This document shows positions 1 to 64,000 of a DNA stretch of 64,000 nucleotides, piece by piece (the first letter of the stretch is position 1; every line of letters starts with the position of its first letter). The notes under the pieces were generated by a model. It worked only from the letters and a program-made list of their open reading frames with translations, was not told the origin of the DNA and made no database searches. Where the stretch lies: the sequence record ON529860.1. One strand, written 5' to 3'. A program made the position numbers and the translations under genes.

Positions 1-79
1 ACCAGAACTTTCGCTCCGTCGGGGAGGGCGCGGATTTCGGCCGGGGTCAGCCTGGGGGTGTCGGGGACGGCGTGGGTCA

Positions 80-343
80 TCAGGCGCGGTTCGGCGGCGT
101 ATACGGCATGGGGCGCAGCCGAGGCTCGGCGCGCGGATGACTGATTCCGGTCGGCATGATGTTCAATTGCAGCCCGGCGCCCCGACGCAGCAGCATCATG
201 AGATCATGGGCGCGCACCGCCTCGGCCGGCGCGGCGAATGTCAGTTCGATCAGCACGCGATTGCTGTCGGTGCTGCACGCGGTCGCGATCTGGTCAGGCT
301 CCAGGTCCAGAGCCTGCGTGGGACTGATGTTGAGCCGGCTCAT
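80..343 (-). CDS. hypothetical protein (87 aa)
   Basis: 3' end of track ORF 80..1030; ATG at 341-343 overlaps the def stop codon (ATGA coupling). Confidence 0.6.
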   Translation of the reverse strand: MSRLNISPTQALDLEPDQIATACSTDSNRVLIELTFAAPAEAVRAHDLMMLLRRGAGLQLNIMPTGISHPRAEPRLRPMPYTPPNRA

Positions 344-882
344 GCGCGTGTCATCCGACGCACGTTGTCCTGGTGCTTCTTCAGCAGCATCGCCCGCTTC
401 AGCGACGAGACCCGGTCGATGTTGCGCACCCCGTCCAGGTGGTCCATCTCGTGCTGAAGGCAGATGGCCTTGTAACCCTTGCCCGACACGGTCTGCATAC
501 GGCCGTGAATGTCCTGGTATTCGACCGTCACTTCCCGATGCCGTCGCACGCGGAAAAAGACGCCCGGCATGGACAGGCATCCCTCCGGCATCTCGATCAT
601 GTCCTCGGACTTGTCGATGAACGTGGGGTTGATCAGGATCAGTTTGGGGCGATCGACCATGACGTCTTGCACCGGCAGTCCGGTGTCGGGCAGGTCGATC
701 ATGGTGAAGATGCGCAAGGGCACGCCGACCTGAACGGCGGCGAGCCCCGCGCCCTCGGCCATCAACATGGTGTCGACCATGTCGAAGCAAAGCGCCCGCA
801 CCTCGTCGGTGATCTCGAAGACCGTATCGGAGGGCTTCGTCATCAAGGCGTCGGTGCAGGGAATGATCTGACGCAGGGACAT
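340..882 (-). CDS. def: peptide deformylase
   Basis: Motifs GAGLAAVQ, EGCLS and HEMDH. Confidence 0.95.
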   Translation of the reverse strand: MSLRQIIPCTDALMTKPSDTVFEITDEVRALCFDMVDTMLMAEGAGLAAVQVGVPLRIFTMIDLPDTGLPVQDVMVDRPKLILINPTFIDKSEDMIEMPEGCLSMPGVFFRVRRHREVTVEYQDIHGRMQTVSGKGYKAICLQHEMDHLDGVRNIDRVSSLKRAMLLKKHQDNVRRMTRA

Positions 883-1115
883 CAGGGCAGGCTCCCCAGG
901 CCGCCGGCTGCGGACGCCCGCCCATCACGCCAACGGCCGACGGCGCTGACCATTCGATCGGCCTGGTCCTCGACGTTTTCCAAGACGTCGATCGCCTGCA
1001 TGAGCGCCATGCGCGCGTCTTCCAAGTCAAGGTCCTGGAGTTTGACGATGCGGCCCCGCACCACGACCTGATAGTCGTGGTACGGCGCCCGTTCGGCCGC
1101 GACGGAGTCGGACAT
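882..1115 (-). CDS. hypothetical protein
   Basis: Tightly packed ORF whose stop overlaps the def start. Confidence 0.65.
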   Translation of the reverse strand: MSDSVAAERAPYHDYQVVVRGRIVKLQDLDLEDARMALMQAIDVLENVEDQADRMVSAVGRWRDGRASAAGGLGSLP

Positions 1116-1118
1116 GGG

Positions 1119-1415
1119 TCAGATTTCGCCGAGCGCGCTCAGGTACAGGTCCAGGATGGCGTCTTCTTCCTGGCGCTTGGCCTTGTCCTGCTTGCGCAGG
1201 CGCAGCACCTTACGCAGAATCTTCACGTCGTAGCCTTCGCCCTTGGCTTCGGCGAAGACTTCCTTCATGTCGACCATGACGGCCTGCTTGTCCTCTTCGA
1301 GGCGCTCCAGCCGCTCGATGATCGAGCGCAGGCGGCCCTGGGCGGAGGCGGTCAGGGCGTCGTCGGCCGACATGGCGTTGGCGGGCTCGACGCCGGTGAT
1401 GGTGGTCTCGGTCAT
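1119..1415 (-). CDS. gapR: GapR/DUF2312 (UPF0335) nucleoid-associated protein
   Basis: SAQGRLRSIIERLERLEEDK...KGEGYDVKILRK...KRQEEDAILDLYLSALGEI closely matches Caulobacter GapR. Confidence 0.92.
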   Translation of the reverse strand: MTETTITGVEPANAMSADDALTASAQGRLRSIIERLERLEEDKQAVMVDMKEVFAEAKGEGYDVKILRKVLRLRKQDKAKRQEEDAILDLYLSALGEI

Positions 1416-1442
1416 AGGTCTCTCGGGGGGGTTGGTCGCCGG

Positions 1443-1688
1443 TTATCCGGTGACGAGGTAGCGAAGGATCGCGAGAAGTTCGCGGTCCGCATCAGGCTGT
1501 TGGGCCTTCTGGTCGATGAGGCGCAGGGCGGCGTTCTTGCGCGCCCGCTGTTTGGCGGCGTGGACGCCGAGAGTCTGCGCCAAGTCGCGCATCTCTGTCT
1601 CGTCCACATAGGCGCCGAGCGCATCCCCATACCGCCGGTTGGCGGGGTAGGTGGCGTAGTCCGGGGCCAGCGGCGGGAGGCCGTCCAT
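1443..1688 (-). CDS. hypothetical protein
   Basis: MDGLPPLAPDY start with a GGAGA SD and TGATG overlap. Confidence 0.6.
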   Translation of the reverse strand: MDGLPPLAPDYATYPANRRYGDALGAYVDETEMRDLAQTLGVHAAKQRARKNAALRLIDQKAQQPDADRELLAILRYLVTG

Positions 1689-1864
1689 CACATGTCTCCA
1701 CAAGGATCGTGCAGGGTGTCGCCCTGGTCGAGGTCCTCGACGAAGCGGCCGTTCAGGAAGCGCCCCGTGGTGGTCTGGCCGTTGAGCCGACGCACGACCC
1801 GCAACTGATGGTCCAGCCAGTAGTAGGGCACGCCCCACGCCTCGCGATAGACCGGCTCGGTCAC
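1688..1864 (-). CDS. hypothetical protein (58 aa)
   Basis: GTG start overlaps the upstream TGA; VTEPVYREAWGVPYYWLDH... Confidence 0.5.
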   Translation of the reverse strand: MTEPVYREAWGVPYYWLDHQLRVVRRLNGQTTTGRFLNGRFVEDLDQGDTLHDPCGDM

Positions 1865-2121
1865 GAGTAGGTCGCGCCCGAAGCCCGGACCACCAGGTCG
1901 GCGACGGGTTTGCCATGAGCGACGATCATCTCGTCGTAGGTGTTGATGTGGAAGCGCATCAGGGCGTTGTCGACCGTCTGCCAGGCATAGGCCTTCCAAG
2001 CGTCTCGGGCGTCTTCGCGGTGGGAGAAGGACCCCACGAAGATGATCTTGCGAGGATCGCGGAAGGCTTCCTCGCGGGGGTGGGGATGCTCGCCCCCATA
2101 GACGTAATAGGAGTCAGGCAT
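1861..2121 (-). CDS. DUF4170 family protein
   Basis: YVYGGE...FRD...VGSF...A..AWKA.A..TVDNA.MRF pattern typical of alphaproteobacterial DUF4170. Confidence 0.75.
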   Translation of the reverse strand: MPDSYYVYGGEHPHPREEAFRDPRKIIFVGSFSHREDARDAWKAYAWQTVDNALMRFHINTYDEMIVAHGKPVADLVVRASGATYS

Positions 2122-2123
2122 GC

Positions 2124-3011
2124 TTACAAAGTCACGATCAGGCGGGGATTGAAGTTCGGGTTCAGTTCATGCCCGACATAGCCGCGAGGATTGCAGATCA
2201 CGCGGGTCTCGCCGATCTGGTAGTCGCTGCTGTCATGCATGTGACCATGCGCCCACAAGGCGGGCTCCCACTCCAAAATCAGCGGCTCCAGCCGCGACGC
2301 ATAGGCGGGGTTCAGCGGCGATCCCCGATAACGAGGATGGCTCGACTGCTCCGACGGCGCATGGTGGGAGATCACCACGGTCGGGCCGTCATGAGGAACC
2401 CGTAGCGTTTCCGTCAGGAAGAAGCGGCTTTCCAGATGAAGGCGCCGCGTGTCGTCCGCCGTCAGGCGCTGCTGCTGCTTCAGTTCGATCTGCCGATAGT
2501 CGTTCATGTCCGACTGGGCGTGCCGGATCGACAAGGGCCAGGTCCCATAGAGGTCGAAATCGGTCCACAGGGTGGCGCCGAGGAAACGCACGTCGCCAAC
2601 ATGGACCTGCTCGTTATCCATGACGAAGACGCGGGCGGGCGCCAGTTCGTCAGCCTTGGCCTTCATCTTCTCGATGTGGCGGTGGTAGCGCCGCTTGCCG
2701 TAGAACTCGTGATTGCCCGGAACATAGAGGCAGGGGACGTCAGGGAAATGTCGCGCCAGCCAGATCACGCCGACGACGCCCGTCGCCAGGTCGCCGGCGG
2801 CGATGACCACGTCGATCTCGTCAGCCGAGGGCGCCGTCCAGGTGCGACGGTCCATGCCGCCGAACTCCAGATGGAGGTCCGACAGGATCAGGGCGCGCAA
2901 CGGCCGCCGTCCGGGCGTCCGCCGCGCCAGGCCGGCTTCGATGTCAGCCTGCATGTCGGCCGCAGCCGCCACAGTGAACTCCATCTCAGCCTTGCTCCAC
3001 TTGGTCTCCAT
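2124..3011 (-). CDS. calcineurin-like metallophosphoesterase
   Basis: SDLHLE, AGD, GNHE, SHH and HGHMH motifs. Confidence 0.92.
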   Translation of the reverse strand: METKWSKAEMEFTVAAAADMQADIEAGLARRTPGRRPLRALILSDLHLEFGGMDRRTWTAPSADEIDVVIAAGDLATGVVGVIWLARHFPDVPCLYVPGNHEFYGKRRYHRHIEKMKAKADELAPARVFVMDNEQVHVGDVRFLGATLWTDFDLYGTWPLSIRHAQSDMNDYRQIELKQQQRLTADDTRRLHLESRFFLTETLRVPHDGPTVVISHHAPSEQSSHPRYRGSPLNPAYASRLEPLILEWEPALWAHGHMHDSSDYQIGETRVICNPRGYVGHELNPNFNPRLIVTL

Positions 3012-3031
3012 CGTGGAGCATCCTTGAAATC

Positions 3032-3150
3032 TGGAGCGGGTGGACAGACTCGAACTGCCGCCTCCGGGTTAGCCACCCGGCGCTCCTGGGTCCACGCGAA
3101 CCCCCGACGATGATTCGCGTGATCATCGTCGGCCCTAGAGCCTCACCCGC
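3032..3150 (-). ncRNA. 119-nt tRNA-like RNA with a two-hairpin insertion in the D-loop
   Basis: GCGGGTG/CACCCGC acceptor stem, T73-CCA, GCTC/GAGC D-stem, CCGGG/CCCGG stem with TGGCTAA loop, GGCAG-TTCGAGT-CTGTC T-arm. Confidence 0.75.
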
Positions 3151-3353
3151 ATAAGTTGGCAGGAGTTTTCAGATATGGCGAACCATACCCAGGGCGACCC
3201 TCCTGCCAGGAACCCCCGTCTCGGTTTCTTTCACTGGCCCCGACACGAGCACCTGTCAAAGCCTATCTAGCCGCCAGGCTTGCGGAACGTCACGGGCGAT
3301 TAGGCGCCTCGGGATGAACAGCGTCGCGGACGGCGTAGCATCGGCTTGCCGTG

Positions 3354-3383
3354 ATTACTGGCAGACGGCGCCGGTGGTGTCAA
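3354..3383 (-). promoter_or_regulatory. sigma70-like promoter
   Basis: TTGACA-N17/18-(C)AGTAAT directly downstream of a terminator. Confidence 0.55.
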
Positions 3384-3388
3384 CAATG

Positions 3389-3420
3389 AAAAACGCCCCG
3401 ACCTTTCGATCGGGGCGTTC
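3389..3420 (-). terminator. intrinsic terminator
   Basis: AACGCCCCGA/TCGGGGCGTT stem followed by a U-tract on the minus strand. Confidence 0.85.
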
Positions 3421-3421
3421 T

Positions 3422-3733
3422 TCAGAGGTTCGCCATCCACTGCTTGCGGCAGCGCGTGTGATCCTTCCAGGACTTGCCGCCGGGGCGCGACGCCATGAGG
3501 TCGTCGTAGGACGACGGAAGGACCATGCGTCGGCCACGGGCGCGGTAGAGGCGATCGTGGGCTTCGCCGATGTTGCGCCGCCGCTCCTGCATGGTGCGGG
3601 GGCAGCGGTGCATGTAGCGCCAGCGGTGGCGGAAGCGACGGCAGCGGTAGGGCTCGCCGGGCTCCAGGTAGAGGACGCGCCAGCCCACGAAGTAGAAGCC
3701 GGAGTGGGTGACGCGTTCGAATTGGGGCTTCAT
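3422..3733 (-). CDS. small Arg-rich basic protein
   Basis: GGAGG SD; RCPRTMQERR...LPSSYDD...SWKDH..KQW pattern; followed by a terminator. Confidence 0.75.
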   Translation of the reverse strand: MKPQFERVTHSGFYFVGWRVLYLEPGEPYRCRRFRHRWRYMHRCPRTMQERRRNIGEAHDRLYRARGRRMVLPSSYDDLMASRPGGKSWKDHTRCRKQWMANL

Positions 3734-3833
3734 GTCAGCCTCCTGCTAGGTTGAGTACCTAGCGGGTGCTGTATTCCAGGTAGAATTTGATCATGAGGTC
3801 ATCCTAGCCCAAGCGGGGCTGTTCGTCTAGGAA

Positions 3834-3922
3834 TGGCGGATGGGGCAGGGATCGAACCCGCGTAACCCTCTCGGGTGTCGACCGCTTAGCAAGCGGCTGC
3901 CTTACCTCTCGGCCACCCATCC
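3834..3922 (-). tRNA. tRNA-Ser(GCT)
   Basis: Cloverleaf, long variable arm, G73, encoded CCA. Confidence 0.95.
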
Positions 3923-3929
3923 GGGGTGT

Positions 3930-4014
3930 TGGCGGTGCGCCAGGGAATCGAACCCTCAACCTTGCGGTCGGCGACGGTTTTCAAGGCCGCTTGTCCCCAT
4001 GGACGCTGCGCACC
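3930..4014 (-). tRNA. tRNA-Ser(TGA)
   Basis: CT-TGA-AA loop, long variable arm, encoded CCA. Confidence 0.88.
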
Positions 4015-4019
4015 GAAGG

Positions 4020-4111
4020 TGGCGGACGGCACGCGATTCGAACGCGTGGGACCCCAGGGGGTCCGCCTGCCTTCCAAGCAGGTGCCTTAAGCCGGGCTCA
4101 GCCAGCCGTCC
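4020..4111 (-). tRNA. tRNA-Ser(GGA)
   Basis: CCTGC-TTGGAAG-GCAGG arm, long variable arm, CCA. Confidence 0.93.
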
Positions 4112-4116
4112 GGTGT

Positions 4117-4334
4117 TGGTGGAGGCGAGGGGATTCGAACCCCCGTAGACGCCGAACCCTCGCATTACCGAGGGCCGATCTCAGGTTTAGAACGCGTGTG
4201 CCGCCCTGACCATCTTCCGCAGGCCAGGGGGTCTATCGTAACGACCCCGTCGATCGGTTGCCTCTGCGTCCCGGATTTACCCGGACCGTTGTTCTGTTCC
4301 ACGGTGCTCATGCCGAAACCCGAGCGACGCCCCC
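4117..4334 (-). ncRNA. compact one-piece tmRNA-like RNA (218 nt)
   Basis: 5' GGGGGCG pairs with 3' CGCCTCC-A-CCA giving G3.U70 and A73; GGTTTCG D-loop analogue; GGGGG-TTCGAAT-CCCCT T-arm; ~140-nt multi-hairpin interior in place of an anticodon arm. Confidence 0.7.
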
Positions 4335-4343
4335 GTGAAGAAA

Positions 4344-4431
4344 TGGAGGATGGTGTGGGATTCGAACCCACGGAACCTTGCGGTCCACCGGTTTTCGAAA
4401 CCGGCGCGATCGGCCTCTCCGCCAACCATCC
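4344..4431 (-). tRNA. tRNA-Ser(CGA)
   Basis: CCGGT-TTCGAAA-ACCGG arm, long variable arm; U73. Confidence 0.9.
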
Positions 4432-4438
4432 AGAACAG

Positions 4439-4627
4439 TCAGGCCGAGGCCGGACTGTAGTTGTCGATGTCGTCGACCCGGATCGCCGTGCCCGCCGCAA
4501 TCTGGCGGTCCGCGCTCAACAGTTCGGCGACCAGGTCGTCGGCCGTGACGGCGGCGCCGGAGGTGGCGAACTTCACGTTCACCAGGCGGCCGTCAGCGAA
4601 CATCTCGTCGATCGCGGCGCGATCCAT
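4439..4627 (-). CDS. hypothetical protein (62 aa)
   Basis: MDRAAIDEMF start with an AAGG SD, lying between tRNA genes. Confidence 0.6.
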   Translation of the reverse strand: MDRAAIDEMFADGRLVNVKFATSGAAVTADDLVAELLSADRQIAAGTAIRVDDIDNYSPASA

Positions 4628-4660
4628 GATAGACCTTTCTGCCGGCCTCGCCGGCGGTGA

Positions 4661-4731
4661 TGGTGGAGACAGTGGGGCTCGAACCCACCAAGGCGTCCTT
4701 GCAAAGGATGCCTGCGCCCTGCGCTGTCCCC
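4661..4731 (-). tRNA. tRNA-Ala(TGC), short D-arm
   Basis: G3.U70, A73, TT-TGC-AA loop, 71 nt. Confidence 0.85.
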
Positions 4732-4768
4732 GTAGGGGTTGAGTGTCAGCCATGCCGACAATCAGTGT

Positions 4769-4844
4769 TGGTCCTGGCACTCAGATTCGAACTGAGCCAT
4801 CGTGCTCCACAAACACGCGCCTCCACCGCAGAGGCTTTACCAGG
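4769..4844 (-). tRNA. tRNA-His(GTG), alphaproteobacterial type
   Basis: TT-GTG-GA loop; A73 and no genomic G-1. Confidence 0.9.
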
Positions 4845-4846
4845 GT

Positions 4847-4934
4847 TGGTCGCGACGACAGGGATCGAACCTGCCCGGCCTTTCGGCCACTACCACCTCA
4901 AGGTAGCGCGTCTACCAGACTCCGCCACGTCGCG
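4847..4934 (-). tRNA. tRNA-Leu(GAG)
   Basis: CTACC-TTGAGGT-GGTAG arm, long variable arm. Confidence 0.93.
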
Positions 4935-4943
4935 ATCGAAAGT

Positions 4944-5029
4944 TGGTGCCCGTCCCCGGACTCGAACCGGGACGCCGCGAGGGCCACGTCTTTTGAGGAC
5001 GCTGCGTCTACCTTTCCGTCCAGACGGGC
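4944..5029 (-). tRNA. tRNA-Leu(CAA)
   Basis: CT-CAA-AA loop, long variable arm. Confidence 0.93.
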
Positions 5030-5039
5030 AGTTGAAAAA

Positions 5040-5126
5040 TGGTGCGGGCGAGAGGATTCGAACCTCCCCGGCACAAAGGCCACGAGTACCTGAGACTCGC
5101 GCGGCTACCAACTTCGCCACGCCCGC
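5040..5126 (-). tRNA. tRNA-Leu(CAG)
   Basis: CGAGT-CTCAGGT-ACTCG arm. Confidence 0.93.
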
Positions 5127-5130
5127 ATTT

Positions 5131-5212
5131 TGGAGAACCCTGGTGGAGTCGAACCACTTGCGCCTGGATTAAAAGCCCAATCCCGGCCACCCGGATTTAA
5201 CGCTCAAGGTCC
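5131..5212 (-). tRNA. atypical tRNA-Lys(TTT)
   Basis: CT-TTT-AA loop and T-arm present; ~10-nt linker before the D-hairpin; U73. Confidence 0.65.
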
Positions 5213-5225
5213 CCTAAAGTTATGT

Positions 5226-5316
5226 TGGTGAACGTGGTCGGACTCGCACCGACGATGAAGGTTGTAACCTAACGGGATTAAGAGCCCCGGCCTCTCGCTA
5301 CTGAGGTGACACGTCC
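5226..5316 (-). tRNA. atypical tRNA-Lys(CTT) with long variable arm
   Basis: CGGGG-CTCTTAA-TCCCG arm; AGGTT/AACCT variable hairpin; TGCGAGT T-loop. Confidence 0.75.
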
Positions 5317-5352
5317 AAAACTGTTGTTCTTCTCCTGAAGACTTGATATGGA

Positions 5353-5423
5353 TGGAGCCGGCGGACGGTGTCGAACCGTCCCATGTCCACTACGAAAGGT
5401 CAGCCCTGCCACCAGGCGCCGGC
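5353..5423 (-). tRNA. degenerate tRNA, isotype uncertain (Arg-TCG or Glu-TTC)
   Basis: Perfect acceptor stem and T-arm with CCA, but the anticodon stem barely pairs. Confidence 0.5.
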
Positions 5424-5429
5424 GTTGTT

Positions 5430-5500
5430 TGGTGCCAAGGGAGGGAGTCAAACCCTCGCTGAACCCATACCAAGGGCTCGACCGATCACCCGGCCTTGGC
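5430..5500 (-). tRNA. tRNA-Thr(GGT), short D-arm
   Basis: AGCCC-TTGGTAT-GGGTT arm, 71 nt. Confidence 0.85.
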
Positions 5501-5508
5501 GTTGATGT

Positions 5509-5583
5509 TGGTCGGAACACCAGGACTCGAACCTGGGACCCCTAGCTTCCCGAGCCAGTGCGCTACCGCTGCGCTACATTCCG
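5509..5583 (-). tRNA. tRNA-Pro(GGG)
   Basis: C1-G72, loop TC-GGG-AA (non-canonical C33). Confidence 0.85.
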
Positions 5584-5592
5584 AGTTGATGA

Positions 5593-5669
5593 TGGTCGGC
5601 GAGGGAGGATTCGAACCTCCGATCCCTCCGACCCGAACGGAGTGACTTACCAGACTTGCCCACACGCCG
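5593..5669 (-). tRNA. tRNA-Pro(CGG)
   Basis: CTCCG-TTCGGGT-CGGAG arm. Confidence 0.93.
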
Positions 5670-5678
5670 ATGGAAACG

Positions 5679-5713
5679 AAAAAAAGGCCCCGGAGGCTTT
5701 GCGCCTGGGGCCT
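5679..5713 (-). terminator. intrinsic terminator (probably conditional, part of an attenuator) upstream of the main tRNA block
   Basis: AGGCCCCAGGCGCAAAGCCTCCGGGGCC-TTTTTTT. Confidence 0.85.
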
Positions 5714-5785
5714 GAAACATCTGCTGTTTTGGGGTTCAGCAGGTGATCGGCCCCTTAGGGCGCCTCACCTGCTTGGTGCCTGTTG

Positions 5786-5917
5786 TTACAGGAAACCTTC
5801 CAGGGAGACGCCACCGGTGGTGGGGGACTTCGTCGACAGTTTCGGCGCATGCGCGAGCGTCGACAGCGCCGTGGCGGCGGTCGAAAGCGGGCTCAGCTTG
5901 TGCGACAAGGTGGTCAC
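5786..5917 (-). CDS. putative 43-aa leader peptide of the tRNA array
   Basis: GTG ACC ACC...TTC CTG TAA between a promoter and a terminator; residues 2-34 use only T/L/S/H/K/P/A. Confidence 0.6.
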   Translation of the reverse strand: MTTLSHKLSPLSTAATALSTLAHAPKLSTKSPTTGGVSLEGFL

Positions 5918-5969
5918 GATGAAGGTCCAGTCCGAAGAAGGAGCGCAAGTGCGCTGTGATGAAGTCTGA

Positions 5970-5998
5970 TCTCTACAGGAAGCTTGAGCGTATGTCAA
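5970..5998 (-). promoter_or_regulatory. sigma70-like promoter
   Basis: TTGACA-N17-TAGAGA. Confidence 0.65.
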
Positions 5999-6020
5999 GA
6001 ACTTCCGAAGAAAAAGTTGG

Positions 6021-6166
6021 GAGAGGGGCCAGATTGGTTACTGACATACCCGGCTTCGACCGATGCCCTAGCCATTCCATCCTACCGGTCCAGTTGTATA
6101 CTCCCAGCGCGTCGCCGCGCCGGCCGTCGGACTTTCAGTTGGATGCGCTTGTTGAGCGACCCTCTC
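6021..6166 (-). ncRNA. candidate 146-nt structured small RNA
   Basis: Ends pair (GAGAGG-GTC with GGC-C-CCTCTC); internal GCGA-loop hairpin; 5' end matches the predicted TSS of TTGACG-N17-CACAAG at 6174-6202; U-tract follows. Confidence 0.5.
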
Positions 6167-6303
6167 GAAACGTCTTGTGCCAGGATCAACGGCAGACGTC
6201 AACAGGAAAATGCACGCGCGCGGCCGAGGGGGAGCGGAAGACCGCGCGCGTGCCGGCAGACCGTCGGGGGACGGGGCCTGGGGTCGTCGGGGGACGGGGA
6301 GGG

Positions 6304-6540
6304 TCAGCCGGCGCGGCGCTTGAGCGTCTCGTGCAGCGGCGGATAGGGGACCGGGGCGTAGATCACCTCGACCAGGCGAGGGCGGCGGCCGGTGCGGATT
6401 TTGGCAGGCAGGGGCACGTTGCGGCGCCGCAGTTCGGCGGCGGCGGCGGCGCTCGCCAGGGAGCCCGACAGGTAGACGCCGATCAGTTCGGCGACCGTCA
6501 GGGTCATCATGCGCTGGGCGCGGGTGGTGTTGTGAGCCAC
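6304..6540 (-). CDS. hypothetical protein
   Basis: GGAGA SD and GTG start. Confidence 0.6.
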   Translation of the reverse strand: MAHNTTRAQRMMTLTVAELIGVYLSGSLASAAAAAELRRRNVPLPAKIRTGRRPRLVEVIYAPVPYPPLHETLKRRAG

Positions 6541-6639
6541 GAGGGTCTCTCCATCTGGATGTGATCCAGGCGAGAGACACGGGCGCGCGCTAGGCGGCCG
6601 CGAAGGGTCTCCGTCCTGGAAGTTACCAGATGCGAGAGA

Positions 6640-6831
6640 TTAGTCGGAGGGCTTGGCCCCGAAGACCGAGGCGATCGCCGTCAAAGCCTTCTTGACCCGG
6701 TTGGGTCGTTGGGTCAGCGCCGAGGCGCAGACCTTCTTGATTTCGTCAAGGGTGAGCGAGGCCGGGTCACGCAGGCCGCGCGCGGCGATCGAGCCGACGC
6801 TGGCGGAGGTGACTTCGGTGGTGGTGCTCAT
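6640..6831 (-). CDS. hypothetical protein (63 aa)
   Basis: ORF immediately after tRNA-Asp; LTLDEIKKVCASALTQRP. Confidence 0.7.
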   Translation of the reverse strand: MSTTTEVTSASVGSIAARGLRDPASLTLDEIKKVCASALTQRPNRVKKALTAIASVFGAKPSD

Positions 6832-6841
6832 GGAAAACCTC

Positions 6842-6916
6842 TGGCGAGTCCAAGGGGAGTTGAACCCCTCTCTCCACCGTGACAGGGTGGTGTCCTAACC
6901 GATAGACGATGGACCC
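6842..6916 (-). tRNA. tRNA-Asp(GTC)
   Basis: CCACC-CTGTCAC-GGTGG arm, G73. Confidence 0.95.
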
Positions 6917-6947
6917 GTATCAGAGGGTCGATCCGCAGGAAGATGCT

Positions 6948-7025
6948 TGGAAGGGCGCCGGAGACTCGAACTCCGCTCACTTGGTTGAAAGCCAAGTATC
7001 CTGCAAACCGCTAGACGAGCGCCCC
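6948..7025 (-). tRNA. tRNA-Glu(TTC)
   Basis: CTTGG-CTTTCAA-CCAAG arm; U73. Confidence 0.9.
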
Positions 7026-7059
7026 ATAAAGCACAGGGCGTCGAACACGAGAGCCGCGA

Positions 7060-7125
7060 TTAGGCGGCGGTCGTATCTCGGCCCTGGAAGGCCTCTCGTT
7101 CGTAGCTGGTCAGACGGTAGGTCAT
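7060..7125 (-). CDS. putative leaderless 21-aa peptide MTYRLTSYEREAFQGRDTTAA
   Basis: ATG lies at the predicted +1 of the promoter at 7132-7160. Confidence 0.4.
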   Translation of the reverse strand: MTYRLTSYEREAFQGRDTTAA

Positions 7126-7131
7126 TTGTCG

Positions 7132-7160
7132 CTTGTATCAGAACTGTCGGTGGGTGTCAA
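7132..7160 (-). promoter_or_regulatory. sigma70-like promoter
   Basis: TTGACA-N17-TACAAG. Confidence 0.7.
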
Positions 7161-7336
7161 GAAGGACGGCGAATCTTTTTGGACCTTGCATGGGGTCGGT
7201 CTTCCTCGGCCTCAGGCTCGGCCGCGTCCCAGGCCATCCACAGGGCCGCGAGAAAAGCAGGCGGACCCATCAAGTCTTCCAACCGCTTCAAGGCCCGGTC
7301 GTTGGCCGCCAGGAAGGCGTCGCCGTATTCAAGCAT
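7157..7336 (-). CDS. hypothetical protein (59 aa, below the track cutoff)
   Basis: GAGG SD; MLEYGDAFLAANDRALKRLEDL...IRRPS. Confidence 0.6.
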   Translation of the reverse strand: MLEYGDAFLAANDRALKRLEDLMGPPAFLAALWMAWDAAEPEAEEDRPHARSKKIRRPS

Positions 7337-7616
7337 CGTGACCTCGGGAGATTTCAGGGGGCCGGCTTTGGCGCGCGGCGTTTAACCGCCGGCGCCTAGA
7401 CGGAGGCAGCGTGCCAGCCCTGCTCGACTGGCCCAGCCCCCTCAAGGCGATGAGTGCCAGGAAAGGCGGCAATGGTCAAGGGGAAATGCGGTGGGTACAG
7501 CTTCAACCGGCCTTGCGGCCTGCGGGTCTTTCGGGCGTCCTGCCCACCGCGCCTACTACGACGCCTTTTTCGGCCCCGGCGCGCCGGAGAGTAAAAATCG
7601 ACGGGTGACCGCTACC

Positions 7617-7772
7617 GGCCTCGCCTGCTGGCCCGTCCCAGCGCCTGACCTTCTCTTCGCGACGCCCTTGTGGGCGTTATGGCCTTCCCGTCCGAAGACA
7701 GACGCCGTGAAGGGTCAGCGGGACCGCATGATCGTCAGCCGCACGGCCAGCGCGGCGAGCGGATCAGAGGCC
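7617..7772 (-). ncRNA. candidate ~156-nt nested-stem RNA
   Basis: Nested pairs CTCGCC/GGCGAG, GCTGGCC/GGCCAGC, GTCCC/GGGAC, CTGACC/GGTCAG; apical cUUCGg hairpin. Confidence 0.45.
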
Positions 7773-7786
7773 TGTCCCGGAAAGAA

Positions 7787-7860
7787 TGGAGCGACTGGTC
7801 GGAATCGAACCGACGTCCCCAGGGTGGAAACCTAGTGCTAAGCCTCTCAGCTACAGCCGC
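7787..7860 (-). tRNA. tRNA-Gly(TCC)
   Basis: TT-TCC-AC loop, U73. Confidence 0.93.
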
Positions 7861-7874
7861 AGTATAAAAGAGGG

Positions 7875-7950
7875 TGGAGCGACTCTCGGGACTCGAACCC
7901 GACCCTGCGCGTTGGCAACGCGTTGTACCCACCCATAATACGTGAGTCGC
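7875..7950 (-). tRNA. tRNA-Gly(GCC)
   Basis: TT-GCC-AA loop, U73. Confidence 0.92.
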
Positions 7951-7963
7951 AGTGGTTAATAAA

Positions 7964-8045
7964 TGGCACGGGTGGAGGGATTCGAACCCCCGACGTATGC
8001 TGGTTTTGGAGACCAGTGCCTTGAGCCAGACTTGGCGACACCCGT
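7964..8045 (-). tRNA. tRNA-Trp(CCA)
   Basis: CTGGT-CTCCAAA-ACCAG arm, G73. Confidence 0.92.
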
Positions 8046-8058
8046 GTAAACTTGAAAG

Positions 8059-8583
8059 CTACTTATAACGCTCTTGAATGAACTTGACAACCCGCTGCGG
8101 CGTACTTTCGTCGGCGGTGGTGCGAAAATCGATCCGATCCCCCAGCAGGGCCAGCAGCTTCTGATCCACCTCCAGGGCTTCCGCCTCGTTGTGGTGGCGG
8201 CCGTAGGTCTGATAGGCGGACGCCGGGCGATCGAGCCAGACGTTGACGTTCTCGTAGGAATCGAAAAGGTCGAAGACCTCCTGATGGAACTCCGGCTGGG
8301 CGTAGTCGCCCTGGCCGTAGACGCAGCCCAACAGCAGGGGACTGTCGGTCAAAATCCAATCGACGTGACCGAGGAACCGTTTCAGCCGGGACGCCTGTTT
8401 CCAGGTGACGCGGCGCTGATCGGCCAAGGTCGCCCAGTCCTGACTGACGGAGCGCTCGGTGGCGTACTCCTCGACCTGGGCGGCGCGGTATCCGCCGATC
8501 TTCAGGTGAAAGAAGGTCCCGGCCTTGACCGTCGACTTACCGCCGCACGGGCCAGACCAGAAGTTCAGGACACGCGTCGTCAT
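8059..8583 (-). CDS. NadR/Ttd14-like P-loop (AAA_28) ATPase/kinase
   Basis: SGPCGGKST Walker A variant, EEYATE, ILTDSPLLL, GR...E.EA...D. Confidence 0.8.
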   Translation of the reverse strand: MTTRVLNFWSGPCGGKSTVKAGTFFHLKIGGYRAAQVEEYATERSVSQDWATLADQRRVTWKQASRLKRFLGHVDWILTDSPLLLGCVYGQGDYAQPEFHQEVFDLFDSYENVNVWLDRPASAYQTYGRHHNEAEALEVDQKLLALLGDRIDFRTTADESTPQRVVKFIQERYK

Positions 8584-8651
8584 GCAGCAAACGGACTTTC
8601 AACCGGCTGAAGGGATTCAGATTGTGGGGGTGGCGCATTGCGCCGGCAGGT

Positions 8652-8951
8652 TTAGCTGCGCCAGCTTCCGTCGGCGTCGTCAACGACGTCCGGGGCATCC
8701 AGATCGGCTTCGACCGTCCGGCGCTGTCGACCTCGACCTCGTCCGCGCGGCGCCTCTTGGGCGTCTTCGGGCTCAGCCTGCACGATCAGGGCCTCGACGG
8801 CATCGACGACGATCTCAACCGGAGGGGCGACTTCGACACGGGTCCAGGGCGTGCGCGACCATCCGTGCTGAAGCACGAGGGAGCCGGCCTTCGCCGAGGG
8901 AACGTCGAAGGGCTCGCAAGTTTCCGGATGATAAACGCGCTCGGTAGCCAT
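8652..8951 (-). CDS. hypothetical protein, N-terminus similar to 25398..25946
   Basis: VYHPETCEPFDV...A..LV...GWS resembles IYDSNGNPERHT..NARDLV...GYS; promoter TTGACA-N17-TAAGGT at 8960-8988. Confidence 0.7.
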   Translation of the reverse strand: MATERVYHPETCEPFDVPSAKAGSLVLQHGWSRTPWTRVEVAPPVEIVVDAVEALIVQAEPEDAQEAPRGRGRGRQRRTVEADLDAPDVVDDADGSWRS

Positions 8952-9000
8952 AAGGAGGGACCTTATACGAACTCTGCGCGATTGTCAATTATTACGGCAG

Positions 9001-9786
9001 TCAGTCGAGCGCCCAGTTGAACCACACCGCCTTTTTCTCGCCCGGCGCCTCAGCGTATTCGGGCTCCAGCGGCGTGACGAAGTCGTTGAGGAAGACGCCG
9101 TTCAAGAAGTCGCCGGTTGCGCGGTGGCCGTGAATGAAGCGCGGCTCCCCGCCGGCGCCATAGGCGTCAAACCCCTGGCCGAGTCGCCAGCCGTTGATAC
9201 GGCGAACCGTCCGCGCCTCCTGGGTCCACAGGTAAGCGCGATAGGCCCCGCGCCGCAGGCGCGTGTTGAGCGCGAGCCGCAGCATGACGCCGTTAAGCGG
9301 GGCCTCCTCGATATGCGAGAAGACGAGATGGTCGGCGGAATCGTAGAGACCGATCCGCACGGCGCCTGCGCCCGCGCTCAGCCATACCCCCGCCTCGGTC
9401 AGCCGAATCGTGTCCGAGGCGACGTGGAAGGTCTCGAACAGGATCGTCTCGGCCGGCAAGTCGGCTTCTTCCGGTGCGCCATCGAACGCCAGTCCCGGCA
9501 CCGCAAATCCCCCAGGAGGAGCGTCCACCGCCACGACCCCATCGACGACAGCCAGGGGCGCCAGGTCGGGGTCCCAGGTCAGGACGCCGGCTTTGCGCGA
9601 CAGCGGCGCGCCTTGCGGCCCCGTCGCGGGGGCCACGCCGGAGGCGGCTGACGGCAGATGGATGGATTCAGGACGGCCGTCGACGCGCAGGTGCAGCCTG
9701 CGGTCCGCCGTATTGTGCCCGACCTGCCCCGGCAGCAGGTGAGGTCGGGCGTTCGGCGTGGCCGAGTGTTTGTTCTGGATCGCCAT
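9001..9786 (-). CDS. putative virion fibre-associated protein
   Basis: C-terminal beta domain (AGAGAVRIGLYD...LRRGAY) similar to the end of the 3019-aa protein. Confidence 0.7.
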   Translation of the reverse strand: MAIQNKHSATPNARPHLLPGQVGHNTADRRLHLRVDGRPESIHLPSAASGVAPATGPQGAPLSRKAGVLTWDPDLAPLAVVDGVVAVDAPPGGFAVPGLAFDGAPEEADLPAETILFETFHVASDTIRLTEAGVWLSAGAGAVRIGLYDSADHLVFSHIEEAPLNGVMLRLALNTRLRRGAYRAYLWTQEARTVRRINGWRLGQGFDAYGAGGEPRFIHGHRATGDFLNGVFLNDFVTPLEPEYAEAPGEKKAVWFNWALD

Positions 9787-10397
9787 CAGAGGAACCGCAG
9801 GGAAACAACGTGGTGTTGAGGAATGGACGACCAGGGCGACATGGTCTGGACATGCTCCACAATCAGGTTCGACGTCGTGGGCGTCGTCTCGATCGTATAA
9901 TGCCCCGGCTCCAGCCAGCGGTCGAAACCTGGCTCCAGGGTCATGGCGCCGTTGATCGCGAAGTCGTGCGTTTCGAGCAGGAGCCCTTTCACATCGAACA
10001 GACGCGCAGTGAGCGTGCCCGTGCCGCCGTTGCTGCGCAGCCGCATCGCGATCAGTCGAGCCGGCTCGGCCAGAGCGATCGTCGTCGTGCGGACAATGCC
10101 GCCGAAGGGCAGGAAGCCGACCGCCACCGGCGCGCAGCCCGGCAGCACCCAGACCTTGCGGTCCATGGGACGCCCGCCGCCGCCTGCCTGAAGCGGGCCA
10201 TGCTCGACGCCTTCGGGCGTCATCAGGCGGACGTCGTCGCCCCCCAGGGCGCGTTCCGGCAGAAGCGGCACGCTCATGTCAAAGGAGTCCTGACCGACGC
10301 CCAGGATGCGCGCTTCTCGGTCAATCGTCAGTTCGCCCGGCGCGCGAGGCTCGACCGGGCTCACCTCGAACGGCGTGAGGTAGATGGTATCAGGCAT
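9786..10397 (-). CDS. putative virion fibre-associated protein
   Basis: TGATG coupling to the giant gene; related beta domain (GGTGTLTARLFD...LEPGHY). Confidence 0.7.
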   Translation of the reverse strand: MPDTIYLTPFEVSPVEPRAPGELTIDREARILGVGQDSFDMSVPLLPERALGGDDVRLMTPEGVEHGPLQAGGGGRPMDRKVWVLPGCAPVAVGFLPFGGIVRTTTIALAEPARLIAMRLRSNGGTGTLTARLFDVKGLLLETHDFAINGAMTLEPGFDRWLEPGHYTIETTPTTSNLIVEHVQTMSPWSSIPQHHVVSLRFL

Positions 10398-13300
10398 CAG
10401 GCGGTCGCCCACACATAGGCCAGAGCCGACGCCTCGCGGGAGGTCGGCGTCGGCGCGTCCAACAAGGAGCCCGTATCGGGCGCGGCGGGATCACCCACCA
10501 TCGTCATATCAGCGGCGAAGGCCGTCGGGCCGCGTCGGGCCGACAGCGTGGGAGCGGCGCCGGTGACGGCGATCATGGCGGCGTGCCACCCTGCTTCCAG
10601 CACCACGTCCTGGTCCACGGACTTCGGTCCGGTAGGTCCGGAGGCCGACACCTGCACGCTCACGGCGACATCGCCGGGCATTTGAAGCGCCTGGTCCCAA
10701 CGACAGACGCCGAACCGGATCGTGCCGGCCGACGCCGCAGTGATCGTGACGCCGAAACGGGTGAACCGGGTCGTGCGCGGCAGGAAGAACGGACGATAGA
10801 CCACCTTGCCGACGGGCGGCTGGTTGGCCGAAGCGTCCATGCCGAAGTCGGTCAGATAGCGATCGCCCACGCGCGCTGGCAACAGCACCGGCGCATCGTA
10901 GACGGGGTCCGGCGCGCGCCAGGTTCCGTCCGCATAGAGGATGTCCCCAGGCTCGCCGCCCTCGGGAGCCACGCCGCCCAACGCGATACGGCCCAGGGGC
11001 CGCGCCTGCATGACGCCGTAACCGTCGGTCGCGAAGAGGAGACCATCCGTCTCGTTCAGCGCAATTTCCAGCGGCTCAAGCGCGATGGGGACATTGCCGC
11101 GCACCAGGGTGCGTTTGTAGCGGATGACCACGCCGCCCGACCCCGAGACGTGCACCCCGTCGCCATCTTCGACATAGCCTTCGACCGGTTGGAGATAGAC
11201 CGTCGGCAAGGGCGCCGACGCCGAGGTTCCGCCCGCGCCTTCCGATTCCGGCGGAGAGACGAGGATGACGGAATCACTCAGGTCGCCGTCGACGACCGCC
11301 GCCGTCAGTTCGGCGGCGAAACCGCGCGGCGGCGTCACGTAGATGCGGTCGAAGTAGTTGATGCGGACGGTGGCGCTGCGGCTGAACGAGGCCAGCGGCG
11401 TGCCGACCAGGATCAGGCCGAGGTCGCGAGACACGCTCGCGGTCACTTCGACCAGGGGGTCTCCGTTCATGCCGACCGCGATCGTGACGAGAGGACCGCC
11501 CTGAGGCCCCGCACTGACGATGGCGTTGGCCGCGCCCGTCGCTCCGCCCGTGGCGAAGGCGATCGTGATGTCGTTCTCGAACGGCTCGGTGGTGTAAGGA
11601 ATGGGCAGTTCGCCCAACCCTGCCAGCGGCACGATCTGAACCGGCGCGCCGAAATCGCCGTCGGCCGTTTCATCGGGACCGCTCAGGTCGCCCTGGGGCG
11701 CCTGGAGCGTGACCACGCCCAGGAACTGACCCGGCTGCGGAGCCCAACCGGCATTGCCCTCGGCGGAGCCTTCAGGCGCCGTCAGCGGGATGACGCTGTC
11801 GATCTCACCGATCCACATGTCGGCGACGCCCATCTCGCCCTCGATCTCGGAGAGAGCGATCACCAGAGGGTCGAACATCTCGAAGCCGTTGCCGAGAATG
11901 TAGTTCATCGGCTGGAGCGTGACCGTCAGGGTCTGGTCCAGTTTGAGATCGACGCCGGCCTCCAGGCCCACGGACGGCGGGAAGGGATAGGCGAGGTCCT
12001 CGCCGATCCCCGTCACCACCAGGGCGTCGTTCTGAGGCTGACCGCCCAGATCACCCGAGACGTAGATGGTCGGCAAATAGGCGCCGATGCCGCCTGCGGC
12101 CTTGGCCTGCGGGTCCATCATCAGGATGGATTCGCCCAGGTCACCCGAACCTTGAGCGCCCATGGCGATGGCGCCGACCGGCGGAACGACGGTGACAACC
12201 GGCAAGGAACCGACCGCGTCTCCGGCTTTCGATCCCTCGCCCGATCCCGACGCCGAGGTCACCAGAACCGTGCCGATCTGCGTGACGTTGAACGTCACCG
12301 GGATGGACAGTTCACCCTCGAACACCGACAGAGCGGCCAGGCCAGGCCCGCCCGCCATGCCGGGCACGATGGCGAAGTTGGGCACCCCGCCCAGGCCGAC
12401 GCCGGACTGATACACCGGATTGGTGGTCCCAGCAGGCGTGCCCGTCGCGGACGTCTCCGTGACCCCCTCCAGGAGGAGGTCGCCCAGGAAGCCGGAGCCG
12501 CCGCCGGCTGATCCCGACGTCGATCCGCTGTTGAGCGCGCCGCCGCCGCCGCCGTAGTAGCCGCCGCCGCCGCCTGCGCCGGTCGCACCCACGCCGCTCG
12601 CGCCCACGACGCTTTCGCTGCCGTCGATCTGGAACCCGTCGCCGCCGCGAAGATAGGCTCCGTTGCCGTTGCCGCTGGTGTTCGACGCGCCTACGCCGCC
12701 CGCTGACTGCGTGCCGCCCGTGCCCATGCCTTGCGCCGTTCCGACGCCGTTGCCGCCGGACAGACCGCCACCGAACCCGCCGCGACGGGCCGCCGTCGCC
12801 GCCCCCGCGCCGCCTCCGCCGACGACCGCCACCAAGACGCCATTACGCCAGACGCGGGTCGAGCCGCCGCCCGCACCGCCGCCGTAGGTTCCCGGTCCGC
12901 CGCCGCCGCCGTCGGGCCAACCGCCCAGGCTGCCCGTGAAGTTGCCCGGCGAAGAGCCGCCTTGGCCCACTTCAATGCGAATGAGGTCGCCCGGCTGGAA
13001 CATGACGACGCCGGTCAAGTGACCGCCCGCGCCGCCGATCGAGTCCTGGGCGATCGTGTTGGTGTAAAGCTGCGAGCCTGCGCCGCCGCCGCCCCACAGG
13101 TTCAGATTGACGCCGCCGCTGAAGGTGGTGATGAAATCTCGGGGACCATAAACGTCGCCCAGCAGCGAGAGCGCGCCTTCCGGCAACGGCGCGATCGACG
13201 CGCCGGGCGTAAAGTCGAGAACCGCCCGGCCGTCGCCGCCGGGAAGGATCGCCGCCTTCGTCGCCTGGACGCCGCCCACGCCCACGCCCGCCGCATAATC

Positions 13301-16300
13301 CGCGTCGCCCGTCGCCGGGGGATTGGCCCCGACACCGCCCGCGAGGCGGTAGTTGAGCGCCAAGGGGCCGCCGTAGCTGGAACCGCCGCCGGCGCCCCCG
13401 GCTGAGGTCGCCGCCAGATTGGTGCCAGCGGCTCCGCCGTAATAGCCGCCGCCGCCGCCCGGACCCGCGTTAAGGCCTGCGGCCGTATCAGGGGTCGACC
13501 CATCCGGATAGCCCTGCCCGCCCGACAGATATGCGCCGGACGAAATCGAGCCCACCGCCCGCCCGCGCAGAAGCCCGCCACGATAATCTCGGCCGCCGTT
13601 GCCGACGGTGGTCGCCGGACCCGCGCCGGGAAGGCCGATACGACCGCCGGCCGCACCGCCGTCGCCCGGCACAGCAGCCGAATACCAGCTATTGGCTCCG
13701 CCGCCGCCGCCTGCGACGAGTTGCAGCACGCCGTTGATCCAGACCCGCGAGGAGCCGCCGCCCGAGCCCGCCAGGCTGGTGCCGGCGGCTTCATACTTGC
13801 CGCCCCGTCCGCCGTCGGGCCAGCCGCCAAGGCCAGAGACCGTATCCGTGGGCGCCGGGACGCCGCCGCCCGAGGCGACATCCACACGGACCACGTCGCC
13901 CGGCTTGACCAGGAACTCCGCGAGGCTGAAGGCGCCCGCACCGGCGACCGAGGGCGTGGTCACCGAGGGGCGAACGGCGGCGGAGCCGCCAGCGCCCCAC
14001 AGCTTGACCTTGAGGAGACCGGCGGTGGTGACGTTGAACAGGCGTTCAGAACGGTTCGAACCATACGCGGTCTTGCCGGTCGGCAGATCGACCGGAACCA
14101 GGTAGTTGAGGATCGCGAGACCGTCGCCGCCAGGCGCGGGGTTCTGCGCCAGCGTGGACGTTCCGGCGGAGCCCTGGGCCGTGCCCAGCACGAAGCCCGG
14201 CACGGCGGTTCCGCCCAGGCCGACGACGCTTTCGCCGTTGGCGGGCGTCAGGTGAGAGCCGCCCCCAGCCGAGCCGGCGGCCGTCGCCGCATTCAAGGAG
14301 GAGCCGCCGCCGCCGCCGTAGTAGCCGCCGCCGCCGCCCGGACCCATGCCCAGGCCGATGCCGTTAGAGCCGAGGCTGTATCGGGCGTTGCCGACGCCGA
14401 AGCCGTTGCCGCCCCGGAGGCTGGAGCCTGCGTAGGTGGTGTCGGTCGGATAACCCGTGTTGACGCCGCCGGAGACCTGAGTGCCGCCGGTTCCGGGCTT
14501 CAGATTGGCGTTGCTCGCCGGTCCGCCGTCCGCGCCGCCGCCGGCGCCGCCAGCCACTGCGACACTGGAGCCGCCGCCACCGCCGCCACCGCCGCCGGCC
14601 ACCATGACCAGGACGTCGTTCTTGTAAAGCCGCGTGGAGCCGCCGCCGCCGCCGTAACCCGTCAGGGCGGAGATGCGCGCGCCGTCGCCGCCGTCGGGCC
14701 AACCGCCTTGACCGCCGCCCGCCGTCGCGAAGGGACGACCGCCTTGTCCGACTTCAACCCGCAGCGTGTCGCCGGGCACGACTTCAATGGCGGCGCGCGT
14801 GTAGCCTCCGTCGCCGCCAGGGCGGAAGGTGCCGACCGTCGCGCCGGAGCCGGCGCCGCCCCACAGGTTGACGTTGACCGTCCCCTTCTGGGAGATGGTG
14901 ATGGTCCGGGCCGTCGCCGTGTGGCCGAAGACGTTGTTGCCCAGAACCAGGGTCGTCGGCTGGAGCGGGATCGCCGCCGGGGTCTCATCAAAGCGGATGA
15001 AGACCTGACCATCGCCGCCCTCAGTCACCCAGGGCTGGGTCAGCGTCGCCGATGCGCTGGCCGGACGCGCAACGCCCGAGACGTATTCCGGCAGGTCCGC
15101 GCTGGGAGGGGTGAACCCGCTGCCGGCCGCATTGGTGCCGTTGAGCGGGGTCAGCGACGAGCCGCCGCCCGCACCGCCCGCACCCGTGACGGCGCCTGCG
15201 ACCGTGTCGCAGCCGCCGGCTCCGCCGTAATAGCCGCCGCCGCCGCCGGGGCCGGTGCCCTCGCCGACCGAAGCGTTGGAGCCCCCGACCGGATAGCCGT
15301 GACCGCCCTTCAGGTAGTCGCCGGCGTAGGAGGCGTCCGTCGTGTAAAGCTTGTTGACGCCGCCCGCCGTCTGCGTGCCGCCGCCACCGACGGCGAAGTT
15401 GGCGTTGGAGGCCGGAGCACCATCCTGACCCGTCTCGCCGCCGCCTGCGCCGCCCTGGGCCGTATTGATGCCCGCGCCGCCCGCACCGCCGCCGGCGGCG
15501 ACCGCCAGCAGACTGCTGTTGAGATAGACGCGGGTCGAGCCGCCGCCGCCGCCCCAACCGATCGCCGCCGAGCCCATGCCGCCGTTGCCGCCGTCGGGCC
15601 AGCCGCCCAGGCCGCCGGTCGTTGCCGTGGGGCCTCGACCGCCCTGCGCCACCTGGAAGCTGAGCGTGTCGCCGGGCACGACGTCGCGCGTGAACGAGAC
15701 CATGCCGGCCGCGCCGCCGTTGGCGAGCGTTCCCGTGCCCGCGACGCCGCCGGCGCCGCCGCCCCAGGCGCGGACCGTCACCTTGCCAGGCTTGGTGGCG
15801 ACCCAGGTCTGATTGACGGCACCGGCGTAAAGCAGGGTCCGTTCGGGCGCGACCGTTTGTTGGGCGACCAGAGCCAGGACCGCAAGACCATTGCCGCCGT
15901 GCGTCGTCGACGAGAGGTTGGACGTGCCGTTGCCGCTGGCCGCGACGCCGGCGACGTAGTCGGGGTCCGAAGCGTTCGGAACGCCGTTGGAGCCGGTGTT
16001 GTTCGCGCCGCCGGCCTCGGTTCCACCGGTCTTGCCGTTGTTCCAGCGTCGCGTGTAGCCGTCGTAGCCCGCATGGATGTAACTGGAGCCGCCGCCGGAG
16101 CCCGCGCCCGATCCACCCGAACCGCCGCCATAGTAACCGCCGCCGCCGCCGCCGCCGTTGCGCGTGTCCGCCGTGGTCCGGTTTTGCCCGACGCCGTATC
16201 CGTGACCGCCGCGCAGCAGGCCGCCCGTCGCGGCCGCATCACCGTAGCGACCGACCGCATAGCCGCCCGCCGCCTGGGTGCCGCCCGCGCCGTAGTTGCT

Positions 16301-19300
16301 GCTGCCGCCGTGTTCGCCGTAGTAGTAGCCGCCGGAGCCGCTGAAGAAGGCGCCGCCGACGCCGCCGCCCGCACCGGCGACCGCGACCAGAACGTCGTTG
16401 ACGTAGATGCGCGTCGAGCCGCCGCCGCCGCCACCGCAATAGGTCGAGGAGGCGTAGCCGCCGTCGCCGCCGTCGGGCCAGCCGCCGAGGCCGCCTTCGG
16501 TGGTCACAGCCGGCTTGCGCCCGCCTTGCCCGACTTCAACCCGAACCGTGTCGTTGGCCTTGACGGGGATGGCGACATGCGTGAAGCCGCCCGCGCCCGC
16601 ATAGCGCGTGCCGGAGTTGGCGTAGCCGCCGGCTCCGCCGCCGCCCCACAACTTGGCCTCCAGAATGCTGTCGGCCGCGACCTTGTATTCAACCGGCGCG
16701 CCCCGGAAGGCGAGCGAAATCTTGGAGGGGAGTTCCGGCGTAGCGGCCGGAGGGCCGAGGTCGAGAACCGCGCGGCCGTTGCCGCCGGGCAGAGCCTGGT
16801 CAGTGGGTCCGCCCTGGACGGAGCCGGCCGCGACGCCCGTGACGTAGTCCGGGTCCAGCGCCCGAGGGGGGTTCTGGGCCAGGCCCATCTCGGTGACGCC
16901 GTTATCGACAGCCGGGTGCAGGAAGGACGAGCCGCCGCCCGCGCCGCTGGAGGTCGAGGACGCCAGGCCAGACGAACCGCCGCCGCCGTAGTAGCCGCCG
17001 CCGCCGCCCGCGCCGACGGTGCCCGAGGCGTTGGAGACTTCGACCGGCACTGAGGTGCTGCCGCCCGAGCCGCCCCGGAGGTATCCGCCCGAAGAGACCG
17101 CATCAGCCCCCCGCGCCATGCAGACGCCGCCGGCCGTCTGTGATCCGCCCGTTCCACGCACGCCGCCGGCCTCATCGCCGTCGGCCCCCGTCAGGCCGCC
17201 GCCCGCGCCGCCGTAACCGCGCGAGGCGGTCGTATTCTCGTGGACGTTGCCGCCGCCGCCGCCGGCCGCGACCGCCACCAGGGCGCCGTTCTTGTAGATG
17301 CGCGTGGAGCCGCCGCCCGCGCCCGCAGACCGCGAGGTGGCGAAGAACCCGCCAGGGCCGCCATCAGGCCAGCCGCCGACCGACGGCCCGGAACCGATGG
17401 CCCCCGTGTTGGCGCCGCCCGCGCCGACTTCCACCGTCAGGATGTCGCCGGCCTTAAACCGAATCACGCCCGACACGAAGCCGCCAGGGCCGCCGTAACT
17501 CAGCGGTCGGGTAGCGACAATCGACGCCCCGGAGCCCCCGCCGCCCCACAGTTTGAACGCGAGGTCCGAGGTCTCGGTGACCTCGTAGGATTTGGCGAAG
17601 CCTTCAAAGGGCAGCACGAACTTGCCGCGCCCCACGGGGGTCGGCGGATCGATCGCCATGACGACCACGCGGCCGTCGCCGCCGGGGACGCCGACGCCGC
17701 GATTGCTGCCGAATGCGGCGCGACCGGCCGCCTTGCCGCCGCGATCCGAATCCGAAGCCGCGCCAGGCGCGCCCGTCGTGATGACGCCCGTTTCCGTCAG
17801 GCCGTCGACCACGGAGGGATGAATATAGGAAGAGCCGCCGCCCGCGCCGCCGCCGGGGATGAAGGTGCCGGTGCTGGCGCTGCCCGAGCCGCCGTAGTAG
17901 CCGCCGCCGCCGCCCGCGCCGGAGTTGACGGAGTTCGAGGAAATCGTCTCCCCTACGGTCGAGTCGTAGCCGTCGCCGCCGCGCGCGCCAACGCCGTTGA
18001 ACGCCGGTTTGAACGGACTGACCCCAGGTCCGGTTTGCGAGCCGCCGATGCCGCGATAGGAATCGTTGGTGTAGTCAAGCGTGGCGTTGTTGGCTGCGTA
18101 GCCGTTCTGCCCGATCAGCCCGCCTCCGGGGCCGCCGTAGCCGCCGCTGGCGTAGCCCATGCCGGAGCCGCCGCCGCCGCCCGCGACCAGCATGATGACG
18201 CCGTTGACCTTGACGATCGTCGCGCCGCCGCCGCCGCCGAGTTGCCCGACGGTGAAATACTTGGCGCCGTTGCCGCCGTTCGGCCAGCCGCCAAAGCCGC
18301 CGCGCTCGGAACCGGTGCGGCCGTCGCCACCCTGCCCGCCCTGGGCGACGGAAATCTCGACCAGGTCGCCCGTGACAAGCGCGATCTTACCACGCACGAA
18401 GCCGCCGCCGCCCGACGCGCCGCCGAGCGCTGCGCTGCCGTCCGAACGGTGAGCCGGCGCACCGGCGCCGCCCCAGGCCTTGATGTCGAGCGTGGTGTTG
18501 CGGTCCGCCACGAAGGACTTGACCGCGCCCGTGAAGTCCAGGGTGGTCTTGCCCGGCGGAATCGGCGGGATGACCACGGCCGCGATGGTGAGCACCGCCA
18601 GGCCGTTGCCGCCAGGCAGCGCCATGACGCCAGTCGAACCGTTGTCGGCGCCCACGGCGACGCCCGCGACGTAATCCGCATCATCAGTCTTGGGCGCAGT
18701 CTTGCCCGCTCCGGCGACGTTGAGCGGGGTCGCGACCGACGCGTGGAGGAAGGACGAGCCGCCGCCGGCGCCCGAGGACAGGTTGGTGGTCCACTGACCG
18801 GCGCCGGCGCCGCCGCCATAGTAGCCGCCGCCGCCGCCGCCGCCGTTGCGGTTGTCGGCGTTGGCGACGAATCCGGAGCCGCCGCGCAGAGAGCCTCCCT
18901 GCTTGGCGGGCATATTGCTGGGATTGGAGAAGCCGCCGGCCGACTGCGTGCCGCCAAGGCCGGCCCAGCCCGCCTGGCCGAAGCCGTCTTGACCCACGAG
19001 GCCGCCGCCAGCGCCGGAGTAACCCAGGGCCACCGTCGTGCCGGTTTCGTTGTGGTTGGCCCCGCCGCCGCCGCCCGCAACCGCGACCAGGACGTTGTTC
19101 ACATAGAGGCGCGTGGAGCCGCCGCCGCCGCCTGCGGCGCGAATGGTGAAAGCGTATCCGCCCACGCCGCCGTCGGGCCAACCGCCGGGGGAGACCGCAG
19201 CGCCCGTGAGAGGATCAGTCCGCCCGCCCCCGCCGACTTCGATCTTGATCGTGTCGCCCGCCGCCACCACGACCTCGCCCGACACAAAGCCGCCGGCGCC

Positions 19301-19456
19301 GCCGTAGCCGACACGAGGCGCGATGTTGGAGGCGTTGGAGCCGCCGCCGGCGCCGCCCCACAGCTTGAACGACAGGGCTCCGCCCGTGGCGATCGTGTAG
19401 GTCTGCGCCACGCCCGAGTAGGGATGCGAAGACTTACCGGAGGGGAGATCAGCCAT
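10397..19456 (-). CDS. 3019-aa Gly-rich fibre/filament protein with 8 ALK/LTK-type glycine-rich domains
   Basis: Eight ~290-aa units, each with (L/A)WG, GGWP(D/N)GG, GGGGG(S/A)(T/S), GGGGGYYGG and GGGSS/GGGSG/GGGSH motifs; acidic Pro-rich stalk; C-terminal beta domain. Confidence 0.85.
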   Translation of the reverse strand: MADLPSGKSSHPYSGVAQTYTIATGGALSFKLWGGAGGGSNASNIAPRVGYGGAGGFVSGEVVVAAGDTIKIEVGGGGRTDPLTGAAVSPGGWPDGGVGGYAFTIRAAGGGGGSTRLYVNNVLVAVAGGGGGANHNETGTTVALGYSGAGGGLVGQDGFGQAGWAGLGGTQSAGGFSNPSNMPAKQGGSLRGGSGFVANADNRNGGGGGGGYYGGGAGAGQWTTNLSSGAGGGSSFLHASVATPLNVAGAGKTAPKTDDADYVAGVAVGADNGSTGVMALPGGNGLAVLTIAAVVIPPIPPGKTTLDFTGAVKSFVADRNTTLDIKAWGGAGAPAHRSDGSAALGGASGGGGFVRGKIALVTGDLVEISVAQGGQGGDGRTGSERGGFGGWPNGGNGAKYFTVGQLGGGGGATIVKVNGVIMLVAGGGGGSGMGYASGGYGGPGGGLIGQNGYAANNATLDYTNDSYRGIGGSQTGPGVSPFKPAFNGVGARGGDGYDSTVGETISSNSVNSGAGGGGGYYGGSGSASTGTFIPGGGAGGGSSYIHPSVVDGLTETGVITTGAPGAASDSDRGGKAAGRAAFGSNRGVGVPGGDGRVVVMAIDPPTPVGRGKFVLPFEGFAKSYEVTETSDLAFKLWGGGGSGASIVATRPLSYGGPGGFVSGVIRFKAGDILTVEVGAGGANTGAIGSGPSVGGWPDGGPGGFFATSRSAGAGGGSTRIYKNGALVAVAAGGGGGNVHENTTASRGYGGAGGGLTGADGDEAGGVRGTGGSQTAGGVCMARGADAVSSGGYLRGGSGGSTSVPVEVSNASGTVGAGGGGGYYGGGGSSGLASSTSSGAGGGSSFLHPAVDNGVTEMGLAQNPPRALDPDYVTGVAAGSVQGGPTDQALPGGNGRAVLDLGPPAATPELPSKISLAFRGAPVEYKVAADSILEAKLWGGGGAGGYANSGTRYAGAGGFTHVAIPVKANDTVRVEVGQGGRKPAVTTEGGLGGWPDGGDGGYASSTYCGGGGGGSTRIYVNDVLVAVAGAGGGVGGAFFSGSGGYYYGEHGGSSNYGAGGTQAAGGYAVGRYGDAAATGGLLRGGHGYGVGQNRTTADTRNGGGGGGGYYGGGSGGSGAGSGGGSSYIHAGYDGYTRRWNNGKTGGTEAGGANNTGSNGVPNASDPDYVAGVAASGNGTSNLSSTTHGGNGLAVLALVAQQTVAPERTLLYAGAVNQTWVATKPGKVTVRAWGGGAGGVAGTGTLANGGAAGMVSFTRDVVPGDTLSFQVAQGGRGPTATTGGLGGWPDGGNGGMGSAAIGWGGGGGSTRVYLNSSLLAVAAGGGAGGAGINTAQGGAGGGETGQDGAPASNANFAVGGGGTQTAGGVNKLYTTDASYAGDYLKGGHGYPVGGSNASVGEGTGPGGGGGYYGGAGGCDTVAGAVTGAGGAGGGSSLTPLNGTNAAGSGFTPPSADLPEYVSGVARPASASATLTQPWVTEGGDGQVFIRFDETPAAIPLQPTTLVLGNNVFGHTATARTITISQKGTVNVNLWGGAGSGATVGTFRPGGDGGYTRAAIEVVPGDTLRVEVGQGGRPFATAGGGQGGWPDGGDGARISALTGYGGGGGSTRLYKNDVLVMVAGGGGGGGGGSSVAVAGGAGGGADGGPASNANLKPGTGGTQVSGGVNTGYPTDTTYAGSSLRGGNGFGVGNARYSLGSNGIGLGMGPGGGGGYYGGGGGSSLNAATAAGSAGGGSHLTPANGESVVGLGGTAVPGFVLGTAQGSAGTSTLAQNPAPGGDGLAILNYLVPVDLPTGKTAYGSNRSERLFNVTTAGLLKVKLWGAGGSAAVRPSVTTPSVAGAGAFSLAEFLVKPGDVVRVDVASGGGVPAPTDTVSGLGGWPDGGRGGKYEAAGTSLAGSGGGSSRVWINGVLQLVAGGGGGANSWYSAAVPGDGGAAGGRIGLPGAGPATTVGNGGRDYRGGLLRGRAVGSISSGAYLSGGQGYPDGSTPDTAAGLNAGPGGGGGYYGGAAGTNLAATSAGGAGGGSSYGGPLALNYRLAGGVGANPPATGDADYAAGVGVGGVQATKAAILPGGDGRAVLDFTPGASIAPLPEGALSLLGDVYGPRDFITTFSGGVNLNLWGGGGAGSQLYTNTIAQDSIGGAGGHLTGVVMFQPGDLIRIEVGQGGSSPGNFTGSLGGWPDGGGGGPGTYGGGAGGGSTRVWRNGVLVAVVGGGGAGAATAARRGGFGGGLSGGNGVGTAQGMGTGGTQSAGGVGASNTSGNGNGAYLRGGDGFQIDGSESVVGASGVGATGAGGGGGYYGGGGGALNSGSTSGSAGGGSGFLGDLLLEGVTETSATGTPAGTTNPVYQSGVGLGGVPNFAIVPGMAGGPGLAALSVFEGELSIPVTFNVTQIGTVLVTSASGSGEGSKAGDAVGSLPVVTVVPPVGAIAMGAQGSGDLGESILMMDPQAKAAGGIGAYLPTIYVSGDLGGQPQNDALVVTGIGEDLAYPFPPSVGLEAGVDLKLDQTLTVTLQPMNYILGNGFEMFDPLVIALSEIEGEMGVADMWIGEIDSVIPLTAPEGSAEGNAGWAPQPGQFLGVVTLQAPQGDLSGPDETADGDFGAPVQIVPLAGLGELPIPYTTEPFENDITIAFATGGATGAANAIVSAGPQGGPLVTIAVGMNGDPLVEVTASVSRDLGLILVGTPLASFSRSATVRINYFDRIYVTPPRGFAAELTAAVVDGDLSDSVILVSPPESEGAGGTSASAPLPTVYLQPVEGYVEDGDGVHVSGSGGVVIRYKRTLVRGNVPIALEPLEIALNETDGLLFATDGYGVMQARPLGRIALGGVAPEGGEPGDILYADGTWRAPDPVYDAPVLLPARVGDRYLTDFGMDASANQPPVGKVVYRPFFLPRTTRFTRFGVTITAASAGTIRFGVCRWDQALQMPGDVAVSVQVSASGPTGPKSVDQDVVLEAGWHAAMIAVTGAAPTLSARRGPTAFAADMTMVGDPAAPDTGSLLDAPTPTSREASALAYVWATA

Positions 19457-19621
19457 CAGCAGGACTCAGACGCAGAAAAGCGCCCGGCGCGAAAACGCCG
19501 GACGCAAGAAGGTATGGGATGAGCGGAGAAGTCGCGCCGTCACAGCAAACCAAAGGGAACCGAAGCCCGCCTTGTACCACAAGACGGGCTCGATTGCCAG
19601 GAATTACGGCGTCGACTGCTG

Positions 19622-20035
19622 TTAGTTCTGGAAGCGCAGGGGCGCCGAGAAGGTCACGGCGAACGAGGCGTTCGTCGACGAGATTTCCTGGTTGAAATCG
19701 ACGTAGGCGACCAGAGGGTTGGCGGTGGCGACGCCGGCGGCGAAATAGATCACCGCGCCGCGCGCCGTGACGGTGGCGTTGGACCAGGCCACGTTCGAGA
19801 AAGACAGGTCGACACGGTTGCCGACGTTGTCCTTGGAGACCGTGACGGTGGTGCCCTGGCCGCCGGCGGTGTAGCCGGTGCCGGTCACTTCGTTGGTGAC
19901 GTCCGACATGCGCGTGTGCGACTTCACGGCGTTGTAGCCGGCGCCGACAAGCGCGACCTTGAAGCCGGTGACATCGAACTCAAGGTCCCCTTTGCAGAGG
20001 TCCTCGATCATGGAGTTGTAAACGAGAGAGGCCAT
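19622..20035 (-). CDS. conserved phage virion/fibre-base protein
   Basis: MASLVYNS...D.TGFKVALV...DVTNEVTGTGYTAGG...TARGAVIY pattern common in siphophage structural modules. Confidence 0.75.
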   Translation of the reverse strand: MASLVYNSMIEDLCKGDLEFDVTGFKVALVGAGYNAVKSHTRMSDVTNEVTGTGYTAGGQGTTVTVSKDNVGNRVDLSFSNVAWSNATVTARGAVIYFAAGVATANPLVAYVDFNQEISSTNASFAVTFSAPLRFQN

Positions 20036-20087
20036 GGGGTTTCTGTCTCCTAGAGGCCGTTAAAGTTGGGTTCCGACCGGCCCCCGG

Positions 20088-20777
20088 TCAGAAAGTTCCG
20101 CCGTCAATCTTGACGTTGGTGAGGGTCACGCCATCCAGGATTCCACCCGTGACGTTGATGTTGTCGGCGTCTTGGAGCGCCATGGTGCCGAGATCGTCGG
20201 GGTTGCCCGACCCTGAGCCCACGCCGGTCTCGCCGATGTAGCGGTAGGCCTCGAAGTAGACGCCGTGACTGGCGACGGAGACCGCGCCGGACCCGATCGT
20301 GGCGGTCTTGCCCGCCGGGATCGTGCCGGTGAAAATGAGGACGCCGGCGGCGTAGTCGAACACCCACTCTTCGTCGGTGGTGTCCGGGAAGATGCGCGCC
20401 GCCGGGCCGACGTTGGGATCGCCGACGAAGACCTTGACCGCGTAGCCGGAGCCGAAGGTGGGGGCGATGAAGTTGATCGCCCGCGTCTCGACGTCGCCGT
20501 GCGTGGTCGTCGCCAGCCAGGCCACGTTCGCCGGCGAAGTCGGATCAACCGTCGCCCGAATGCGCTGCGCGCCGGCGTAGGCCTGGATGAAGGCGTTCTC
20601 CACCGGCGTGACCGGAATGTCGTCGCCCTGCTGCCAGACCGTCGACGGCAGGACCGGAGACGGCGACGCGATCGTTTCGTTCGAGCCGAACTTGAGCGCC
20701 GCGCTGGCCGTCTTGGAGACGCCGAAGATGATCTTCTTCCAGAGGAAGTCGATCTTTTCACTGTCAATGATCGCCAT
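20088..20777 (-). CDS. putative structural protein, paralog of the N-terminal domain of 20788..22959
   Basis: MAIIDSEKIDFLWKK...EEWVFDYAAGVL. Confidence 0.8.
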   Translation of the reverse strand: MAIIDSEKIDFLWKKIIFGVSKTASAALKFGSNETIASPSPVLPSTVWQQGDDIPVTPVENAFIQAYAGAQRIRATVDPTSPANVAWLATTTHGDVETRAINFIAPTFGSGYAVKVFVGDPNVGPAARIFPDTTDEEWVFDYAAGVLIFTGTIPAGKTATIGSGAVSVASHGVYFEAYRYIGETGVGSGSGNPDDLGTMALQDADNINVTGGILDGVTLTNVKIDGGTF

Positions 20778-20787
20778 CGTCCGCGCC

Positions 20788-22959
20788 CTAGTTCGTGAAC
20801 GACAGGGCCGTGATCGCCTGCCCGGCGTTCAGCCGGAACCGGACCAGGATTTCGTTGCCGGTGGCGTTGGTCGACGACTGCGTGCCGAAGGTGATCTGGA
20901 AGGCGCCGGTCGCTCCGGTCATCACCGAGCCCAGGGCGCAACCCGCATCCGCATCTCCCGCTTCACCAGGGACGCCTGCGCCGTCATAGGGCTTGAAGGC
21001 GTTCCACCAGCCGTTGGGGGCATTCGGCGCACTATCCGACGCGCCCGGCAGCTTGATGCGGCAGTCGGCGTAGGTGCCGGTGACGTTGATCTTGAAGGCT
21101 GACAGAGCCGAGCGGTTGAAGCTGAAGGTGACGTATTGCTCGCCCGAACGGCCGACTGACATGTTGGGGCCGGCGGGCAGGTAGGCGCTGTAGTCGGTCT
21201 GGTCGTGCTTCAGCACGCCGCCGACCACCAGGGCTTCGTGGGTCGCCGGCGTCGGCGTGGAGTCCCAGGTGGCGGCCGCTCCAGCAGGGGTCGGCCCCGC
21301 CGCGAGCGACTTGCGCACGGCGGCGTTGCCGTTGGGCGCCGAGCCCAGGCCGGTGACCGGGACCGACATTTCATTGATGCGGCTACCGGACGTGCCGCGC
21401 TTGACCAGGATGTTCTTGGCCTGGATGGTGGTCGCGGCGGTCGCGCCGTTGACGTTGCGGGCCGTCGCCTGGAGGACGCCGACATTGTGGACGTTGGTCC
21501 CATCGATCGCCACGGTGGCGGACGTGATGGCGACAGGCGCGACGTCGCCGCGCGCCATGGGCGTGGTGATGCCGAGGGCGGCGTAGGCCAGAGTGTCGGC
21601 CGAGATGATCCCATTGGTGCCCGAAATCACCAGAGGGTCCGTCCCGCCGTAATAGGTCTCGCCGGGGACGAGATTGGCGAGGGTCAGACCGACCGTCAGG
21701 GTCGCGCCGTCGCCGTAGTGGGGGATGCCCGAGGAATAGGCCAGGGTCCCGGCGGCGGCCTGCACGACCGTCCCTGCCGAAATCGTCGGATTGCCGGCGC
21801 CAGCGTCGCGGACGAAGAAGACCTCGTTCGTCTGGCCTGCGCCGGTGTGCGCGATGCGCGCCTTATTGACCCCGATCTGCGCCGCGAATCCCGTCAGGCT
21901 GACGTCGATCGATTTCCAGAAGCCCGGCGTGGCGGCAGGGAAGTCTTTCTGATCCGCGATCGTCAGACCGTCGACCGTACCGTTGTCGGCCGTGCCGGTC
22001 AGGACCTTGGTCGCGACCACGGCGCCGTTGAGCGAGGCCGTGATGGTGCCCACATCGCCCGGCCCCACGTCCCCAAACACGTTGGAGTTCACGCCGGCGG
22101 CGGTGATCCGCGTGACGGCGTCGCCCGCCACCAGGGTCGAGGCCGCGTGGTCCGTCACGCCGGTCGCCAGACGCGGCGAATTCCCGGCGGCGTTCGCCAC
22201 CGACAGGGTCCCGTTCGGGAACATCGGGGGTTGGCTCGGGACCAGCTTGCCCAGGACCTCATTGAGGCGATCGACGGCTTCCGAGACCGGGGTTTCGTCG
22301 TCGAGCGGCACCGCACCAGGCGTCCAGGACCCGTCGCCGTGCGCGACGATGTCGCCCAGGGGCAGTTCGAATCCGTCCGAGGCTCCCGACTTCGGAATGC
22401 CCCGCAGGCCTTGATACTGGCAGGCCTCGATGTAGATGCCCGAGGTGGCGATGTCGACGTTGCCGGTGCCGATGGTGGCGGGCTTGGCCGCCGGGATGGT
22501 CGAGGCGAACAACAGGACGCCGGCGGCGTAGTCGAACACCCACTCCTCATTGGTGGTGTCCGGGAACAGGCGCGCGGCCGGTCCGACCTCAGGGTCGCCG
22601 ATGAAGACGCGCGCCGCATAGCTGGACCCGAAGGTCGGGGGGATGAAGTCGGTCAGGCGCGTGGTGATGTCGCCCTGGGTCTCGGTCGCCAGCCAGGTCA
22701 GGTTGGGCGTCGAAGTCGGATCGGTGGTGGCGGCGATGCGCGCCGCGCCCGTGCGCACCTTGACCTCAGGCGTGTCTGCGGCCGGCGCGAAGTCCGGGAT
22801 CAGGTCCGTCGCGCCCCAGATCGATTCCGGGTAAACCGGCGAGGGGGACGGGATGGTCTCGTTCGAGCCGGCCTTGTCCGCCGCCTTGGCCGACTTGGTC
22901 GTGCCAAAGCCGATCTTCTTCCACAGAAGGTCCAGCTTCTCAGAGTCTACAATCGCCAT
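20788..22959 (-). CDS. 723-aa putative virion structural protein
   Basis: Thr/Gly/Ala-rich beta protein; shares its N-domain with 20088 and its C-terminal ~500 aa with 22972. Confidence 0.8.
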   Translation of the reverse strand: MAIVDSEKLDLLWKKIGFGTTKSAKAADKAGSNETIPSPSPVYPESIWGATDLIPDFAPAADTPEVKVRTGAARIAATTDPTSTPNLTWLATETQGDITTRLTDFIPPTFGSSYAARVFIGDPEVGPAARLFPDTTNEEWVFDYAAGVLLFASTIPAAKPATIGTGNVDIATSGIYIEACQYQGLRGIPKSGASDGFELPLGDIVAHGDGSWTPGAVPLDDETPVSEAVDRLNEVLGKLVPSQPPMFPNGTLSVANAAGNSPRLATGVTDHAASTLVAGDAVTRITAAGVNSNVFGDVGPGDVGTITASLNGAVVATKVLTGTADNGTVDGLTIADQKDFPAATPGFWKSIDVSLTGFAAQIGVNKARIAHTGAGQTNEVFFVRDAGAGNPTISAGTVVQAAAGTLAYSSGIPHYGDGATLTVGLTLANLVPGETYYGGTDPLVISGTNGIISADTLAYAALGITTPMARGDVAPVAITSATVAIDGTNVHNVGVLQATARNVNGATAATTIQAKNILVKRGTSGSRINEMSVPVTGLGSAPNGNAAVRKSLAAGPTPAGAAATWDSTPTPATHEALVVGGVLKHDQTDYSAYLPAGPNMSVGRSGEQYVTFSFNRSALSAFKINVTGTYADCRIKLPGASDSAPNAPNGWWNAFKPYDGAGVPGEAGDADAGCALGSVMTGATGAFQITFGTQSSTNATGNEILVRFRLNAGQAITALSFTN

Positions 22960-22971
22960 TCCAGGGCCGCC

Positions 22972-25014
22972 TTAGTTCGTGAAGGAGAGCGCGGAGATCG
23001 CCTGGCCCTGGACCAGCTTGAACCGCACGAGGATGAGGTTGTCGGTCGCGTTCGTTGACGACTGCGTGCCGAAGGTGATGTTGAAGCTGCCCGAGGCTCC
23101 ATTCATGACGGAGCCGAGTGCGCAGCCCGCGAGCGGGTCGCCGGCTTCGCCGGGCACGCCCGCGCCGTCGTAGGGCTTGAAGCCGTCCCACCAGCCGCCA
23201 GGGGCGTTCGGCTGCTGATCGGACACGCCTGGCAGCTTGACCCAGCAACCGGCGTAGGCGCCGGCGACGTTGATTTTGAAGGCCGAGCGCGCGGCGCGGC
23301 GGAAGGCGAAGGTGACGTACTGGGCGCCGTCTCGGCCGACAGACAGGTCCGGACCCGCTGGCAGGTGGCCCTGCGCGTAGTTGGTGCGGTTGTGCGCCAG
23401 GACGCCGGCGACAACCGCTGCTTCGTGGGCCGGCAGGGCCGCTGCGGCGTCCCAGGTCGAGTGCGCCGCAGCCGGCGTGTCGCCAGCGGCCGTCGACACC
23501 CGCGCGGCGTTGAGCGTGTTGGGCAGGGCGCCGAGGCCGGTGACCGGCACGCTCATTTCGTCCAGGCGCGCGCCAGCCGCGCCGCGCTTGATCAGAATGG
23601 TCGGGCCGCCGAGATCAGTGGTGACGGAGCCGTTGACGTTGCGGGCGACACCGGAGACCTTGCCAGACACATGGCCCGAGCCGTCGACGGCGATCGTCTG
23701 CGGCGTCACGGCCTGCGCCGTCAAGGTGTTGCGCGCCAGCGGCGCGTCGATGCCGGTCGCGGGCACGTAACCGAAGGTCTTGGTCGCGATGACGGGACCC
23801 GAGAACTGAACGGGATCGCCGCCGCCGTAATAGGTTTCGCCCGCCAGATTGGCGATCGACATGGAGACCGTCAGGGTCGCGCCGTCGCCGTAGTGAGGAA
23901 CGCCCGAGGAATAGGCCAACGTCCCCGCCGAGGCCTGGGCCACCGATCCAGCCGAAATGATGGGCGAAGCCGTCATGTCGTCGCGCATGAAGACGACGGG
24001 ATTCGTGACTCCGGCCTGGCTGTGCGCCATCTGGACCGAGTTCAGTCCGAAGGGCGCCGACAGGAGGTTCAGGCTGACGTCGATCGACTTCCAGAAGCCC
24101 GGCGTCTCGACCGGGAAGTCCTTCTGGTCCGCAATCACGAGCCCGGCGTAGGACCCGTTGTCGTCCTCACCCGTCAGGGTGCGGCTGGTGACCACGGCGC
24201 CGTTCAGGCTGACGGCGATCAGGCCAGCGTCGCCAGGGCCGACGTCACCGAACACAAATGACGAGAAACCGGCGGCCGTGATGCGGCTGACGGCGGTGCC
24301 CGGCGTGAGGGTTGCGCTGAAGTTGTTGGTGTAGCCCTGGGTCAGGCGCGGCGATGCGCCGGCGCCGTTGGCGATCGCCAAGGTCCCGTTCGGGAACATC
24401 GGCGGCTGCGAAGGGATCAGCTTGCCCAGCACTTCATTGAGGCGGTCCACCGCTTCGGACACCGGCGTGGCGTTCTCCAGCGGCACAGCGCCCGGCGTCC
24501 AGGACCCGTCGCCGTGCTCGACGATGTCGCCTAGAATGACGTGGAAGCCGTCCAGGTTGTCGATCTTGTCGGCAGCGTCCTGGAGACGGATGTTGACCTT
24601 CGAGATCGCCGTGGCGACGTCGGTGGTCTCGTCCAGGTCGACCGCGCCGGCCTCCCACAAGCCTTCTCCCGAGATCGGATCAATGCGGTCGCCCAGGGGA
24701 ATGTTGATCCCGATGGGAGAGAAGTTCGCGAGGGCCAGGTTCAGGCGCTGAAGCGCCTCGGCCATGTTGTCGGTGGGCTCCAGCACCACCAGGCCGCCGG
24801 TCCAGTCGGTGTTGTCCCCCAGCAGGATTTCGTCGGCGTCTCGCGCCTCGGCGACGACGACGCTGACCGAACCGTCAGCCCCGTACTCGCCCGCAAACAG
24901 CAGCCCGCAGGTGTACCCCTCGTCTTCCGGAGGGGTCTTGGCGAAGAGGGGGAACGCCCGGTGGGTTTCGACGTCGACTGCGACATCGCCCGTGACGTCG
25001 ACGAGCAGAGCCAT
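22972..25014 (-). CDS. 680-aa putative virion structural protein
   Basis: Three LGD...W..GAV.L...T.V..A..RLN repeats, then a region paralogous to 20788..22959. Confidence 0.8.
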   Translation of the reverse strand: MALLVDVTGDVAVDVETHRAFPLFAKTPPEDEGYTCGLLFAGEYGADGSVSVVVAEARDADEILLGDNTDWTGGLVVLEPTDNMAEALQRLNLALANFSPIGINIPLGDRIDPISGEGLWEAGAVDLDETTDVATAISKVNIRLQDAADKIDNLDGFHVILGDIVEHGDGSWTPGAVPLENATPVSEAVDRLNEVLGKLIPSQPPMFPNGTLAIANGAGASPRLTQGYTNNFSATLTPGTAVSRITAAGFSSFVFGDVGPGDAGLIAVSLNGAVVTSRTLTGEDDNGSYAGLVIADQKDFPVETPGFWKSIDVSLNLLSAPFGLNSVQMAHSQAGVTNPVVFMRDDMTASPIISAGSVAQASAGTLAYSSGVPHYGDGATLTVSMSIANLAGETYYGGGDPVQFSGPVIATKTFGYVPATGIDAPLARNTLTAQAVTPQTIAVDGSGHVSGKVSGVARNVNGSVTTDLGGPTILIKRGAAGARLDEMSVPVTGLGALPNTLNAARVSTAAGDTPAAAHSTWDAAAALPAHEAAVVAGVLAHNRTNYAQGHLPAGPDLSVGRDGAQYVTFAFRRAARSAFKINVAGAYAGCWVKLPGVSDQQPNAPGGWWDGFKPYDGAGVPGEAGDPLAGCALGSVMNGASGSFNITFGTQSSTNATDNLILVRFKLVQGQAISALSFTN

Positions 25015-25015
25015 A

Positions 25016-25387
25016 CTAGCGGAGACGGACCTGGATGTGGTCCTGCGGGATGATGATCCCCTGACCGGCTTCGGTGGCGCGCGACGTGCGCAGACGGCCG
25101 TAGAGCACCATATCCCCGGCGGAGTCGAAGATCGCGAAGTAGTTGACCTGGACCCAGTCGTTAAGCGCCGGGCCGAAGGCCAGCGGGCCGACCGAGGTCA
25201 GATTGGTGATGCCGGCGGCGACGGTCTTGGCGAGCGTGATCGGGCGACGCTCGTAACCGAGGTCGGCCGCCGGCTCGACGATCAGCGTGCCGTCAGGCTC
25301 GGGTGCGGACGCGAGCAGGCCCAGGGTGAGATCATCACCCCAGGCCGCGAGGATCGCGTCGTGAGTCTTGTACGACAGGTTGGGCAC
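25016..25387 (-). CDS. small fibre-related structural protein (Gp80-like fold; start uncertain)
   Basis: GYERRPITL...LAFGPALNDWVQVNYFAIFDSAGDMVLYG pattern. Confidence 0.7.
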   Translation of the reverse strand: MPNLSYKTHDAILAAWGDDLTLGLLASAPEPDGTLIVEPAADLGYERRPITLAKTVAAGITNLTSVGPLAFGPALNDWVQVNYFAIFDSAGDMVLYGRLRTSRATEAGQGIIIPQDHIQVRLR

Positions 25388-25397
25388 GGTGGCGGCC

Positions 25398-25946
25398 TTA
25401 CTTGGCCTTGCGACCGCGACGGGGAGTCTTGGAGACGGCGGTCGTGTCGGCGGCTTCGGCGACAGCCGAAACGTCAATGGCGTCCTCGTTGTCCAGGTCC
25501 GACGAGTCGTCGGCCGGGGCGGCGGAGAAGTCCTTCACCTCGGGCTCCGGCAGGTGGGCGGCGGCGGCCGCAGCAGCGGCGGCCTTGGCCTGCACTTCAG
25601 CCTGGGCTGCCGCAGCAGCTTGGGCGGCGGCGGCTTCCAGAGCCTGCTGCTGAGCGATCGCGGCGGCCATGGCGGCTTGCTGTTGTTGCAGGGCCTGGGC
25701 GGCCTGCGACGCGGCCGGCGACTGCCCGTTCTCGTCCTTGCCGGTGGCGCGGTCGAGCACGCGCTGCGAGGGCGCGGGGCCTTCCGGCGGGGTCACAGTG
25801 GCGAAGGGCGCGTAGGCGGCCGGGTTCGCCGGGACGAAGCGAGTCCACGAATAGCCGGCGCCGACGACGAGGTCACGCGCGTTGGGGCGGGTGTGACGTT
25901 CGGGGTTGCCGTTGGAGTCGTAGATGATGACGGTGTTGTCGGCCAT
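25398..25946 (-). CDS. Ala/Gln-rich hypothetical protein
   Basis: MADNTVII start; low-complexity coiled region; basic tail TPRRGRKAK. Confidence 0.7.
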   Translation of the reverse strand: MADNTVIIYDSNGNPERHTRPNARDLVVGAGYSWTRFVPANPAAYAPFATVTPPEGPAPSQRVLDRATGKDENGQSPAASQAAQALQQQQAAMAAAIAQQQALEAAAAQAAAAAQAEVQAKAAAAAAAAAHLPEPEVKDFSAAPADDSSDLDNEDAIDVSAVAEAADTTAVSKTPRRGRKAK

Positions 25947-26017
25947 GTGCGGCGTAAATCCTGCGTATCGGGTAGATGCGAAAAAGGGCGCAGTCGAGCC
26001 GCGCGAGACTAGGCTTT

Positions 26018-26047
26018 CTGGCATGAATCCTGCTCAAAGTCAAGATT
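26018..26047 (-). promoter_or_regulatory. candidate late promoter AATCTTGAC-N11-TTCATGCCAG
   Basis: Same bipartite motif and spacing upstream of the portal gene (50007-50036). Confidence 0.5.
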
Positions 26048-26088
26048 TCCAGCACTGAGCGCCAGGAATCACGGCAATCAGAGTCCCC

Positions 26089-26137
26089 TTGACGAGCGAT
26101 CTAATCTCGATCTAAATCCGATCGTCTTTAGATCGAG
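26089..26137 (+). promoter_or_regulatory. plus-strand promoter overlapped by an 11-bp inverted repeat
   Basis: TTGACG(26089)-N17-CTAAAT; CTCGATCTAAA/TTTAGATCGAG at 26106-26137. Confidence 0.55.
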
Positions 26138-26146
26138 AGGAAACCC

Positions 26147-26317
26147 ATGGACAAACTGTATAGCTGGTCGAGCAAGCGCGCCGGCGGCCGCATCACCATC
26201 AAGCATGCGACCGGAAAGATCGTGAACGTGGACGTGATCGAACCCATCAACGGCAAGGTCGTCGCGATCGACAAGGACGGCCGGTCCTATGAACTGGTCG
26301 TCGCTCCGCCGATTTGA
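26147..26317 (+). CDS. 56-aa beta-rich protein, the only supported plus-strand CDS
   Basis: GAGAGG SD; MDKLYSWSSKRAGGRITIKHATGKIVNVDVIEPINGKVVAIDKDGRSYELVVAPPI. Confidence 0.75.
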   Translation: MDKLYSWSSKRAGGRITIKHATGKIVNVDVIEPINGKVVAIDKDGRSYELVVAPPI

Positions 26318-26353
26318 TCCACATATCCACAACAGCCCCGCTTCTGTGGATAA
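26315..26353. promoter_or_regulatory. three DnaA-box-like sites
   Basis: TGATCCACA 26315-23, ATATCCACA 26323-31, TGTGGATAA (reverse complement TTATCCACA) 26345-53. Confidence 0.6.
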
Positions 26354-26367
26354 GTCAGGATTCCTGA

Positions 26368-26396
26368 TTGACGCTCCAGGGCGACCCCGCTACATC
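26368..26396 (+). promoter_or_regulatory. sigma70 promoter of the large RNA
   Basis: TTGACG-N15-GCTACATC matches the Caulobacter TTGACG...GCTANAWC consensus. Confidence 0.8.
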
Positions 26397-26401
26397 CCTA
26401 A

Positions 26402-26913
26402 TCGTCGCTTCGGAAACGGAGCGGCCGGCAACCGGGCCTCGGCCCTACTAGCCGGGCTTCCAAGGGTATGCGGCCTCCGGGCTGATCCCACGGGAGTTGA
26501 GACCGGACGCCGGGGTGACCCGGTCCATCCGCCGAGACATGGTATCTCAAGGCTGCCGCAGCCCAAGAGACCACCCCTCGGACCGCCCGAGGCCGTAAGG
26601 CTGGAGGTCAGGAGTCTCAGGAGATCGGTCAGCAATGATCCGGTCGACCCTAAGGCGTCGCGGACTTCGCATCCTCGGGTGCGGGAGCCAAGATGTAGAG
26701 ATGCGGGTCTAGGCGTCACAGCTTCGACCTCCAGGTATGAGCCCCTCCACGGCGACGTGAAGGAAGCGTCAGCCTCACCTTCTTCGGGGAAACCTGATGC
26801 CCTGGTGAACTCTCCTGCCCAGACTGTAATGGTCGAAAGCAGGCGCGAAGTCGGACCAGAACCAGATTGTCGGGAAGGCCCGCCTCGTATCTTCGGATGC
26901 AGGCGGGCCTTTT
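26402..26913 (+). ncRNA. ~510-nt large structured non-coding RNA of unknown family
   Basis: Bounded by a promoter and terminator, no plus-strand ORF of 60 aa or more, multiple GNRA/UNCG hairpins and long-range helices. Confidence 0.7.
26876..26913 (+). terminator. intrinsic terminator (plus strand)
   Basis: AGGCCCGCC...cTTCGg...GGCGGGCCT-TTT. Confidence 0.8.
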
Positions 26914-26925
26914 GCGTTCTGCGCC

Positions 26926-26958
26926 AAGAAAAAAGGGCCGCCCCTAGAGGCGGCCCTT
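26926..26958 (-). terminator. intrinsic terminator (minus strand, convergent)
   Basis: AAGGGCCGCC-TCTAGG-GGCGGCCCTT-TTTT. Confidence 0.85.
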
Positions 26959-26963
26959 GTGGT

Positions 26964-27899
26964 TCAGGTCGACACCGTGAACGTCACCTCGACGGGAGGC
27001 GAGGTCCGCGTGATGGTGGTCGCGGTCAGGGTGACCGTGAAGTCGCCGCCGACGTAGCCGTGGCGGTAGAAAGACAGGCGCTGGATGTTCTGATAGACGA
27101 ACCCATCCGTCGTTCCGTCGACAATGTCGATGCCCTCGGACGGATTCTCCAGGTGGACCTTGCCGGCGGCGTCGGTGCGCAGCGTCAGCACCAGGTCGTT
27201 TTCCGGAGCCTTGGCGGTCACGGTCAGCGTAATCGCATAGAGTTCCGTCAACTTCTTGCCCGAGACCTTGTTGGTCAAGCCGAAGCTGAACGGGATGATC
27301 CAGTCGCGCCCGGCGGCGTTCGGCAGGGCGTACACACCCTCGACCGGCGTGACGACCGTCAGATCGTTCGGGTAGCGGGCGGCTCCGGCCAGTTCGATTT
27401 CGCCGTTCGAGGCGACCGTCATCCCGCCGATCGGATTGCCGGAGCCGTGGGTCAGGTAGCCTTCGGGCGACTGGAAGGCCGGCTCGGCGTCCGGCGTCAC
27501 CTCAGGCTCGACAAGTTCAGCCGCCGCGACGACGGTGATCTCGTAGGTTTCCTCGACCGTTTCCAAGCCGTTATGGGCTCGGACCGTGACGGACAGCGGG
27601 TCCAGGGCGGAGGTTTCGACCGCGCCTGCCACAAAGCGGGTCCCATCTAGGGCGATGCGCCCGCCGGCGTCGTCGATCAGGGTCAGGGTGGCGTCGGGGT
27701 CGGACAGGTAGACTTCGCCTACCGGCGCCCCCGCCTCGGATTCCGCCGCCAGCGTGCCGCCGCTGTAGAACAGGCGCAAGGGCAGCCGGCCCTGGCTTCC
27801 GGCGCCGCTCATGCGGCCCGAGATACGGCGCGGCGTGGGGTCGCCCGGAGAGGCTTTCGCCAGGGCGGAGAGATTGATACGGCGAGTACGCACAGCCAT
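26964..27899 (-). CDS. cadherin/Ig-like domain putative virion protein
   Basis: ESEAGAPVGEV.LSDPD...LIDDAGGRIAL.G.......SVTVRA......EETYEITV cadherin-like repeat. Confidence 0.7.
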   Translation of the reverse strand: MAVRTRRINLSALAKASPGDPTPRRISGRMSGAGSQGRLPLRLFYSGGTLAAESEAGAPVGEVYLSDPDATLTLIDDAGGRIALDGTRFVAGAVETSALDPLSVTVRAHNGLETVEETYEITVVAAAELVEPEVTPDAEPAFQSPEGYLTHGSGNPIGGMTVASNGEIELAGAARYPNDLTVVTPVEGVYALPNAAGRDWIIPFSFGLTNKVSGKKLTELYAITLTVTAKAPENDLVLTLRTDAAGKVHLENPSEGIDIVDGTTDGFVYQNIQRLSFYRHGYVGGDFTVTLTATTITRTSPPVEVTFTVST

Positions 27900-28055
27900 G
27901 GTGAGTTTCCTTGTCGCGTAGAAAGAGGTGATCGGCCGCTACCCGATCCGACGTCGTTCGACCTTATGTCCTGGCCGACGTCCGCGCCGCGCGGTCCCAC
28001 AGACCTCGCGATCTGCTCCATATTTACCCAGCGCGGGGCGTAAACGCGCTGCATG

Positions 28056-28083
28056 AAAAAGGCCGCCCCTTTCGAGGCGGCCT
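28056..28083 (-). terminator. terminator after the capsid genes
   Basis: AGGCCGCC-TCGAAAGG-GGCGGCCT-TTTT. Confidence 0.8.
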
Positions 28084-28112
28084 CAATCGTTACCCGAAGG
28101 TGAAGGCCTGGA

Positions 28113-28541
28113 TTAGGCCTTCGAGTTCGGGGCGGCGAACGCGTAGTACGACACCGTGCCCGTGGTCGGCTCGACGTCGGCGAAGACGCGGATGCCGGCG
28201 GCGTCGGCGTCAGCCGCAGCCAGGGTGGCGGGATCGAACTTCAGCACGAAGGTCTTGCCGGCGACGGCAGTGACCGAACCACCGGGGGCGTCGACCGGGT
28301 TGGCGCCAGCGGCGTCAACGGTCTGGACCTTGAGGGTGGCGTCCGTGGCGGCGTCGACGACGATGACGACGTCGAACGGCGTTTGGCCGTACAGGTTCTT
28401 CAGGTCGCCGCGACCAGCGGTCAGGCGGTGAAGGTCGACGACCAGGCCGCCGGGGCCATCAGCCGTGACGGCGGTGGCGCGATCATCGATCGAACGGAGC
28501 GCCAGAAGGGCGTCATAACCGTGCTTGATCTTGGAGTTCAT
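28113..28541 (-). CDS. minor capsid protein (phiCbK gp69-like)
   Basis: MNSKIKHGYDALLAL...AVTADG...GRGD...FDVVI...F.PATL...DADAA...YAFAAPNS; directly after the major capsid gene. Confidence 0.85.
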   Translation of the reverse strand: MNSKIKHGYDALLALRSIDDRATAVTADGPGGLVVDLHRLTAGRGDLKNLYGQTPFDVVIVVDAATDATLKVQTVDAAGANPVDAPGGSVTAVAGKTFVLKFDPATLAAADADAAGIRVFADVEPTTGTVSYYAFAAPNSKA

Positions 28542-28617
28542 CTTGAGATGTCCGTTTCGAAGGTTTTGTAGAGAGAAAGCCGGGGTGGCCGAAGCCACCC
28601 CTTAGCCATCATCGCCC

Positions 28618-29553
28618 TTAGGCGACGACGGCAGCCTTCTTGATGCCCCAGACGCGAGCGGCGGCGCGGCCCGACAGCACCGCGAGGCTGATCAGCCACT
28701 CGATGCGGGTACGGTAGACCGGCTTGTCGTTGACTTGGCCGAGGTCGTCGACTTCCATCACGCCGTTTTGCAGGCCCATGACGCCCGAGTCGCCGATGTT
28801 CACGACGTAGATCGAGGTGCCGACAGCGGCGCCGCCACCGGGGTTCGCTTCGTTGAAGTCGATGACCTGGGTGTTGGTGTCGTCGTAGTCGGTGGTCAGG
28901 ATGGGCAGGTCGTTGTAGAACGCGATGCGCTCACCGAACTCGTTCTTGTCCCAGGTGATGAAGCCGGCAACCGACGTCTGGCGCGAAGCGGCCGACAGCA
29001 GGTTACGCATGCGCTTCGACATGATCAGGTGCGTGGCACCGTCAACGGCGTCGATGGCTTCGTCCAGGACTTGCAGCGACAGAGCGTCGCCGCCGGCCGA
29101 GGCGCCAGCCGGGATCAGTTGGTCGCCGACGATGCGCTTGCGCAGGCCGTCGAATTCACGCGGATCAGCTTCCGAGTCGCCGGTGATGATCTTGCCAGCC
29201 AGGAACAGCGAGAGGGCCTTGACCTTCATCTTTTCCTGCATGGTGCGGATGTTCGCGCCATGGGTCTTGATCAGCGCCTTGTCGACGTCCAGGTCGCCGC
29301 CGACGATCTTCAGAACTTCGACCTGCGAGTTGATGACGCCGACGCCGTTGCCGTAAGCTTCGTTGAAGCCACGGAACGCAACGCCCGGCAGTTGGCCTTC
29401 CTGGGTGTAGGTGTACGAGCCACCCGGAACATCCATGAACGGCAGGACCTTCAGGAGGTCCGGATAGGCGAAGAGTTCGATGATCGCCGAACGCTTGACC
29501 TCGTCGTTGCCCATCGCCAGATCGGCGGCTTCGAGCAGAGTGAGAGCAGCCAT
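28618..29553 (-). CDS. major capsid protein (phiCbK gp68-like)
   Basis: MAALTLL.AA..A.GNDEVKR...VAFRG.NE.Y...GGDLDVDK...EFDGLRKRI...RTRIEWL..LAVLSGR.AARVWGIKKAAV. Confidence 0.95.
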   Translation of the reverse strand: MAALTLLEAADLAMGNDEVKRSAIIELFAYPDLLKVLPFMDVPGGSYTYTQEGQLPGVAFRGFNEAYGNGVGVINSQVEVLKIVGGDLDVDKALIKTHGANIRTMQEKMKVKALSLFLAGKIITGDSEADPREFDGLRKRIVGDQLIPAGASAGGDALSLQVLDEAIDAVDGATHLIMSKRMRNLLSAASRQTSVAGFITWDKNEFGERIAFYNDLPILTTDYDDTNTQVIDFNEANPGGGAAVGTSIYVVNIGDSGVMGLQNGVMEVDDLGQVNDKPVYRTRIEWLISLAVLSGRAAARVWGIKKAAVVA

Positions 29554-29871
29554 GCTACTGTATCCTCAGAGTTTTTAATGGTGGTCGCGATTGAGGAGGC
29601 GGCCCCCGCCTCGGGCTCCCCCTCGGACCGACCACCGGCACCCGAGGGAATGAGTGAGGAGTCATGTTTCCCAAGGAAACGTGACTCCGTTCTTGTTTCG
29701 CGGATCGCCATGCGGGCGCTCGACGCGGAAAGTGGGTTGCCCATTCGGGCGAAATCTGTGCCGGCAGTTTACGAGGGCCGGCGGCTCGGCGGGCTGTTTA
29801 AGGAGAGCCCGCAGTCTCCGATCGACGGTGCCGCCGATCACCTCTTGGCGGAGAGGAACCCGTGGGCGGCC

Positions 29872-30666
29872 TTAGTTCAGGCGCGCACCCTTGTCGCCGT
29901 TCGCCAGGGCCAGCTTGTCGTTGGCCGACATGCCGCGCATCTCGGCGGTCGTCTTGCCGAGCGGGCCGCGCTGGTCGCTACCGCCACCACCGCCGGCGCC
30001 GCCGCCGTGCGTGCCCTTGAACATGTGCGGGGCTTCGTCCTTCAGCTTCATGATCCACTCCTTGGGCGTCAGCGGCGAGCCGCCGTCAGCACCGTACAGT
30101 TGCAGATCGCCTTGGAACGCCAGCACACGGCCGTCGTCTTGGGCGCGCCACACATCGGCTGCGCGGGACAGGATGTCGCGAACCGCCGAGGGCTGGACAC
30201 CGAGTTCCGGGTCGATGATGGCGTCCTTGATCGCGGTCGACACCAGCGTGCGCTTGTGAACACCTTCGATCTCGCCGGCCTTGGTCTTCCAGAGCGCGCC
30301 TTCCTTCTGGGCGGCGCGAATCTGGTCCTCCAGGACCTTCTTCATGTCTTCAGTACGACGGATGACTTCTTCTTCGATCCGGCGGCTGTCGGTCAGTTGA
30401 CCGTCTTTGACGCGCTGCGAGGTAGCCCGCAGTTCAGTCAATTCGTTGGTGAAAGCGGTGGGGTCGTCGCCGACGATCGGCGCCAGGACCTCAACGGCCT
30501 TCTTGAGTTCGTCGCGCTCTTTGACGAGCCCGATGTTGGTTTCGCGGAACTCGTCCATCTTGTCCTGGGGGACCAGATTGATTTGGACCTTATCGCCGTC
30601 GGCCTTGGCGTAGCTGCGCAGGGCGTCCGGGATAGCGTCGAGCGAGTCGAACGTGAAAATCGGCAT
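29872..30666 (-). CDS. capsid scaffolding protein
   Basis: Coiled-coil ORF upstream of the MCP gene; KMDEFRETNI..., W...LK.EAPH.FK, Gly tract, C-terminal MSANDKLALANG. Confidence 0.8.
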   Translation of the reverse strand: MPIFTFDSLDAIPDALRSYAKADGDKVQINLVPQDKMDEFRETNIGLVKERDELKKAVEVLAPIVGDDPTAFTNELTELRATSQRVKDGQLTDSRRIEEEVIRRTEDMKKVLEDQIRAAQKEGALWKTKAGEIEGVHKRTLVSTAIKDAIIDPELGVQPSAVRDILSRAADVWRAQDDGRVLAFQGDLQLYGADGGSPLTPKEWIMKLKDEAPHMFKGTHGGGAGGGGGSDQRGPLGKTTAEMRGMSANDKLALANGDKGARLN

Positions 30667-30790
30667 AAGTGGATGTGTCTCTTGGACCCTGGACCCCAGG
30701 GCATGGCGCTACGACCCGTGCGTCGCGAGATGATGTGTGCGGACGACGCCTCGGGAGCGCAGTCCTATTCGGGATGAGCGGGACCCTAAC

Positions 30791-30854
30791 AAAAAAGATC
30801 GCCATTGTCAAGATTCTCAGCAAATAACGCTTGCAATCCTGACAATGGCGATCT
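30791..30854 (-). terminator. 20-bp-stem hairpin with U-tract, overlapping the scaffold-operon promoter
   Basis: AGATCGCCATTGTCAGGATT/AATCTTGACAATGGCGATCT; TTGACA-N17-TAGGGT at 30783-30811. Confidence 0.7.
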
Positions 30855-30885
30855 ACAGATGGGGGTTTGCCGGAAGTTCGGCGGT

Positions 30886-31455
30886 TTATTCGGCGAGACG
30901 CTGCTTCAATGTCTTGACAGGTTTGCGGTTCTTCCGGTCAATAACGAAGCCATAGCGGGCCATGTCGTTTTTAGACTTCGCCTTGTGGCACGGGTCCTTA
31001 CATAGTATCTGGACGTTCTCCGGCTCCCAGAACGACCAATCCCCAAAAGCCATGAAGAGGGGGATTACGTGATCCGCCTCCCATGCGTCGGACATATACT
31101 TCCAGACAGTACCGCACTCGGCGCATTCACCTTGGTCGCGGAAGAAGACATGCTGGCGCATGACCGCAGGATCAGATCGGAGCAAGTAGTTGCCGACGCA
31201 ACGCTTCGAACACCACGACCGCCGCAGGTTGAGCGTGCCATCCTTCTTCAGAATCCGGACGCCGCACCAGCGGCAATGGCCGGGCGGCTGGCGGTTGATC
31301 TTACTGGGATGGGTTCGGTGGTTATAGGACACAGGCAGTTTCGAGCCGCGCGGCTTCTTGGCGCGGCGAGGCCGGCGCGAGGTTGAGCGGCGGCGGCTAA
31401 CAGTACGGGACGTCGTCTTCGGAGGAGAGGCGCGCCGCGCGGGGCGGCGGGCCAT
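30886..31455 (-). CDS. HNH endonuclease with Arg/Lys-rich N-terminus
   Basis: CRWC...CSKRC zinc knuckle; RDQGECAEC...WEADHVIPL...NVQILC..CHKAKS. Confidence 0.9.
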   Translation of the reverse strand: MARRPARRASPPKTTSRTVSRRRSTSRRPRRAKKPRGSKLPVSYNHRTHPSKINRQPPGHCRWCGVRILKKDGTLNLRRSWCSKRCVGNYLLRSDPAVMRQHVFFRDQGECAECGTVWKYMSDAWEADHVIPLFMAFGDWSFWEPENVQILCKDPCHKAKSKNDMARYGFVIDRKNRKPVKTLKQRLAE

Positions 31456-31578
31456 CAGACGGTCTTCGGCTTTCGCCGGCTCCAGAAGAGGGCCGCCGCC
31501 GCGCGATGCGGCGAGCGGTCAAGCACCTTCTGCATCTCAGTCGCCAGGCGCGCGGCGCCCGGAAGGGTAGGATCGTAG

Positions 31579-32031
31579 TCAGTCATCAGTGAAGAGGTGA
31601 CGCAGCGCCATCGCGTCCCAGTAGGCGTTGTGCTGGACGGCGCCCTCCAGCGTGGTCGGATAGGCCTGGGCGCGGATCATCTCGAAGGTGAGGTGGCGCT
31701 TGGAGATCATCTCGCCCGGTCCGGTCATCAGGGCGCGGCAGAAGTAGGCGATGTCGTCGGGCCAGTCCGAGATGATGTGGGGGCGCTCATCGCCCAGCAG
31801 GAAGGCGGCGATGGTGCGGGCGGCGTTGGCCGGCGTCAGGTGATCCCAGATGGTCTGGGTCGCGGGGATAGAGCCCATCAGCGGCTTGACGTTCTCTTCC
31901 ACCCAGGGCGTGCAGGGTTGATAGGCCCGCTCCAGGATGATGTAGAGGGCGCGCCCGTCCTGGCGCACCAGGGCCAGGCTCAAGAGGTCTCCGCCGAAGC
32001 CGTCAAACTCGCAGTCGAGGAAGTAGTTCAC
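31579..32031 (-). CDS. DEDD-type 3'-5' exonuclease (Rv2179c-like)
   Basis: YFLDCEFDG, DWPDDI, HNAYWDA motifs. Confidence 0.8.
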   Translation of the reverse strand: MNYFLDCEFDGFGGDLLSLALVRQDGRALYIILERAYQPCTPWVEENVKPLMGSIPATQTIWDHLTPANAARTIAAFLLGDERPHIISDWPDDIAYFCRALMTGPGEMISKRHLTFEMIRAQAYPTTLEGAVQHNAYWDAMALRHLFTDD

Positions 32032-32276
32032 AGGAAGTAAATCCGTTGCTCTCGACCAGGAGAGAGCAGGGTGGGAAGCATCTCCACCAGCCAGCGCGAA
32101 TAGCCGTCGCGGGCGTCCTGGGTCTTCAGGCGGTGCTCCGGCGGCGAGACCACCAGGATGGTGTCAAATCGGGCGGCGGTGCAGGCCCCGACGACAAACA
32201 CCTTGATGTCGTCGCCCAGGGCCGGCGCCAGCCGATCGGCCTGTTTCGCGTCCCAGTGAAAAAGCGCGGTCTTCAC
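32028..32276 (-). CDS. hypothetical protein
   Basis: Overlapping operon packing. Confidence 0.6.
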   Translation of the reverse strand: MKTALFHWDAKQADRLAPALGDDIKVFVVGACTAARFDTILVVSPPEHRLKTQDARDGYSRWLVEMLPTLLSPGREQRIYFL

Positions 32277-32545
32277 GTCAACTTCCCCTTCAAGGCCGCC
32301 AGGTGGGCCAGGTTGTCGTGGTGGATGCGCATGGCGTCGAGCAGCGCTTCGTAGGCCGTGACGGCGTGCAGCCGCAGGTTCTCCAGGTCCGTGCCGCTGC
32401 GCCGGCCCTTGGCGGGCGCTTCGGTCATGGCGCTGTTGTAAGCGTTGTGGGCCAGGGCCTGCTCACGATGGACGATCGTGATCTGGGCCAGCGAGACCTT
32501 GGCCTGCTGGATCGCCTCGCGCAGCTTGTCCTTGCGGGTGCTCAC
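32273..32545 (-). CDS. hypothetical helical protein
   Basis: GTGA coupling. Confidence 0.6.
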   Translation of the reverse strand: MSTRKDKLREAIQQAKVSLAQITIVHREQALAHNAYNSAMTEAPAKGRRSGTDLENLRLHAVTAYEALLDAMRIHHDNLAHLAALKGKLT

Positions 32546-32979
32546 AGGCGGGTGTCCTCGTCGCCGTCGTCGGCGCCGACCCACTCGACGAACCGTACCT
32601 CATGTGGGTGCGCATCGGCAGGGGCGCGCGGCCCGAACATCGTCTCCAGGTCCCCCAGCGACCAGGGTCCGGTCGGGTTGGCGCGCAGGATGGCGTCGAT
32701 CTCTTCGGTCACGGCGTAATCCAGGCGTTCGATCACCGTGCGCAAGGTCAGCGCTTCGGCGTCGGCCTCGAACACTTCGGCCAGCAGCGCGTCGCTGAAG
32801 CGGGCGGACACGGCGGCAGGGGTGCTGTGGAGCACGGGCGACGCCGCCATCTCGGCCGTCAGGTGAACCGTTTCCGGCTCAGTGCGCACCAGGGCGTCGT
32901 AGAGGTCCGGGTCCGACAGATAGAGGGCGCGTTCGTCCCGCTCGGCGGCGATCTCGCCCAAGGTCTTGTCAGCCGACAT
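32542..32979 (-). CDS. hypothetical protein
   Basis: MSADKTLGE start; operon packing. Confidence 0.6.
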   Translation of the reverse strand: MSADKTLGEIAAERDERALYLSDPDLYDALVRTEPETVHLTAEMAASPVLHSTPAAVSARFSDALLAEVFEADAEALTLRTVIERLDYAVTEEIDAILRANPTGPWSLGDLETMFGPRAPADAHPHEVRFVEWVGADDGDEDTRL

Positions 32980-33391
32980 GGCGGTGCTCTTCTTCTTCAA
33001 CAGCTTGCTCGGCCTTGGGGCCGAGAGTGGCGCGGACCTGTTCGATCCAGGCGCGGTTGTCTTCCGCCGTCGCGGCGCGCGGCGGCAGGTGAGGACGAAA
33101 GCCGACGACTTCATGGGAGCCGGGGGCGTAGACGATCTCGACCGCCTCCGCGTGAGCGATGTCGCTCTCCAGTTCCTCGGCCGGGCCGGCGATCTCCAGA
33201 ATCGCCAGCGCCAGCCGACGCGCCAGGCGACGGTCGAACAGCATCGTGTTCTGCCCGGTCACGATCTCCACACAGCGACCGTCGGGGTTGCCGATCGTGC
33301 GGAAGACGTAGTGGAACCGGGGGTCCATCGCCTCGGTGCAGCGCCAGACCATGAGACCGGCCTGGATGGTCACGCTGAAGTCGTCGACCAA
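32969..33391 (-). CDS. hypothetical protein
   Basis: Operon packing. Confidence 0.6.
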   Translation of the reverse strand: MVDDFSVTIQAGLMVWRCTEAMDPRFHYVFRTIGNPDGRCVEIVTGQNTMLFDRRLARRLALAILEIAGPAEELESDIAHAEAVEIVYAPGSHEVVGFRPHLPPRAATAEDNRAWIEQVRATLGPKAEQAVEEEEHRHVG

Positions 33392-33548
33392 CGTCGTCAG
33401 CGCCGCGAGATCGGCTGCAAGGCGGAGGTGTTCATCAAGGCGCTACGCAGCGTCTTGTAGACCGGGACTTCGTAGACCTTCGGCGGCGCGCCGGTGCTGA
33501 AGTCATCGACGTAGGTGTATTGGATGGGGTCGGCCATGGAGGGTCTCG

Positions 33549-33770
33549 TTAACGGGGTTGGATGTTGTGGCGGCGTTGGGCGCGCCGGCGACTTTCCTGG
33601 TCGCCCAGGTCGAGCCAACGCAGGAAGGCGAGAAGGGAAAGGCACAGACTGAGCGACGCGCCCAGTTCGACGCCCATCGACGAAGGCGGGGTCATGGACC
33701 CGAAGATCACGAACAGGCTGGACGCCAGCGCGATCAACGAGGTCACCAACCACAGGGCACGGTTGCTCAT
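33549..33770 (-). CDS. two-TM membrane protein
   Basis: Two hydrophobic segments. Confidence 0.55.
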   Translation of the reverse strand: MSNRALWLVTSLIALASSLFVIFGSMTPPSSMGVELGASLSLCLSLLAFLRWLDLGDQESRRRAQRRHNIQPR

Positions 33771-34015
33771 CGGAACCACCGCGAGAACACGAACTCCGCC
33801 AACAGGTAGAGCCCGGCCGCGACAGGCGGGATCGCCGCGAAGATCGCGACGGGCAGGATCATCACGGCGAAGTCGTGCTTCCACAGGGCGAACGGCAGCG
33901 AGAAGATCGCGCCGACCAAGGCGCCCAGGAAGGCCAGGGCCACGGCGGCGCCGAGGAAGGCCAGGCCGACGAGGAAGGTGAGCGCGCCTTTATCGATGAC
34001 GGGAGCAGCGGCCAT
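33767..34015 (-). CDS. two-TM membrane protein
   Basis: Two hydrophobic segments, ATGA coupling. Confidence 0.6.
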   Translation of the reverse strand: MAAAPVIDKGALTFLVGLAFLGAAVALAFLGALVGAIFSLPFALWKHDFAVMILPVAIFAAIPPVAAGLYLLAEFVFSRWFR

Positions 34016-34016
34016 G

Positions 34017-34760
34017 TCATTCGCCTCCGTCGAGCAGGTGCTGGACGCGGTCCCAGCCCGCCGTGTCGATCTTGGAGATCGCCGCCAGCAGCAGGCCGAC
34101 CAGGGTGTCCTTGTGGACCTGGGGTCCCGCCATGCCATGCACTGGCGGCTGACCGCGCGGGGCGATGATGCCGGCCCAGGTCTCTTCCTGGTTGAACTTC
34201 TTCATCACCGTCAGGGTGACGCCGTGGCCCCGGCTCTCATGGTAGCGGCGCTTCGGGAAGCTGTAGGTCTCGCCGGCGCGGATGACTTCGATGCCGTCGA
34301 TCGTCACGTCGACGCCGGGGCGGCGGATGGTCGGCTCGGCCGATCCGAGGTGGGCCGGCATGACTTCCCACTCGTCGAAGAAGCCGTAGCCGGGGACCTT
34401 CTCGTCGCCGGAACCGGCGATATGGCGCGCGCCCTCCGACGCGCTCAGGAAGATGTTGGTCACCGCGCCCAGCAGCACCGTCGAGGTGAAGTCGAAGCGG
34501 TGGTCATGGCGGCAGCCGAAGGACTCCGGCTCGGTCGGCAGTTCCGGATGCCACAGGTGCAGTCGGACGTCCTCGTTCAGATAGACCTGGGCGAAGCCGA
34601 CCCCGGCGTGATAGCGCGGCTTCAGCGCGCCGCTGATCAGCCCGGCGCGGACAGTTTGGTGCAAGGGGTGCGGATCGGGCACGGAGAGGATTTCCTTGAT
34701 ACGGGCGTTGGCGGACGCGCTGGCGCGCTTGAGGGTTTCGGGGGAGACGCGCCGCGTCAC
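34017..34760 (-). CDS. cupin-like protein
   Basis: RLHLWHP...RHDHRFDFTS.VL.G...N...YHES. Confidence 0.65.
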   Translation of the reverse strand: MTRRVSPETLKRASASANARIKEILSVPDPHPLHQTVRAGLISGALKPRYHAGVGFAQVYLNEDVRLHLWHPELPTEPESFGCRHDHRFDFTSTVLLGAVTNIFLSASEGARHIAGSGDEKVPGYGFFDEWEVMPAHLGSAEPTIRRPGVDVTIDGIEVIRAGETYSFPKRRYHESRGHGVTLTVMKKFNQEETWAGIIAPRGQPPVHGMAGPQVHKDTLVGLLLAAISKIDTAGWDRVQHLLDGGE

Positions 34761-35668
34761 CCCTCGCCCTCCCATCCGGCGGGGACGCGGAAGCCGGCGG
34801 CGTTCTTGTGGCCGCCGCCGCCGAACTGGCTGGCGACCTGGGAGACGTCCACCGCCTTGGGGTCGTCCTTGTCGGAACGCAGCGAGAACGAGCGCTGGCC
34901 GTCCGAGGTGTCGAAGTAGCTGGCCGAGAAGGCCTCGCCGCGACACATGATGTTGCCGCCTTCGGAAGCGAAGATGTAGGGCAGGTTCGCGACCGGCACA
35001 TCGTAGCCGCCGATCACCATGCGGCGCTTGGCGGCGCGGATGGCGCCCGAGATTTCGGCGTCCTGCTTCTTGACCAGGGCCTCGCCGATCTTCACGGCGT
35101 GGCGCATGCCTTCGTCGTCGTCGAGCGTCTGGGCCATGTCCATCCAGCTATCGAAGTCCAGCGGGGTCAGGCCCATCCAGGCGCAGACCGCCTTGGCGTT
35201 GGGCAGCGCCCAGGTCCATAGATCGCGATCCTGGACGTAGCGGATGAGCGCCGGCGCGCCTTCGTCGTCCTTCAGGTCCCAGACGGCCGCGACACCCTCT
35301 TCGCCGCCGAAGCAGAACTCCCACGACAGCATGGCGCCCGACTTGGTCATGTCGAAGACGCCCATGATCGTGCCGTCGGCGATCAGCGGCTCCAGCAGGC
35401 GCTGGGCCGAAACGTGGTGATCCAGGATGGTCACCGAAGCGGCCTCGGACACGATCTGCAACGTCGCGTCGGGCTTGTAGGAGAAGTCGACGATCAGGAC
35501 GTGCTTGCCGGCGACATCGGGCAGGCTGTCGGCCTGGTAGACGCCGGGGACCATCTTGCAGTTCGGCCAGCGAAGCTGCACGGCCCAGGCGGCGGAGAAG
35601 CCGTCGGCGCAGGGGTGATGATAGATGCAGACGTCGGGCTCGTAGCCATACGGGGCGAGGTAGGCCAT
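34757..35668 (-). CDS. DHH/DHHA1 phosphoesterase (nanoRNase-like)
   Basis: CIYHHPCADG, IVDFS, ILDHH, D...SGA.L.W, FSLRS, GGGGHKNAAGF. Confidence 0.9.
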   Translation of the reverse strand: MAYLAPYGYEPDVCIYHHPCADGFSAAWAVQLRWPNCKMVPGVYQADSLPDVAGKHVLIVDFSYKPDATLQIVSEAASVTILDHHVSAQRLLEPLIADGTIMGVFDMTKSGAMLSWEFCFGGEEGVAAVWDLKDDEGAPALIRYVQDRDLWTWALPNAKAVCAWMGLTPLDFDSWMDMAQTLDDDEGMRHAVKIGEALVKKQDAEISGAIRAAKRRMVIGGYDVPVANLPYIFASEGGNIMCRGEAFSASYFDTSDGQRSFSLRSDKDDPKAVDVSQVASQFGGGGHKNAAGFRVPAGWEGEG

Positions 35669-35934
35669 CAGTCTTCGTCCCCGAAACCGTCAGCGTCTTC
35701 GTCTTCATCCACGGCGAGATTCTCGATCTCTTCCACGGCGCGCTCGATCAGGTCGTGCGTGACGGGCGTGGTGGTCGAGGAGGCGACGTAGATTTCGTCG
35801 TCGTCGGTCAGGCCGATGACGACGACTTGCTCCAGGTCGGCGTCCAGGGCGCCTTCCAACACCTGGTGAACCGGGACGCGGAACTGCGGGCCTTCACGCA
35901 CGATGCGCTGGCGGGTGAACTTCTTGGTACTCAT
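35668..35934 (-). CDS. acidic hypothetical protein
   Basis: Operon packing. Confidence 0.6.
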   Translation of the reverse strand: MSTKKFTRQRIVREGPQFRVPVHQVLEGALDADLEQVVVIGLTDDDEIYVASSTTTPVTHDLIERAVEEIENLAVDEDEDADGFGDED

Positions 35935-36152
35935 GGGAGGGTCTCGGGGAACAGGTCGTATTGGCGGGGGACGAACCCGACGCCCTTGCACGTTGGGCAA
36001 TGGACGGTGCGGGCGCGCAGGGTGTAGGAATCGATGTCGTCGGGGTCGGGAGCGATCCACCCGGCCTGACAGCCGGCGAGGCAGACGGCGTGCTTGTCGT
36101 GGTAGGCCTCGGTCATGGCCTTGAGGTCGGCCCTAGTGATCTGGTGTCGCAT
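35931..36152 (-). CDS. small Zn-finger protein
   Basis: CLAGCQAGW...CPTCKGVG (DnaJ-like CxxCxGxG). Confidence 0.55.
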   Translation of the reverse strand: MRHQITRADLKAMTEAYHDKHAVCLAGCQAGWIAPDPDDIDSYTLRARTVHCPTCKGVGFVPRQYDLFPETLP

Positions 36153-36510
36153 CGAGCGGCAGGCCGGTCTTGAGGTCGAAGGTCAGGCCGGCGGCCTTGG
36201 CCTCTTCCATCTTGCGCTTGACGTGGGTGAACTCGCAGCAAGCGAACTGGAAGCCATGGACCGGATCGGCGTAGACGAAGATCGGCAGTTCGCCCGCCAG
36301 CTTGGCGGCCGCGAAACGTGACTCCCACGCCGCCTTCAGGCGCACGATGTCCAGCGGCGTCTCCTTGACCGTCAGATAGTCGGTCTTGTCGGTCGCGAAG
36401 GTCGTGTAGACCTGGGTGCGCGGGACGGAGGCGGCGTTGCCGCGTGTCGAAACGATCTGCTCGGGCACGACGTAGACGTGCTCGCCGGTGGTGAGGGTGA
36501 GGCGGATCAT
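36133..36510 (-). CDS. FlbD/SwrD-like domain protein
   Basis: MIRLT..TG..V.V.PEQI...T.V...LTVKETP..I..L. Confidence 0.55.
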   Translation of the reverse strand: MIRLTLTTGEHVYVVPEQIVSTRGNAASVPRTQVYTTFATDKTDYLTVKETPLDIVRLKAAWESRFAAAKLAGELPIFVYADPVHGFQFACCEFTHVKRKMEEAKAAGLTFDLKTGLPLDATPDH

Positions 36511-36872
36511 TCGGCGATCAGCCGGAACGACATATCGCCGTCCTCGTCACGGTGTGCGTAGAGGGCCGGCCTCGGCGGGGCGTACTCGGCCTGCGCGCGC
36601 CAGGCCGCGCTCAGCGTGGCGACCTCGTCTGGCGTCTCGACCACGTCGATCGGGTCATGACCGCCCGTCATCAGGACGAAGGTGCGCAGGGCGGCGCCGT
36701 CTGTCCCCACCGGCACGGCGAAACCGCGTTCATCGCAGGTGTAGGTCCCGATCTCCTGGATCATGGCGGGGTTCAACAGGCGCTTGAGGCCGTCAAGCAG
36801 GGTCACTTGAATCACAGGATCACCGTCGGCGCCCCAGGCGCCACGTAGCAGTGGATGGAATCGCGGAGCCAT
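36507..36872 (-). CDS. FlbD/SwrD-like domain protein (tandem paralog)
   Basis: IQVTLLDG...LLNP..I.EI...T.V.MTGG..I.VVETPDEV. Confidence 0.55.
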   Translation of the reverse strand: MAPRFHPLLRGAWGADGDPVIQVTLLDGLKRLLNPAMIQEIGTYTCDERGFAVPVGTDGAALRTFVLMTGGHDPIDVVETPDEVATLSAAWRAQAEYAPPRPALYAHRDEDGDMSFRLIAE

Positions 36873-37288
36873 TCGTCGAAGGCTTCGCGGGTGATGAGGT
36901 CGCCTTCACGGGGCGGGATCACGACCAGGGCGCGGAAGTTCTCCTGCCGGCGGCCGACATAGGTCAGGCCCTTCGCGCCGTAGGGGATGACGCGAACGCC
37001 GTCGTGGGCCTCGGTCGGGAAGGACGTCACCAGAGGAATCAGGGCCTCGGCCTGGGCGTGGCTCGCCACCGCAAAGGCCAGGGCGCCGACCCGCTCCGGG
37101 TGGGTGGAGATGGGCCGCGTGAAGCCGCCCAACTTGTAGGCGTCCATCTGGGCCTGGGTCGGCTCATGCAGGAAGCGCAGGTGCGTCGGGTAGACGTGCC
37201 CGTTGCCGCATCGATCGTTCCCACCGGGTCGGCGTTCCCGCGAGTGTCCGCCGTCGCCGCAGACGGGGCAGTAGCCGAGCAGGCTCAT
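36812..37288 (-). CDS. hypothetical protein with N-terminal Zn ribbon
   Basis: YCPVCG...SRERRPGGNDRCGNGHVYP. Confidence 0.65.
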   Translation of the reverse strand: MSLLGYCPVCGDGGHSRERRPGGNDRCGNGHVYPTHLRFLHEPTQAQMDAYKLGGFTRPISTHPERVGALAFAVASHAQAEALIPLVTSFPTEAHDGVRVIPYGAKGLTYVGRRQENFRALVVIPPREGDLITREAFDEWLRDSIHCYVAPGAPTVIL

Positions 37289-37602
37289 TTCTGAGCCCAC
37301 GAAACGTCGAAGGATGCGGAGCCGTGATGCCCGCCCTGATTGTAGGTGACCGCGTATCCGGCTTTCACCAGGGCGCGGTGCGTCGCCACGCGACATTCGT
37401 TGATGTAGGACGACGTCAACTGGCCGTCGTGTCGGGGCATGACGCTGATGACGTCCACCTGGTCACGCCCGACGCGGGCGGCCGCCACGATCAGGGCTTC
37501 GATACGCTCCAGGGCCTCGTCGAGGTCGAAGACGGGCATGAGGCCACGCACGGCGTCCGCCGAAGCGATGCCGTTGATGCGCTTGAGGTTCGGTCGTTCC
37601 AT
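37285..37602 (-). CDS. hypothetical protein, paralog of 37641..37964
   Basis: SA..(V/A)R...P..D...I...(I/V)..A...GRD.VD...P shared. Confidence 0.65.
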   Translation of the reverse strand: MERPNLKRINGIASADAVRGLMPVFDLDEALERIEALIVAAARVGRDQVDVISVMPRHDGQLTSSYINECRVATHRALVKAGYAVTYNQGGHHGSASFDVSWAQK

Positions 37603-37640
37603 AGTCGGCTCCGGATCAGGGCGCGGCGTCGAGGCCCACA

Positions 37641-37964
37641 TCAGGCTTCGGCCGTTTCCGCCCACGAGAGGTTGATGAAGCCGCGCTTGGCAGGCGAACC
37701 CTCGAACGTCTCGACCTGATAGCCGGCGTCGGCGAGGGTTTCGATCAGGCCCAGGACCGTGGCGTTGCCGGCGATCTTGCCGGTCATCCAGGCGCCCGAG
37801 TTGGGCTGCGGGACGATCGTCGAGATGTCGACATGGTCGCGACCGAGCGAGACGGCGTTGCGCACGGCGTGATCGATCTTGGCGTAGACGCCGGTCGGGT
37901 CCAGCGCCGGCACATAGGCGCGGGCTTCGGCGGCGGACAGGAGGGGGAGGGTCTTCTTGGTCAT
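37641..37964 (-). CDS. hypothetical protein
   Basis: Paralog of the preceding gene. Confidence 0.7.
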   Translation of the reverse strand: MTKKTLPLLSAAEARAYVPALDPTGVYAKIDHAVRNAVSLGRDHVDISTIVPQPNSGAWMTGKIAGNATVLGLIETLADAGYQVETFEGSPAKRGFINLSWAETAEA

Positions 37965-37965
37965 G

Positions 37966-38673
37966 TTACTCGGTGGTGGTTTGAGTCGCCAGGTAGGCCT
38001 GGATCGACTCGTGGTCGCCGCGCTGGGCGGCTTCGATCTGTTCGCGGGGAAGGCCCGTCATCCGCATGAGACTGCGGATGTTCCGCTCCGCCAGTTCAGC
38101 CGGCGTCATCTCGGGGATGACGAAGGTCTGGGGGTCCTTCATCTGACCGAACATCCAGGTCTTGATCTGGGCGCGGTGCGCGACTTCCCAGACGCGGAAC
38201 GCATTCTGGAGCAGACGCTGAAGGTCTTCTTCGGCCGTGACGTCGTCCGGGCTGCGGATGAAAATCCAATCGCCGGCCGCCTTCGTGAGGGCCGAGATCA
38301 GGGCGATCGCGGCGGCTTCAGCGTCGCCGGTCAGGCCGTCCCAGCCGTCCTCGCCCCAGCAGTCCTCATTGGCCTCCATGAAGAGGTCCAGGACTGCTTC
38401 ACTGTCGAAACGAAGCGCGCCGGTGGCTTTGTATTCCGCCAGCAGCGCCTGGGTGTCGAAGGCCGGCGGCACGGTGGTGCGCTTGTCGGCTTCACAGACG
38501 TAAATCGTGACTCCAGGCTCGGGGCCGAAGGTCGTTTCGACCGCCTGCTTGAGGGCGTGCGCCTTGGCGGCCGCGAAGCTGCCGAACGGCCCGTGGGCGT
38601 ATTCGAACTCTTCATGATCCGCCCAGTAAAAGCGGAAGACGCCGTCGGAGGGCGAATCATCCCACAGCGCCAT
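37966..38673 (-). CDS. hypothetical protein
   Basis: MALWDDS start with TGATG coupling. Confidence 0.7.
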   Translation of the reverse strand: MALWDDSPSDGVFRFYWADHEEFEYAHGPFGSFAAAKAHALKQAVETTFGPEPGVTIYVCEADKRTTVPPAFDTQALLAEYKATGALRFDSEAVLDLFMEANEDCWGEDGWDGLTGDAEAAAIALISALTKAAGDWIFIRSPDDVTAEEDLQRLLQNAFRVWEVAHRAQIKTWMFGQMKDPQTFVIPEMTPAELAERNIRSLMRMTGLPREQIEAAQRGDHESIQAYLATQTTTE

Positions 38674-38852
38674 CAGCGAGCGCCCTCCAGAACGGCGATC
38701 AGGGCGCCGATCTCGGCCCGGTGCAGGACGAAGCGCCGCTCGCCCATGTAGGTCTCGCCCGAGGTCTGCTCGACCAGGACGAAGGGCGAGTTGGGATCGC
38801 ACTCGACGATGTCGCCCTGCGGATTGCAAGGGGAGGCGGTGAAGGCGGTCAT
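38673..38852 (-). CDS. hypothetical protein (59 aa)
   Basis: Fills the gap with coupled start and stop codons. Confidence 0.55.
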   Translation of the reverse strand: MTAFTASPCNPQGDIVECDPNSPFVLVEQTSGETYMGERRFVLHRAEIGALIAVLEGAR

Positions 38853-39196
38853 GCCGCGACATCCTTGCGCAGGGCGTAGACGACCGGGTTGGCGACGACG
38901 TCTTCGGCCTTCGCGATGGTCTCGGTGATCTGCTGATGCGCCTTGGTGATCGCCTCGACGTCGATGTCCAGGCGCTCGGCCGGGCTGCCTTGCAGCAGGT
39001 TGTAGAGACGGTTCTGTTCGCGGCGCAGCGAGGCGATGCCGACGCCTTTGAAGGCCAGCAGCCCCAGGCTGATGTCGCCGGCCTGATAGCGCGCCAGCAC
39101 GTCGTTGTAGCGGCCGTCGGCGTTGTTGGCGGCGATGTAGTCCAGGGCGTCCTGCTCGGACTCCGTCGGGGACTGGAGATGCGGTTGCACGGTCAT
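38849..39196 (-). CDS. hypothetical protein, paralog of 39201..39440
   Basis: (E/Q).DAL.Y..ANN..G.Y...L..Y.AG.I..G shared. Confidence 0.7.
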   Translation of the reverse strand: MTVQPHLQSPTESEQDALDYIAANNADGRYNDVLARYQAGDISLGLLAFKGVGIASLRREQNRLYNLLQGSPAERLDIDVEAITKAHQQITETIAKAEDVVANPVVYALRKDVAA

Positions 39197-39200
39197 GGGC

Positions 39201-39440
39201 TCAGAGGGCTCGCGGCGTGAAGTAGATCACCGGCTGGGCGATCGAGATTTCAGCCTGTTTGATGATGTCGTCGTACTTGCCCAGGACGTTCGCCTGCTTG
39301 AGGATGTGCAGGCTCGGGCCGAGGTAGCGAATGATGCCGACATTGATCTTGCCGGCGGCGTAGTCTTCCAGGGTCTGGTCGTAGACCCCGGTCTGGTTGT
39401 TCGCCCGCATGTACGCGAGGGCGTCTTCCTGGTTGGTCAT
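39201..39440 (-). CDS. hypothetical protein
   Basis: Paralog of the preceding gene. Confidence 0.7.
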   Translation of the reverse strand: MTNQEDALAYMRANNQTGVYDQTLEDYAAGKINVGIIRYLGPSLHILKQANVLGKYDDIIKQAEISIAQPVIYFTPRAL

Positions 39441-39451
39441 GGAACTCGTTA

Positions 39452-39841
39452 CTAGGCAGGATAACTCGGCGCCGTCCGCTGGCTTTGATCCGACGCGTCG
39501 TAGCGGCAGACCGAGCCTTCGAACGGCGGGGTCGTATGGGAATAGGAAACAGGGGCGCTGACCTCGGCCTGGACCAGGATCGCCTCGATCAGGTCCTTGA
39601 CCGCGACGCCCGCGTCGACGGCCGCTGCAATCACCATGCGGGCCAGTTCCGGCGCCTTGGGCTTGATGGGCGGGGCGGCGGTGATTGTGGCGTCGGGCTC
39701 ATGCCGGAGGTTGTCGACGAGAACGGCCTGGTCGCCGCTCCCGATCACGAGGGCTTGGTCAGGCCGCAGACCGGGAACGCCGCCTCGGGCGTAACGATCG
39801 CTCGCGATCTCGCGCTCAACCTGGGCGAAGATGTCGGTCAT
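39452..39841 (-). CDS. hypothetical protein
   Basis: Operon packing. Confidence 0.65.
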   Translation of the reverse strand: MTDIFAQVEREIASDRYARGGVPGLRPDQALVIGSGDQAVLVDNLRHEPDATITAAPPIKPKAPELARMVIAAAVDAGVAVKDLIEAILVQAEVSAPVSYSHTTPPFEGSVCRYDASDQSQRTAPSYPA

Positions 39842-40824
39842 CAGTGACGCCCCACAACGGAGTGGATCGCCGTGCCGTGCCAGGGATAGGACGGAGGCGT
39901 GACGGGGTTGGCCCGGCGGAAACCTTCCACGTATGCGGCAGGTGCGTCATTGTGTGGCGTGGCGTAGGCTTCGCCGGGCTTGGGGAACACGCCCTGGGTC
40001 AGGTACGCGTATCGGTGCAGGAACCGCTGGCGCGCTTCGAGCGGCGACCAGGGTTCAATGGTGAAGGGGAGCGGCGCGACGTCGTGCAACATCGTCCAGA
40101 CGGCGGCGTCGTCATCGCGGCGCGGCATCAGATCGCGCTTCTCGGTCGCCAGCATCACCAGGTCGATCGCCTTGACCTCGGGGCTCAAGGTGGTCGGCAC
40201 GCCGAAGGTGGTGAAGATGCAGTTCTCGACGCGGGCCTCGACCGTCTTGTAGCAGGGCAGAAGCTGCTTCAGCGGGCTTGACATGTCGCCGATGACGCTC
40301 TCGGCGGCGTCGTGCAGCAGGGCCGCCAGTTCGTGGCCGGGTTCGCAGTTCTCGCTCGCCAGGACGGAGTGCTGGGCGATCGTGTAGATCGCGTCATACG
40401 CAACGTGGTCGCCGAGTTGCCCGGTGAAGCGACACAGGCGCGACAGGCCGGCGGCGATGTCCTCGATCGACAGCGGGGTGTCGCACGGATTGAGGAAGTC
40501 GAAGTAGACGCCCGAAGCCAACTGGATCGACGGATACATCTTCAGCGGGGCGGTGGTCTTGGCGCGGGCGTTGATCGCCGCGACGTGAAGAGCGTTCTGG
40601 TCGTCCCGGTTCGCCTTCACCAGGTCAAGATAGGCCTGGGCGACCAGGGCGGCGTCGGTGCCGGGATCGGAAGCGCCCGAGCGATAATCCGCGCCGCCGA
40701 TCCGCGTCTTCATGGTCAAGCGGAACGCGGCGCGCTCAAGTTGGACCTCGGTCATCGACAGGCGATTGTTGTCCACTTGGACGTCGCGCTCTCGATTGTT
40801 GCGGGCGGTGTCGGAGAGGGGCAC
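39841..40824 (-). CDS. HD-domain phosphohydrolase (YfbR/YfdR-like nucleotidase)
   Basis: IEDIA..LS..CRF.G...Y.IAQHSV...ALLHDAAE..IGD..SPLK. Confidence 0.9.
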   Translation of the reverse strand: MPLSDTARNNRERDVQVDNNRLSMTEVQLERAAFRLTMKTRIGGADYRSGASDPGTDAALVAQAYLDLVKANRDDQNALHVAAINARAKTTAPLKMYPSIQLASGVYFDFLNPCDTPLSIEDIAAGLSRLCRFTGQLGDHVAYDAIYTIAQHSVLASENCEPGHELAALLHDAAESVIGDMSSPLKQLLPCYKTVEARVENCIFTTFGVPTTLSPEVKAIDLVMLATEKRDLMPRRDDDAAVWTMLHDVAPLPFTIEPWSPLEARQRFLHRYAYLTQGVFPKPGEAYATPHNDAPAAYVEGFRRANPVTPPSYPWHGTAIHSVVGRH

Positions 40825-40916
40825 TGGTGCAGGGTCCAGATATGGTTAACGCCAGCCGTTGTGTCACGACTGGCGCTCCATGTCAACAATACTGGCAATC
40901 AATGTTGCCAGAGGAG

Positions 40917-41276
40917 TCAGTCACAACCCCCGCCGCCGCCACTGTCACCGCCGCTGCTGCCGCCGGACGAGCACGACCCGCCGGAATGGTAGCTGCTGCT
41001 GGACGAGCCCCCGTACTCGACATAGCCGAAGTCCACGATCTCCGAGCGCGCCGGCGGATAGGTCGCGGCGGTCGGTTTGCGGTAGGCGTCGGACTTGACG
41101 GCCTGGATCGACAGTGAAGGCTCGCGCATCTGGCGGGCGCGGGCCGCCGAGGCCGCCGTGTTGGCGCGGACTTGGGCTTCGTGTCGACGATTGGCGGCGG
41201 AGATCGCGCCGCGCGCCCACAGGATCAAGGCGATGGTGAGGGCGATGACGACCCCGATGGTGATGGCGAGCCCCAT
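40917..41276 (-). CDS. single-TM protein with Gly/Ser tail
   Basis: N-terminal TM; SSSGGSSGGDSGGGGGCD tail. Confidence 0.7.
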   Translation of the reverse strand: MGLAITIGVVIALTIALILWARGAISAANRRHEAQVRANTAASAARARQMREPSLSIQAVKSDAYRKPTAATYPPARSEIVDFGYVEYGGSSSSSYHSGGSCSSGGSSGGDSGGGGGCD

Positions 41277-41286
41277 GCTCGTCTCC

Positions 41287-41538
41287 TTATGTTGCGGTCA
41301 AAAAGGGCGCCGGCGGCGAACGGCCGTTCCACCCGAGGGCGCGGTCTTGTCGGCGCCGGCGCGCGGTTGGTGGCCGCGACCCCGACCGCACCCCAGGGCG
41401 ACGCTCAGGATCAGCAAGGCGAGGATGAAGGTCAGCAACCACATCGGCTAACTCCATTCCGACATGGTCAGCGTCAGGTAGGCCAGGCCGACCACCACGA
41501 ACAGGGCGATGGCGCCCAGGATCGCATTGAGCGCCCAC
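41287..41538 (-). CDS. probable small membrane-protein gene(s); frame uncertain
   Basis: Hydrophobic codons between neighbours; the track ORF translation itself looks atypical. Confidence 0.3.
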   Translation of the reverse strand: MGAQCDPGRHRPVRGGRPGLPDADHVGMELADVVADLHPRLADPERRPGVRSGSRPPTARRRRQDRALGWNGRSPPAPFLTAT

Positions 41539-41634
41539 ATCAGCGACGCCCTTCCGAAGGCAGCCACAGCACCGAGACGATTTCCACGATGGTGGCGGCG
41601 AGCAGCACGAACAGGATCAGGTGCGGCAGCGTAA

Positions 41635-41817
41635 TCAGAAGCGTCCCGACATGAAGGCGCGATGCAGCCCCATGACCTGGGCGTCGGTGGCCTTCTTGGT
41701 CTGGGCCGGCAAGAGGCGGCGGCACATGGCGATGATCTGGGCGTCGCGCGCTTCGCCGTCCGGCTCGGGGGCGGTGTCGTTCTGGGTGAACCGGGCGATG
41801 TAGGTGCGGCTGGTCAT
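41635..41817 (-). CDS. hypothetical protein (60 aa)
   Basis: MTSRTYIARF start. Confidence 0.5.
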   Translation of the reverse strand: MTSRTYIARFTQNDTAPEPDGEARDAQIIAMCRRLLPAQTKKATDAQVMGLHRAFMSGRF

Positions 41818-41924
41818 GGCCCCGGAGGCCTTGGCGCGCTTCTCTTCCGCGTCCGGATTGATGCGGGTCGGCCGCACCGGCGATTGCGCAGCGTCCGGGC
41901 GCGGCTTGCGTTCAGTCTGTCGGC

Positions 41925-42344
41925 TCAAAGGGTCAGGCTCCGGATAGGGCCGCCGGAATGGATGTCCAGCTTGATGGCGGCCTCGACCGCTTCCACCGCC
42001 GAGGCGCCGGCGAGCATCGCGCCCATCGCCAGGTCGCCGCCGGAACCGAACGCCACCACGCCGGTGGTGTTGATCCAGGGACCTTGCGAGCCCCAGACGA
42101 CCATGGTGCCGTCCGGCGCGATGACGAATCCGTTGGCGTTGTTGGTCCCCTCGACGGGGCACTTGCCCCGCATGCCGCCGCGCACCCATTCAGAGAAACG
42201 GTGGCAGATGGCGGTGCAGCCGGCCCCGCCGATCAGCAAACGACCATGTCGCCAAATCTTCTGTGAGAACCCGTCCCGTTGTCCGCCGGACGTCACGAGG
42301 GAATCGGCGGCGAGCACGCCGGCCTTGAATGCGATGGTCGTCAA
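41925..42344 (-). CDS. Ntn-hydrolase / proteasome-beta (HslV-like) fold protein
   Basis: MTTIA...LAADS..T...KI...G.AG...AFGSGG.LA.GA...GA.A.EAV.AA..LD..SGG. Confidence 0.8.
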   Translation of the reverse strand: MTTIAFKAGVLAADSLVTSGGQRDGFSQKIWRHGRLLIGGAGCTAICHRFSEWVRGGMRGKCPVEGTNNANGFVIAPDGTMVVWGSQGPWINTTGVVAFGSGGDLAMGAMLAGASAVEAVEAAIKLDIHSGGPIRSLTL

Positions 42345-42358
42345 GAGGGAAATCGATA

Positions 42359-42646
42359 CTAGGGGCGAGGCTTGATGTTGCGGAAGTCCGCAGGCAGGGG
42401 CCAGCAGGTGATCAGGATGTCGTCGACGAACACGTAGAGATGTCCGGCGTGGATGCGCATGTTGTTCGCGGTCCGCTCTCGCAGGTAGACCCCGTCCAGG
42501 TATCGCCGGAACTTCCCGGAAAACTGGCTGTGGGTCGCGCCCTTCTCCAGGGCGGCGGCGGCCTGCCGTTCAACGGCGCGGCGTGGTAGACCCAGGCGTT
42601 TCCGCACTCTCAGGTCCGCGTGGTCGGTCACTTGAACATCGGTCAT
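42359..42646 (-). CDS. hypothetical protein, possible RelE/DUF4258-like fold
   Basis: VTDHA..R.RKR N-terminus; YVF....LIT.WPL C-terminus. Confidence 0.6.
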   Translation of the reverse strand: MTDVQVTDHADLRVRKRLGLPRRAVERQAAAALEKGATHSQFSGKFRRYLDGVYLRERTANNMRIHAGHLYVFVDDILITCWPLPADFRNIKPRP

Positions 42647-42685
42647 GGCGCATTGTCAGCTATCCCGGCGTTCAGTGTCAAGGAA

Positions 42686-42880
42686 TCACTGGACCTGCGG
42701 CGGCGTTTTCGCAAGCGGCGCTTCGGTGAGAGCCTTGTAGTCTTCTTCGGACATCAGGACGTAGCGGTGGTAGCCGTCCACGATCACCAGGGGCTCGACA
42801 TAGGCCTTGCGCGAGAAGTTCGACCAGTGGTCGCGAATCTGGCCGGCGGAGATGCGCAGCAGGCCGTTGAAGCTGATCAT
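42686..42880 (-). CDS. Phd/YefM-like antitoxin-fold protein
   Basis: ISAGQIRDHWSNF...EPLVI......YVLMSEEDYKAL. Confidence 0.6.
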   Translation of the reverse strand: MISFNGLLRISAGQIRDHWSNFSRKAYVEPLVIVDGYHRYVLMSEEDYKALTEAPLAKTPPQVQ

Positions 42881-43116
42881 TGCGGACGATCCTTGAAACC
42901 GAACTGGGCGGGGGCGCCGTAGTTAGGGGCGTAGGCCGAGTAATCCTGGTCATTCAGGATCACCCCATGGAAGTTGCGCATGTAGCGCCGGTAGAAGATG
43001 TGGGCGCTCTTGGCGTCGTCTTCATCGAAAGCCAACTGCCGGCCGTTGACCTGGGCGCCGAACGCCTCCAGCTTGGCCGTGCCGGACGGGTTGAGCGTGA
43101 AGATGAACCGGGTCAC
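42877..43116 (-). CDS. hypothetical protein
   Basis: ATGA coupling. Confidence 0.6.
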   Translation of the reverse strand: MTRFIFTLNPSGTAKLEAFGAQVNGRQLAFDEDDAKSAHIFYRRYMRNFHGVILNDQDYSAYAPNYGAPAQFGFKDRPQ

Positions 43117-43275
43117 ATCGTCTCCGCGATGAACTGCTCATCCCATTCGCCGATCCCCATCGTCGACGGCCAGTGATCCGGGTCCAGCGCGTTGTGGGCG
43201 CGCCACTTCTCGGCGAAGGCGGTGATCTCGGCCTGAAGGCGCGCGACGTACTGATCCAGCGTGAGTTCGGTCGGC

Positions 43276-43476
43276 TCAGGCATCAGGCGTCTCCAGTTCG
43301 GCCTGCTTCTGACGGCGGGCGTGGTGTCCGGCGATGCGGGCCTGACGGTCCCGCTCTTCGCGCCAGTATTTGAGGCGGATCACCAGCCGCGCCATCTGCT
43401 CCTCCATGGAGGCGACCTGGTTCTCCAGGACGATGCAGCGCTGCGCGGCGGCGGCCGAGAGGATGGTGTCGGTCAC
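43276..43476 (-). CDS. coiled-coil hypothetical protein
   Basis: Operon packing. Confidence 0.6.
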   Translation of the reverse strand: MTDTILSAAAAQRCIVLENQVASMEEQMARLVIRLKYWREERDRQARIAGHHARRQKQAELETPDA

Positions 43477-44132
43477 ATCAAGGCTCCCTGAGGCGTGATC
43501 ACGACGGACTTGCCCGAGGCAATGGCGGCCTGCATCGTCTCGTCATCCACAACGACGAGGCCGGGATGATTCTGGAAAGAGGAGTCATACTCCGGGTGCC
43601 ACCGCACCATCGCCATGGCGCAGTCCACCGCCTCACGCAGGGTGCGGAACGGCGTGTTGGGCGAGCCGTTCTTGGTCCGATAGCCCGCGACCGAGAACAG
43701 CGGGACGCCGGCGATGCAGGCGGAATGGCAGATGACCGAGGCGATCTTGCCGTCGTCGTCGTCTCGCTTGTAGATGTCGAACGTCGGCAGGGATTTCGAC
43801 TGGGTAGCGTTCTCGACGCGGTGGTGCTTATCGAGGAGGGCTTTCACCACCTCCAGCAACGGCGTCTCCAGCACGGGGCCGCGTTCGGCTTCCCCGACCC
43901 GCTTCAACTCGGCCGAGAAGGTCGACGCCATCTGCTGCGCTTGCTTGATCTCGGCGCAGATGCCCTCCTCGACCGCCGCCAGGGCGTCGTGCTCCCCTTG
44001 AAGACGGGCGATTTCGCGGCGGAGTTCTTCGGCGCGAGGAGCAAGTTGGGCCTGGGCCTTGCGCCGCTCACGAATGAACGACAAGCGATCGGTGATGAGC
44101 CGATCAAGCATGGTGTAGGTCTCGTGACTCAC
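43473..44132 (-). CDS. coiled-coil hypothetical protein
   Basis: Operon packing. Confidence 0.7.
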   Translation of the reverse strand: MSHETYTMLDRLITDRLSFIRERRKAQAQLAPRAEELRREIARLQGEHDALAAVEEGICAEIKQAQQMASTFSAELKRVGEAERGPVLETPLLEVVKALLDKHHRVENATQSKSLPTFDIYKRDDDDGKIASVICHSACIAGVPLFSVAGYRTKNGSPNTPFRTLREAVDCAMAMVRWHPEYDSSFQNHPGLVVVDDETMQAAIASGKSVVITPQGALM

Positions 44133-44419
44133 TTCGGCTCTCCCTCCAGTGCAACCTTGGTCAGGCGCGCGAGGTCTTCAGGGCGGAGCCCCGCCGCGTT
44201 GACGGTGATGGTCGACTTGACCTCGACGGTCTCGCTGTCCTTGGTCGCGACCAGGATGACGCCGGCCAGGCCCGACCCGACGCCGCAGATCAGTTCGACG
44301 TGCTCGGGCTGCACGACGACGCCGAACGCCGCCAGCAGGGCGATGACGCCGAGCCAGGTCGAGCGTTCGGTGGCGCGGGCGAGGGCCGTGGCCCAGAGGA
44401 TGTTCCAGTCGATAGTCAC
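44129..44419 (-). CDS. holin-like two-TM protein
   Basis: A.ERSTWLGVIALLAAFGV...E.I...G..LAGVI....KD. Confidence 0.6.
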   Translation of the reverse strand: MTIDWNILWATALARATERSTWLGVIALLAAFGVVVQPEHVELICGVGSGLAGVILVATKDSETVEVKSTITVNAAGLRPEDLARLTKVALEGEPK

Positions 44420-45285
44420 GCGGTGGTTCCGTGCATGGTGTGGTTCGCGCCGCCAACAAGCAGGGCCGAGGCGTTGACCGCCTGGGGCTTGGCGTGGGGC
44501 ACGCCGAAGCGGATGTGGGAGAGGTCCAGCTTCGGTGCAGCGGGCTCATCCAGAATCGCCAGGACCTTGTCCGGCGTCATCGGCTCGGGGATCGGGGCCT
44601 GATCCATTTCCGGGTGATACGCCTGCGTCAGCCGCAGCGCCTGGGTCTCGCGATCCAGCAGACCCTTCGGTTCGTTGATCCCGTAGGGCAGGCCGGCGAG
44701 CAGGGGCGCATAGGCGTTGTCGACGTAGAAGCGGGCCAGTCCGGTCGGCAAGTCGACGTCGATCTGGGTGAAATACTCGCCCGAGCCGCAGGCCGCGACC
44801 TTGAGGCCGGCGTCGGCCGCCAGGCGGGCGTAGGCGATGATCAGATGGTCGTAGTCCTCGCGCAACTTCAGCGCGGCGTCGTTGGCGCCCTTCAGGTCAT
44901 CCTTCAGGGCGAGGTTTTCCTGGGTGGCGGCCGCCAGGGCGGCCTCGGCGCGCTTGGCCCGTTGCAGGTTCGCGTCGGCTTCCGCCCGAATTTCCTGAGC
45001 CGCCTTGGCTTGCGCCTCGTAACTCCTATCTCGCTGCGCGATCGCGGCGCGGTATTGCTCCGGGGTCAGTTCCGGCGGCGCGGCGGCCTTTTCGTCCAGC
45101 TTGGCGCGGGCCTCTTCCAGGAACTTCAACTTCTCAGGGTCGAAGCACTCCGGCTGCTTGGCGAGGCGGTCGAACTCGTTCGCCTTCTTGACCAGGTCGT
45201 CGAAGATCGGCAGGGCGCCGGGCAGCGTCCAGGTGTCCTGGGGCAGCTTGGCGCCGTAGTCATGAACCATGGAGACGATGCACAT
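44416..45285 (-). CDS. hypothetical protein with coiled coil
   Basis: MCIVSMV.D...KKA.EFD....QP.C.DPEK N-terminal block. Confidence 0.7.
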   Translation of the reverse strand: MCIVSMVHDYGAKLPQDTWTLPGALPIFDDLVKKANEFDRLAKQPECFDPEKLKFLEEARAKLDEKAAAPPELTPEQYRAAIAQRDRSYEAQAKAAQEIRAEADANLQRAKRAEAALAAATQENLALKDDLKGANDAALKLREDYDHLIIAYARLAADAGLKVAACGSGEYFTQIDVDLPTGLARFYVDNAYAPLLAGLPYGINEPKGLLDRETQALRLTQAYHPEMDQAPIPEPMTPDKVLAILDEPAAPKLDLSHIRFGVPHAKPQAVNASALLVGGANHTMHGTTA

Positions 45286-46229
45286 TAGCCGCGCCCTTCC
45301 ATCAGCTTGGCGATCACGGGATGGGCGAGGGTGTCTTTGTCCAGGCCTCGCTCGATTTCCGAAGCGAGGGTGACTTCATTCTGGTGAACGCTGGTGCGGG
45401 GGATGCTGGCGCGGGCGCCCCGGTTCGCCATCGAGTCGCCGACCGCTTTTGCGTGGTCGTCCAGACCGGCGGCGACGACCTGCTCGGCCGACGTCACCGG
45501 GCGCGCGCCGTTCGCCAGGGCCAGCTTGTCCGCAGCGCTCAGTTGACGGGCGGCGGCGCGGCGTTCCAGGGCGACGTCCGTCGCGGTCTTGGCGCGGGGG
45601 CGCTCTCCGGTCATGGCGCAGGTCAGGAGCGCATGCGCCTCACGCAGGCGGGCCTCGGCCTCGTCGCGCATCTTGGCGGATTCCGTCTTCAGGTCCTCGG
45701 TGCGACGCACCACCTCCTGCCGATCGCGCTCGATGATGGCGCTCTCGCGGGCATAGGTCAGAGCCTCGGTGATCATCGCCTCGGCCTTGGCGGGCGAGGG
45801 GATGCGGTCGCGCAGGTCGGACAGTTCTTTGGAGCGCTCGATGAGGGCTTGACGGAACTCGCCCAGTTTGGCCTCAGTCTGCGCGGCGCGGGCGGACGCT
45901 TCGGCCGCTTCCTGGCGCGCGGCGGTGAGCGCCTCGGCCAAGCCCTCGGTGCGCTCGACGTAACCTTCCAGTTCATCGGCGATGTCCTTGGCGTCCACCA
46001 CCACGGTCAGGGTTTCGACGCCGGGCTTCGCCTCGCGGAAGGTGACGTGATAGGGGCGCGACAGGTCCGAGATCGCCCGCGTGGTGCTCGGCGTGCCTTC
46101 AGGCACTTCGACGGAATGGCCGGCGCCGCTCAGGGCCTGGGCCAGCACCGCCATCAGGGTGGACTTGCCGGAGCCTGCGGCGCCGGACACCGTCACGGTC
46201 ACTTCGCAGGTTTGGTTCTTATCGGTCAT
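45285..46229 (-). CDS. P-loop fragment plus coiled-coil protein carrying a scaffold-like DKLALANG motif
   Basis: VSGAAGSGKST; LSAADKLALANG. Confidence 0.75.
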   Translation of the reverse strand: MTDKNQTCEVTVTVSGAAGSGKSTLMAVLAQALSGAGHSVEVPEGTPSTTRAISDLSRPYHVTFREAKPGVETLTVVVDAKDIADELEGYVERTEGLAEALTAARQEAAEASARAAQTEAKLGEFRQALIERSKELSDLRDRIPSPAKAEAMITEALTYARESAIIERDRQEVVRRTEDLKTESAKMRDEAEARLREAHALLTCAMTGERPRAKTATDVALERRAAARQLSAADKLALANGARPVTSAEQVVAAGLDDHAKAVGDSMANRGARASIPRTSVHQNEVTLASEIERGLDKDTLAHPVIAKLMEGRG

Positions 46230-46238
46230 GGAGTTCTT

Positions 46239-46523
46239 TCAGAGCCACACGGGGCGGCGGGTAGGGCGCAGGCGAGGCGCGACGATGGTGTTGACCCAGT
46301 CCACGAGGCGCTTGCGCAGGTCGGGATCGACGAGGCGCGCTTCGGCGTCCGGACAGGAATAGAGACTGGACCAGCAGATGATCGCGGTTTCGAACCGGAA
46401 ACCGTAGATCGCGTCGCTGTCGAACGCTTCGACCGCGTGGACCATGGAGCCCTCCAGGCCGACGTCGATCTTGTCCTCAACGACGTTGAACGCCACCAGA
46501 AGGATGGGCTTGGGGAACTGCAT
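46239..46523 (-). CDS. hypothetical protein
   Basis: TGATG coupling. Confidence 0.55.
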   Translation of the reverse strand: MQFPKPILLVAFNVVEDKIDVGLEGSMVHAVEAFDSDAIYGFRFETAIICWSSLYSCPDAEARLVDPDLRKRLVDWVNTIVAPRLRPTRRPVWL

Positions 46524-46684
46524 CAGAAGCACTTCCCGAGAATGAAGCCGATGGCGACGCCGGTCATGACGGGCGTTCCGCCGACGACCACAAGGGTGGC
46601 CCGCCAGTGGGAGACGCACCAGGCGAGAAGCCGGTCGCCGCCCTCATCGAGCCATCCGAAGTAGTCGTCGGAGGTGGAGTTCAT
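46523..46684 (-). CDS. small TM protein
   Basis: MNSTSDD start; C-terminal TM. Confidence 0.5.
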   Translation of the reverse strand: MNSTSDDYFGWLDEGGDRLLAWCVSHWRATLVVVGGTPVMTGVAIGFILGKCF

Positions 46685-46841
46685 CAGTTTGAGCCCAGGC
46701 CCTCGAAGATCGCTCCGAGGAGTTCGCCGCAACCTTCCAGAAGGTCGCCGAGGAAAGCGAAGAGGAAGAAACCGTCCCAGAAGCTGTCGTTGTGTCGACG
46801 CTGCGGCCGGGCCGGCTCCTTCTTCTTCAGATCGATGCGGG

Positions 46842-46988
46842 TCACGCGTAGAGGACGCAGCCGGACATCACGCCGAGGATGAAGATCATCGCGGCGGCGA
46901 TCTTGGTCTCCTTGACGATGGTGACAGCCTGCTTGGCGCCGGCTTCAAGGGCGGCCTTGACGGCCAGGAAGATGGAGTTGAAGTCCAT
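46842..46988 (-). CDS. small TM protein
   Basis: MDFNSIF start; C-terminal TM. Confidence 0.5.
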   Translation of the reverse strand: MDFNSIFLAVKAALEAGAKQAVTIVKETKIAAAMIFILGVMSGCVLYA

Positions 46989-47144
46989 AGGATCAGGTCT
47001 CGGTTCGTTTGGGGGCGGTAAGGAAGGCGTAGTAGAGGCGGGCGGCCTCGACCACGTCATGCTTGTCGGCGTGTTCGTGACGGGTGGCGATGGCGGCGCG
47101 CAGGGCCTCCAGCGCCAGGTCGGGGTTGTATTCGGTAGAAATCA

Positions 47145-47354
47145 TCAGGGATTCTTCCGGGGTCGACCGCGTTTCGGCTTGGCCGGCGCGGGCTTCTTGG
47201 CGGGGACGGGACGCGGACCGTCGGGCGAGAAGCCGCCCAGGATCGCAAGGTCTTCATCGTCGAACTCGGCGATCCCGAAGGGGTTGTCCGAGTGGGCCTC
47301 TTCTTCATCCAGGTCGTGGATGAGATCGTTGAGGTCGGAGTAGCGGCGAGACAT
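47145..47354 (-). CDS. acidic/basic small protein
   Basis: Acidic N-half, AT-hook-like PKRGRPRK end. Confidence 0.55.
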   Translation of the reverse strand: MSRRYSDLNDLIHDLDEEEAHSDNPFGIAEFDDEDLAILGGFSPDGPRPVPAKKPAPAKPKRGRPRKNP

Positions 47355-47374
47355 GATCTGGGCGGCTGACGCGG

Positions 47375-47785
47375 TTACGGGTTCGGGTTGATCCGGTAGA
47401 TCGGCAGCGGCGCCGCTTCCTGACCGTTACGGGCGGCGTGGAAGAGGGCCGAGGCTTCCTCGACCGCGCCCTTGGCGACCAGTTCAGGGATGCGGAACCC
47501 GCGCACGCGGTGCGCCGCCAGGTCACGATCCGCAAACGAACGCCACTGGGTCTCCGTCACCCAGCCGGCGCCCGAGGCTTCCATCACGCGCGCCAGGCCG
47601 ACGCAGGCCTTGATCTCGGTGTTGGTCATGCCGACGGTGGTCAGGTGGGCGGGCAAGGCCGTCGCGGTCAGCGTGTCTTCCGCCTCGGGCAGCTTGCCAA
47701 AGGAGACCGAGCCGGCGGGGCGGAGTTGCTGGGGCGCGCCGGCGGCGCCGGGGCCAGTGCGGAACTTATCGGTTTGGGAGGGCAT
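47375..47785 (-). CDS. hypothetical protein
   Basis: Coding-like composition. Confidence 0.65.
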   Translation of the reverse strand: MPSQTDKFRTGPGAAGAPQQLRPAGSVSFGKLPEAEDTLTATALPAHLTTVGMTNTEIKACVGLARVMEASGAGWVTETQWRSFADRDLAAHRVRGFRIPELVAKGAVEEASALFHAARNGQEAAPLPIYRINPNP

Positions 47786-47907
47786 GTACGGTTACGACTT
47801 CTTGCGCTTGTGAGGCACGGGGTTCTTCTTGGTGTTCGGTTTGGCCTTGCCGGGCTTTCCGGCGGGCTTGGCGAACGGGTTGGCGGTGAGGATGTCGAGC
47901 GGCGGCA

Positions 47908-49890
47908 TCAGGTGGCGCTACCGGGTCGACGCGGGGTGGTGGCGGCGGGAGCCGGCTTGTTCGCGGCGGCCTTGGCGGCGGCGTCAGCCTGCTTCTCCTG
48001 GATGTCCAGTTGGCGCTGGGCCTTCTGCGACGGCGGGGCCTGCTCGATGTCGCCCAGTTCGCGCGAAGCCGAGACGGACGTCGCGCCATACTGCTGCGCG
48101 AAGGCCAGCTTCTCTTCCTCCAGGGCGCGGGCGCGTTCCTGAAGGTCGATTTCCTGCTGCTGGAAGTCGGCTTCGCGCGCGATGCGGGCCTGCTCCAGTT
48201 CCTGGGCGCGGGAGACGTAGCCGCGACGCATGGCTTCGGCGTCCGGTTGACCGACAAAGGAGTTGACGTCCTTCATCTTGGTGGTGAACTCGTCCAGGGT
48301 TTCGCTCGACGGGATCAGGCCGTACTTGATCCACACCTCATAGACATGCTCGGTGGTCAGGAGCCCGGATTCGACCAGTTGCTGCACCGCGCGGATGGCG
48401 CGGGCGTCCAGGGCGGTCGACAGGAAGGTGGTGTCGATCTCGTAGCGCACCTTGGCGGTGTCGCTGAGCAGGACGTCGCGGAACATCAGCCAGAAGCGCA
48501 CGACCTGGGTCATGCCTTCTTCCAGGGCGGTGATGACGTTCAGCAGCAGCGACTGCTCATTGGCCTCGCGCATCGCCGACTGCTGGTTGGACTCCGAGGT
48601 CGACTTCGAGGCGCCCGGCATCATGCGGCCGCCGATCGCGGCGATCTGCTGCTCCTTCTCGTTCAAGGCGCGTTCCAGGGTCTTCAGACCCTCGCCCTTG
48701 AACTCCAGGATGCCCGGCTGTTCGCCCGACGGCACTTCCCAGACGGTGCCGGGGCCGATGTGGTATTCCGCCGCGTCGTTGTCGGCGTTGCCCGGCGCAT
48801 AGTAGGTCGGCAGGGCGGTGTAGAAGCGGCCGTATTCCAGTTCGGCATACGTGCGGTAGTGCTTCAGGTTCAGATCGACGATGTCGAGGATCGGCGGCTT
48901 TTCGCAGTCCGCCGCATTGGAGAAGGCGCCGAAGAAGACGAAGGGGATGAACCGCAACGGGTTGCCCCGGATCAACGGCGTCAGCACTTCCTCGGGGATG
49001 CCGGTCGGGTCTTCGCGATAGACGCGCTGGACATAGACGCGGCTGCCGTCTTCCTGGAACTCCAGAACCAGTTCGCGGTAGAGGGTGGCGTAGTGATAGC
49101 CGCCGGCGGTGGACGGCTCGGGCATGGGCTGGCGCGCCTTGCCCGCCGCCGGGGTCAGGCTGCCGTCAGCGGTGCGGACCATGGCGGTCTGGGGGCGTTG
49201 CCGGCGTCCACGGCGGTTCGGCTCATTGATCCACCGGTTATCGTGACTCCCCGGTTCCTGCTCGCGCACGAACTCGCGCAGGAGGACGCGGGTGGGGACA
49301 TAGAAGCCGTCGACCTCGTCGATCTGCCAGTCGATGATGTTCTCGGCCGAGTAGCCGACGGCGAACGCCTGGGGCTTGGCGCCGGGCGCCGACTTGGCGG
49401 CGTCGACCAGGACGCCGAAACGGCCCAGGGCCAGTTGCTCGGTGGCAATCGTCTTGGCGAAGGTGGAATGGCTGGAACCGTCTTTGGCGAAGCGATAGAG
49501 CGACGGCGCGATGTCCTGGCCGGCGTTGACCACGATCTCTTCACCGTTGACGCCGCGCGCGATCACAGCGCCGGGACGCGGCAGGCCGCGCACCTGGGGC
49601 GGACGGCGGAAGACCTGGCCCACCATGCCCGCCAGGGTCTGGTTGGTCATGTTGTAGAAGACCGCACGGTGCAGGTATTCTTCGTACTGGTCGCCGTCAG
49701 AACCCGTCATCGGGCGCAGGTATTCCGCACCCTTCTTCTTGATCTCACGCTCGCCGGCGATGGCGTCACGGATTTTCGACCACTCGGGGCGCCAGTATTC
49801 GTATTCGGGGTGGACGACGAGGTGGCTGAACGCCTGGATCGCGCGCTTGGTGCGGCTGATGTTCGTCGAGTTGGGCGCGGTGCCGGCCAT
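47908..49890 (-). CDS. portal protein (DUF4055 type, phiCbK gp42-like)
   Basis: HPEY...W..IRDA..GE..IK..G..YL...Y..YL.RAVFYN.T..T..GMVG.VFRR.P; IPFVF.G...PP.LD...LN..HYR. Confidence 0.92.
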   Translation of the reverse strand: MAGTAPNSTNISRTKRAIQAFSHLVVHPEYEYWRPEWSKIRDAIAGEREIKKKGAEYLRPMTGSDGDQYEEYLHRAVFYNMTNQTLAGMVGQVFRRPPQVRGLPRPGAVIARGVNGEEIVVNAGQDIAPSLYRFAKDGSSHSTFAKTIATEQLALGRFGVLVDAAKSAPGAKPQAFAVGYSAENIIDWQIDEVDGFYVPTRVLLREFVREQEPGSHDNRWINEPNRRGRRQRPQTAMVRTADGSLTPAAGKARQPMPEPSTAGGYHYATLYRELVLEFQEDGSRVYVQRVYREDPTGIPEEVLTPLIRGNPLRFIPFVFFGAFSNAADCEKPPILDIVDLNLKHYRTYAELEYGRFYTALPTYYAPGNADNDAAEYHIGPGTVWEVPSGEQPGILEFKGEGLKTLERALNEKEQQIAAIGGRMMPGASKSTSESNQQSAMREANEQSLLLNVITALEEGMTQVVRFWLMFRDVLLSDTAKVRYEIDTTFLSTALDARAIRAVQQLVESGLLTTEHVYEVWIKYGLIPSSETLDEFTTKMKDVNSFVGQPDAEAMRRGYVSRAQELEQARIAREADFQQQEIDLQERARALEEEKLAFAQQYGATSVSASRELGDIEQAPPSQKAQRQLDIQEKQADAAAKAAANKPAPAATTPRRPGSAT

Positions 49891-50006
49891 ATAGGGATGT
49901 GTCGGTCAAAAAGACCGGGAGGGACGCGGGCCGAACGACGGACCTCGACCCTCCCGTAGGGTCAGACGAAAATGTCGGGGCCAGGTGGCTCCGAACGCCG
50001 CCATAC

Positions 50007-50036
50007 CTGCCATGAAACGGCATCTGTGTCAAGATT
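50007..50036 (-). promoter_or_regulatory. candidate late promoter AATCTTGAC-N11-TTCATGGCAG
   Basis: Matches 26018-26047. Confidence 0.5.
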
Positions 50037-50330
50037 TACGGCAATCAGGGCCGCCGTTCGAGTCATCAATCGACGCGTTAACCCTCTTTTGCCGTTGACG
50101 CTGGCAGAATCATGGCTAAGGTCAAGGTTTCCCACCGAGGCCTGCGGGCTTCCTGATAACCCGAACGGAGGAGGTCGCCATGAAGTGAGAGACGCACCGC
50201 CCTGGGGGAGCCAGGGGTCGGCCGGCGCGAGACCTTACCCAGAGGCGCGTCCGGTCTTCAGCAGCGCACTCATGCCATATTGTGTGAAGGCCCCGCCGAG
50301 TGATCGGCGGGGCCTTTGTTCTGGCGGAGC

Positions 50331-51038
50331 CTACGGCTGGGGGGCCTTCCATTGCAGGGCCGCGCACAAAGGCGTCTCGACGAGGTTGCGGGCGCCGGCC
50401 GATCTCGGTCCGCCCGTGTTGAAGATGGCGACCACCTCGCCGGCCCCGTTGACGATCGGTCCGCCCGACATGCCGGGATGGGCCTCGCCGCCGAGGAGGG
50501 CCTGGTGATGGGCGGTCTCTCCCGTCTTGAGACGCTGGTCCGCATAGTCGCCGGCGAAGGTCAGGCGCTGAACGGCGAAGTCGACGCCATGGGCGTATCC
50601 GAACCCCAGATATTCGACGCCGGCGCGCAGGCCGTCGCAGTTCACCGGCGTGACCGGCGTGTCGCCCAGATCAGCGGTCAGGACCGCCGTGTCCAGACGG
50701 CGATCGATGTAGGAGACGGCGACCAGGCGATCCTTGAAGAGGCAGGCGGCGTTCTTGTCGACGACGTGGGCGGCGGTAAGGATGCGATTGCGGGCGATGA
50801 TCGTGCCGGTGCCCGTGTAGATGCGCGACGCAGCCTTCTGTTCCGGCGACAGGGTGTCCATGTCGGCGAGCCCCAGCCCGTCCGGCAGGCGCAGGCAGGT
50901 GATGAGGCCGACCGTGTTCAGGTTGAGGAAGTATCGATCCTGGGAGGACCCTGTGAGGCCCAGGGGAGACGCCGACGGCGTCAGAGAGGACGCAAAGAGG
51001 ACGACGGCCGTGAACAGCACGGCGAGCGATCGGCGCAT
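50331..51038 (-). CDS. exported trypsin-like (S1) serine protease
   Basis: Signal peptide MRRSLAVLFTAVVLFA; GTG..I....ILTAAHV, D.AVL, PGMSGGP. Confidence 0.88.
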   Translation of the reverse strand: MRRSLAVLFTAVVLFASSLTPSASPLGLTGSSQDRYFLNLNTVGLITCLRLPDGLGLADMDTLSPEQKAASRIYTGTGTIIARNRILTAAHVVDKNAACLFKDRLVAVSYIDRRLDTAVLTADLGDTPVTPVNCDGLRAGVEYLGFGYAHGVDFAVQRLTFAGDYADQRLKTGETAHHQALLGGEAHPGMSGGPIVNGAGEVVAIFNTGGPRSAGARNLVETPLCAALQWKAPQP

Positions 51039-51231
51039 GGCGATGACCAATGAGGGAGTGTCAGAAATACTGACACACCTGCCTGCGAAATGCAACGCTT
51101 GCGCAACGCCGGCGCGAAAATAGCGAGAACCTTGCGGGGGCGAAGCGATCCTGCGCCAGATGGTCCCCGGAGGGCCGCGCGGCGGATGAAATGTGTCGCC
51201 TCTTGGGCAGGTTTCGCGGGGATCGCACCTG

Positions 51232-51535
51232 GAGTCTCCCCGAAGCGGATTCGCTAAATTTTGATTCAATAAAATTTCAGAAATTCGATTCTCGGATTCG
51301 ATTCCGATTTCCGAAAAACACGCCGGCCGTTTTGATCAAGACCCCCTACCCGCCCCCTCCCTGGCGGCTGCGTCAGGTTCGGAAGGGAATGCTCAAATCT
51401 CAATCCATCCGCCTGGCGCCCCGGCGAAAATCGGTCGAGGGAGGGGGGCCTTGGGTCCCTGACCGTCCCGTTTTGAAACAGGGGGGGCCATGGGGGGTCC
51501 GGCCCCCATGGGAGGGGGCCGGGGGCGGCGGGGCG
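51232..51535. other. non-coding junction: AT-rich GANTC cluster, then G/C homopolymer tracts; probable inner boundary of the terminal repeat
   Basis: Six GANTC sites in 73 bp; abrupt change of gene architecture on either side. Confidence 0.45.
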
Positions 51536-51536
51536 G

Positions 51537-51764
51537 TTAGGCCGCCGCCGCCATTTCCTCCGCGACCGCCGCCGAGATGCGGGCGAAGTCGGCGGCGGTG
51601 GTGTTGGCTTCGAGGTCCGCCATGGAGCGGATTTGACGGCCCGCCATGTTGGCCTTGCGGAAAGCGGCGTTCAGGACGTAGTGGAAACGGGTGGCGAGTT
51701 CACCGGCTTGTTGCGAGGCCAGCATGGTGGCGAGAACTTCGTAGTGCGATTGAACCGTTTTCAT
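51537..51764 (-). CDS. early hypothetical protein
   Basis: Own CtrA-box promoter (51829). Confidence 0.7.
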   Translation of the reverse strand: MKTVQSHYEVLATMLASQQAGELATRFHYVLNAAFRKANMAGRQIRSMADLEANTTAADFARISAAVAEEMAAAA

Positions 51765-51966
51765 TTTCGTCAGTCCCTGTGCGGGGGGCCAATCCCTCCG
51801 TCCATGTGAAGACTATGCCCTGAAAGTCTTAACAAGAAGTTAACGGGCAGAAGAAAATGCGCGCCGCGCGAAGAAAAACGCACGTCGCCGGGAAGGCCGT
51901 TTTTAGCCCCATACAGGGCAGGGGAGGGCTCGCCGCTGTCAGGCGACGGGCGAGCCCCTGAAGCCC

Positions 51967-52212
51967 CTAGCTGGCCGCCCCCTCGGCCTCGCAGCGCAGG
52001 TCGTCGGAGGCTTGCGCCGCGTTCAGGCAATCTTGCGCGCTCATGCCGTAGTCGTCCACATAGGCGTGAACCTCGCCGCCCTCGATCACATATTGAACGA
52101 GGGAGTAGGATTCGGCGGGCGGCTTGGGCAGGGCGAAGCCGTGACCGTCGAAGGCGACAACGGCGAGGGTGGCGACGGCGAACAGGGCGGCGGGCAGGAT
52201 CAGGCGGGGCAT
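51967..52212 (-). CDS. small exported protein
   Basis: N-terminal signal peptide; two Cys. Confidence 0.65.
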   Translation of the reverse strand: MPRLILPAALFAVATLAVVAFDGHGFALPKPPAESYSLVQYVIEGGEVHAYVDDYGMSAQDCLNAAQASDDLRCEAEGAAS

Positions 52213-52236
52213 GGGCGGGATTCCTTTGGGCAGGGG

Positions 52237-52395
52237 TCAGGCGTGAAGGTCGAGGGCGGCGGCGTCCGCCTTCGCCAGCGCGTCCGCCTTGGCGTAGGCG
52301 ACGGCGGCGAGGGTCAGCGTGTCCAGCCGGGCGGCGATCTGGCGGCGGGCGGCGCGGCGCTGGCGGCGTTGCAGGGGGGTCAGGTCGCGGAGCAT
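52237..52395 (-). CDS. hypothetical protein (52 aa)
   Basis: MLRDLTPLQRRQRRAARRQ... Confidence 0.5.
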   Translation of the reverse strand: MLRDLTPLQRRQRRAARRQIAARLDTLTLAAVAYAKADALAKADAAALDLHA

Positions 52396-52447
52396 GGGGG
52401 AAGCCTTGGCAGGAGGGCGGGAGGCGGGCTTGCGCCCGCCCCTTGGG

Positions 52448-52612
52448 TTAGGCCAGAAGGGCGGCGATGCGGGCGGCGGCGCCTTGCGGGCGGGCTTGCT
52501 CGCCGGTCCACTCGGCGCGGACGTGCGCGGGGGCGGGGGCGGCGGCTTCCATGGCGGGCTTGCGCTGGCCGAAGGTGGCGGTGCGGGTCAGGGGCGAGGC
52601 GTTCTTGAACAT
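52448..52612 (-). CDS. hypothetical protein (54 aa)
   Basis: GGAGA SD and CtrA box at 52655. Confidence 0.6.
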   Translation of the reverse strand: MFKNASPLTRTATFGQRKPAMEAAAPAPAHVRAEWTGEQARPQGAAARIAALLA

Positions 52613-52738
52613 GGGTCGTTCTCCGTTGTTGAACCCACTATAGGGGCGCAGAACTTAACAGCAAGTTAAAATCGTCAGGCCCTTGAATCTTTTTTGAGGG
52701 CAGGGCGGGGGAGGCGCTGGGCCTCCCCTTGGGGCGGG

Positions 52739-52903
52739 TCAGCCGCGCGCGCCGCGCAGCCATCCATCCGTCCAGTTCGCGGCGTCCGCCGTGTCGAGGG
52801 GATGCGGGCAGGCGTCGAAGGGCAGGCCCGAATTGTAAGCGTCACGGCCAGCCTTGTAAGCGGAGGTCAGGGGCATGAGAGGCGTTCCCGTCGGCGCTGT
52901 CAT
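52739..52903 (-). CDS. Rmf/CrpP-like small protein (54 aa)
   Basis: AYKAGRDAYNSGLPFDACPH......NWTDGW. Confidence 0.65.
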   Translation of the reverse strand: MTAPTGTPLMPLTSAYKAGRDAYNSGLPFDACPHPLDTADAANWTDGWLRGARG

Positions 52904-53103
52904 GGGGCCAATCCCCTAGCGGCGACATAGGCAGATTAGCCGCCCAACCGTTAACAAGAAGTTAACGCCGCGAAAGTTTTTCAGGGCAGGATGGTTAACG
53001 GATTCAACCCCGGCGTTAACCATAGGGCCAGGCGCGGCGCGCGGGCGCGTTAACCTTAACGCCGCATTAGGGTTAACGGCGGCGTGTGCGCCTAGCCCCG
53101 ACT

Positions 53104-53175
53104 GGCGCGCCGGGCAGGGCGGGCGCGCCGGGCAGGGCGGGCGCGCCGGGCAGGGCGGGCGCGCCGGGCAGGGCG
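53104..53175. repeat. 4 x 18-bp tandem repeat GGCGCGCCGGGCAGGGCG
   Basis: Exact tandem copies. Confidence 0.95.
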
Positions 53176-53179
53176 GGCG

Positions 53180-53380
53180 TCAATGCACCTCGCGGCCTAG
53201 CAGCTTGCCGCGCGGGCCGATTGTGACCTTCTGGGCCGCGCCATACATGGTGACGTTAACAACCGTTTTGTGGCCCGACTGGCGCACGGTCAGGGCCTCG
53301 ACGGCGCCGCCGCCGACGATGCGGCGCAGGGCGTCGCGTTGCGCGGGGTTCAGCTTGGCGATCTCTTGGGCGGTGGTCAT
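53180..53380 (-). CDS. early hypothetical protein
   Basis: GGAGA SD, CtrA box at 53422. Confidence 0.7.
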   Translation of the reverse strand: MTTAQEIAKLNPAQRDALRRIVGGGAVEALTVRQSGHKTVVNVTMYGAAQKVTIGPRGKLLGREVH

Positions 53381-53496
53381 GGCGGCTCTCTCCGTTGATG
53401 CTTCTGTATCGCATCGTTTCCTTAACAACAAGTTAACGGCGGAAAGTTTTTCGCTGGCGCGGGCCGCCCGGCGCGCCGGGCGGCGGGTTCAGCGTA

Positions 53497-53739
53497 TCAG
53501 AACAAATCCAACCCCTTGTGTGAGGGGTCAGCGCCGATCTCGGCGCAATAGCCGCGCCATGCCGGGCTATGGCCGCGATCCCCGTTCAGGGCGTCTTTCA
53601 GGTCATCGTAACGGTCGCAAAGGGTTTGACTACGCAGCGAGTTCAGGCCTTGGGCGCCGCGCGCGACATGGGCGGAAATGCTTTGGCGGGTGCGGTGAAG
53701 GGCCTTGATGATCTTGGCTTCGGACTGGGCGGCGGTCAT
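53497..53739 (-). CDS. early hypothetical protein
   Basis: CtrA box at 53792. Confidence 0.75.
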   Translation of the reverse strand: MTAAQSEAKIIKALHRTRQSISAHVARGAQGLNSLRSQTLCDRYDDLKDALNGDRGHSPAWRGYCAEIGADPSHKGLDLF

Positions 53740-53864
53740 GGCGTTTCTCTTGGGGTTGCCGTTGCTGTCCCTCCCTAATAGCCGCGATTCGTTAACAAGA
53801 GGTTAACAGGTCGAGAATTCTTAGGCGCGCCGGGCGTTAACCTTAACAGGCGCGCCGGGGCCTG

Positions 53865-53894
53865 AAAAACCCCGCCCGGCGCGCCGGGCGGGGT
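53865..53894 (-). terminator. intrinsic terminator
   Basis: ACCCCGCCCGGC-GC-GCCGGGCGGGGT-TTTT. Confidence 0.8.
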
Positions 53895-53900
53895 CTGGCG

Positions 53901-54179
53901 TCAGGCGACCTGACGAATCAGCCGCCGTTCCCGGAACAACCGGTAGGTGAAGAACGCCCGGCCCATGTCCGATTCGGTTTCGCCCGCGAAGTGGTCGGCG
54001 AACGCCAGCGGCATCGACGTATAGTCGGCGCCGTCGTCGCCCGTCCGGGCGATCAGCGAGCCTTCCGCGTCGCAAAGGTAAAGGTCGAAGTCGCGACCGT
54101 CGTTCGGCGCGACCGCCGCGACCAGACGGCAGGCGGCGCAGTCATGAGCGAAGCGGGCGGTTTTGAAGAAAGAGGCCAT
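53901..54179 (-). CDS. early hypothetical protein
   Basis: RFAHDC..C...DLYLC....LIARTGDDG.DY.S; CtrA box at 54232. Confidence 0.75.
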   Translation of the reverse strand: MASFFKTARFAHDCAACRLVAAVAPNDGRDFDLYLCDAEGSLIARTGDDGADYTSMPLAFADHFAGETESDMGRAFFTYRLFRERRLIRQVA

Positions 54180-54296
54180 GGCGTGTCCCTTGGGGTTGCC
54201 GTTGATGTCATCCCCTTATCCCACCCAACCCTTAACAAGAGGTTAACAGCGGAAAGAAAAATCGCCCGCCCGGCGAACCGGGCGGGCGGGGTCGTC

Positions 54297-55208
54297 TTAG
54301 GCGGCGAGGGCGACGTCTAGGGCCTCGCCAGCGGGCTCCGCCTCGCCCGCGTCGGCGCTGGCGTTCAGAATGAACTCGGCGGCGGCTTGGGCCTTCGTGC
54401 AAGCCTGAATGAAGGCCTTGGGGTTGGAGCGGATGCGCTTGGCCCATGCGCCGATATAGGCGGCGTGGTCGTCGCGCTCGACGCTGGCGAAGCCTTGCGA
54501 GGCGCAGACAAACGCCGCTGTCAGTTCCGCGACCAGTTCCTCAAAGGCGTAGGCGTCATCGCCGAACTCGCGGCCAAAGACGCGATTCAGGCGATGCGCC
54601 GCGCCGGTCCAGTGGCCGATCTCATGGAAGGCCGTGGAATAAAAGCCATCGACCGAAACGAAGTCGGCGAAGGCCGGAAGCTGGATGCGATCGACGCTCG
54701 GCGCGTAAAAGGCTTTCGTGCCGCCGTAGCGGATTTCGGCCCCGGTGGCGAGCATGAGGGCGTCAGCGGCGGCGATGCGCTCCAGTTCCGGGCGCGCCGC
54801 GACGGGCTCGCCTTGGGGCAGTTCGATTCCGTCGCACTGGGCGATGTTGAACACGGTGTAAGCCTTGGCGAAGAACGACGCCGTTTCCTCGCCCGTGGCC
54901 TTGTCTTTGCGGGTCGTGCGCGACCAGAAAAAGACCTGCGTTCCCTTCTCGCCCGCCCGGACGGAACCGCCCTTGGCCTTGGCTTGCTTGAACGTCAGCC
55001 AGACGGGTTCGGCATAGCCGCGCGCTTCCTGTTCCATCCACAACCAAAACACGTTGGCCCCGCGATAGGCGCGGCCTTCGATGTTGTGCGGCATGGCGAT
55101 AGCGCCGGGGCGCGAGGTCCAAGGCTTGGCCCAAGGGCGCACGCCCGATTCCAGCTTGCCCGCGATGGTCGCGGCGATCTTGTCGAAAACGTCGTTTGCT
55201 TGGGCCAT
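54297..55208 (-). CDS. ardC: ArdC-like ssDNA-binding antirestriction protein (DUF1738 plus zincin-like domain)
   Basis: PWAKPW, YRGAN, WLTFKQA...GG.VR.GEKG, VFNIAQ, AFY.P..D.I.LP, FHEIGHWTG, YAFEELVAE. Confidence 0.92.
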   Translation of the reverse strand: MAQANDVFDKIAATIAGKLESGVRPWAKPWTSRPGAIAMPHNIEGRAYRGANVFWLWMEQEARGYAEPVWLTFKQAKAKGGSVRAGEKGTQVFFWSRTTRKDKATGEETASFFAKAYTVFNIAQCDGIELPQGEPVAARPELERIAAADALMLATGAEIRYGGTKAFYAPSVDRIQLPAFADFVSVDGFYSTAFHEIGHWTGAAHRLNRVFGREFGDDAYAFEELVAELTAAFVCASQGFASVERDDHAAYIGAWAKRIRSNPKAFIQACTKAQAAAEFILNASADAGEAEPAGEALDVALAA

Positions 55209-55495
55209 GTCAGGCGCTCCCGTTGAGGTGATAGGGCCAAACTACCGTCCAACCCTTAACAAGAAGTTAACGGCAGAAATCTTTTCCGGCAAGCCCTATT
55301 TTAATCTTTTGTTAAGACTTGCGCCCTATGGTGTATCTTGGGGAGGGATCGGCTGGGCCGTTAACCATGTTCGTTAGGGCGGCGTTAACCTTAACGGAAT
55401 CGAAAGCCGCGTTAAGGTTAACGAATCGGGCGGCGGCGTTAACCATGGGCCAGGGCCTCCGAAGGGCGGGCGGGGCCGGAGCCCCGCCGCGCCGG

Positions 55496-55858
55496 TCAGA
55501 ACGGCTTGACGATTCGATAGGCGTCGTTCGCCCGCGCTTGGGCTCCGGCGTAGTCGCAAGCGAGGAAGTTTTCAGCCGCGCGGGCTTGCAGCATGAGCGA
55601 CTCTTGCAGGGGCGTCGCCGGGGCGTTGTCCGGGCGCCCTTCGATCAGCTTGGCGATCACAACCCGAACCATGCCGGTCGCGTCGTTGCGGGTCAGTTGG
55701 CGCGTGTCGCGCATCCACTGAATCGCCTTTTCGTGAACGTCGTGAACCATGGTCAGGCACTCACGGTCAAAGGCCGATGCGCCGCGCGCGGCGGCGGTGA
55801 TGTCGCCCAGCGTTTGCAGCATGAAGCCTAGAGCCCGATTTTTACGTTCGTTCCGCAT
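55496..55858 (-). CDS. early hypothetical protein
   Basis: AAGGA SD, coding-like composition. Confidence 0.7.
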   Translation of the reverse strand: MRNERKNRALGFMLQTLGDITAAARGASAFDRECLTMVHDVHEKAIQWMRDTRQLTRNDATGMVRVVIAKLIEGRPDNAPATPLQESLMLQARAAENFLACDYAGAQARANDAYRIVKPF

Positions 55859-55954
55859 CGCGGTGATTCCTTGGCAGGGGCGGCAACAGCGCCGCCCGTC
55901 TGTTAGAGCACGCGGAACATTCCTTTACAAGAGCGTTCCGCGCTTTTTTTGAGG

Positions 55955-56140
55955 TCAGCGGCGGGCCGGGCGCGACCAGCGGGGTTCAGTCCCGCGCGGC
56001 GGCATCGGAGCCGAATCGTCGTCGTCGTGGTCGCGCCACTTGCGCGAACGGGAGGCTTCGCGGCTGGCGAATCGGTCCTGCTTGTCGAGCGTGTTGCGGG
56101 TGTCGTCGAGGGCGGCGTTACGGCGGAAGGTGCGGGCCAT
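55955..56140 (-). CDS. small charged protein
   Basis: MARTFRR start with GGAG SD. Confidence 0.6.
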   Translation of the reverse strand: MARTFRRNAALDDTRNTLDKQDRFASREASRSRKWRDHDDDDSAPMPPRGTEPRWSRPARR

Positions 56141-56454
56141 GTCTGGACTCCAAGGGTTCGGGCGGCGGCCAATCCGTCGCCCTGTTGACACCCTAGAGGC
56201 CGAGGTCTTAACAAAACGTTAAGAACGGGGCCAGTCGAAAATCTTTCTGCTGTTAATCTTTTGTTAAGACTTCCGCCCTATGCTGTATCTTAGGGAGGGA
56301 TCGGCTGGGCCGTTAACCATGTTCGTTAGGGCGGCGTTAACCTTAACAAAACCTTAAGCCCGTTAACCTGAATCGTTAAGGTTAACGGATTCGCCCGCCG
56401 CGTTAACCATGTTTCCCACGGCACAAAGAGAGGGGGCTGTCAAGCCCCCTCGCC

Positions 56455-56697
56455 TTAATCGTGGCGGAAGATCGTGCGGGGCTTGGCGGCCAGCCGCATG
56501 GCGTGGCGGCGCTCGATTCGCTTGCCCTGATAGAAATAGGTGCAGCGACCGAAACGGCCCTTCGGGCCGCGATGGATGCGCGTGACCAGTTCGCCGCCGT
56601 TCACTTGCGCGACCAGAACGGTCAGGCGAGCGGTGCGGGCCTCGACCAGCGAGGCGGTCAGGGCGTTGCGGGCGTGCAGGGTGCGGGCGGTTTGCAT
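56455..56697 (-). CDS. early hypothetical protein
   Basis: GGAGA SD, CtrA box at 56754. Confidence 0.7.
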   Translation of the reverse strand: MQTARTLHARNALTASLVEARTARLTVLVAQVNGGELVTRIHRGPKGRFGRCTYFYQGKRIERRHAMRLAAKPRTIFRHD

Positions 56698-56822
56698 CGG
56701 GCGTCTCCGTGAGGGCCAATCCCTCTTGACCTGACCAATATGGGGCCAAGAAGTTAACAAGAGGTTAACAGCGCGAGAAAAGTTCGCTGAAAACGACTCG
56801 CAAGTTTTCGGCCCTCGGCGCC

Positions 56823-57150
56823 GGGCGCGGAGGGGGGTGCGGGCCTCGACCGGGCCGGGGCGGCGCTGGAGCCCGGCGGCGACCGGGCGGGCGCGGAGGG
56901 GGGCGCGGGCCTCGACCGGGCCGGGGCGGCGCTGGAGCCGGGCGGGAGGCTTCGCCCCCGTGGGCGGAAACGGCCCGACGTCAAGTTCGCCCGCGTGGGT
57001 GAAAACGGCCCGACGTCAAGTTCGCCCGTGGGCGGAAATGAAGCCGCGTCAAGTCAAGTCCGCAAGCGAAAGCGAAGCGGCGTCAGGTCAAGCCCGAAGG
57101 CGAAAGCGAAGCGGCGTCAGGTCAAGCCCGAAGGCGAAAGCGACGCCGCG
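56823..57150. repeat. non-coding repeat block (iteron-like)
   Basis: ~55-bp GC-rich direct repeat twice, then AAACGGCCCGACGTCAAGTTCGCCCG twice and GCGAAAGCGAAGCGGCGTCAGGTCAAGCCCGAAG twice plus a partial copy. Confidence 0.85.
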
Positions 57151-57155
57151 TCAGG

Positions 57156-57635
57156 TCAGGCGGTCAGCGTCCGCCGATTGACCGAATCGGCGTAGGCCCA
57201 GGCGCGGTTGCGCTCTTCGGCGCGGGCGTAAGCCTCGGCGGCTTCGGCGGCGCATTGCGCCTCGAACGCCTCGCGCGGGAAGTCCCGCTCGATGCGCTCG
57301 CGTTGGGTCTCATGCCACGGGCGCGGGTCATGTTTCGGGGCGGGCGCCGGCGGCGCTTTGCCGTCCAAGGTGACGCGCGCGCCTTTCAGACCGTGCGACC
57401 AGCAGCCGCCGGGGGACAGGTTGTCCAGCAGGGTCTCCGCGCTCATGCCCTCGGGCGCGGTCAGGGCGAGGCCGGTGCGGCGGTGCAGGACGTGGGCCGG
57501 GAACAGGCCCGTCGCCGGGTCCGGCAGGATCAGGGCGTAGGCGGGGGCGTAGCCGTCGGAGTCGGTCGCGCCGTTTTCCAGCAGATAGGCGTTGATGGCG
57601 GGGTTGGCCTTGAGGGCTTTGGCGAGGGTCAACAT
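57156..57635 (-). CDS. early hypothetical protein
   Basis: GGAGA SD, CtrA box at 57681. Confidence 0.7.
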   Translation of the reverse strand: MLTLAKALKANPAINAYLLENGATDSDGYAPAYALILPDPATGLFPAHVLHRRTGLALTAPEGMSAETLLDNLSPGGCWSHGLKGARVTLDGKAPPAPAPKHDPRPWHETQRERIERDFPREAFEAQCAAEAAEAYARAEERNRAWAYADSVNRRTLTA

Positions 57636-57771
57636 GACGGGCGTCTCCGGTTTCGATCCTGCTACTCTAGCGGACAAAAGTTAACAAGAGGTTAACGCCG
57701 TGGCGATTTTTCAGGCGCGCTCGCGGCGAACGGGCGTTAACCTTAACGGCCGTTTACAAAGCCAGGCCCGC

Positions 57772-58101
57772 CTAGTGCGCGTGGAAGTCCACGCGCCCGG
57801 CGGGCGAGACGTCGAAGTCCCAGACGTTGAAGCGGGCGGCCTCGGCGGCCTCGGCCTCTTCAGCCGCGCGGGCGGCGGCATAGGCCTCGCCTTCGGCCTT
57901 GTGGGCCGCTTCGGCCTCGGCCAGTTCCGCGCACTCGCGGGCGTAGGCCTCGGGGCAGCCGTAGCCCGTGGGGCGGTTGGGGCGCGCGTCGAGCCACGCC
58001 TGCGCGGCGGCGACCGTGACGCCCGCCATGACCGGGCGGACGCCGTAGTCGTTGCGGTGCAGGGCGTAGTAGAGGTCGAGGGTTTCCTGATCGGCGGTCA
58101 T
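57772..58101 (-). CDS. early hypothetical protein
   Basis: GGAGA SD, CtrA box at 58155. Confidence 0.7.
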   Translation of the reverse strand: MTADQETLDLYYALHRNDYGVRPVMAGVTVAAAQAWLDARPNRPTGYGCPEAYARECAELAEAEAAHKAEGEAYAAARAAEEAEAAEAARFNVWDFDVSPAGRVDFHAH

Positions 58102-58179
58102 CACGTCTCTCCGGCGGGCCAGTCCCGCCACGTCCTCACCCTAGCGGACAGGTGTTAACAAGAGGTTAACACCCGCGAG

Positions 58180-58248
58180 AAAATCGGGCAGGGTCCCCGG
58201 TCGAAAAATCAGGCAGGGTCCCCGGTCGAAAAATCAGGCAGGGTCCCC
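58180..58248. repeat. ~2.8 x 25-bp tandem repeat AAAATCAGGCAGGGTCCCCGGTCGA
   Basis: 25-bp period. Confidence 0.9.
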
Positions 58249-58276
58249 ATTAACCTTAACGGGCGGGGCGCTCTCG

Positions 58277-58510
58277 TCACTGGCGCGTGTGCCAGTGACG
58301 CGCCAGTCGGGAGGTTCGCGGGTTTGTCCCGTCACTATCCCATTGCCCCGCCGCGACCCAGCCGATGGCGTCGCGCGCGTTGCGGGGATTGTGCTCGGCA
58401 CCAGAGTCCAAGTCTAGCAGAACCGCGCCATGTGCTCGAACGTCGTCTGGATAACGGGCCTCTATGGCGTTGGCGAGGCGAACCGCTAAGACGTTGCTGC
58501 GTCGGATCAT
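58277..58510 (-). CDS. early hypothetical protein
   Basis: Follows the ArfA-like gene. Confidence 0.65.
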   Translation of the reverse strand: MIRRSNVLAVRLANAIEARYPDDVRAHGAVLLDLDSGAEHNPRNARDAIGWVAAGQWDSDGTNPRTSRLARHWHTRQ

Positions 58511-58511
58511 G

Positions 58512-58625
58512 TCAGCGCCCTTTCCGGGAGTAGGAGCCTTTGCCCTTGCGGGCCTTGACCACGCGGACCCGGTAAGCGGGGGTGGCGAGGGCGGCGGCGG
58601 CGGGGTTGCGTTTCGGGGCGGCCAT
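58512..58625 (-). CDS. ArfA-like ribosome-rescue peptide (37 aa)
   Basis: MAAPKRNPAAAALATPAYRVRVVKARKGKGSYSRKGR (ArfA core P.FR.RV...KGKGSY.RK); GGAGA SD; CtrA box at 58668. Confidence 0.75.
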   Translation of the reverse strand: MAAPKRNPAAAALATPAYRVRVVKARKGKGSYSRKGR

Positions 58626-58678
58626 GGGTGTCTCCGTGGTTGATAGAGACACCCTAGCCGACAGAAGTTAACAAGAGG

Positions 58679-59125
58679 TTAAGCGTCTGGATATTGCGCC
58701 TGAAGCTTCGCCAGCGTGGCCCGGTCCTCGGCTTCGGCGGCGCGGCGGGCCTCGTCGCGGCGCTTTGCGGCGGCGGTGCGCTTGGCGTCGCGGGCGGCGG
58801 TTTCAGGGGCCAACCACGCCGGGTCCGCGCCCTCGGCGACCGGGGCCAGGTAGGACAGGGGGAAGGACACCTCGGCCCAGTCCTGATAGCCGTAGCTTCC
58901 CGAAACGTAGAATTTGACGTCCACGGTTTCAGGCTTGTCGCCGCGCGCCTCGTCCAGTTCCCAGCTTTCGAGATAGCCATAGACGACAGTGTCCAGACGT
59001 TGGTCCTTGGGCTTCACAGGCTCATCCAGCCGGAAGATGTAAAGCGCGCGGGCCAAGTGCTCCAGCGCCTCGTTCAGGGCGTCGCGCTCGGTCACAAAAG
59101 CCTTGAGACGGTCAGGGGTCAGCAT
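58679..59125 (-). CDS. early hypothetical protein
   Basis: GGAGA SD. Confidence 0.75.
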   Translation of the reverse strand: MLTPDRLKAFVTERDALNEALEHLARALYIFRLDEPVKPKDQRLDTVVYGYLESWELDEARGDKPETVDVKFYVSGSYGYQDWAEVSFPLSYLAPVAEGADPAWLAPETAARDAKRTAAAKRRDEARRAAEAEDRATLAKLQAQYPDA

Positions 59126-59140
59126 GGGCGGTTCTCCGGT

Positions 59141-59614
59141 TCAGGTCGCGGCGGTTTCGGTCAGGGCGGCGCGCAGGGCTTGGGTGACGGGGCGGATCGT
59201 CAGGGGATAGGCTTTCGAGACGTCCCAGTGGCGTTGCATCAGGGCTTCGGCCTCGTCCAGAGTCTCGGCGGTCCCCTCCTTCAGCTTGACCCAGCCGGGG
59301 GCGATTGACGACACGTCCTCGATCACGACATAGGGCGCGGGCAGACGCACAACCTCAAACCGCAAGGCCGGGTTTTCCGCCACGCCGCACGACTTGACGA
59401 CTTTGAAGTGCGACTCATCCACGACGCGCAAGGCAAAGCGCGCCTGATAGGTGTCGGCGTCTTTCTTTTCGACGAAAAGGCCCAGTCCGTTGTTGCGCTC
59501 CCACTCGGCCAGCTTCTTGGTGAAGCGGGCGGGCGGCTTCGGCGCGCCGTCCGTGAAACGGATCGTGGCGCCGTAGGGGGCCAGCGCGTGCAGTTCGGTG
59601 GCGGTCAGAAACAT
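59141..59614 (-). CDS. early hypothetical protein
   Basis: GGAGAG SD, CtrA box at 59659. Confidence 0.75.
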   Translation of the reverse strand: MFLTATELHALAPYGATIRFTDGAPKPPARFTKKLAEWERNNGLGLFVEKKDADTYQARFALRVVDESHFKVVKSCGVAENPALRFEVVRLPAPYVVIEDVSSIAPGWVKLKEGTAETLDEAEALMQRHWDVSKAYPLTIRPVTQALRAALTETAAT

Positions 59615-59753
59615 GGGGGCTCTCCCGTAGATGATGCGTCGGTTCTAGCACCGATTCGTTAACAGGAGGTTAACGGGCCGGGCGGGACTGGCGGGCGTTA
59701 ACCTTAACGGCGGGCAGGCAGGATCAGGCCCGCCGAGGAGGCGGGCCGTCGCC

Positions 59754-60266
59754 TTAAACCGTGATGGCGTCGCGGGCCTTGGTCAGTTCCTCGATCAGCA
59801 CATCAAGGCGGCGCACCGCCTCTTCGCCGCTGTCACAGTCTTCCTTGGCGTCCAGTTCCACCATGACGGCGGTGAAGATGGTGTCGCCCCCGTCCGTCGC
59901 ATCGGCCAGGGTTTCCATCCACGCGTAATCCGCCTCGCCGTAGGCGTTGGCGAACTCGCGTTGCCACGGCGACAGGGGCGTGTCGGGCAGGGTGACGCCC
60001 AGCGTATGCGGCATCAGGTTGGTGGCGACTTTCAGGATTTGGAATGACCCCGCCATGCCGTCGTCATAGGCGCATTGCAGTTCCTTGGCGATCTGGCGGG
60101 CGAGGGCGTCGCCGGTCGCCGCGCCTTGATCGTCGCCCAGCACGGCCTCGTCGTCGCCAAGGTCTCGGGTCAGCAGCACGATGGCCTGATATTGATGGTC
60201 ATGGTGGGCGCGGCAGTGCTCCACCACGTCGGCGCGCGGCAGGATGAAAGGGGTAAGGTCGGTCAT
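59754..60266 (-). CDS. early acidic hypothetical protein
   Basis: GGAGAG SD, CtrA box at 60309. Confidence 0.75.
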   Translation of the reverse strand: MTDLTPFILPRADVVEHCRAHHDHQYQAIVLLTRDLGDDEAVLGDDQGAATGDALARQIAKELQCAYDDGMAGSFQILKVATNLMPHTLGVTLPDTPLSPWQREFANAYGEADYAWMETLADATDGGDTIFTAVMVELDAKEDCDSGEEAVRRLDVLIEELTKARDAITV

Positions 60267-60378
60267 GGGCTCTCCCGTCGATGATGCGTCGGTTCTAGCA
60301 CCGATTCGTTAACAAGAGGTTAACGCGCCGGGCGGGGCGGCGGGCGTTAACCTTAACGGAAGGTGAAGGGTCGGCGCG

Positions 60379-60708
60379 TCAGGGGAGGCGCGCCGGGTTC
60401 AGTGACAGACTGACGCGGCGGGCCTTGGACGGCTTGCCGGTCAGGATTCGCTTGTCGGTCTTGGCCCCGCAGCAGGTGCAGACGGCCCGACCGAGATCGA
60501 ACCGGACCGAGGCCAGGGGGTCGGCGGTGCCGTTCACGGTCAGTTTGAGCGCCACGTCTGACAGCTTGGGGTGATGGCCCTGTCTGCCCCGGCGGCGCTC
60601 GACGTGGGCGCTCATGCCCGCCGCGTTGCGGTTGCCCCGGCGGACCACAGTCCCGGCGACCTTGTAGAGGCCGCCGGAAAAGGTGTTGTCGATGGCGTAG
60701 CGCCGCAT
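60379..60708 (-). CDS. early hypothetical protein
   Basis: TGATG coupling; CTCC near the C-terminus. Confidence 0.65.
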   Translation of the reverse strand: MRRYAIDNTFSGGLYKVAGTVVRRGNRNAAGMSAHVERRRGRQGHHPKLSDVALKLTVNGTADPLASVRFDLGRAVCTCCGAKTDKRILTGKPSKARRVSLSLNPARLP

Positions 60709-60881
60709 CAGGCGTTCACGTCAAAGCGGCCAACGCGGTTCCCATTGACGTCGCGCACGGCGCCCATGTCGGCCCCGTTCTCGATCTTGTCGGCGAGGTC
60801 GCGCAGGATGCGGGCGAGTTCGCCGGGCTTGGCGTCGTCGTCAAAAGCGGCGTTGCCGGTGTCGATTTCCAGTTTGAACAT
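60708..60881 (-). CDS. conserved small phage protein (57 aa)
   Basis: MFKLEIDTGNAAFDD...ELARILRDLADKIE....G.VRDVNGNRVG; CtrA box at 60924. Confidence 0.75.
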   Translation of the reverse strand: MFKLEIDTGNAAFDDDAKPGELARILRDLADKIENGADMGAVRDVNGNRVGRFDVNA

Positions 60882-61067
60882 GGTCTGTCTCCGTTTCGAT
60901 CCTTAGACCATAGCCGACAAAAGTTAACAATAGGTTAAGGGCTTCGCGGCCTGTTGCGAGGGGTTGGCGTTAACCTTAACGGGGCGGGGCAAAAGAGGGA
61001 CGGCGGCCATCCCGGCGCCGTCCAGTTTACCGCGATCAGCGTTCGCGGCGACGCGTTCGGTTGCCGC

Positions 61068-61367
61068 CTAGAGGGCCGTCAGGGCGTGCCACAGGGCGTT
61101 AGGGACCACGCCGCCCGCCGCGACCGGATCGAAGGCGGTTTCCCCGCCCTCGGGGCCGTAGTGGGGCATGACGCAGCCGGGCAGGGCGTCGATCATGCGG
61201 ATGCGGTAGAGCGGAACGTCTGCGAAAGGGGGGTTCTCAACCCGGCCCAGGACCTCGGCGCGACCTTCGCCGCCATTGAGGTAGCCCGGCGCATAGGTCA
61301 CGATCTGGCCCGGCGCAAAGGCGGTGTTTTCCGGGGTGCGGATAGGGGCGACGGCGATGCGGGTCAT
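61068..61367 (-). CDS. early hypothetical protein (SH3-like)
   Basis: FAPGQIV.Y......G.AEV. Confidence 0.65.
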   Translation of the reverse strand: MTRIAVAPIRTPENTAFAPGQIVTYAPGYLNGGEGRAEVLGRVENPPFADVPLYRIRMIDALPGCVMPHYGPEGGETAFDPVAAGGVVPNALWHALTAL

Positions 61368-61368
61368 G

Positions 61369-61548
61369 TCAGGCTCCAGCGGACAGAAGAACGGCGGTCG
61401 AAAGGTGTTGCGTCGCCTGCTTGCGCAGGGCGGCGGTGAGGAGGCGGGCGGCTTCCTTGGCGTTCCCGGCCAGCGCCGCCGCTTCGGCGCGCTTGGCGAA
61501 AAAGGCCTTGGACTTGCGGGCGCGCCGGGCGCGTTGGTAGTCGGTCAT
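61369..61548 (-). CDS. basic helical protein (59 aa)
   Basis: GGAG SD, CtrA box at 61593. Confidence 0.6.
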   Translation of the reverse strand: MTDYQRARRARKSKAFFAKRAEAAALAGNAKEAARLLTAALRKQATQHLSTAVLLSAGA

Positions 61549-61678
61549 CGGGCTTGCTCCCTTGTGATGCCTCTAGTCCTACAGGACAGAAGTTAACAAG
61601 AGGTTAACGCCGCGACCTTTTCGACCGCCGGGCGGCGCGGGCGGCGTTAACCTTAACGCCGGGCGGCGGCGGGGCGGC

Positions 61679-61894
61679 CTAGCGGCGGCCAGCCCCTTGG
61701 GTCTTTTGGGCCAGGCGCCGCTCGCGCCCGGCGGTCCAGCCCCGGCGGTAGGCGTCGCCGATCTGGCGACGGTCCACGCCCGCCGCCCACGACATCCGGT
61801 TGTCGCGGCGCCCGTATTCCAGCCCGGACTCGGCGTCGATGACGCCGCCGTGATATTGCGCCATCAGGGCGCGTTCCGTGACCGGGAGCCCCAT
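61679..61894 (-). CDS. early hypothetical protein
   Basis: QY..G..DA...; AYRRGW pattern. Confidence 0.65.
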   Translation of the reverse strand: MGLPVTERALMAQYHGGVIDAESGLEYGRRDNRMSWAAGVDRRQIGDAYRRGWTAGRERRLAQKTQGAGRR

Positions 61895-62118
61895 CAGTGA
61901 ACCCCGCCCAGCCGGGCGGCGCGCTGGTCGTCGTTTTCCATATAGAAGTGACCGTCGATGCGGTAGATGCGTTTTCCGGCGTCATAGGGGCGCAGGCCCC
62001 CGAACGCGACTTGGAAGGTGGCGGGGGCGTCGCCCACGTAGAGGGTCGCGCCGTCCGGCTTGACGCAGACGGCGGCCCCCTCGCGGACCTGAACGGTTCC
62101 GATCAGGCGGCGGGCCAT
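61894..62118 (-). CDS. early hypothetical protein
   Basis: Coupled to both neighbours. Confidence 0.65.
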   Translation of the reverse strand: MARRLIGTVQVREGAAVCVKPDGATLYVGDAPATFQVAFGGLRPYDAGKRIYRIDGHFYMENDDQRAARLGGVH

Positions 62119-62417
62119 CAGGCGGCGGCCTTCTTGGCGGCGGGCTTATAGCCCTCGACGCGGCCTTCCAGCAGGGCGGACCCGTCCAGCGGACCCTCGA
62201 ACGAGTCCACGTCGTCCATGGCCGCCATCGTCACGGCGCGGAAGGCCTTTTTGCGGACGACGGAATTCACCGCCCCGTCGTTGGCGCGGCTGACGGCGCG
62301 GTAGCAGGCTTCGGGGTGAGATTGAGCGCGGACGGTCTGCTTATAGACGCCCATGTCGTCGCCCATCCAGAACAGGACGACGAACTCTTGGCGTTCGGGG
62401 CGGATCGGGTGTTGCAT
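62118..62417 (-). CDS. early hypothetical protein
   Basis: MQHPIRP start; CtrA box at 62469. Confidence 0.65.
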   Translation of the reverse strand: MQHPIRPERQEFVVLFWMGDDMGVYKQTVRAQSHPEACYRAVSRANDGAVNSVVRKKAFRAVTMAAMDDVDSFEGPLDGSALLEGRVEGYKPAAKKAAA

Positions 62418-62568
62418 CGCGGGTGGTCCCTTGCGGTGGTTTGTTCCCTTATACATAGGGGACAGAAGTTAACAAGAGGTTAAGACGCGAAAGTTTTTTG
62501 GGCGGGGCAGGCGGGCGTTAACCTTAACGACGGGTTAATGGATCAGCGGCCCCGAAGGGCCGCCCCTG

Positions 62569-62988
62569 TCAGGCCGCGACCGGCTGGCGCAACAGGGTCC
62601 ACAGGCGGTCCATCGCCTTGTTGACGACGTGGGGCGACCCGACGCCGAACGGCGTGACGTTGACCACGTCGGCGGACTTCCAGACATAGGCCCGGATCGT
62701 CGCGACGCGGGGTCCGTGCGGCGGCTGTTCGGTGGTGACGAACAGGGTCACGCCCAAGCCGTGGAAGTCGTAGAAGCCGCCGGGGAACTTCGTGCCGAAG
62801 CCCTTCATGGCGCCTTTGTCGAACCAATGGCCGCGACGGCGGCGGTCGTAATCGCGCTCGATGTTGGCGAGGCAATTGCTCGATCCCTCGAAGGCCGGGC
62901 CTTCGTGCGGCGCGGGGGCGGCGGCGGCCAGCAAGCCCGGCAGGGCGGCGGCGGCGGCGAGGGCGATGCGTTCGGCTTGGGTGGTCAT
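62569..62988 (-). CDS. early hypothetical protein
   Basis: GHWFDKGAMKGFGTK motif; GGAGA SD; CtrA box at 63030. Confidence 0.75.
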   Translation of the reverse strand: MTTQAERIALAAAAALPGLLAAAAPAPHEGPAFEGSSNCLANIERDYDRRRRGHWFDKGAMKGFGTKFPGGFYDFHGLGVTLFVTTEQPPHGPRVATIRAYVWKSADVVNVTPFGVGSPHVVNKAMDRLWTLLRQPVAA

Positions 62989-63135
62989 GGTCGTCTCCGG
63001 TTTGATAGGTCCAACCTACAGGGGAGAAGTTAACAAAGCGTTAACGGCCGTCAAGGCCTTTCTGGCCGCGCGTTAAGGTTAACGGCGGGCGGGCGACAGG
63101 GATGCGCCCCGGCGCGAGGCCGGGGCGATCCTGGG

Positions 63136-63456
63136 TCAGCCGATCAGGCGCGTCTTGAGCGTCGCCCGGCCTTCCGGCGTCAGCTTGGCGCGTTGGGCGC
63201 GGAGGAAGTCAAGCCCCTTTTGATAGGAGTCGATCCTGCCGCCGTATTGGCGCTCCAACCACTTCAACGGCTCCGGGTAATGCGAGGCGTAGAAGGCCAC
63301 GCGACCCGGCCTGATGCGGGGGAACAGCTTGGCGCGGGCCTCTTTGATCGAGGTCGCGCCGGGGACGGGCAGTTCCGCGACCACGCGCCCCTTGCGGAGG
63401 ATATGGGCCGTGTTCAGTTCCGGCGCGTAGGCGTGGCGTTCGAGGATCAGTTTCAT
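63136..63456 (-). CDS. early hypothetical protein
   Basis: GGAGA SD; CtrA box at 63499. Confidence 0.75.
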   Translation of the reverse strand: MKLILERHAYAPELNTAHILRKGRVVAELPVPGATSIKEARAKLFPRIRPGRVAFYASHYPEPLKWLERQYGGRIDSYQKGLDFLRAQRAKLTPEGRATLKTRLIG

Positions 63457-63509
63457 CGGTCGTCTCCGTTTCGATCCTTAGACCATAGGCGACAGAAGTT
63501 AACAAGAGG

Positions 63510-64000
63510 TTAAGAGGTGAAGTTTTCCAGATAGCGGCGGCGCATCCCCGCAACCGTCGTCGGCGTGACCCGGACAATGTCGGCGTTTTTGCGCATCATG
63601 TCCGCCCGCATGAACGACGTCGTCGCCAATTGCAGGGTGTGATTCACGCAGGAATGATAGCCGTCTTTCAGGCGTTCAATCGGCCACGTCGCCGGATGCA
63701 GCTTGGCGCGTTCCAAGGTCTCCAACGGGATAGGCACGGCGAGGTCGTCGCGATGCTGATCGGACTCCGTCCGCTCATAGGTCGCGCCGCGCGGATAGAC
63801 GCCCAAGATCAAATCCCCGTTGTTCAGCCGGAACCACGTCAGGCCGGAACGCCCGTCGTCGTCAACCGCTTGCGCCAGCACGTAGCGGGCCACGGCGGCG
63901 TCCGCCGGGACGGCCCACGCCACAACCGAATCGAGCATATTGCCGTCTTCGTCATGGGCGAAGATCGCGGACGGGGGGCCAGGTTCCTCCACGACGCCGG
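63510..64000 (-). CDS. hypothetical protein, truncated by the window edge
   Basis: Open to the end of the window. Confidence 0.65.
   Translation of the reverse strand, partial: GVVEEPGPPSAIFAHDEDGNMLDSVVAWAVPADAAVARYVLAQAVDDDGRSGLTWFRLNNGDLILGVYPRGATYERTESDQHRDDLAVPIPLETLERAKLHPATWPIERLKDGYHSCVNHTLQLATTSFMRADMMRKNADIVRVTPTTVAGMRRRYLENFTS

Follow-up and report, generated by a model that had tools for sequence, protein, structure and literature searches.

Leader-peptide attenuation is a classical mechanism of amino-acid operons. The leaders hisL, leuL, pheL and trpL belong here, as do multivalent leaders such as thrL, which senses Thr and Ile, and ilvL and ivbL, which sense Leu, Val and Ile. 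Attenuation by the leader pheM is also known for the E. coli pheST operon, which encodes an aminoacyl-tRNA synthetase. Phage tRNA clusters are usually regarded as constitutive cargo, and as far as we know bacterial tRNA genes are regulated through their promoters (growth-rate and stringent control) and not by attenuation. A ribosome-dependent attenuator working in alphaproteobacteria, the class of the hosts of the phages considered here, is trpL / rnTrpL of Sinorhizobium meliloti (PMC6614838, PMC7298713). Unlike the leader analysed below, Sinorhizobium trpL senses Trp only and controls a biosynthetic operon, and its released RNA and peptide have functions in trans.

We analysed the first 64 kb (the window, 100% identity) of the 357 kb genome of Brevundimonas phage vB_BpoS-Papperlapapp (ON529860.1), a phiCbK-like jumbo phage of the Dolichocephalovirinae. 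Within its tRNA island the minus strand carries a leader followed by a terminator. Synteny of the island extends to seven further Brevundimonas phages and to the phiCbK, Colossus and Bertely groups of Caulobacter phages. An earlier note, made from the sequence alone, had described a leader-peptide attenuator at this position, and on re-reading the minus strand we located every element it had claimed exactly where it had placed them. What we observed for leader 1, as we call it, is the anatomy of such a system, its conservation, a fit of residues and codons to the downstream tRNAs, and two alternative states in the folding predictions. We consider it likely that the unit is a ribosome-mediated (leader-peptide) transcription attenuator which gates a phage tRNA array.

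The layout resembles that of leaders of the thrL, ilvL and ivbL type: a putative promoter, a short ORF containing the regulatory codons, a pause/anti-antiterminator helix and then an intrinsic terminator ahead of the controlled genes. As in the leaders of amino-acid operons, the antiterminator mimics the 3' arm of the terminator and stalling leads to read-through, which is a prediction here. At the sequence level, we found what characterizes ribosome-mediated attenuators, namely a short ORF with evolutionary evidence of translation, matching codons, a terminator and an antiterminator exclusive with it. In contrast to amino-acid-operon leaders, the unit is phage-encoded, has tRNA genes as targets and samples seven amino acids and 14 anticodons instead of one to three amino acids. 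We also considered membership of the classical amino-acid-operon attenuator group and rejected it. Since the genes behind the leader are tRNAs, apart from one 62-codon annotated CDS, and not biosynthetic enzymes, the unit would work like these attenuators without being a member of the group. The pheM leader is similar in that a leader peptide governs a gene of the translation apparatus by decoding of matching codons; it differs in its single amino acid, its protein-coding target (the aminoacyl-tRNA synthetase) and its chromosomal location. By analogy, the multivalent thr and ilv leaders and the pheM-pheST leader are the closest functional relatives.

A functional analogy also exists to T-box riboswitches, where the choice between terminator and antiterminator is likewise set by tRNA status, although a T-box binds uncharged tRNA directly and does not need translation. 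T-box models of Rfam gave no match in 2800-8600 (E <= 1) or in the whole window (gathering score), which rules out a T-box riboswitch. The leader region itself (5679-5998) matched no Rfam family at E <= 1. Across the region (E <= 1) and the whole window only tRNAs and sub-threshold tRNA-like matches were obtained, and no riboswitch or sRNA family. Full-text literature searches and the phiCbK genome paper yielded no description of leader-peptide control of tRNA genes, and the supplementary files of an RNA-seq paper on phiCbK infection had no entry under the locus tags searched (PMC10688885). On our best reading, what is new here is the application of leader-peptide attenuation to tRNA genes.

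Leader ORF 1 (5917-5786, minus strand) starts with GTG at 5917, comprises 43 codons and ends with TAA at 5788-5786, 72 nt upstream of a hairpin with a U7 run. Its Shine-Dalgarno sequence is weak, consisting only of GGA at about -12. The ORF is unannotated in Papperlapapp, where an antisense ORF (5817-5969, plus strand) is annotated instead; in Bajun, phiCbK, S2L and CcrBL9 the homologous ORF carries a hypothetical-protein annotation. Both this antisense CDS and the +1 frame are open, but they were rejected as candidates, having neither conserved starts nor sequence conservation across lineages.

Upstream of the ORF on the minus strand, the -35-like hexamer TTGACA (5998-5993) is followed by a 17-nt spacer and TAGAGA (5975-5970). 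The surrounding -10 region motif, CTGTAGAGATC (5968-5978), matches the E. coli consensus poorly, and we treat the site as the putative leader promoter. The hexamer is aligned in Brevundimonas phages of the Papperlapapp and Gurke types; the single TTGACR present in Bajun and in S2L/phiCbK was placed by MAFFT with a site further upstream in the window (6197-6202). TTGACA is also found ahead of two further leaders described below (leaders 2 and 3), and in other lineages -10-related motifs (CTGTAGTAAAC, GTGTAGACATC, TGTGAGA...) follow it upstream of leaders 1 and 2. A strict scan for sigma-70 promoters and terminators flagged neither the promoter of leader 1, due to the weak -10 element, nor its terminator, due to a 2-nt bulge in the stem, and thus gives no independent confirmation of either.

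The tRNA genes behind leader 1 (array 1, 3834-5669, minus strand) were delineated by ARAGORN and by alignment with relatives. The 15 genes, with a CDS and a tmRNA-like element among them, follow one another as Pro(CGG), Pro(GGG), Thr-like(GGT), Thr-like(CGT), Lys(CTT), Lys(TTT), Leu(CAG), Leu(CAA), Leu(GAG), His, Ala(TGC), the 62-codon annotated CDS, Ser(CGA), a tmRNA-like element, Ser(GGA), a Ser/Sec-like gene and Ser(GCT). ARAGORN alone detected ten tRNAs downstream of the leader (two Pro, three Leu, His, Ala and three Ser). The gap it leaves at 5127-5508 holds two non-canonical 71-nt Thr-like genes with the anticodon loops GGT and CGT as well as two long Lys genes (CTT and TTT), so that the Thr and two Lys genes listed in the earlier note beyond the ARAGORN calls were recovered by alignment with relatives. 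Its tmRNA-like RNA is there as an element, scoring only 32 bits against an Rfam cut-off of 47. The first gene, tRNA-Pro, starts at 5669 and the U-run ends 9 nt ahead of it, which would leave no room for a further promoter.

The array order Pro-Thr-Lys-Leu-His-Ala-Ser is conserved, and in one metagenomic contig (L018) all seven isotypes are called by ARAGORN. Isotypes that seem to be absent elsewhere turned out to be non-canonical genes (Thr, Lys and Ala in Bajun; Thr in Colossus), and the phiCbK array likewise contains two Thr-like genes and Ala(TGC). In CcrBL9 a tRNA-Trp ends array 1, and a Trp codon is found in the sensor part of its leader.

Codons 2-34 of leader 1 (5816-5914, minus strand), to which we refer as the sensor codons, encode only Pro, Thr, Lys, Leu, His, Ala and Ser. 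These are exactly the isotypes of array 1, as had been noticed before. This run of 33 residues is the longest of its kind in the six-frame translation of the window (runner-up 22), and together these amino acids account for 44% of the residues in the phage gene proxies (Gly 14%, Arg 5%). The correspondence extends to the codons. For codons 2-32, an array-1 anticodon is cognate in 29 of 31 cases; the two exceptions are both GCC, which is not strictly cognate to Ala(UGC). The earlier note had seen a match to most downstream anticodons; in fact all 14 array-1 anticodons have a cognate codon in the ORF. As a check against chance, 200,000 random 42-codon windows from phage genes were drawn. None sampled all 14 anticodons, and the highest cognate fraction reached was 0.62-0.68.

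Leader residues match the isotypes of array 1 in 31 of 31 cases and those of array 2, a second tRNA array introduced below, in 0 of 31. In all eight lineages tabulated, leader 1 samples every anticodon of its array. Leader composition follows the tRNA set imperfectly, however: phiCbK retains three His codons, for which its array has only a degenerate His-like remnant.

A homologue of leader 1 was found at the same site in all 13 phiCbK-like lineages examined. The relatives examined comprise the Brevundimonas phages Bambus, Gurke, Kikimora, Domovoi, Kabachok, Marchewka and Bajun, the Caulobacter phages phiCbK/S2L (gp083 / S2L_086), Colossus, CcrPW and CcrBL9 (gp149), and four metagenomic contigs from a profile search. 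In each of the 13 lineages the stop codon lies 107-119 nt from tRNA-Pro; the leaders are 39-45 codons long, with a conserved start (GTG or ATG) and a conserved stop position. When Brevundimonas-type sequences were aligned to the Papperlapapp copy, all 14 gaps were exactly 3 nt long, while substitutions were spread over all three codon positions. The restriction of gaps to 3 nt and the conserved start are evolutionary evidence that leader 1 is translated. Among 30 variable sensor columns, 79 of 87 residue states fall inside the seven-residue set, compared with 46% expected from single-base changes; overall the set covers 286 of 297 sensor residues. Together with the gap pattern, this in-set variation points to selection on frame and composition and much less on residue identity.

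Some motifs of the leader-1 peptide (LSHKLS, SLAHAP) are partly conserved. Given this sequence conservation, the peptide itself may have a role.

The leader-1 profile is too variable for searching IMG/VR. A search of IMG/VR for further lineages anchored on the metallophosphatase gave a single, unrelated contig, IMG/VR searches with a profile of leader 2 returned only known isolates, and a JGI metagenome scan returned nothing. No comparable leader precedes the tRNA array of the CbK-like Roseobacter phage DSS3P8, which served as outgroup, so that arrays with such a leader have been seen within the Dolichocephalovirinae only.

In the RNA of leader 1 we distinguish the following elements, all on the minus strand. 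Region 1 (GGCGUCUCCCU, 5802-5812, codons 36-40) is predicted to pair with the 5' arm of hairpin A in the minimum-energy fold of the ribosome-free leader. Hairpin S (CCUGU/ACAGG, 5779-5792) carries the stop codon in its loop. A hairpin at the stop codon recurs in every lineage; its stem has at least eight different sequences, which amounts to covariation, and it is kept while the amino acids of the last ~8 codons vary freely. Hairpin A (5738-5773) is a predicted helix of 9 bp between 5773-5765 and 5746-5738, which holds the antiterminator segment in its loop in the terminating state. Hairpin B (CUGCUG/CAGCAG, 5721-5742; 5742-5737 with 5726-5721) is predicted to be nested in the antiterminator helix. 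It shares bases with the 3' arm of A, so that A and B are mutually exclusive, as had been proposed. The antiterminator segment GCGCCCUAAGGGGCC (5749-5763) resembles the 3' arm of the terminator and is predicted to pair with the 5' arm; it includes the GGGGCC (5754-5749) whose complementarity to GGCCCC (5712-5707) in the terminator 5' strand was already recognized in the earlier note. The intrinsic terminator (5679-5712) consists of a stem-loop at 5712-5686, with a predicted hairpin energy of -18.7 kcal/mol, followed by U7 at 5685-5679. The alternative helices and the terminator of the earlier proposal were thus recovered; it had missed region 1 and the covarying stop-codon hairpin.

In phiCbK, the annotation places a rho-independent terminator at the homologous site. 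The terminator is weak in Colossus and CcrPW and doubtful in CcrBL9. In Papperlapapp the antiterminator pairing amounts to -17.4 kcal/mol (p = 0.05 versus shuffles). Bajun and phiCbK have an antiterminator segment 17-25 nt past the stop codon, with different sequences which each match their own terminator. Within single lineages the comparison with shuffles is marginal (p = 0.007-0.08), and in Colossus, CcrPW and CcrBL9 the pairing was not significant.

Leader 1 folds better than shuffled sequences (z = -3.65 and -4.55). The whole-leader fold corresponds to the antiterminated state: region 1 engages the 5' arm of A, and 5763-5749 encloses hairpin B by pairing with the 5' strand of the terminator. 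Folding from codon 39 onward instead yields hairpin S, hairpin A and the terminator. We mimicked the ribosome by blocking positions in equilibrium folding and determined the mean probability of the terminator stem for the free RNA, for a ribosome at codons 8-28 and for a ribosome at the stop codon. In this order the probabilities were 0.42, 0.41 and 0.98 for Papperlapapp, 0.35, 0.37 and 0.87 for Gurke, 0.01, 0.03 and 1.00 for phiCbK, 0.10, 0.13 and 0.83 for Colossus, 0.40, 0.25 and 0.98 for contig L020, and 0.24, 0.11 and 1.00 for contig L021. When the upstream part was shuffled the terminator probability was ~0.9, and shuffles rarely reached the low value of the free state.

Overall, this equilibrium model predicts the expected switch in 10-11 of the 13 lineages. 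The predicted switch is weak in L018 and CcrPW and absent in CcrBL9, and in Bajun the antiterminator wins even with the ribosome at the stop codon. Notwithstanding unrelated sequences (GGAGCCGC versus GCGGCUCC), phiCbK reaches the same predicted logic. RNAalifold applied to the alignment of Brevundimonas-type leader-1 sequences also returned the antiterminator fold, with little covariation because these sequences are too similar. The five competing segments lead to the prediction that an untranslated leader reads through, which is opposite to trp super-attenuation.

A second leader ORF lies ~6 kb downstream along the tRNA strand, across the start of the record and outside the window (ON529860.1 356303-356395, minus strand). 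It has a promoter-like TTGACA site upstream and a terminator of -26.9 kcal/mol, and precedes array 2, which encodes Tyr, Val, Ile, Val, Gln, Asn, Arg and Arg (Tyr-Val-Ile-Val-Gln-Asn-Arg(-Phe)). By tblastn, leader 2 is present in all 41 matching Dolichocephalovirinae records, mostly unannotated. Its core Y-R-(Q/N)-(N/F)-V-(Q/R)-(Q/N)-I-(Q/R)-V-V-R-(F/N)-x-R is made of array-2 isotypes. Counting two non-canonical Arg genes, 14 of 17 residues correspond to isotypes of array 2 and 1 of 17 to those of array 1. Leader 2 keeps the wobble codons TAT, CAA, ATT and TTT, which are rare in phage genes (relative usage 0.32, 0.22, 0.14 and 0.08) and recall the slowly read CUA codons of leuL.

Codons 17-20 of leader 2 are a copy of the terminator's 3' arm (9-11 of 11 positions). 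Over six lineages, 66 of 66 cells allow this copy to pair with the 5' arm of the terminator, compared with 17-37 of 66 in slid registers, and compensatory changes occur at the same three positions at which the terminator covaries. The pairing is kept while the peptide changes: an Arg codon is changed to Leu in Colossus and an Ala codon to Thr in Bajun and CcrBL9. An upstream hairpin (GUCCGG...CCGGGC) completes a trp-like layout with the alternatives 1:2 / 2:3 / 3:4, the textbook arrangement of classical attenuators. Equilibrium folding of leader 2 mostly favoured the terminator whatever the position of the ribosome, and the case for a switch therefore rests on covariation and on a kinetic argument. 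Judged from its sequence, leader 2 supports the attenuator reading of leader 1 independently, as it appears to follow the same codon-sampling principle with a disjoint residue set.

We propose that transcription would start at the promoter near 5998 and that the only entry to the tRNA genes would lead through the terminator at 5712-5679. During smooth translation, a ribosome at codons 36-43 or at the stop codon would cover region 1 (5812-5802). The arms of hairpin A could then pair and keep the antiterminator segment in the loop, the terminator would form and transcription would end. If the ribosome came to a halt before that, on any one of the ~30 sensor codons, region 1 would take the 5' arm of A with hairpin S nested inside, 5763-5749 would pair with the 5' arm of the terminator with hairpin B nested, and RNA polymerase would enter the tRNA genes. 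In the equilibrium prediction for leader 1, a complete lack of translation would give read-through as well. We infer that leader 1 is translated, that the ribosome is coupled to RNA polymerase, that termination and read-through occur as outlined and that a physiological trigger sets the choice. The two central ideas of the earlier note, that stalling leads to read-through and that the leader codons sample the downstream tRNAs, are both supported by the comparative evidence and by the folding predictions.

Since the sensor codons are those read by the array-1 tRNAs, with every isoacceptor included, the unit would report decoding capacity and feed back on tRNA supply. The phage would probably make the tRNAs of array 1 only when decoding of their codons slows. 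For the phiCbK-like phages (Dolichocephalovirinae) in general, we lean somewhat towards the view that each tRNA sub-array bearing a leader is self-regulating. The leader peptide would serve as a codon-by-codon test strip for isoacceptors, by which tRNAs in short supply are replenished, including those lost to host shut-off or anticodon nucleases.

The signal read by the same attenuator might also be ordinary supply and demand, that is the total capacity of host and phage tRNAs, including their charging, to decode abundant phage codons. tRNA output would then rise when late-gene translation or host shut-off depletes tRNAs and fall when they are plentiful, and we give this version close to an even chance. 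The sampled tRNAs read the commonest phage codons, e.g. CTG, TCG, CCG, ACC and AAG, and the codons covered by the phiCbK tRNAs account for 58% of its encoded residues (Gill et al. 2012). Leaders are present on all sub-arrays, not just on those with isotypes known as nuclease targets, and nothing at the leader loci ties the leaders to defence genes. However, the evidence separates neither trigger from the other, both can coexist, and the rare wobble codons of leader 2 would suit any sensitive sensor. Feedback on supply and demand fits equally well as defence sensing, the purpose proposed in the earlier note, in which the leader would respond to depletion or cleavage of host tRNAs.

Two further readings dispense with attenuation altogether. 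If the product of ORF 1 were a small protein with its own function, the hairpin and U-run would simply be its terminator. Leaky read-through or a different promoter would then supply the tRNAs, and the likeness to the tRNA set would be coincidence or low-complexity bias. The conserved motifs at the peptide level and the annotation as hypothetical protein in four genomes fit this idea, but the residues are permuted freely within a seven-letter set equal to the downstream isotypes, and the C-terminal third alters its amino acids while keeping an RNA hairpin. Leader 2 would also call for a second such coincidence, with a residue set disjoint from the first, and there the replacements of Arg by Leu (Colossus) and of Ala by Thr (Bajun, CcrBL9) retain terminator pairing. 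As the gap of only 9 nt between the U-run and tRNA-Pro speaks against it too, we think a small-protein gene quite improbable. The region could also be a non-coding structured RNA, either an sRNA or a processing signal for tRNA precursors, with the open frame as a by-product of GC-rich sequence. Folding better than shuffles (z = -3.65 and -4.55) would be expected of it, and terminated attenuator RNAs can act in trans, an example being rnTrpL of Sinorhizobium (PMC6614838). Indels occurring only in threes, the conserved start and stop and a composition conserved in one frame only nevertheless argue for a translated ORF, and no Rfam family matches 5679-5998 at E <= 1; we regard a purely non-coding function as highly improbable.

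If true, leader-peptide attenuation of these arrays would be the first case known in which translation feeds back on the transcription of tRNA genes, and it would add a new layer to the contest between phage and host over tRNAs. A leader reading the codons of the downstream tRNAs themselves would provide direct feedback from decoding to tRNA synthesis. With seven amino acids and 14 anticodons in one leader and a disjoint set in the second, it would be the most multivalent attenuator known to us. Such control would offer a testable answer to the question of how tRNA array output is adjusted in large phages, for which phiCbK and Caulobacter NA1000 are a standard laboratory pair. It would also mean that dozens of deposited genomes hold conserved regulatory ORFs which are unannotated or mis-annotated.

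A third candidate leader ORF of 21 codons is located at 7125-7060 on the minus strand, 34 nt upstream of tRNA-Glu and tRNA-Asp, with TTGACA at 7160-7155. Its match to these tRNAs is weak, and the terminator is unclear in Papperlapapp. Leader 3 is conserved in seven lineages with 20-21 codons and a distance of 28-34 nt from the stop codon to tRNA-Glu. Six of the seven contain Glu-x-Glu (CcrBL9 has one Glu), and Asp is present in all.

The leader ORF preceding the Tyr-Val-Ile-Val-Gln-Asn-Arg array (leader ORF 2) lies outside the window, on the minus strand of ON529860.1 at positions 356303-356395, which correspond to 4804-4896 of the extracted stretch L022. Its composition matches the isotypes of the array located downstream. 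A strong terminator follows at about 4740-4770 of L022, and the antiterminator, which lies inside the leader ORF, covaries with this terminator. The leader ORF was found in all 41 matching Dolichocephalovirinae records, in most of which it is not annotated. Directly after the terminator and just before tRNA-Tyr there is also a mini-ORF of 5 codons whose Shine-Dalgarno sequence, AGGAG, is strong. It is found at about 4690-4725 of L022 on the minus strand, at about 2330-2365 in Gurke (L025) and at about 2380-2410 in Colossus (L023). The encoded peptide is Met-Thr-Gly-Gly-Asp in two phages and Met-Asn-Asn-Gly-Gly in Colossus.

A third leader ORF of 21 codons and its predicted promoter are located at window positions 7060-7160 on the minus strand, with 34 nt between the ORF and the genes for tRNA-Glu and tRNA-Asp that follow it. 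This ORF contains Glu-x-Glu and Asp codons, its stop codon lies in a hairpin loop, and it is kept in 7 lineages; no clear terminator was found for it in Papperlapapp. In DSS3P8, a more distant CbK-like siphophage infecting Roseobacter, no comparable leader ORF or terminator was detected upstream of the tRNA array (L031 8585-8880), and the leader system may be confined to Dolichocephalovirinae.

Upstream of the promoter of leader ORF 1, which precedes the Pro-Thr-Lys-Leu-His-Ala-Ser array, a second promoter-like site (TTGACG) is present at window positions 6197-6202 on the minus strand. The distance between the two is about 124 nt longer in Papperlapapp than in Domovoi and Kabachok (window about 6010-6133). 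Since MAFFT aligns the upstream TTGACG with the sole TTGACR that precedes leader 1 in Bajun and phiCbK, Papperlapapp may have tandem promoters at this leader. Antisense to the conserved leader ORF 1 is an annotated CDS, PAPPERLAPAPP_00210 (window 5817-5969, plus strand), which is annotated in only 2 of 8 related Brevundimonas phages and is probably a mis-call.

Many tRNA genes of both arrays are non-canonical and missed by ARAGORN, and published tRNA counts of these phages are therefore too low. Such genes are located at window positions of about 5353-5500, 5131-5316 and 3933-4015 (minus strand) and in L022 at 3828-4020 and 4600-4690. They include two Thr-like genes, each 71 nt long and aberrant in the D region, and Lys genes that measure 87-91 nt and have long variable arms. 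The array behind leader 2 contains long genes for Tyr and Arg, and one Ser-like gene is scored as tRNA-Sec at 34.6 bits, which is under the cut-off.

Between two Ser tRNAs, the Rfam tmRNA model matches a tmRNA-like element (window 4117-4248, minus strand) with 32 bits against a cut-off of 47 (E = 3e-10). The match spans the model ends only and ARAGORN calls no tmRNA here; the same element occurs in Gurke. No GOLLD RNA match reached the gathering score within the 64-kb window. In CcrBL9 a GOLLD match of 119 bits against a gathering score of 150 (E = 5.6e-31; L012 1217-1632, plus strand) adjoins the tRNA island.

Follow-up and report, generated by a model that had tools for sequence, protein, structure and literature searches.

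A short array of DnaA boxes stands directly ahead of the promoter of a large structured non-coding RNA in Brevundimonas phage vB_BpoS-Papperlapapp and is retained together with that promoter in six related phages, and we lean towards the view that host DnaA bound at this array controls, probably as an activator, the consensus RpoD promoter of the RNA. The window analysed here comprises positions 1–64000 of the phage sequence (ON529860.1); Papperlapapp is a jumbo siphophage of the Dolichocephalovirinae isolated on Brevundimonas pondensis LVF1, with a genome of 356,874 bp (65.5% GC) and 583 annotated features, the majority of them without an assigned function. The features of the locus are collected in Table 1.

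Table 1. Features of the DnaA-box locus of Papperlapapp (positions in the 64,000-nucleotide window)
Feature	Position	Strand	Remarks
Conserved leader/control region of the divergent head-gene operon (gp400 onwards)	26025–26075	-	Invariant stretches in seven phages
Small ORF, 56 aa, PAPPERLAPAPP_00410	26147–26317	+	In Papperlapapp, Kabachok and Domovoi only; runs into the box array
DnaA box 1, TGATCCACA	26315–26323	+	8/9 to consensus TTATCCACA; one base in common with box 2
DnaA box 2, ATATCCACA	26323–26331	+	8/9; forward half of the convergent pair, 13 bp from box 3
DnaA box 3, TTATCCACA (plus strand: TGTGGATAA)	26345–26353	-	Perfect consensus, 9/9
GANTC (GATTC), CcrM-type site	26359–26363	.	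Centre of the small dyad TCAGGA-T-TCCTGA
-35 of the RNA promoter, TTGACGC (host RpoD type)	26368–26374	+	TTGAC invariant in seven phages
-10 of the RNA promoter, GCTACATC	26389–26396	+	CTA[C/A]A kept in seven phages
Structured non-coding RNA, ~510 nt	26401–26915	+	Predicted 5' end; intrinsic terminator 26875–26915

The box array and the promoter of the structured RNA

The array and the RNA gene occupy an unannotated gap within the head-gene module. Its left-hand neighbours, encoded on the minus strand, are gp400 (PHROG 10854), a head protein and two large proteins. On the right, again on the minus strand, come a 311-aa protein, a second protein whose counterpart in CcrColossus and phiCbK carries the annotation minor capsid protein, and the major capsid protein. 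A motif like AAGTCAAGATTTCCAGCAC (window 26036–26055) immediately precedes gp400, without variation, in the seven Brevundimonas phages compared below and is also present ahead of the gp400 homologues in CcrColossus and CcrPW (loci 2890–2930; 5890–5930); it may be a late promoter or a leader element. The slot 3' of the RNA terminator is variable, being filled by the 311-aa gene in Papperlapapp, Kabachok, Gurke and Kikimora, by a 143-aa gene in Marchewka (locus 3313–3744) and Bambus, and in Domovoi (locus 2535–2885) by approximately 350 bp of non-coding DNA in which a unit of ~35 nt is twice repeated.

A DnaA box was taken as a 9-mer with at most one mismatch to the consensus TTATCCACA, and boxes 1, 2 and 3 all match the consensus at this threshold. 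The array is 39 bp long. The three boxes, the GATTC and the promoter reported in the initial annotation were exact in position, and the gap between the array and the -35, estimated there at ~15 bp, measures 14 bp. A search of all 356,874 bp that allowed up to one mismatch yielded 22 boxes, compared with 31 for a reversed-pattern control, and DnaA boxes overall are not enriched in Papperlapapp; the array is, however, the sole place in the genome at which two boxes lie 50 bp or less apart. First-order Markov genomes (n = 100) held 17.8 ± 4.5 boxes, with a pair in 6/100 and a triple within 50 bp in 0/100, and the Poisson expectation for the triple is ~7e-5. The cluster exceeds chance.

The Caulobacter RpoD (sigma-73) consensus, quoted in PMC8144410 as TTGaCgS-N10-14-GCtANAWC, was searched for as TTGACGS-N10-14-GCTANAWC and has one full match in the 64-kb window, at 26368–26396, where it specifies a start site for the RNA predicted at 26400–26403; shuffled windows gave no match (0/100). 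An E. coli-style promoter scan reported no sigma-70 site at the RNA promoter. The consensus fold of the RNA contains 166 predicted pairs, 40 of them with compensatory changes, and features a long-range helix that pairs the two ends of the RNA, as well as a terminator hairpin that is GC-rich, conserved and followed by a U-run. No Rfam family matched the RNA at gathering or relaxed thresholds. A hypothetical protein of ~212 aa annotated across the RNA gene (positions 1890–2528 of the Kabachok locus and 1890–2534 of the Domovoi locus) was rejected as a spurious ORF because of the covariation and of 1-nt indels between clades.

RNA-seq cDNA contigs from four runs (three wastewater, one viral) map within 26415–26871, and in three of the four runs no contig came from the flanking 1.2 kb; these contigs speak to presence only, carry neither transcript ends nor strand and may include DNA, and the library adapter found beside 26415 in one of them is not a mapped 5' end. 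One wastewater contig differs from the RNA (26423–26610) by 19 substitutions and 3 indels in 188 nt, which indicates that further unsequenced relatives of the RNA circulate in sewage. Exact-motif scans for distant relatives gave 4 matches to the 3' motif and 0 to the 5' motif in IMG/VR, and 14 matches in JGI metagenomes; all of these were chance matches in unrelated DNA, so that the comparison remains at seven phages.

Conservation of the boxes and their linkage to the RNA gene

The comparison set consisted of Papperlapapp and six other B. pondensis jumbo phages (Kabachok, Domovoi, Marchewka, Bambus, Gurke and Kikimora), which represent only three clades, at 97%, 87% and 77% identity, and hence a shallow comparative depth. 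The initial annotation had named a lack of conservation in relatives as grounds for abandoning its proposal; the boxes are kept in all seven phages. Box 3 with two flanking bases (TCTGTGGATAA) is invariant in 7/7, as is the forward-box core ATCCACA, in which positions 3–9 are fixed and variation is confined to positions 1–2, the forward boxes of the relatives matching the consensus at 7–8 of 9 positions. Every phage has 14 bp between box 3 and the -35, although half of these spacer bases differ. Between Papperlapapp and Gurke the box positions are identical at 18/18, as against 17/46 (37%) of the non-motif positions in the stretch that starts at the forward box and ends at the -10 (Fisher 1.8e-6, with a mask chosen post hoc on an alignment that had already been inspected). 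Judged by the aligned sequences, the DnaA boxes are under purifying selection. When five relatives were scanned genome-wide, the array at the RNA locus was again the sole clustered site in each; the array supplies the genome's only perfect box in Marchewka, Domovoi and Kikimora, and box 3 is the sole perfect box kept at one locus among the six genomes searched.

Gurke and Kikimora have a single forward box, CAATCCACA, 12 bp from box 3 when the alignment is anchored on box 3. As this box takes the place of box 2, what is conserved is a convergent pair separated by about two helical turns. Box 1 is a further forward copy at an 8-bp offset, present in five phages and without a counterpart in Gurke and Kikimora; its core ATCCACA is invariant in the five, its positions 1–2 vary (TG, TA, CA, CG), and its bases 1–3 form the stop codon of the small ORF in three phages. 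The initial annotation had labelled a box of this array as the G-box of the Caulobacter Cori, a label that does not hold across the relatives (box 1 position 2 is G or A) because positions 1–2 vary and overlap a stop codon.

The convergent pair forms an inverted repeat, which in Gurke and Kikimora extends to a perfect 9-bp dyad (ATCCACAGA/TCTGTGGAT). Such a repeat would also suit the operator of another dimeric phage or host regulator reading ATCCACA-N16/17-TGTGGAT, with a coincidental likeness to DnaA boxes, and the majority of the 583 annotated features of the phage lack an assigned function. We nevertheless regard a foreign operator as unlikely, given that coincidence would have to account for a 9/9 DnaA match kept in seven phages as well as for second and third matches at 7–8/9, that a simple helix-turn-helix dimer would not usually have its half-sites two helical turns apart, and that a genome search found no DnaA-like DNA-binding domain encoded by the phage.

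Boxes and RNA occur together in 7/7 phages and are both absent in 4/4 relatives (CcrColossus, CcrPW, phiCbK and Bajun). No DnaA-box cluster was found anywhere in these four genomes, and a covariance model built on the 5' domain of the RNA had no match in them (best E 0.43), compared with a score of 216 bits against the RNA itself. The syntenic spot is occupied by a protein gene in CcrColossus and CcrPW and, judged by annotation, by only a short gap in phiCbK and Bajun. Within the seven phages, a block of ~230 bp (window 26090–26317) comprising the small ORF and its own promoter is confined to Papperlapapp, Kabachok and Domovoi, and an apparent 3' remnant of it is seen in Marchewka and Bambus. 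The small ORF, which had no Pfam or PHROG match, has an RpoD-like promoter (TTGACG, 16 nt, TCTAAATC), and a 17-bp near-perfect palindrome at 26105–26138 overlaps the -10 of this promoter and the leader. The distance between the boxes and the gp400 leader region differs among the phages and shifts with the ~230-bp block, whereas the distance between the boxes and the RNA promoter is constant; the boxes thus travel with the RNA promoter.

These distances also bear on whether the boxes act on their neighbours instead, either on the divergent head-gene operon or by stopping small-ORF transcription before it reads into the RNA gene. The boxes lie ~80 bp (Marchewka, Bambus) or ~145 bp (Gurke, Kikimora) from the divergent gene, and in three phages a small-ORF transcript would enter the boxes with no terminator between; however, the spacing to the divergent gene changes by more than a factor of three between phages, against a fixed one to the RNA -35, and the small ORF is absent in 4/7 phages that keep the boxes, so that an action on neighbouring transcription seems very unlikely. 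By sequence comparison, the arrangement looked for in a DnaA-regulated promoter, namely boxes beside a promoter and conserved together with it, is present at the RNA locus.

The spacer between box 3 and the -35 contains the GATTC site and the dyad around it. The site is GATTC in five phages, GATAT in Gurke and GATGT in Kikimora. GANTC occurs 149 times in the 64-kb window compared with 291 ± 16 in shuffles, an approximately two-fold under-representation (~1 per 430 bp) which suggests selection tied to host methylation or restriction, and one GANTC in 82 bp is within chance at the density of the window. The conserved GANTC looked for in a CcrM/GcrA methylation-dependent promoter was not found, the site being lost in 2/7 phages. 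A functional role for the CcrM site named in the initial annotation is unsupported in view of the chance-level frequency and of the absence in Gurke and Kikimora, and the GATTC is probably incidental. In the surrounding dyad (26355–26367), three pairs are preserved in Gurke and Kikimora by swapped bases (CAG...CTG to GAC...GTC); the dyad may be the site of a second regulator or a product of chance.

Features of a possible replication origin at the locus

The second reading offered in the initial annotation was a DnaA-dependent phage origin with an adjacent structured, possibly primer-like RNA. At such an origin, DnaA would recruit the host helicase and primase and the adjacent transcript would open or prime the DNA. 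Several observations are in keeping with such a transcription-assisted origin. No DnaB_C-type helicase was detected in the 357-kb genome, and in phiCbK-like phages the polymerase is T7-like, the helicase lacks a primase domain and no SSB has been detected, so that host replication proteins may be borrowed (PMC3556154); the lambda origin makes use of DnaA-stimulated transcription (PMC8203912). Perfect convergent box pairs are, moreover, common in bacterial genomes, and were directly upstream of dnaA in two of the five checked; at a spacing of 12–13 bp they occur in at least 119 bacterial species, compared with a rough chance estimate of a few tens. A relaxed convergent pair was found in 9/401 sampled alphaproteobacterial genomes, which is about the chance rate, and the host lineage therefore lends the convergent geometry no extra support. 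The overlap of two forward boxes seen in the phage (TTATCCACATATCCACA), opposite a perfect box in inverted orientation, was also observed in an unrelated bacterium, in the Alicyclobacillus mengziensis chromosome at ~1,078,175, far from dnaA.

The surroundings of the array argue against an origin. An oriC-type combination of strong and weak boxes, an AT-rich unwinding element and DnaA-trios was not found at the array: there are only two or three boxes, with no further box at two mismatches or fewer within ±250 bp; no run of three or more DnaA-trios lies near the array; and the lowest-GC 30-mer, at 33–40% GC, is differently placed in each clade, leaving no conserved AT-rich unwinding element. 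The strand-composition switch of an oriC-type origin was likewise not seen at 26 kb, the GC skew being positive from 20 to 100 kb, although this is weak evidence as phage skew mostly follows transcription. Iterons beside the boxes, as in origins of the P1 oriR/pSC101 type, were not found in 25900–27000, where the direct repeats are chance two-copy matches only. The array is embedded in the head-gene module, and ~77 kb separate it from the gene for the DNA polymerase, which is of the T7-like family A (genome 305582–307036, outside the window); the four relatives of the same subfamily that lack the RNA have no box cluster anywhere. The RNA itself ends at a strong terminator that is conserved, and its fold covaries, as is typical of a free RNA. 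In transcript-primed origins such as ColE1 RNA II and the T7 and T4 origin promoters, there is likewise a promoter making a structured transcript of ~500 nt; however, their primers are not released by an intrinsic terminator and need a downstream region that unwinds or forms a hybrid, whereas the phage RNA ends at its conserved terminator. With origin features absent and the RNA terminated and folded, this second reading is disfavoured, and we consider an origin at the array quite improbable.

Host DnaA as a probable regulator of the RNA and comparison with known systems

The reading that we prefer remains control of the RNA by host DnaA. Host DnaA would bind the convergent pair, and in five phages the extra overlapping box as well, the pair being centred ~53 and ~75 bp upstream of the predicted RNA start; bound DnaA would modulate, and most probably activate, the host RpoD promoter driving the 510-nt RNA; and the output of RNA would track how much DnaA the infected cell contains, or its nucleotide state, and in this way the licensing of the host for replication. 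Owing to the overlap of boxes 1 and 2, simultaneous occupancy of both would not be easy. No phage-encoded DnaA domain III or IV (Bac_DnaA, Bac_DnaA_C) was found in the 357-kb genome; a Bac_DnaA_C match of 14 bits was rejected as sub-threshold and interrupted by an internal stop, and Bac_DnaA gave no match. Control of the RNA by host DnaA, as put forward in the initial annotation, fits the conservation of the boxes, the fixed 14-bp spacing and the co-occurrence with the RNA; DnaA binding, the sign of its effect and the timing at the G1-S transition are inferences. As the promoter is already at consensus, an activator is perhaps unneeded, and repression or fine-tuning is equally conceivable.

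The closest parallels are in Caulobacter, where all four characterised direct DnaA targets (hdaA, gcrA, ftsZ and mipZ) are activated and carry 1 to 6 boxes (PMC3193534). The DnaA-activated promoters of Caulobacter likewise have boxes in an RpoD-dependent promoter, and the phage host likewise belongs to the Caulobacteraceae (PMC3193534; PMC8203912); the Papperlapapp site differs in being on a lytic jumbo phage, in serving a large non-coding RNA and in having a perfect box in a convergent pair, and its regulation by DnaA is putative. The Caulobacter origin has only moderate G-boxes (with a T-to-G change) and weak W-boxes (PMC6393856, PMC4468827), and by these preferences, which are borrowed from the Caulobacter literature, the perfect box 3 should bind DnaA at least as well as any Caulobacter origin box.

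E. coli DnaA in vivo prefers same-orientation double boxes 2–3 bp apart, and many single consensus boxes are unbound (PMC11317965). The double boxes of nrdAB, mioC and purH and the autoregulation of dnaA resemble the phage locus in that boxes near promoter elements confer DnaA-dependent control (PMC11317965; PMC8203912), but the phage pair is convergent and 12–13 bp apart, and its same-orientation boxes overlap at an 8-bp offset. At lambda pR/ori-lambda, a phage promoter is stimulated by host DnaA, which couples it to the host initiator (PMC8203912); transcription in lambda, however, serves the origin and O and P, whereas Papperlapapp lacks origin features here and makes a structured RNA that ends at a terminator.

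The injection-stop region of T5-like phages offers a further precedent, with conserved host DnaA boxes kept by a lytic phage at a place that is not an origin, although the boxes of T5 number eight, are paired at a 3-bp spacing within large inverted repeats and have no promoter-RNA unit beside them (10.1101/866236). A tethering role has been proposed for those eight boxes (10.1101/866236), and the boxes of Papperlapapp might similarly attach phage DNA to membrane-bound DnaA or titrate host DnaA, with no role at the promoter; many genome copies could then block re-initiation in the host or shift the DnaA regulon, and a perfect box 3 should out-compete the moderate G-boxes and weak W-boxes of a Caulobacter-type origin. 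Neither a fixed 14-bp gap to the -35 nor strict co-occurrence with one RNA gene would be required of such a site, though, and two or three boxes per genome make a weak sink compared with the eight-box arrays of T5, so that we think a sink or tether quite unlikely.

The promoters of phiCbK-like and Delta-like Caulobacterales phages have been found by EMSA and lacZ fusions to be wired to the host through sites for CtrA, a master regulator of its cell cycle; DnaA sites were also sought in such phages, with no positional signal (PMC9437464). The Papperlapapp cluster would be the DnaA counterpart of this CtrA wiring, in phages that are probably outside the data set of that study.

More tentatively, and with considerable doubt, the phage may use host DnaA as a sensor of replication competence that switches on the large structured RNA. 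A sharper alternative to the sensor is that the RNA and the boxes together form a transcription-activated, DnaA-assisted origin in a jumbo phage without a primase or DnaB of its own.

The geometry of the site is notable in its own right, with a perfect consensus where the Caulobacter origin is deliberately weak, and a convergent pair two helical turns apart. If control of the RNA by host DnaA is correct, the module would give a first regulatory handle, in timing and host state, on an orphan phage RNA of 510 nt, and would form a DnaA arm of phage control complementing the CtrA-wired early genes. A promoter-locked DnaA module would mean that these phages heed the replication initiator in addition to CtrA, and phages that infect swarmer cells would then read both halves of the cell-cycle oscillator of the Caulobacterales.

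Follow-up and report, generated by a model that had tools for sequence, protein, structure and literature searches.

A probable new family of large structured RNA encoded in the head module of Brevundimonas jumbo phages

The head module of the jumbo phage Brevundimonas phage vB_BpoS-Papperlapapp (ON529860) contains a stretch of about 0.5 kb that lies between a minor capsid gene and a head-associated gene and is oriented opposite to the late (head) operon. A sequence-only reading of the window, by which we mean the whole 64,000-nucleotide stretch of DNA analysed here, had proposed an independently transcribed, large structured RNA of a new class on the plus strand. Our analysis agrees with this proposal: homologues from eight lineages display abundant compensatory changes, no ORF is conserved, and no Rfam 15 family matches. 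Overall, we consider it likely that the locus is a stand-alone gene for a ~515-nt structured noncoding RNA of an undescribed family, an explanation that includes several deduced steps. Judged from the sequence, a real structured RNA gene is very probable, and that the family has not been described previously is only slightly less so. To our knowledge, large, intricately folded noncoding RNAs are rare and few large structured RNAs are known in phages; each class known to date, namely RNase P, self-splicing introns, OLE, GOLLD and ROOL, has proved to be either a ribozyme, the core of a ribonucleoprotein or a surprising assembly made of RNA only. The locus has the following features, with the transcript, its ends and its timing being predictions.

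26147-26317, plus strand: neighbouring 56-aa gene, present in some lineages only and uncoupled from the RNA
26315-26353, both strands: three DnaA-box-like 9-mers upstream of the promoter, assigned by motif identity
26368-26396, plus strand: predicted RpoD (sigma-73/70) promoter with -35 TTGACGC, a 14-bp spacer and -10 GCTACATC
26402-26916, plus strand: RNA gene of ~515 nt, running from the predicted start through the U-rich tail, with full-length homologues and covariation
26874-26916, plus strand: intrinsic terminator or 3' protective hairpin of 17 bp, with a UUCG loop and a U-rich tail
26933-26958, minus strand: convergent terminator, belonging to the adjacent minus-strand 311-aa gene and lying outside the RNA

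Both ends of the predicted gene are well marked. The -35 (26368-26374) and -10 (26389-26396) elements lie exactly where the sequence-only reading had placed them, and form the sole full match on either strand of the 64-kb window to the Caulobacter RpoD consensus TTGaCgS / GCtANAWC (PMC8144410), with 0.01 matches expected by chance; their position is kept in all lineages. At the opposite end, the two convergent terminators described earlier were both found, namely the UUCG hairpin, which itself spans 26874-26912, and the minus-strand terminator (26958-26933). The UUCG hairpin has 99% of its cells paired and carries compensatory changes in its apical part; it fails the T-run rule of the scan tool. 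The predicted promoter and terminator are both conserved together with the RNA. These back-to-back terminators divide the RNA gene from the capsid transcript, and transcription would run against the operon, an arrangement consistent with a cis-acting element, either a long leader or a transcriptional insulator or roadblock serving the head operon, in which case the RNA product itself would be irrelevant. However, an insulator needs the terminators alone, yet ~130 base pairs over 450 nt are kept by compensatory change; moreover, no plus-strand gene follows the RNA. A purely cis-acting element is thus very unlikely.

All seven B. pondensis jumbo phages have a full-length homologue, as do 10 distinct metagenomic contigs, which were located via a neighbouring gene. 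Together with the distant relative L130, which has a z-score of -7.6 and was detected by the covariance model only, they represent eight lineages with identity down to ~53%. One close relative, a metagenomic contig, retains just a 3' remnant of the RNA gene. The sequence-only reading had looked to phiCbK-like phages for syntenic homologues; at the corresponding site of phiCbK, CcrColossus, CcrPW and Bajun, the RNA is absent. Exact-motif scans of IMG/VR (three motifs), a metagenome collection (one motif) and GTDB genomes (one motif), with the matches checked by nhmmer or the covariance model R1, returned chance matches only, so that the family is undetectable in these collections by these motifs. 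The IMG/VR loci reached via a neighbour protein belong to Caulobacter-type phages only and all lack the RNA, and BLAST of the divergent members against cultured phages revealed no additional hosts.

The claim that the region contains no ORF proved false for Papperlapapp, in which frame +0 is open across the whole RNA region (ORF 26289-27650) and a minus-strand ORF occupies 26390-26719. In addition, the GenBank records of two sister phages, Kabachok and Domovoi, annotate a CDS of 212-214 aa at this site. A protein-coding gene, corresponding either to these CDSs or to the minus-strand ORF, would fit with clade A, where frame +0 and one minus frame are uninterrupted across the region. In clades B and C, however, each of the six frames contains at least two stops, which indicates that the coding capacity is not conserved. 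The indels in the region have lengths of 1, 2, 4 and 6, i.e. they are frameshifting, and the substitutions lack a three-base periodicity (38/25/31 and 63/73/78). Moreover, the translation is rich in Arg, Gly and Pro, as expected of a spurious high-GC ORF. A coding gene is hence exceedingly improbable, and KABACHOK_04620 and DOMOVOI_05190, both annotated as "hypothetical protein" CDSs, very probably do not represent genes.

What is conserved instead is base pairing. The RNA was split into three covariance models, with helices P1 and H4 outside all of them and counted separately by script. Across the three models, 80 of the 132 base pairs keep pairing through changes on both sides. In the model alignments, which were fitted to the proposed structure, 93-96% of the cells are paired, compared to 29-54% in slid controls. 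The 5' domain has 39 pairs (96.1% paired, 21 changed on both sides), the middle domain 52 pairs (94.3%, 33 changed on both sides) and the 3' domain 41 pairs (92.7%, 26 changed on both sides), against 3-12 both-side-changed pairs per domain in the slid controls. None of 500 shuffles reached the observed values in any of the three domains, a control that overstates the significance, as the eight lineages share kinship. A sequence-only alignment of five lineages gave a similar picture, with 145 pairs, of which 95.3% are paired, and 26 double changes versus 3-5 in slid controls. The excess of G.U cells over A.C cells (208 versus 36) identifies the plus strand as the functional one. The minimum-free-energy z-score of the RNA gene is -3.1 on the plus strand versus -1.6 on the minus strand. 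The locus hence carries strand-specific compensatory base pairs, the general mark of a structured RNA.

In the proposed fold, the 5' end forms hairpin H1, and helix P1 ties both ends of the RNA together; the fold also comprises some twelve hairpins and, nested within it, the long-range helix H4, which encloses H5 to H7. GNRA tetraloops cap six of the hairpins and, as noticed earlier, are legible on the plus strand only. The elements are as follows.

26404-26425, plus strand: H1, 9-bp hairpin at the 5' end, GNRA loop, 96% of cells paired
26426-26433, plus strand: P1 5' strand CGGCAACC, pairing with 26865-26872
26434-26445, plus strand: H2, near-invariant hairpin GGGC-CUCG-GCCC, within the invariant block 26431-26445
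26456-26497, plus strand: H3, long bulged hairpin, both sides changed in 10 of 16 pairs
26498-26503, plus strand: H4 5' strand TGAGAC, pairing with GTCTCA at 26614-26619
26504-26531, plus strand: H5, GUGA-loop hairpin, both sides changed in 9 of 10 pairs
26532-26581, plus strand: H6, four-segment hairpin with the near-invariant loop block GCCGCAG (26555-26561)
26582-26613, plus strand: H7, GUAA-loop hairpin, both sides changed in 8 of 10 pairs
26614-26619, plus strand: H4 3' strand GTCTCA, pairing with TGAGAC at 26498-26503
26623-26645, plus strand: H8, GNRA-loop (GCAA) hairpin, both sides changed in 6 of 10 pairs
26655-26696, plus strand: H9, long CUCG-loop hairpin, both sides changed in 10 of 15 pairs, 98.9% of cells paired
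26697-26744, plus strand: variable region, in which pairing differs among lineages, with the clade-specific GACCTCCAG arm
26747-26760, plus strand: H11, GNRA-loop (GCGA or GUGA) hairpin, the stem of which varies by lineage
26775-26808, plus strand: H12, hairpin in two segments, GAAA loop invariant, both sides changed in 9 of 10 pairs
26814-26843, plus strand: H13, hairpin, both sides changed in 6 of 9 pairs, inner part 69% paired
26856-26864, plus strand: invariant unpaired block CCAGAACCA, directly 5' of the P1 3' strand
26865-26872, plus strand: P1 3' strand GATTGTCG, pairing with 26426-26433

Comparison of the lineages revealed how individual helices are maintained. The loop of H1 is GAAA in Papperlapapp and GUAA in other lineages, accompanied by a G-C/A-U exchange at a base pair. 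The stem of H11 appears as CACG/CGUG, CGUG/CACG or CCUC/GGGG, and H4 still pairs in divergent lineages as GGAGAA/UUCUCC and GUGGC/GUCAC. The closing helix P1 varies little and is supported by three informative changes in total: two lineages have G-C in place of A-U, and another has G-C in place of G.U. It is 100% paired on a MAFFT-only alignment, and on one alignment RNAalifold favoured a rival pairing between 26425-26429 and 26451-26455. Invariant blocks are found at 26431-26445, 26450-26458, 26555-26561, 26787-26793 (the GGGAAAC loop of H12) and 26856-26874. Five of the six hairpins listed in the sequence-only reading (those with GAAA, GUGA, GUAA, GCAA and CUCG loops) are real and carry compensatory changes, whereas the sixth, CCTCGG/CCGAGG, is not conserved, as CCUCGG instead pairs upstream with CCGAG (26532-26536). 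Of the long-range helices in that reading, TTGAGA/TCTCAA gives way to the conserved pairing of H4, and the 9-bp helix CTGGAGGTC/GACCTCCAG is present in Papperlapapp but weakened or broken in all other lineages.

Whether this fold belongs to a known family was examined by Rfam 15 cmscan, as had been suggested. At the gathering score over the whole window, no family was found in the RNA, including GOLLD, ROOL, OLE, HEARO and raiA. Searching 26200-27050 at E up to 10 gave sub-threshold matches only, namely terminator matches, a 12-bit match at the 5' edge and a 19-bit match to an unrelated lncRNA, and at E up to 1 nothing was found within the RNA at five homologous loci (four divergent homologues and L130). 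These results sustain the earlier failure to match the RNA to RNase P, SRP, 6S, tmRNA or group I/II introns. The RNase P models, including the P4 core, gave no family at either cut-off, E up to 10 and E up to 1; group I and group II introns gave no Rfam match, and the RNA has its own predicted promoter and terminator with complete genes on either side. ARAGORN found neither tRNA nor tmRNA genes in 25900-27100, and for tmRNA, including the two-piece alphaproteobacterial form, Rfam likewise gave no family; the original genome paper found no tmRNA either (PMC10070969).

A very divergent member of a known family, such as RNase P, a two-piece tmRNA, a group I/II remnant, 6S or GOLLD/ROOL, would share the general look of the RNA, with its ends joined by P1, its wealth of GNRA loops and an unpaired conserved block that directly precedes the P1 3' strand, and would be at home in a phage that carries 24 tRNA genes. 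Set against this are the empty searches, in which the RNA of Papperlapapp gave nothing at E = 10 beyond the terminator-type and edge matches, its divergent homologues were empty as well and ARAGORN gave no tmRNA, together with the lack of flanking exons or an interrupted gene; such membership is therefore most improbable. A possible resemblance to type A RNase P RNA is a tentative lead: a terminal helix joining the ends, a multi-domain layout, several GNRA loops and a conserved single strand adjoining the P1 3' strand, in a phage with many tRNA genes. However, the P1 strands enclose a core of ~430 nt, a P4-type pseudoknot was not identified, and there is no Rfam match. The 6S and other protein-sequestering RNAs share a promoter of the abundant type and a stable transcript with protective hairpins (predicted here), and would likewise act by shape; 6S RNA, by contrast, is a single interrupted helix, whereas the Papperlapapp RNA is much larger and multi-branched and does not match its Rfam model.

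GOLLD and ROOL, large "ornate" RNAs from phages and prophages, have mostly been reported from the vicinity of tRNA islands. Like them, the Papperlapapp RNA is phage-encoded, stand-alone and several hundred nucleotides long, has an elaborate, covariation-supported structure and is without a known protein partner. It does not match their Rfam models, however, and sits in a head module about 18 kb from the nearest tRNA genes (3837-8045, from the whole-window Rfam cmscan) rather than near a tRNA island. It also differs in its host clade, Alphaproteobacteria with ~65% GC, and in its own consensus RpoD promoter with DnaA-type boxes. ROOL/GOLLD-type RNAs can form RNA-only multimeric cages (bioRxiv 10.1101/2024.12.08.627333). 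In the Papperlapapp RNA, no pseudoknots or palindromic kissing loops were detected.

The location within the head module might point to a packaging or head-assembly RNA, either similar to phi29 pRNA or acting as a length or scaffold factor for the long heads, which would be bound to the prohead and perhaps be present in virions. A role of this kind was the leading suggestion of the sequence-only reading, which also named a decoy and a regulator. The RNA is confined to phages whose genomes measure 312-357 kb and whose heads are extremely elongated (given as 53 x 363 nm), and GNRA-rich compact RNAs can form multimeric rings. As far as we know, phi29 pRNA is the one RNA whose place in a packaging motor is well established. 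It is a phage-encoded structured RNA acting in trans, a mode that we infer for the Papperlapapp RNA as well; yet the latter is about three times longer and unrelated in sequence, has no Rfam match, comes from a jumbo phage of the siphovirus type where phi29 is a small podovirus, and is dispensable or lost in one relative. The packaging idea is weakened by this remnant in a close relative, by the absence from phiCbK, CcrColossus, CcrPW and Bajun, which possess the same head module and prolate heads, and by the promoter, which is of the host housekeeping type instead of a late-operon one and faces against the late operon. Inspection of the alignments by eye revealed no palindromic loop-loop covariation. 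We therefore regard a packaging or assembly role as unlikely.

The flanking genes vary among the lineages, which makes the site a variable accessory island. Together with the remnant in one relative and the absence from phiCbK-type phages, these differing flanks suggest that the RNA serves an accessory function and is not a core assembly factor. The 56-aa upstream gene is 64% identical in one other lineage (L124), clades B and C do not have it, and Bajun carries it without the RNA; given this lack of co-occurrence, it was ruled out as a protein partner. The 311-aa neighbour was ruled out as a capsid paralogue, and no Pfam domains were found in the proteins flanking the RNA gene.

Upstream of the promoter lie three 9-mers resembling the DnaA box consensus (PMC4285127).

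26315-26323, plus strand: DnaA-box-like 9-mer TGATCCACA
26323-26331, plus strand: DnaA-box-like 9-mer ATATCCACA
26345-26353, minus strand: DnaA-box-like 9-mer TTATCCACA

This cluster holds three of the nine ATCCACA heptamers on both strands of the 64-kb window. The predicted boxes match the consensus beside a promoter, and their position is conserved among the lineages: the minus-strand box lies ~15 bp from the -35 element, a spacing fixed in nearly all lineages, and in the distant L130 TTATCCACA occurs in forward orientation. From these motifs, it is a serious though still tentative possibility that host DnaA modulates transcription of the RNA, which suggests a previously undescribed link between host replication control and a phage RNA. 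The inverted arrangement of the boxes would suit a dimeric phage or host regulator equally well.

The same boxes, conserved in position beside a strong promoter, could belong to a phage replication origin, at which they would recruit host DnaA and the transcript would serve as an R-loop or primer. ColE1-type and T4 origins use such transcripts, and DnaA boxes occur near ColE1-type origins. ColE1 RNA II, a structured replication pre-primer of similar length, resembles the Papperlapapp RNA as a ~0.5 kb structured RNA with a strong promoter. However, the Papperlapapp RNA stops at a conserved, strong intrinsic terminator hairpin, and base pairing in the RNA is under selection over its whole length, with G.U pairs and GNRA loops included. 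In addition, the cumulative GC skew shows no turn near 26 kb, no AT-rich unwinding element is evident, and the element is lost in one lineage. An origin function is accordingly very improbable.

Returning to the stand-alone structured RNA gene, we propose that it would be transcribed by the host RNA polymerase without phage factors, and hence probably expressed early in infection, with host DnaA at the three upstream boxes possibly modulating this transcription. The RNA would fold compactly, with tetraloop contacts stabilising its tertiary structure and flanking hairpins protecting its ends. It may then work in trans by virtue of its shape, with the folded particle binding or sequestering a partner, be it protein or RNA, or assembling with itself, rather than by antisense pairing or in cis; a search of the 64-kb window for antisense targets found no site complementary to the invariant CCAGAACCAGAT block. 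A trans-acting folded particle is the mode that we favour with modest confidence, whereas any single named role, be it decoy, scaffold or cage, is doubtful at best. More speculative still, and improbable as a whole, is the idea that the RNA founds a new class of tertiary-folded phage RNAs in Alphaproteobacteria, which would be gated by DnaA, read the cell-cycle state of the dimorphic host (swarmer versus replicating stalked cell), and then form, by itself or together with protein, a higher-order particle or a ribozyme acting on a host or phage macromolecule.

The value of the family lies in its good support, with clear predicted gene boundaries and ~130 supported base pairs. Since culturable hosts and isolated phages are at hand, the function and three-dimensional structure of the RNA are directly accessible to study, and the related metagenomic contig with its natural gene loss provides a ready comparison. 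The culturable host is B. pondensis LVF1, with seven isolated phages.

The 661 bases around the RNA gene are 100% identical to phage vB_BpoS-Papperlapapp (ON529860.1; 356,874 bp; Dolichocephalovirinae), the coordinates of which are those of the window. The RNA sits in an unannotated 646-bp gap inside the minus-strand head module, among the following genes.

25016-25387, minus strand, Gp80-like head protein
25398-26024, minus strand, phrog_10854 protein
26147-26317, plus strand, small gene of 56 aa, one flank of the gap
26964-27899, minus strand, 311-aa gene, other flank of the gap
28113-28541, minus strand, phrog_427 protein
28618-29553, minus strand, major capsid protein

The 56-aa gene is genuine; it is 64% identical in the metagenomic contig L124, and a 58% identical copy lies at another place in phage Bajun.

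BLAST against cultured phages found the region only in seven B. pondensis jumbo phages, which form three clades, A to C (~97%, 83% and patchy 80% identity). No more than chance matches came from exact-motif scans of IMG/VR, JGI metagenomes and GTDB genomes. The route that succeeded passed through the neighbouring 208-aa protein: a search of a large protein collection yielded contigs encoding relatives of it, in which an nhmmer profile of the RNA revealed full-length homologues (L113-L124 and L127-L129) and a 5' fragment (L132), in every case placed and divergently oriented as in Papperlapapp. As several contigs carry an identical RNA, these amount to ten distinct metagenomic sequences. Adding the isolates gives eight lineages, the least similar pairs of which are 52-58% identical. 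A covariance model built on the 5' third found a more distant relative that nhmmer had missed, at 27 bits.

L130:1425-1960, minus strand, shorter relative of ~450 nt on a 70.7-kb contig of JGI 3300072490

It shares the promoter layout and has a TTATCCACA box, a 5' hairpin, the P1 strand (P1 being the closing helix) and equivalents of helices H2, H3 and H5, with a folding z of -7.6. Its 5' hairpin is capped by UUCG, and it may have alternative folds, as its terminator stem is in part complementary to 11 nt that cover the P1 strand and H2. The sequence-only reading had proposed to collect syntenic regions from phiCbK-like phages; in phiCbK, CcrColossus, CcrPW, Bajun and several metagenomic relatives, the syntenic site lacks the RNA and holds a short gap or an unrelated gene. 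In L112 (Logan ERR13731165), a close relative with a 79% identical neighbour protein, the intergenic gap upstream of its 182-aa gene retains just a short 3'-terminal remnant; one deletion took away most of the RNA together with its promoter and the boxes.

Comparison among these relatives shows a complete conserved transcription unit for a predicted plus-strand RNA, the base pairs of which are under selection. The sequence motifs described in the sequence-only reading were found in place, as were its UUCG terminator closing the RNA and the opposing convergent terminator.

26368-26374, plus strand, -35 element TTGACGC
26389-26396, plus strand, -10 element GCTACATC, 14 bp from the -35 element
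26874-26916, plus strand, 3'-end hairpin of 17 bp with a UUCG loop and a U-rich tail
26958-26933, minus strand, convergent terminator facing the RNA terminator

Both promoter elements match the Caulobacter RpoD consensus, TTGaCgS / GCtANAWC (PMC8144410), and the composite motif has a single occurrence in the 64 kb, both strands counted, with 0.01 expected. In every lineage, the first hairpin, H1, lies at a constant distance from the -35 (TTGAC[GC], or TTGCGG in two of them) and from the -10 (GCTA[CA]A.C-like).

The "perfect" DnaA box TTATCCACA is present in reverse complement, as TGTGGATAA, about 15 bp upstream of the -35 element, preceded by one or two forward DnaA-type boxes; Papperlapapp has TGATCCACA, which is also the sequence of the Caulobacter G-box (DnaA-box references, PMC4285127), and ATATCCACA. 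Of the nine ATCCACA heptamers of the 64 kb, this 39-bp region contains three. In L130, a forward TTATCCACA stands about as far from the promoter. The boxes suggest that DnaA may bind upstream of the RNA promoter; it is just as likely that a dimeric regulator recognises the inverted repeat. With the RNA promoter on one side and the divergent 208-aa gene on the other, the boxes could serve both. The 56-aa gene, variably present among relatives, lies directly upstream of the RNA promoter, its stop codon overlapping the first DnaA-type box. Upstream of the 208-aa gene, the block GAATCCTGCTCAAAGTCAAGATTTCCAGCAC (window 26025-26146 and the corresponding sequence of every relative) is strongly conserved and is probably the promoter or leader of that gene; in lineages without the 56-aa gene, this block and the RNA promoter share the DnaA-box region.

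The claim that the stretch contains no ORF is wrong for Papperlapapp, in which one plus frame is open throughout, and the Kabachok and Domovoi records annotate a CDS of 212-214 aa over the homologous stretch.

26289-27650, plus strand, ORF spanning the RNA, with an Arg/Gly/Pro-rich translation
26390-26719, minus strand, ORF
L004:1490-2128 (Kabachok), KABACHOK_04620, 'hypothetical protein' CDS over the RNA gene
L005:1490-2134 (Domovoi), DOMOVOI_05190, 'hypothetical protein' CDS over the RNA gene

Both annotated CDSs are very probably spurious high-GC ORFs, as other clades do not keep the frame. Clades B and C have at least two stops in each of the six frames. Moreover, gaps between clades have lengths of 1, 2, 4 and 6, and substitutions show no preference for a codon position (38/25/31 for clade A against B; 63/73/78 for A against C).

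Compared to shuffled sequence, the plus strand folds with z = -3.1 and the minus strand with z = -1.6. RNAalifold gave a consistent hairpin set from the first seven sequences and from ten sequences of the five reliably alignable lineages, from which the helix list was fixed.

26404-26425, H1, GAAA or GUAA loop
26426-26433 with 26865-26872, closing helix P1
26434-26445, H2, nearly invariant
26456-26497, H3
26498-26503 (TGAGAC) with 26614-26619 (GTCTCA), long-range helix H4, enclosing H5 to H7
26504-26531, H5, GUGA loop
26532-26581, H6
26582-26613, H7, GUAA loop
26623-26645, H8, 3' of H4, GCAA loop
26655-26696, H9, 3' of H8
26697-26744, variable stretch, no consistent fold obtained
26747-26760, H11, GCGA or GUGA loop
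26775-26808, H12, invariant GAAA loop
26814-26843, H13
26856-26872, invariant single-stranded CCAGAACCA, then the P1 3' strand, followed by the terminator hairpin
(all on the plus strand)

Six loops are of the GNRA type, which is kept in most lineages. H4 covaries (GGAGAA/UUCUCC and GUGGC/GUCAC); together with the outer stem of H6, it replaces the previously proposed TTGAGA/TCTCAA and CCTCGG/CCGAGG pairings, which are not conserved. The 9-bp CTGGAGGTC/GACCTCCAG pairing holds in clade A and nowhere else. In P1, A-U is exchanged for G-C in two lineages and G.U for G-C in a third. A pairing of 26425-26429 with 26451-26455 in its place was preferred by RNAalifold on one alignment; as that pairing lacks any double compensation and in one lineage contains a C.A mismatch, P1 is favoured, if not settled, as the probable closing helix.

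Covariance models of the 5' (R1), middle (R2) and 3' (R3) thirds were then built from the five-lineage seed. They aligned three divergent lineages, absent from model building, full-length and contiguously.

Base pairs by domain, counted on alignments fitted to the structure
5' domain: 39 pairs, 96.1% of cells paired, 21 pairs changed on both sides
Middle domain: 52 pairs, 94.3% of cells paired, 33 pairs changed on both sides
3' domain: 41 pairs, 92.7% of cells paired, 26 pairs changed on both sides

For all three domains, 500 column shuffles failed to reach the observed values even once, and sliding the 3' partners by 1-3 columns gave 29-54% pairing and 3-12 double changes. Because of the fitted alignments, the count was repeated on a sequence-only MAFFT alignment of the five lineages, where 145 pairs including the long-range helices were 95.3% paired and 26 changed on both sides, versus 3-5 in slid controls. 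The choice of strand made in the sequence-only reading stands: G.U cells outnumber A.C cells (208 vs 36) and pairing drops from 94.4% to 84.5% when the minus strand is read, indicating that the plus strand is the RNA.

As in the sequence-only reading, no known family was matched. At the gathering score, Rfam 15 found only tRNAs in the whole window; at E <= 10, 26200-27050 gave mostly low-scoring matches over the two terminators, in addition to one at the 5' edge and one of 19 bits to an unrelated lncRNA. Four divergent homologues and L130 had no match within the RNA at E <= 1, and ARAGORN found no tRNA or tmRNA at the locus. The genome paper reports no tmRNA and does not mention the RNA (PMC10070969), and nothing relevant was found in the literature on non-coding RNAs of phiCbK-type phages. 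Its nearest counterparts in kind, ROOL and GOLLD, are large ornate phage RNAs that form RNA-only cages (bioRxiv 10.1101/2024.12.08.627333). The Papperlapapp RNA shares this category but differs in genomic setting and host clade and does not match their models; we file it as a new family within the category.

We propose that host RNA polymerase with RpoD would transcribe the RNA with no need of phage factors, possibly under DnaA control. Hairpins stacked on both sides of P1 would protect its ends, and a compact fold would result from GNRA loops docking into helices. The functional surface may consist of a few invariant, mostly unpaired blocks (26431-26458, 26555-26561, 26787-26793 and 26856-26874). 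No target complementary to an invariant block was found within the window, nor a co-occurring partner gene, nor a GC-skew turn at the locus. Loss in one lineage, variable flanks and absence from phiCbK-type phages disfavour a core assembly role, and because of them we argue for an accessory trans-acting role, e.g. binding or sequestering a partner, or self-assembly, every specific function named being a guess.

In Domovoi, the 311-aa gene downstream of the RNA is replaced by ~330 bp (L005:2160-2485) with two copies of a ~35-nt repeat and a duplicated terminator-like hairpin. At least ten tRNA genes are clustered ~18 kb from the RNA (window 3837-8045, minus strand); 24 tRNA genes are reported for the phage. 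Window 12001-18000 has an unusually high GC of 0.73-0.74, versus ~0.65 elsewhere, with negative GC skew. An HNH nuclease gene (window 30886-31161, minus strand) lies between the scaffold/capsid genes and an RNase H gene, and phiCbK has one at the equivalent place.
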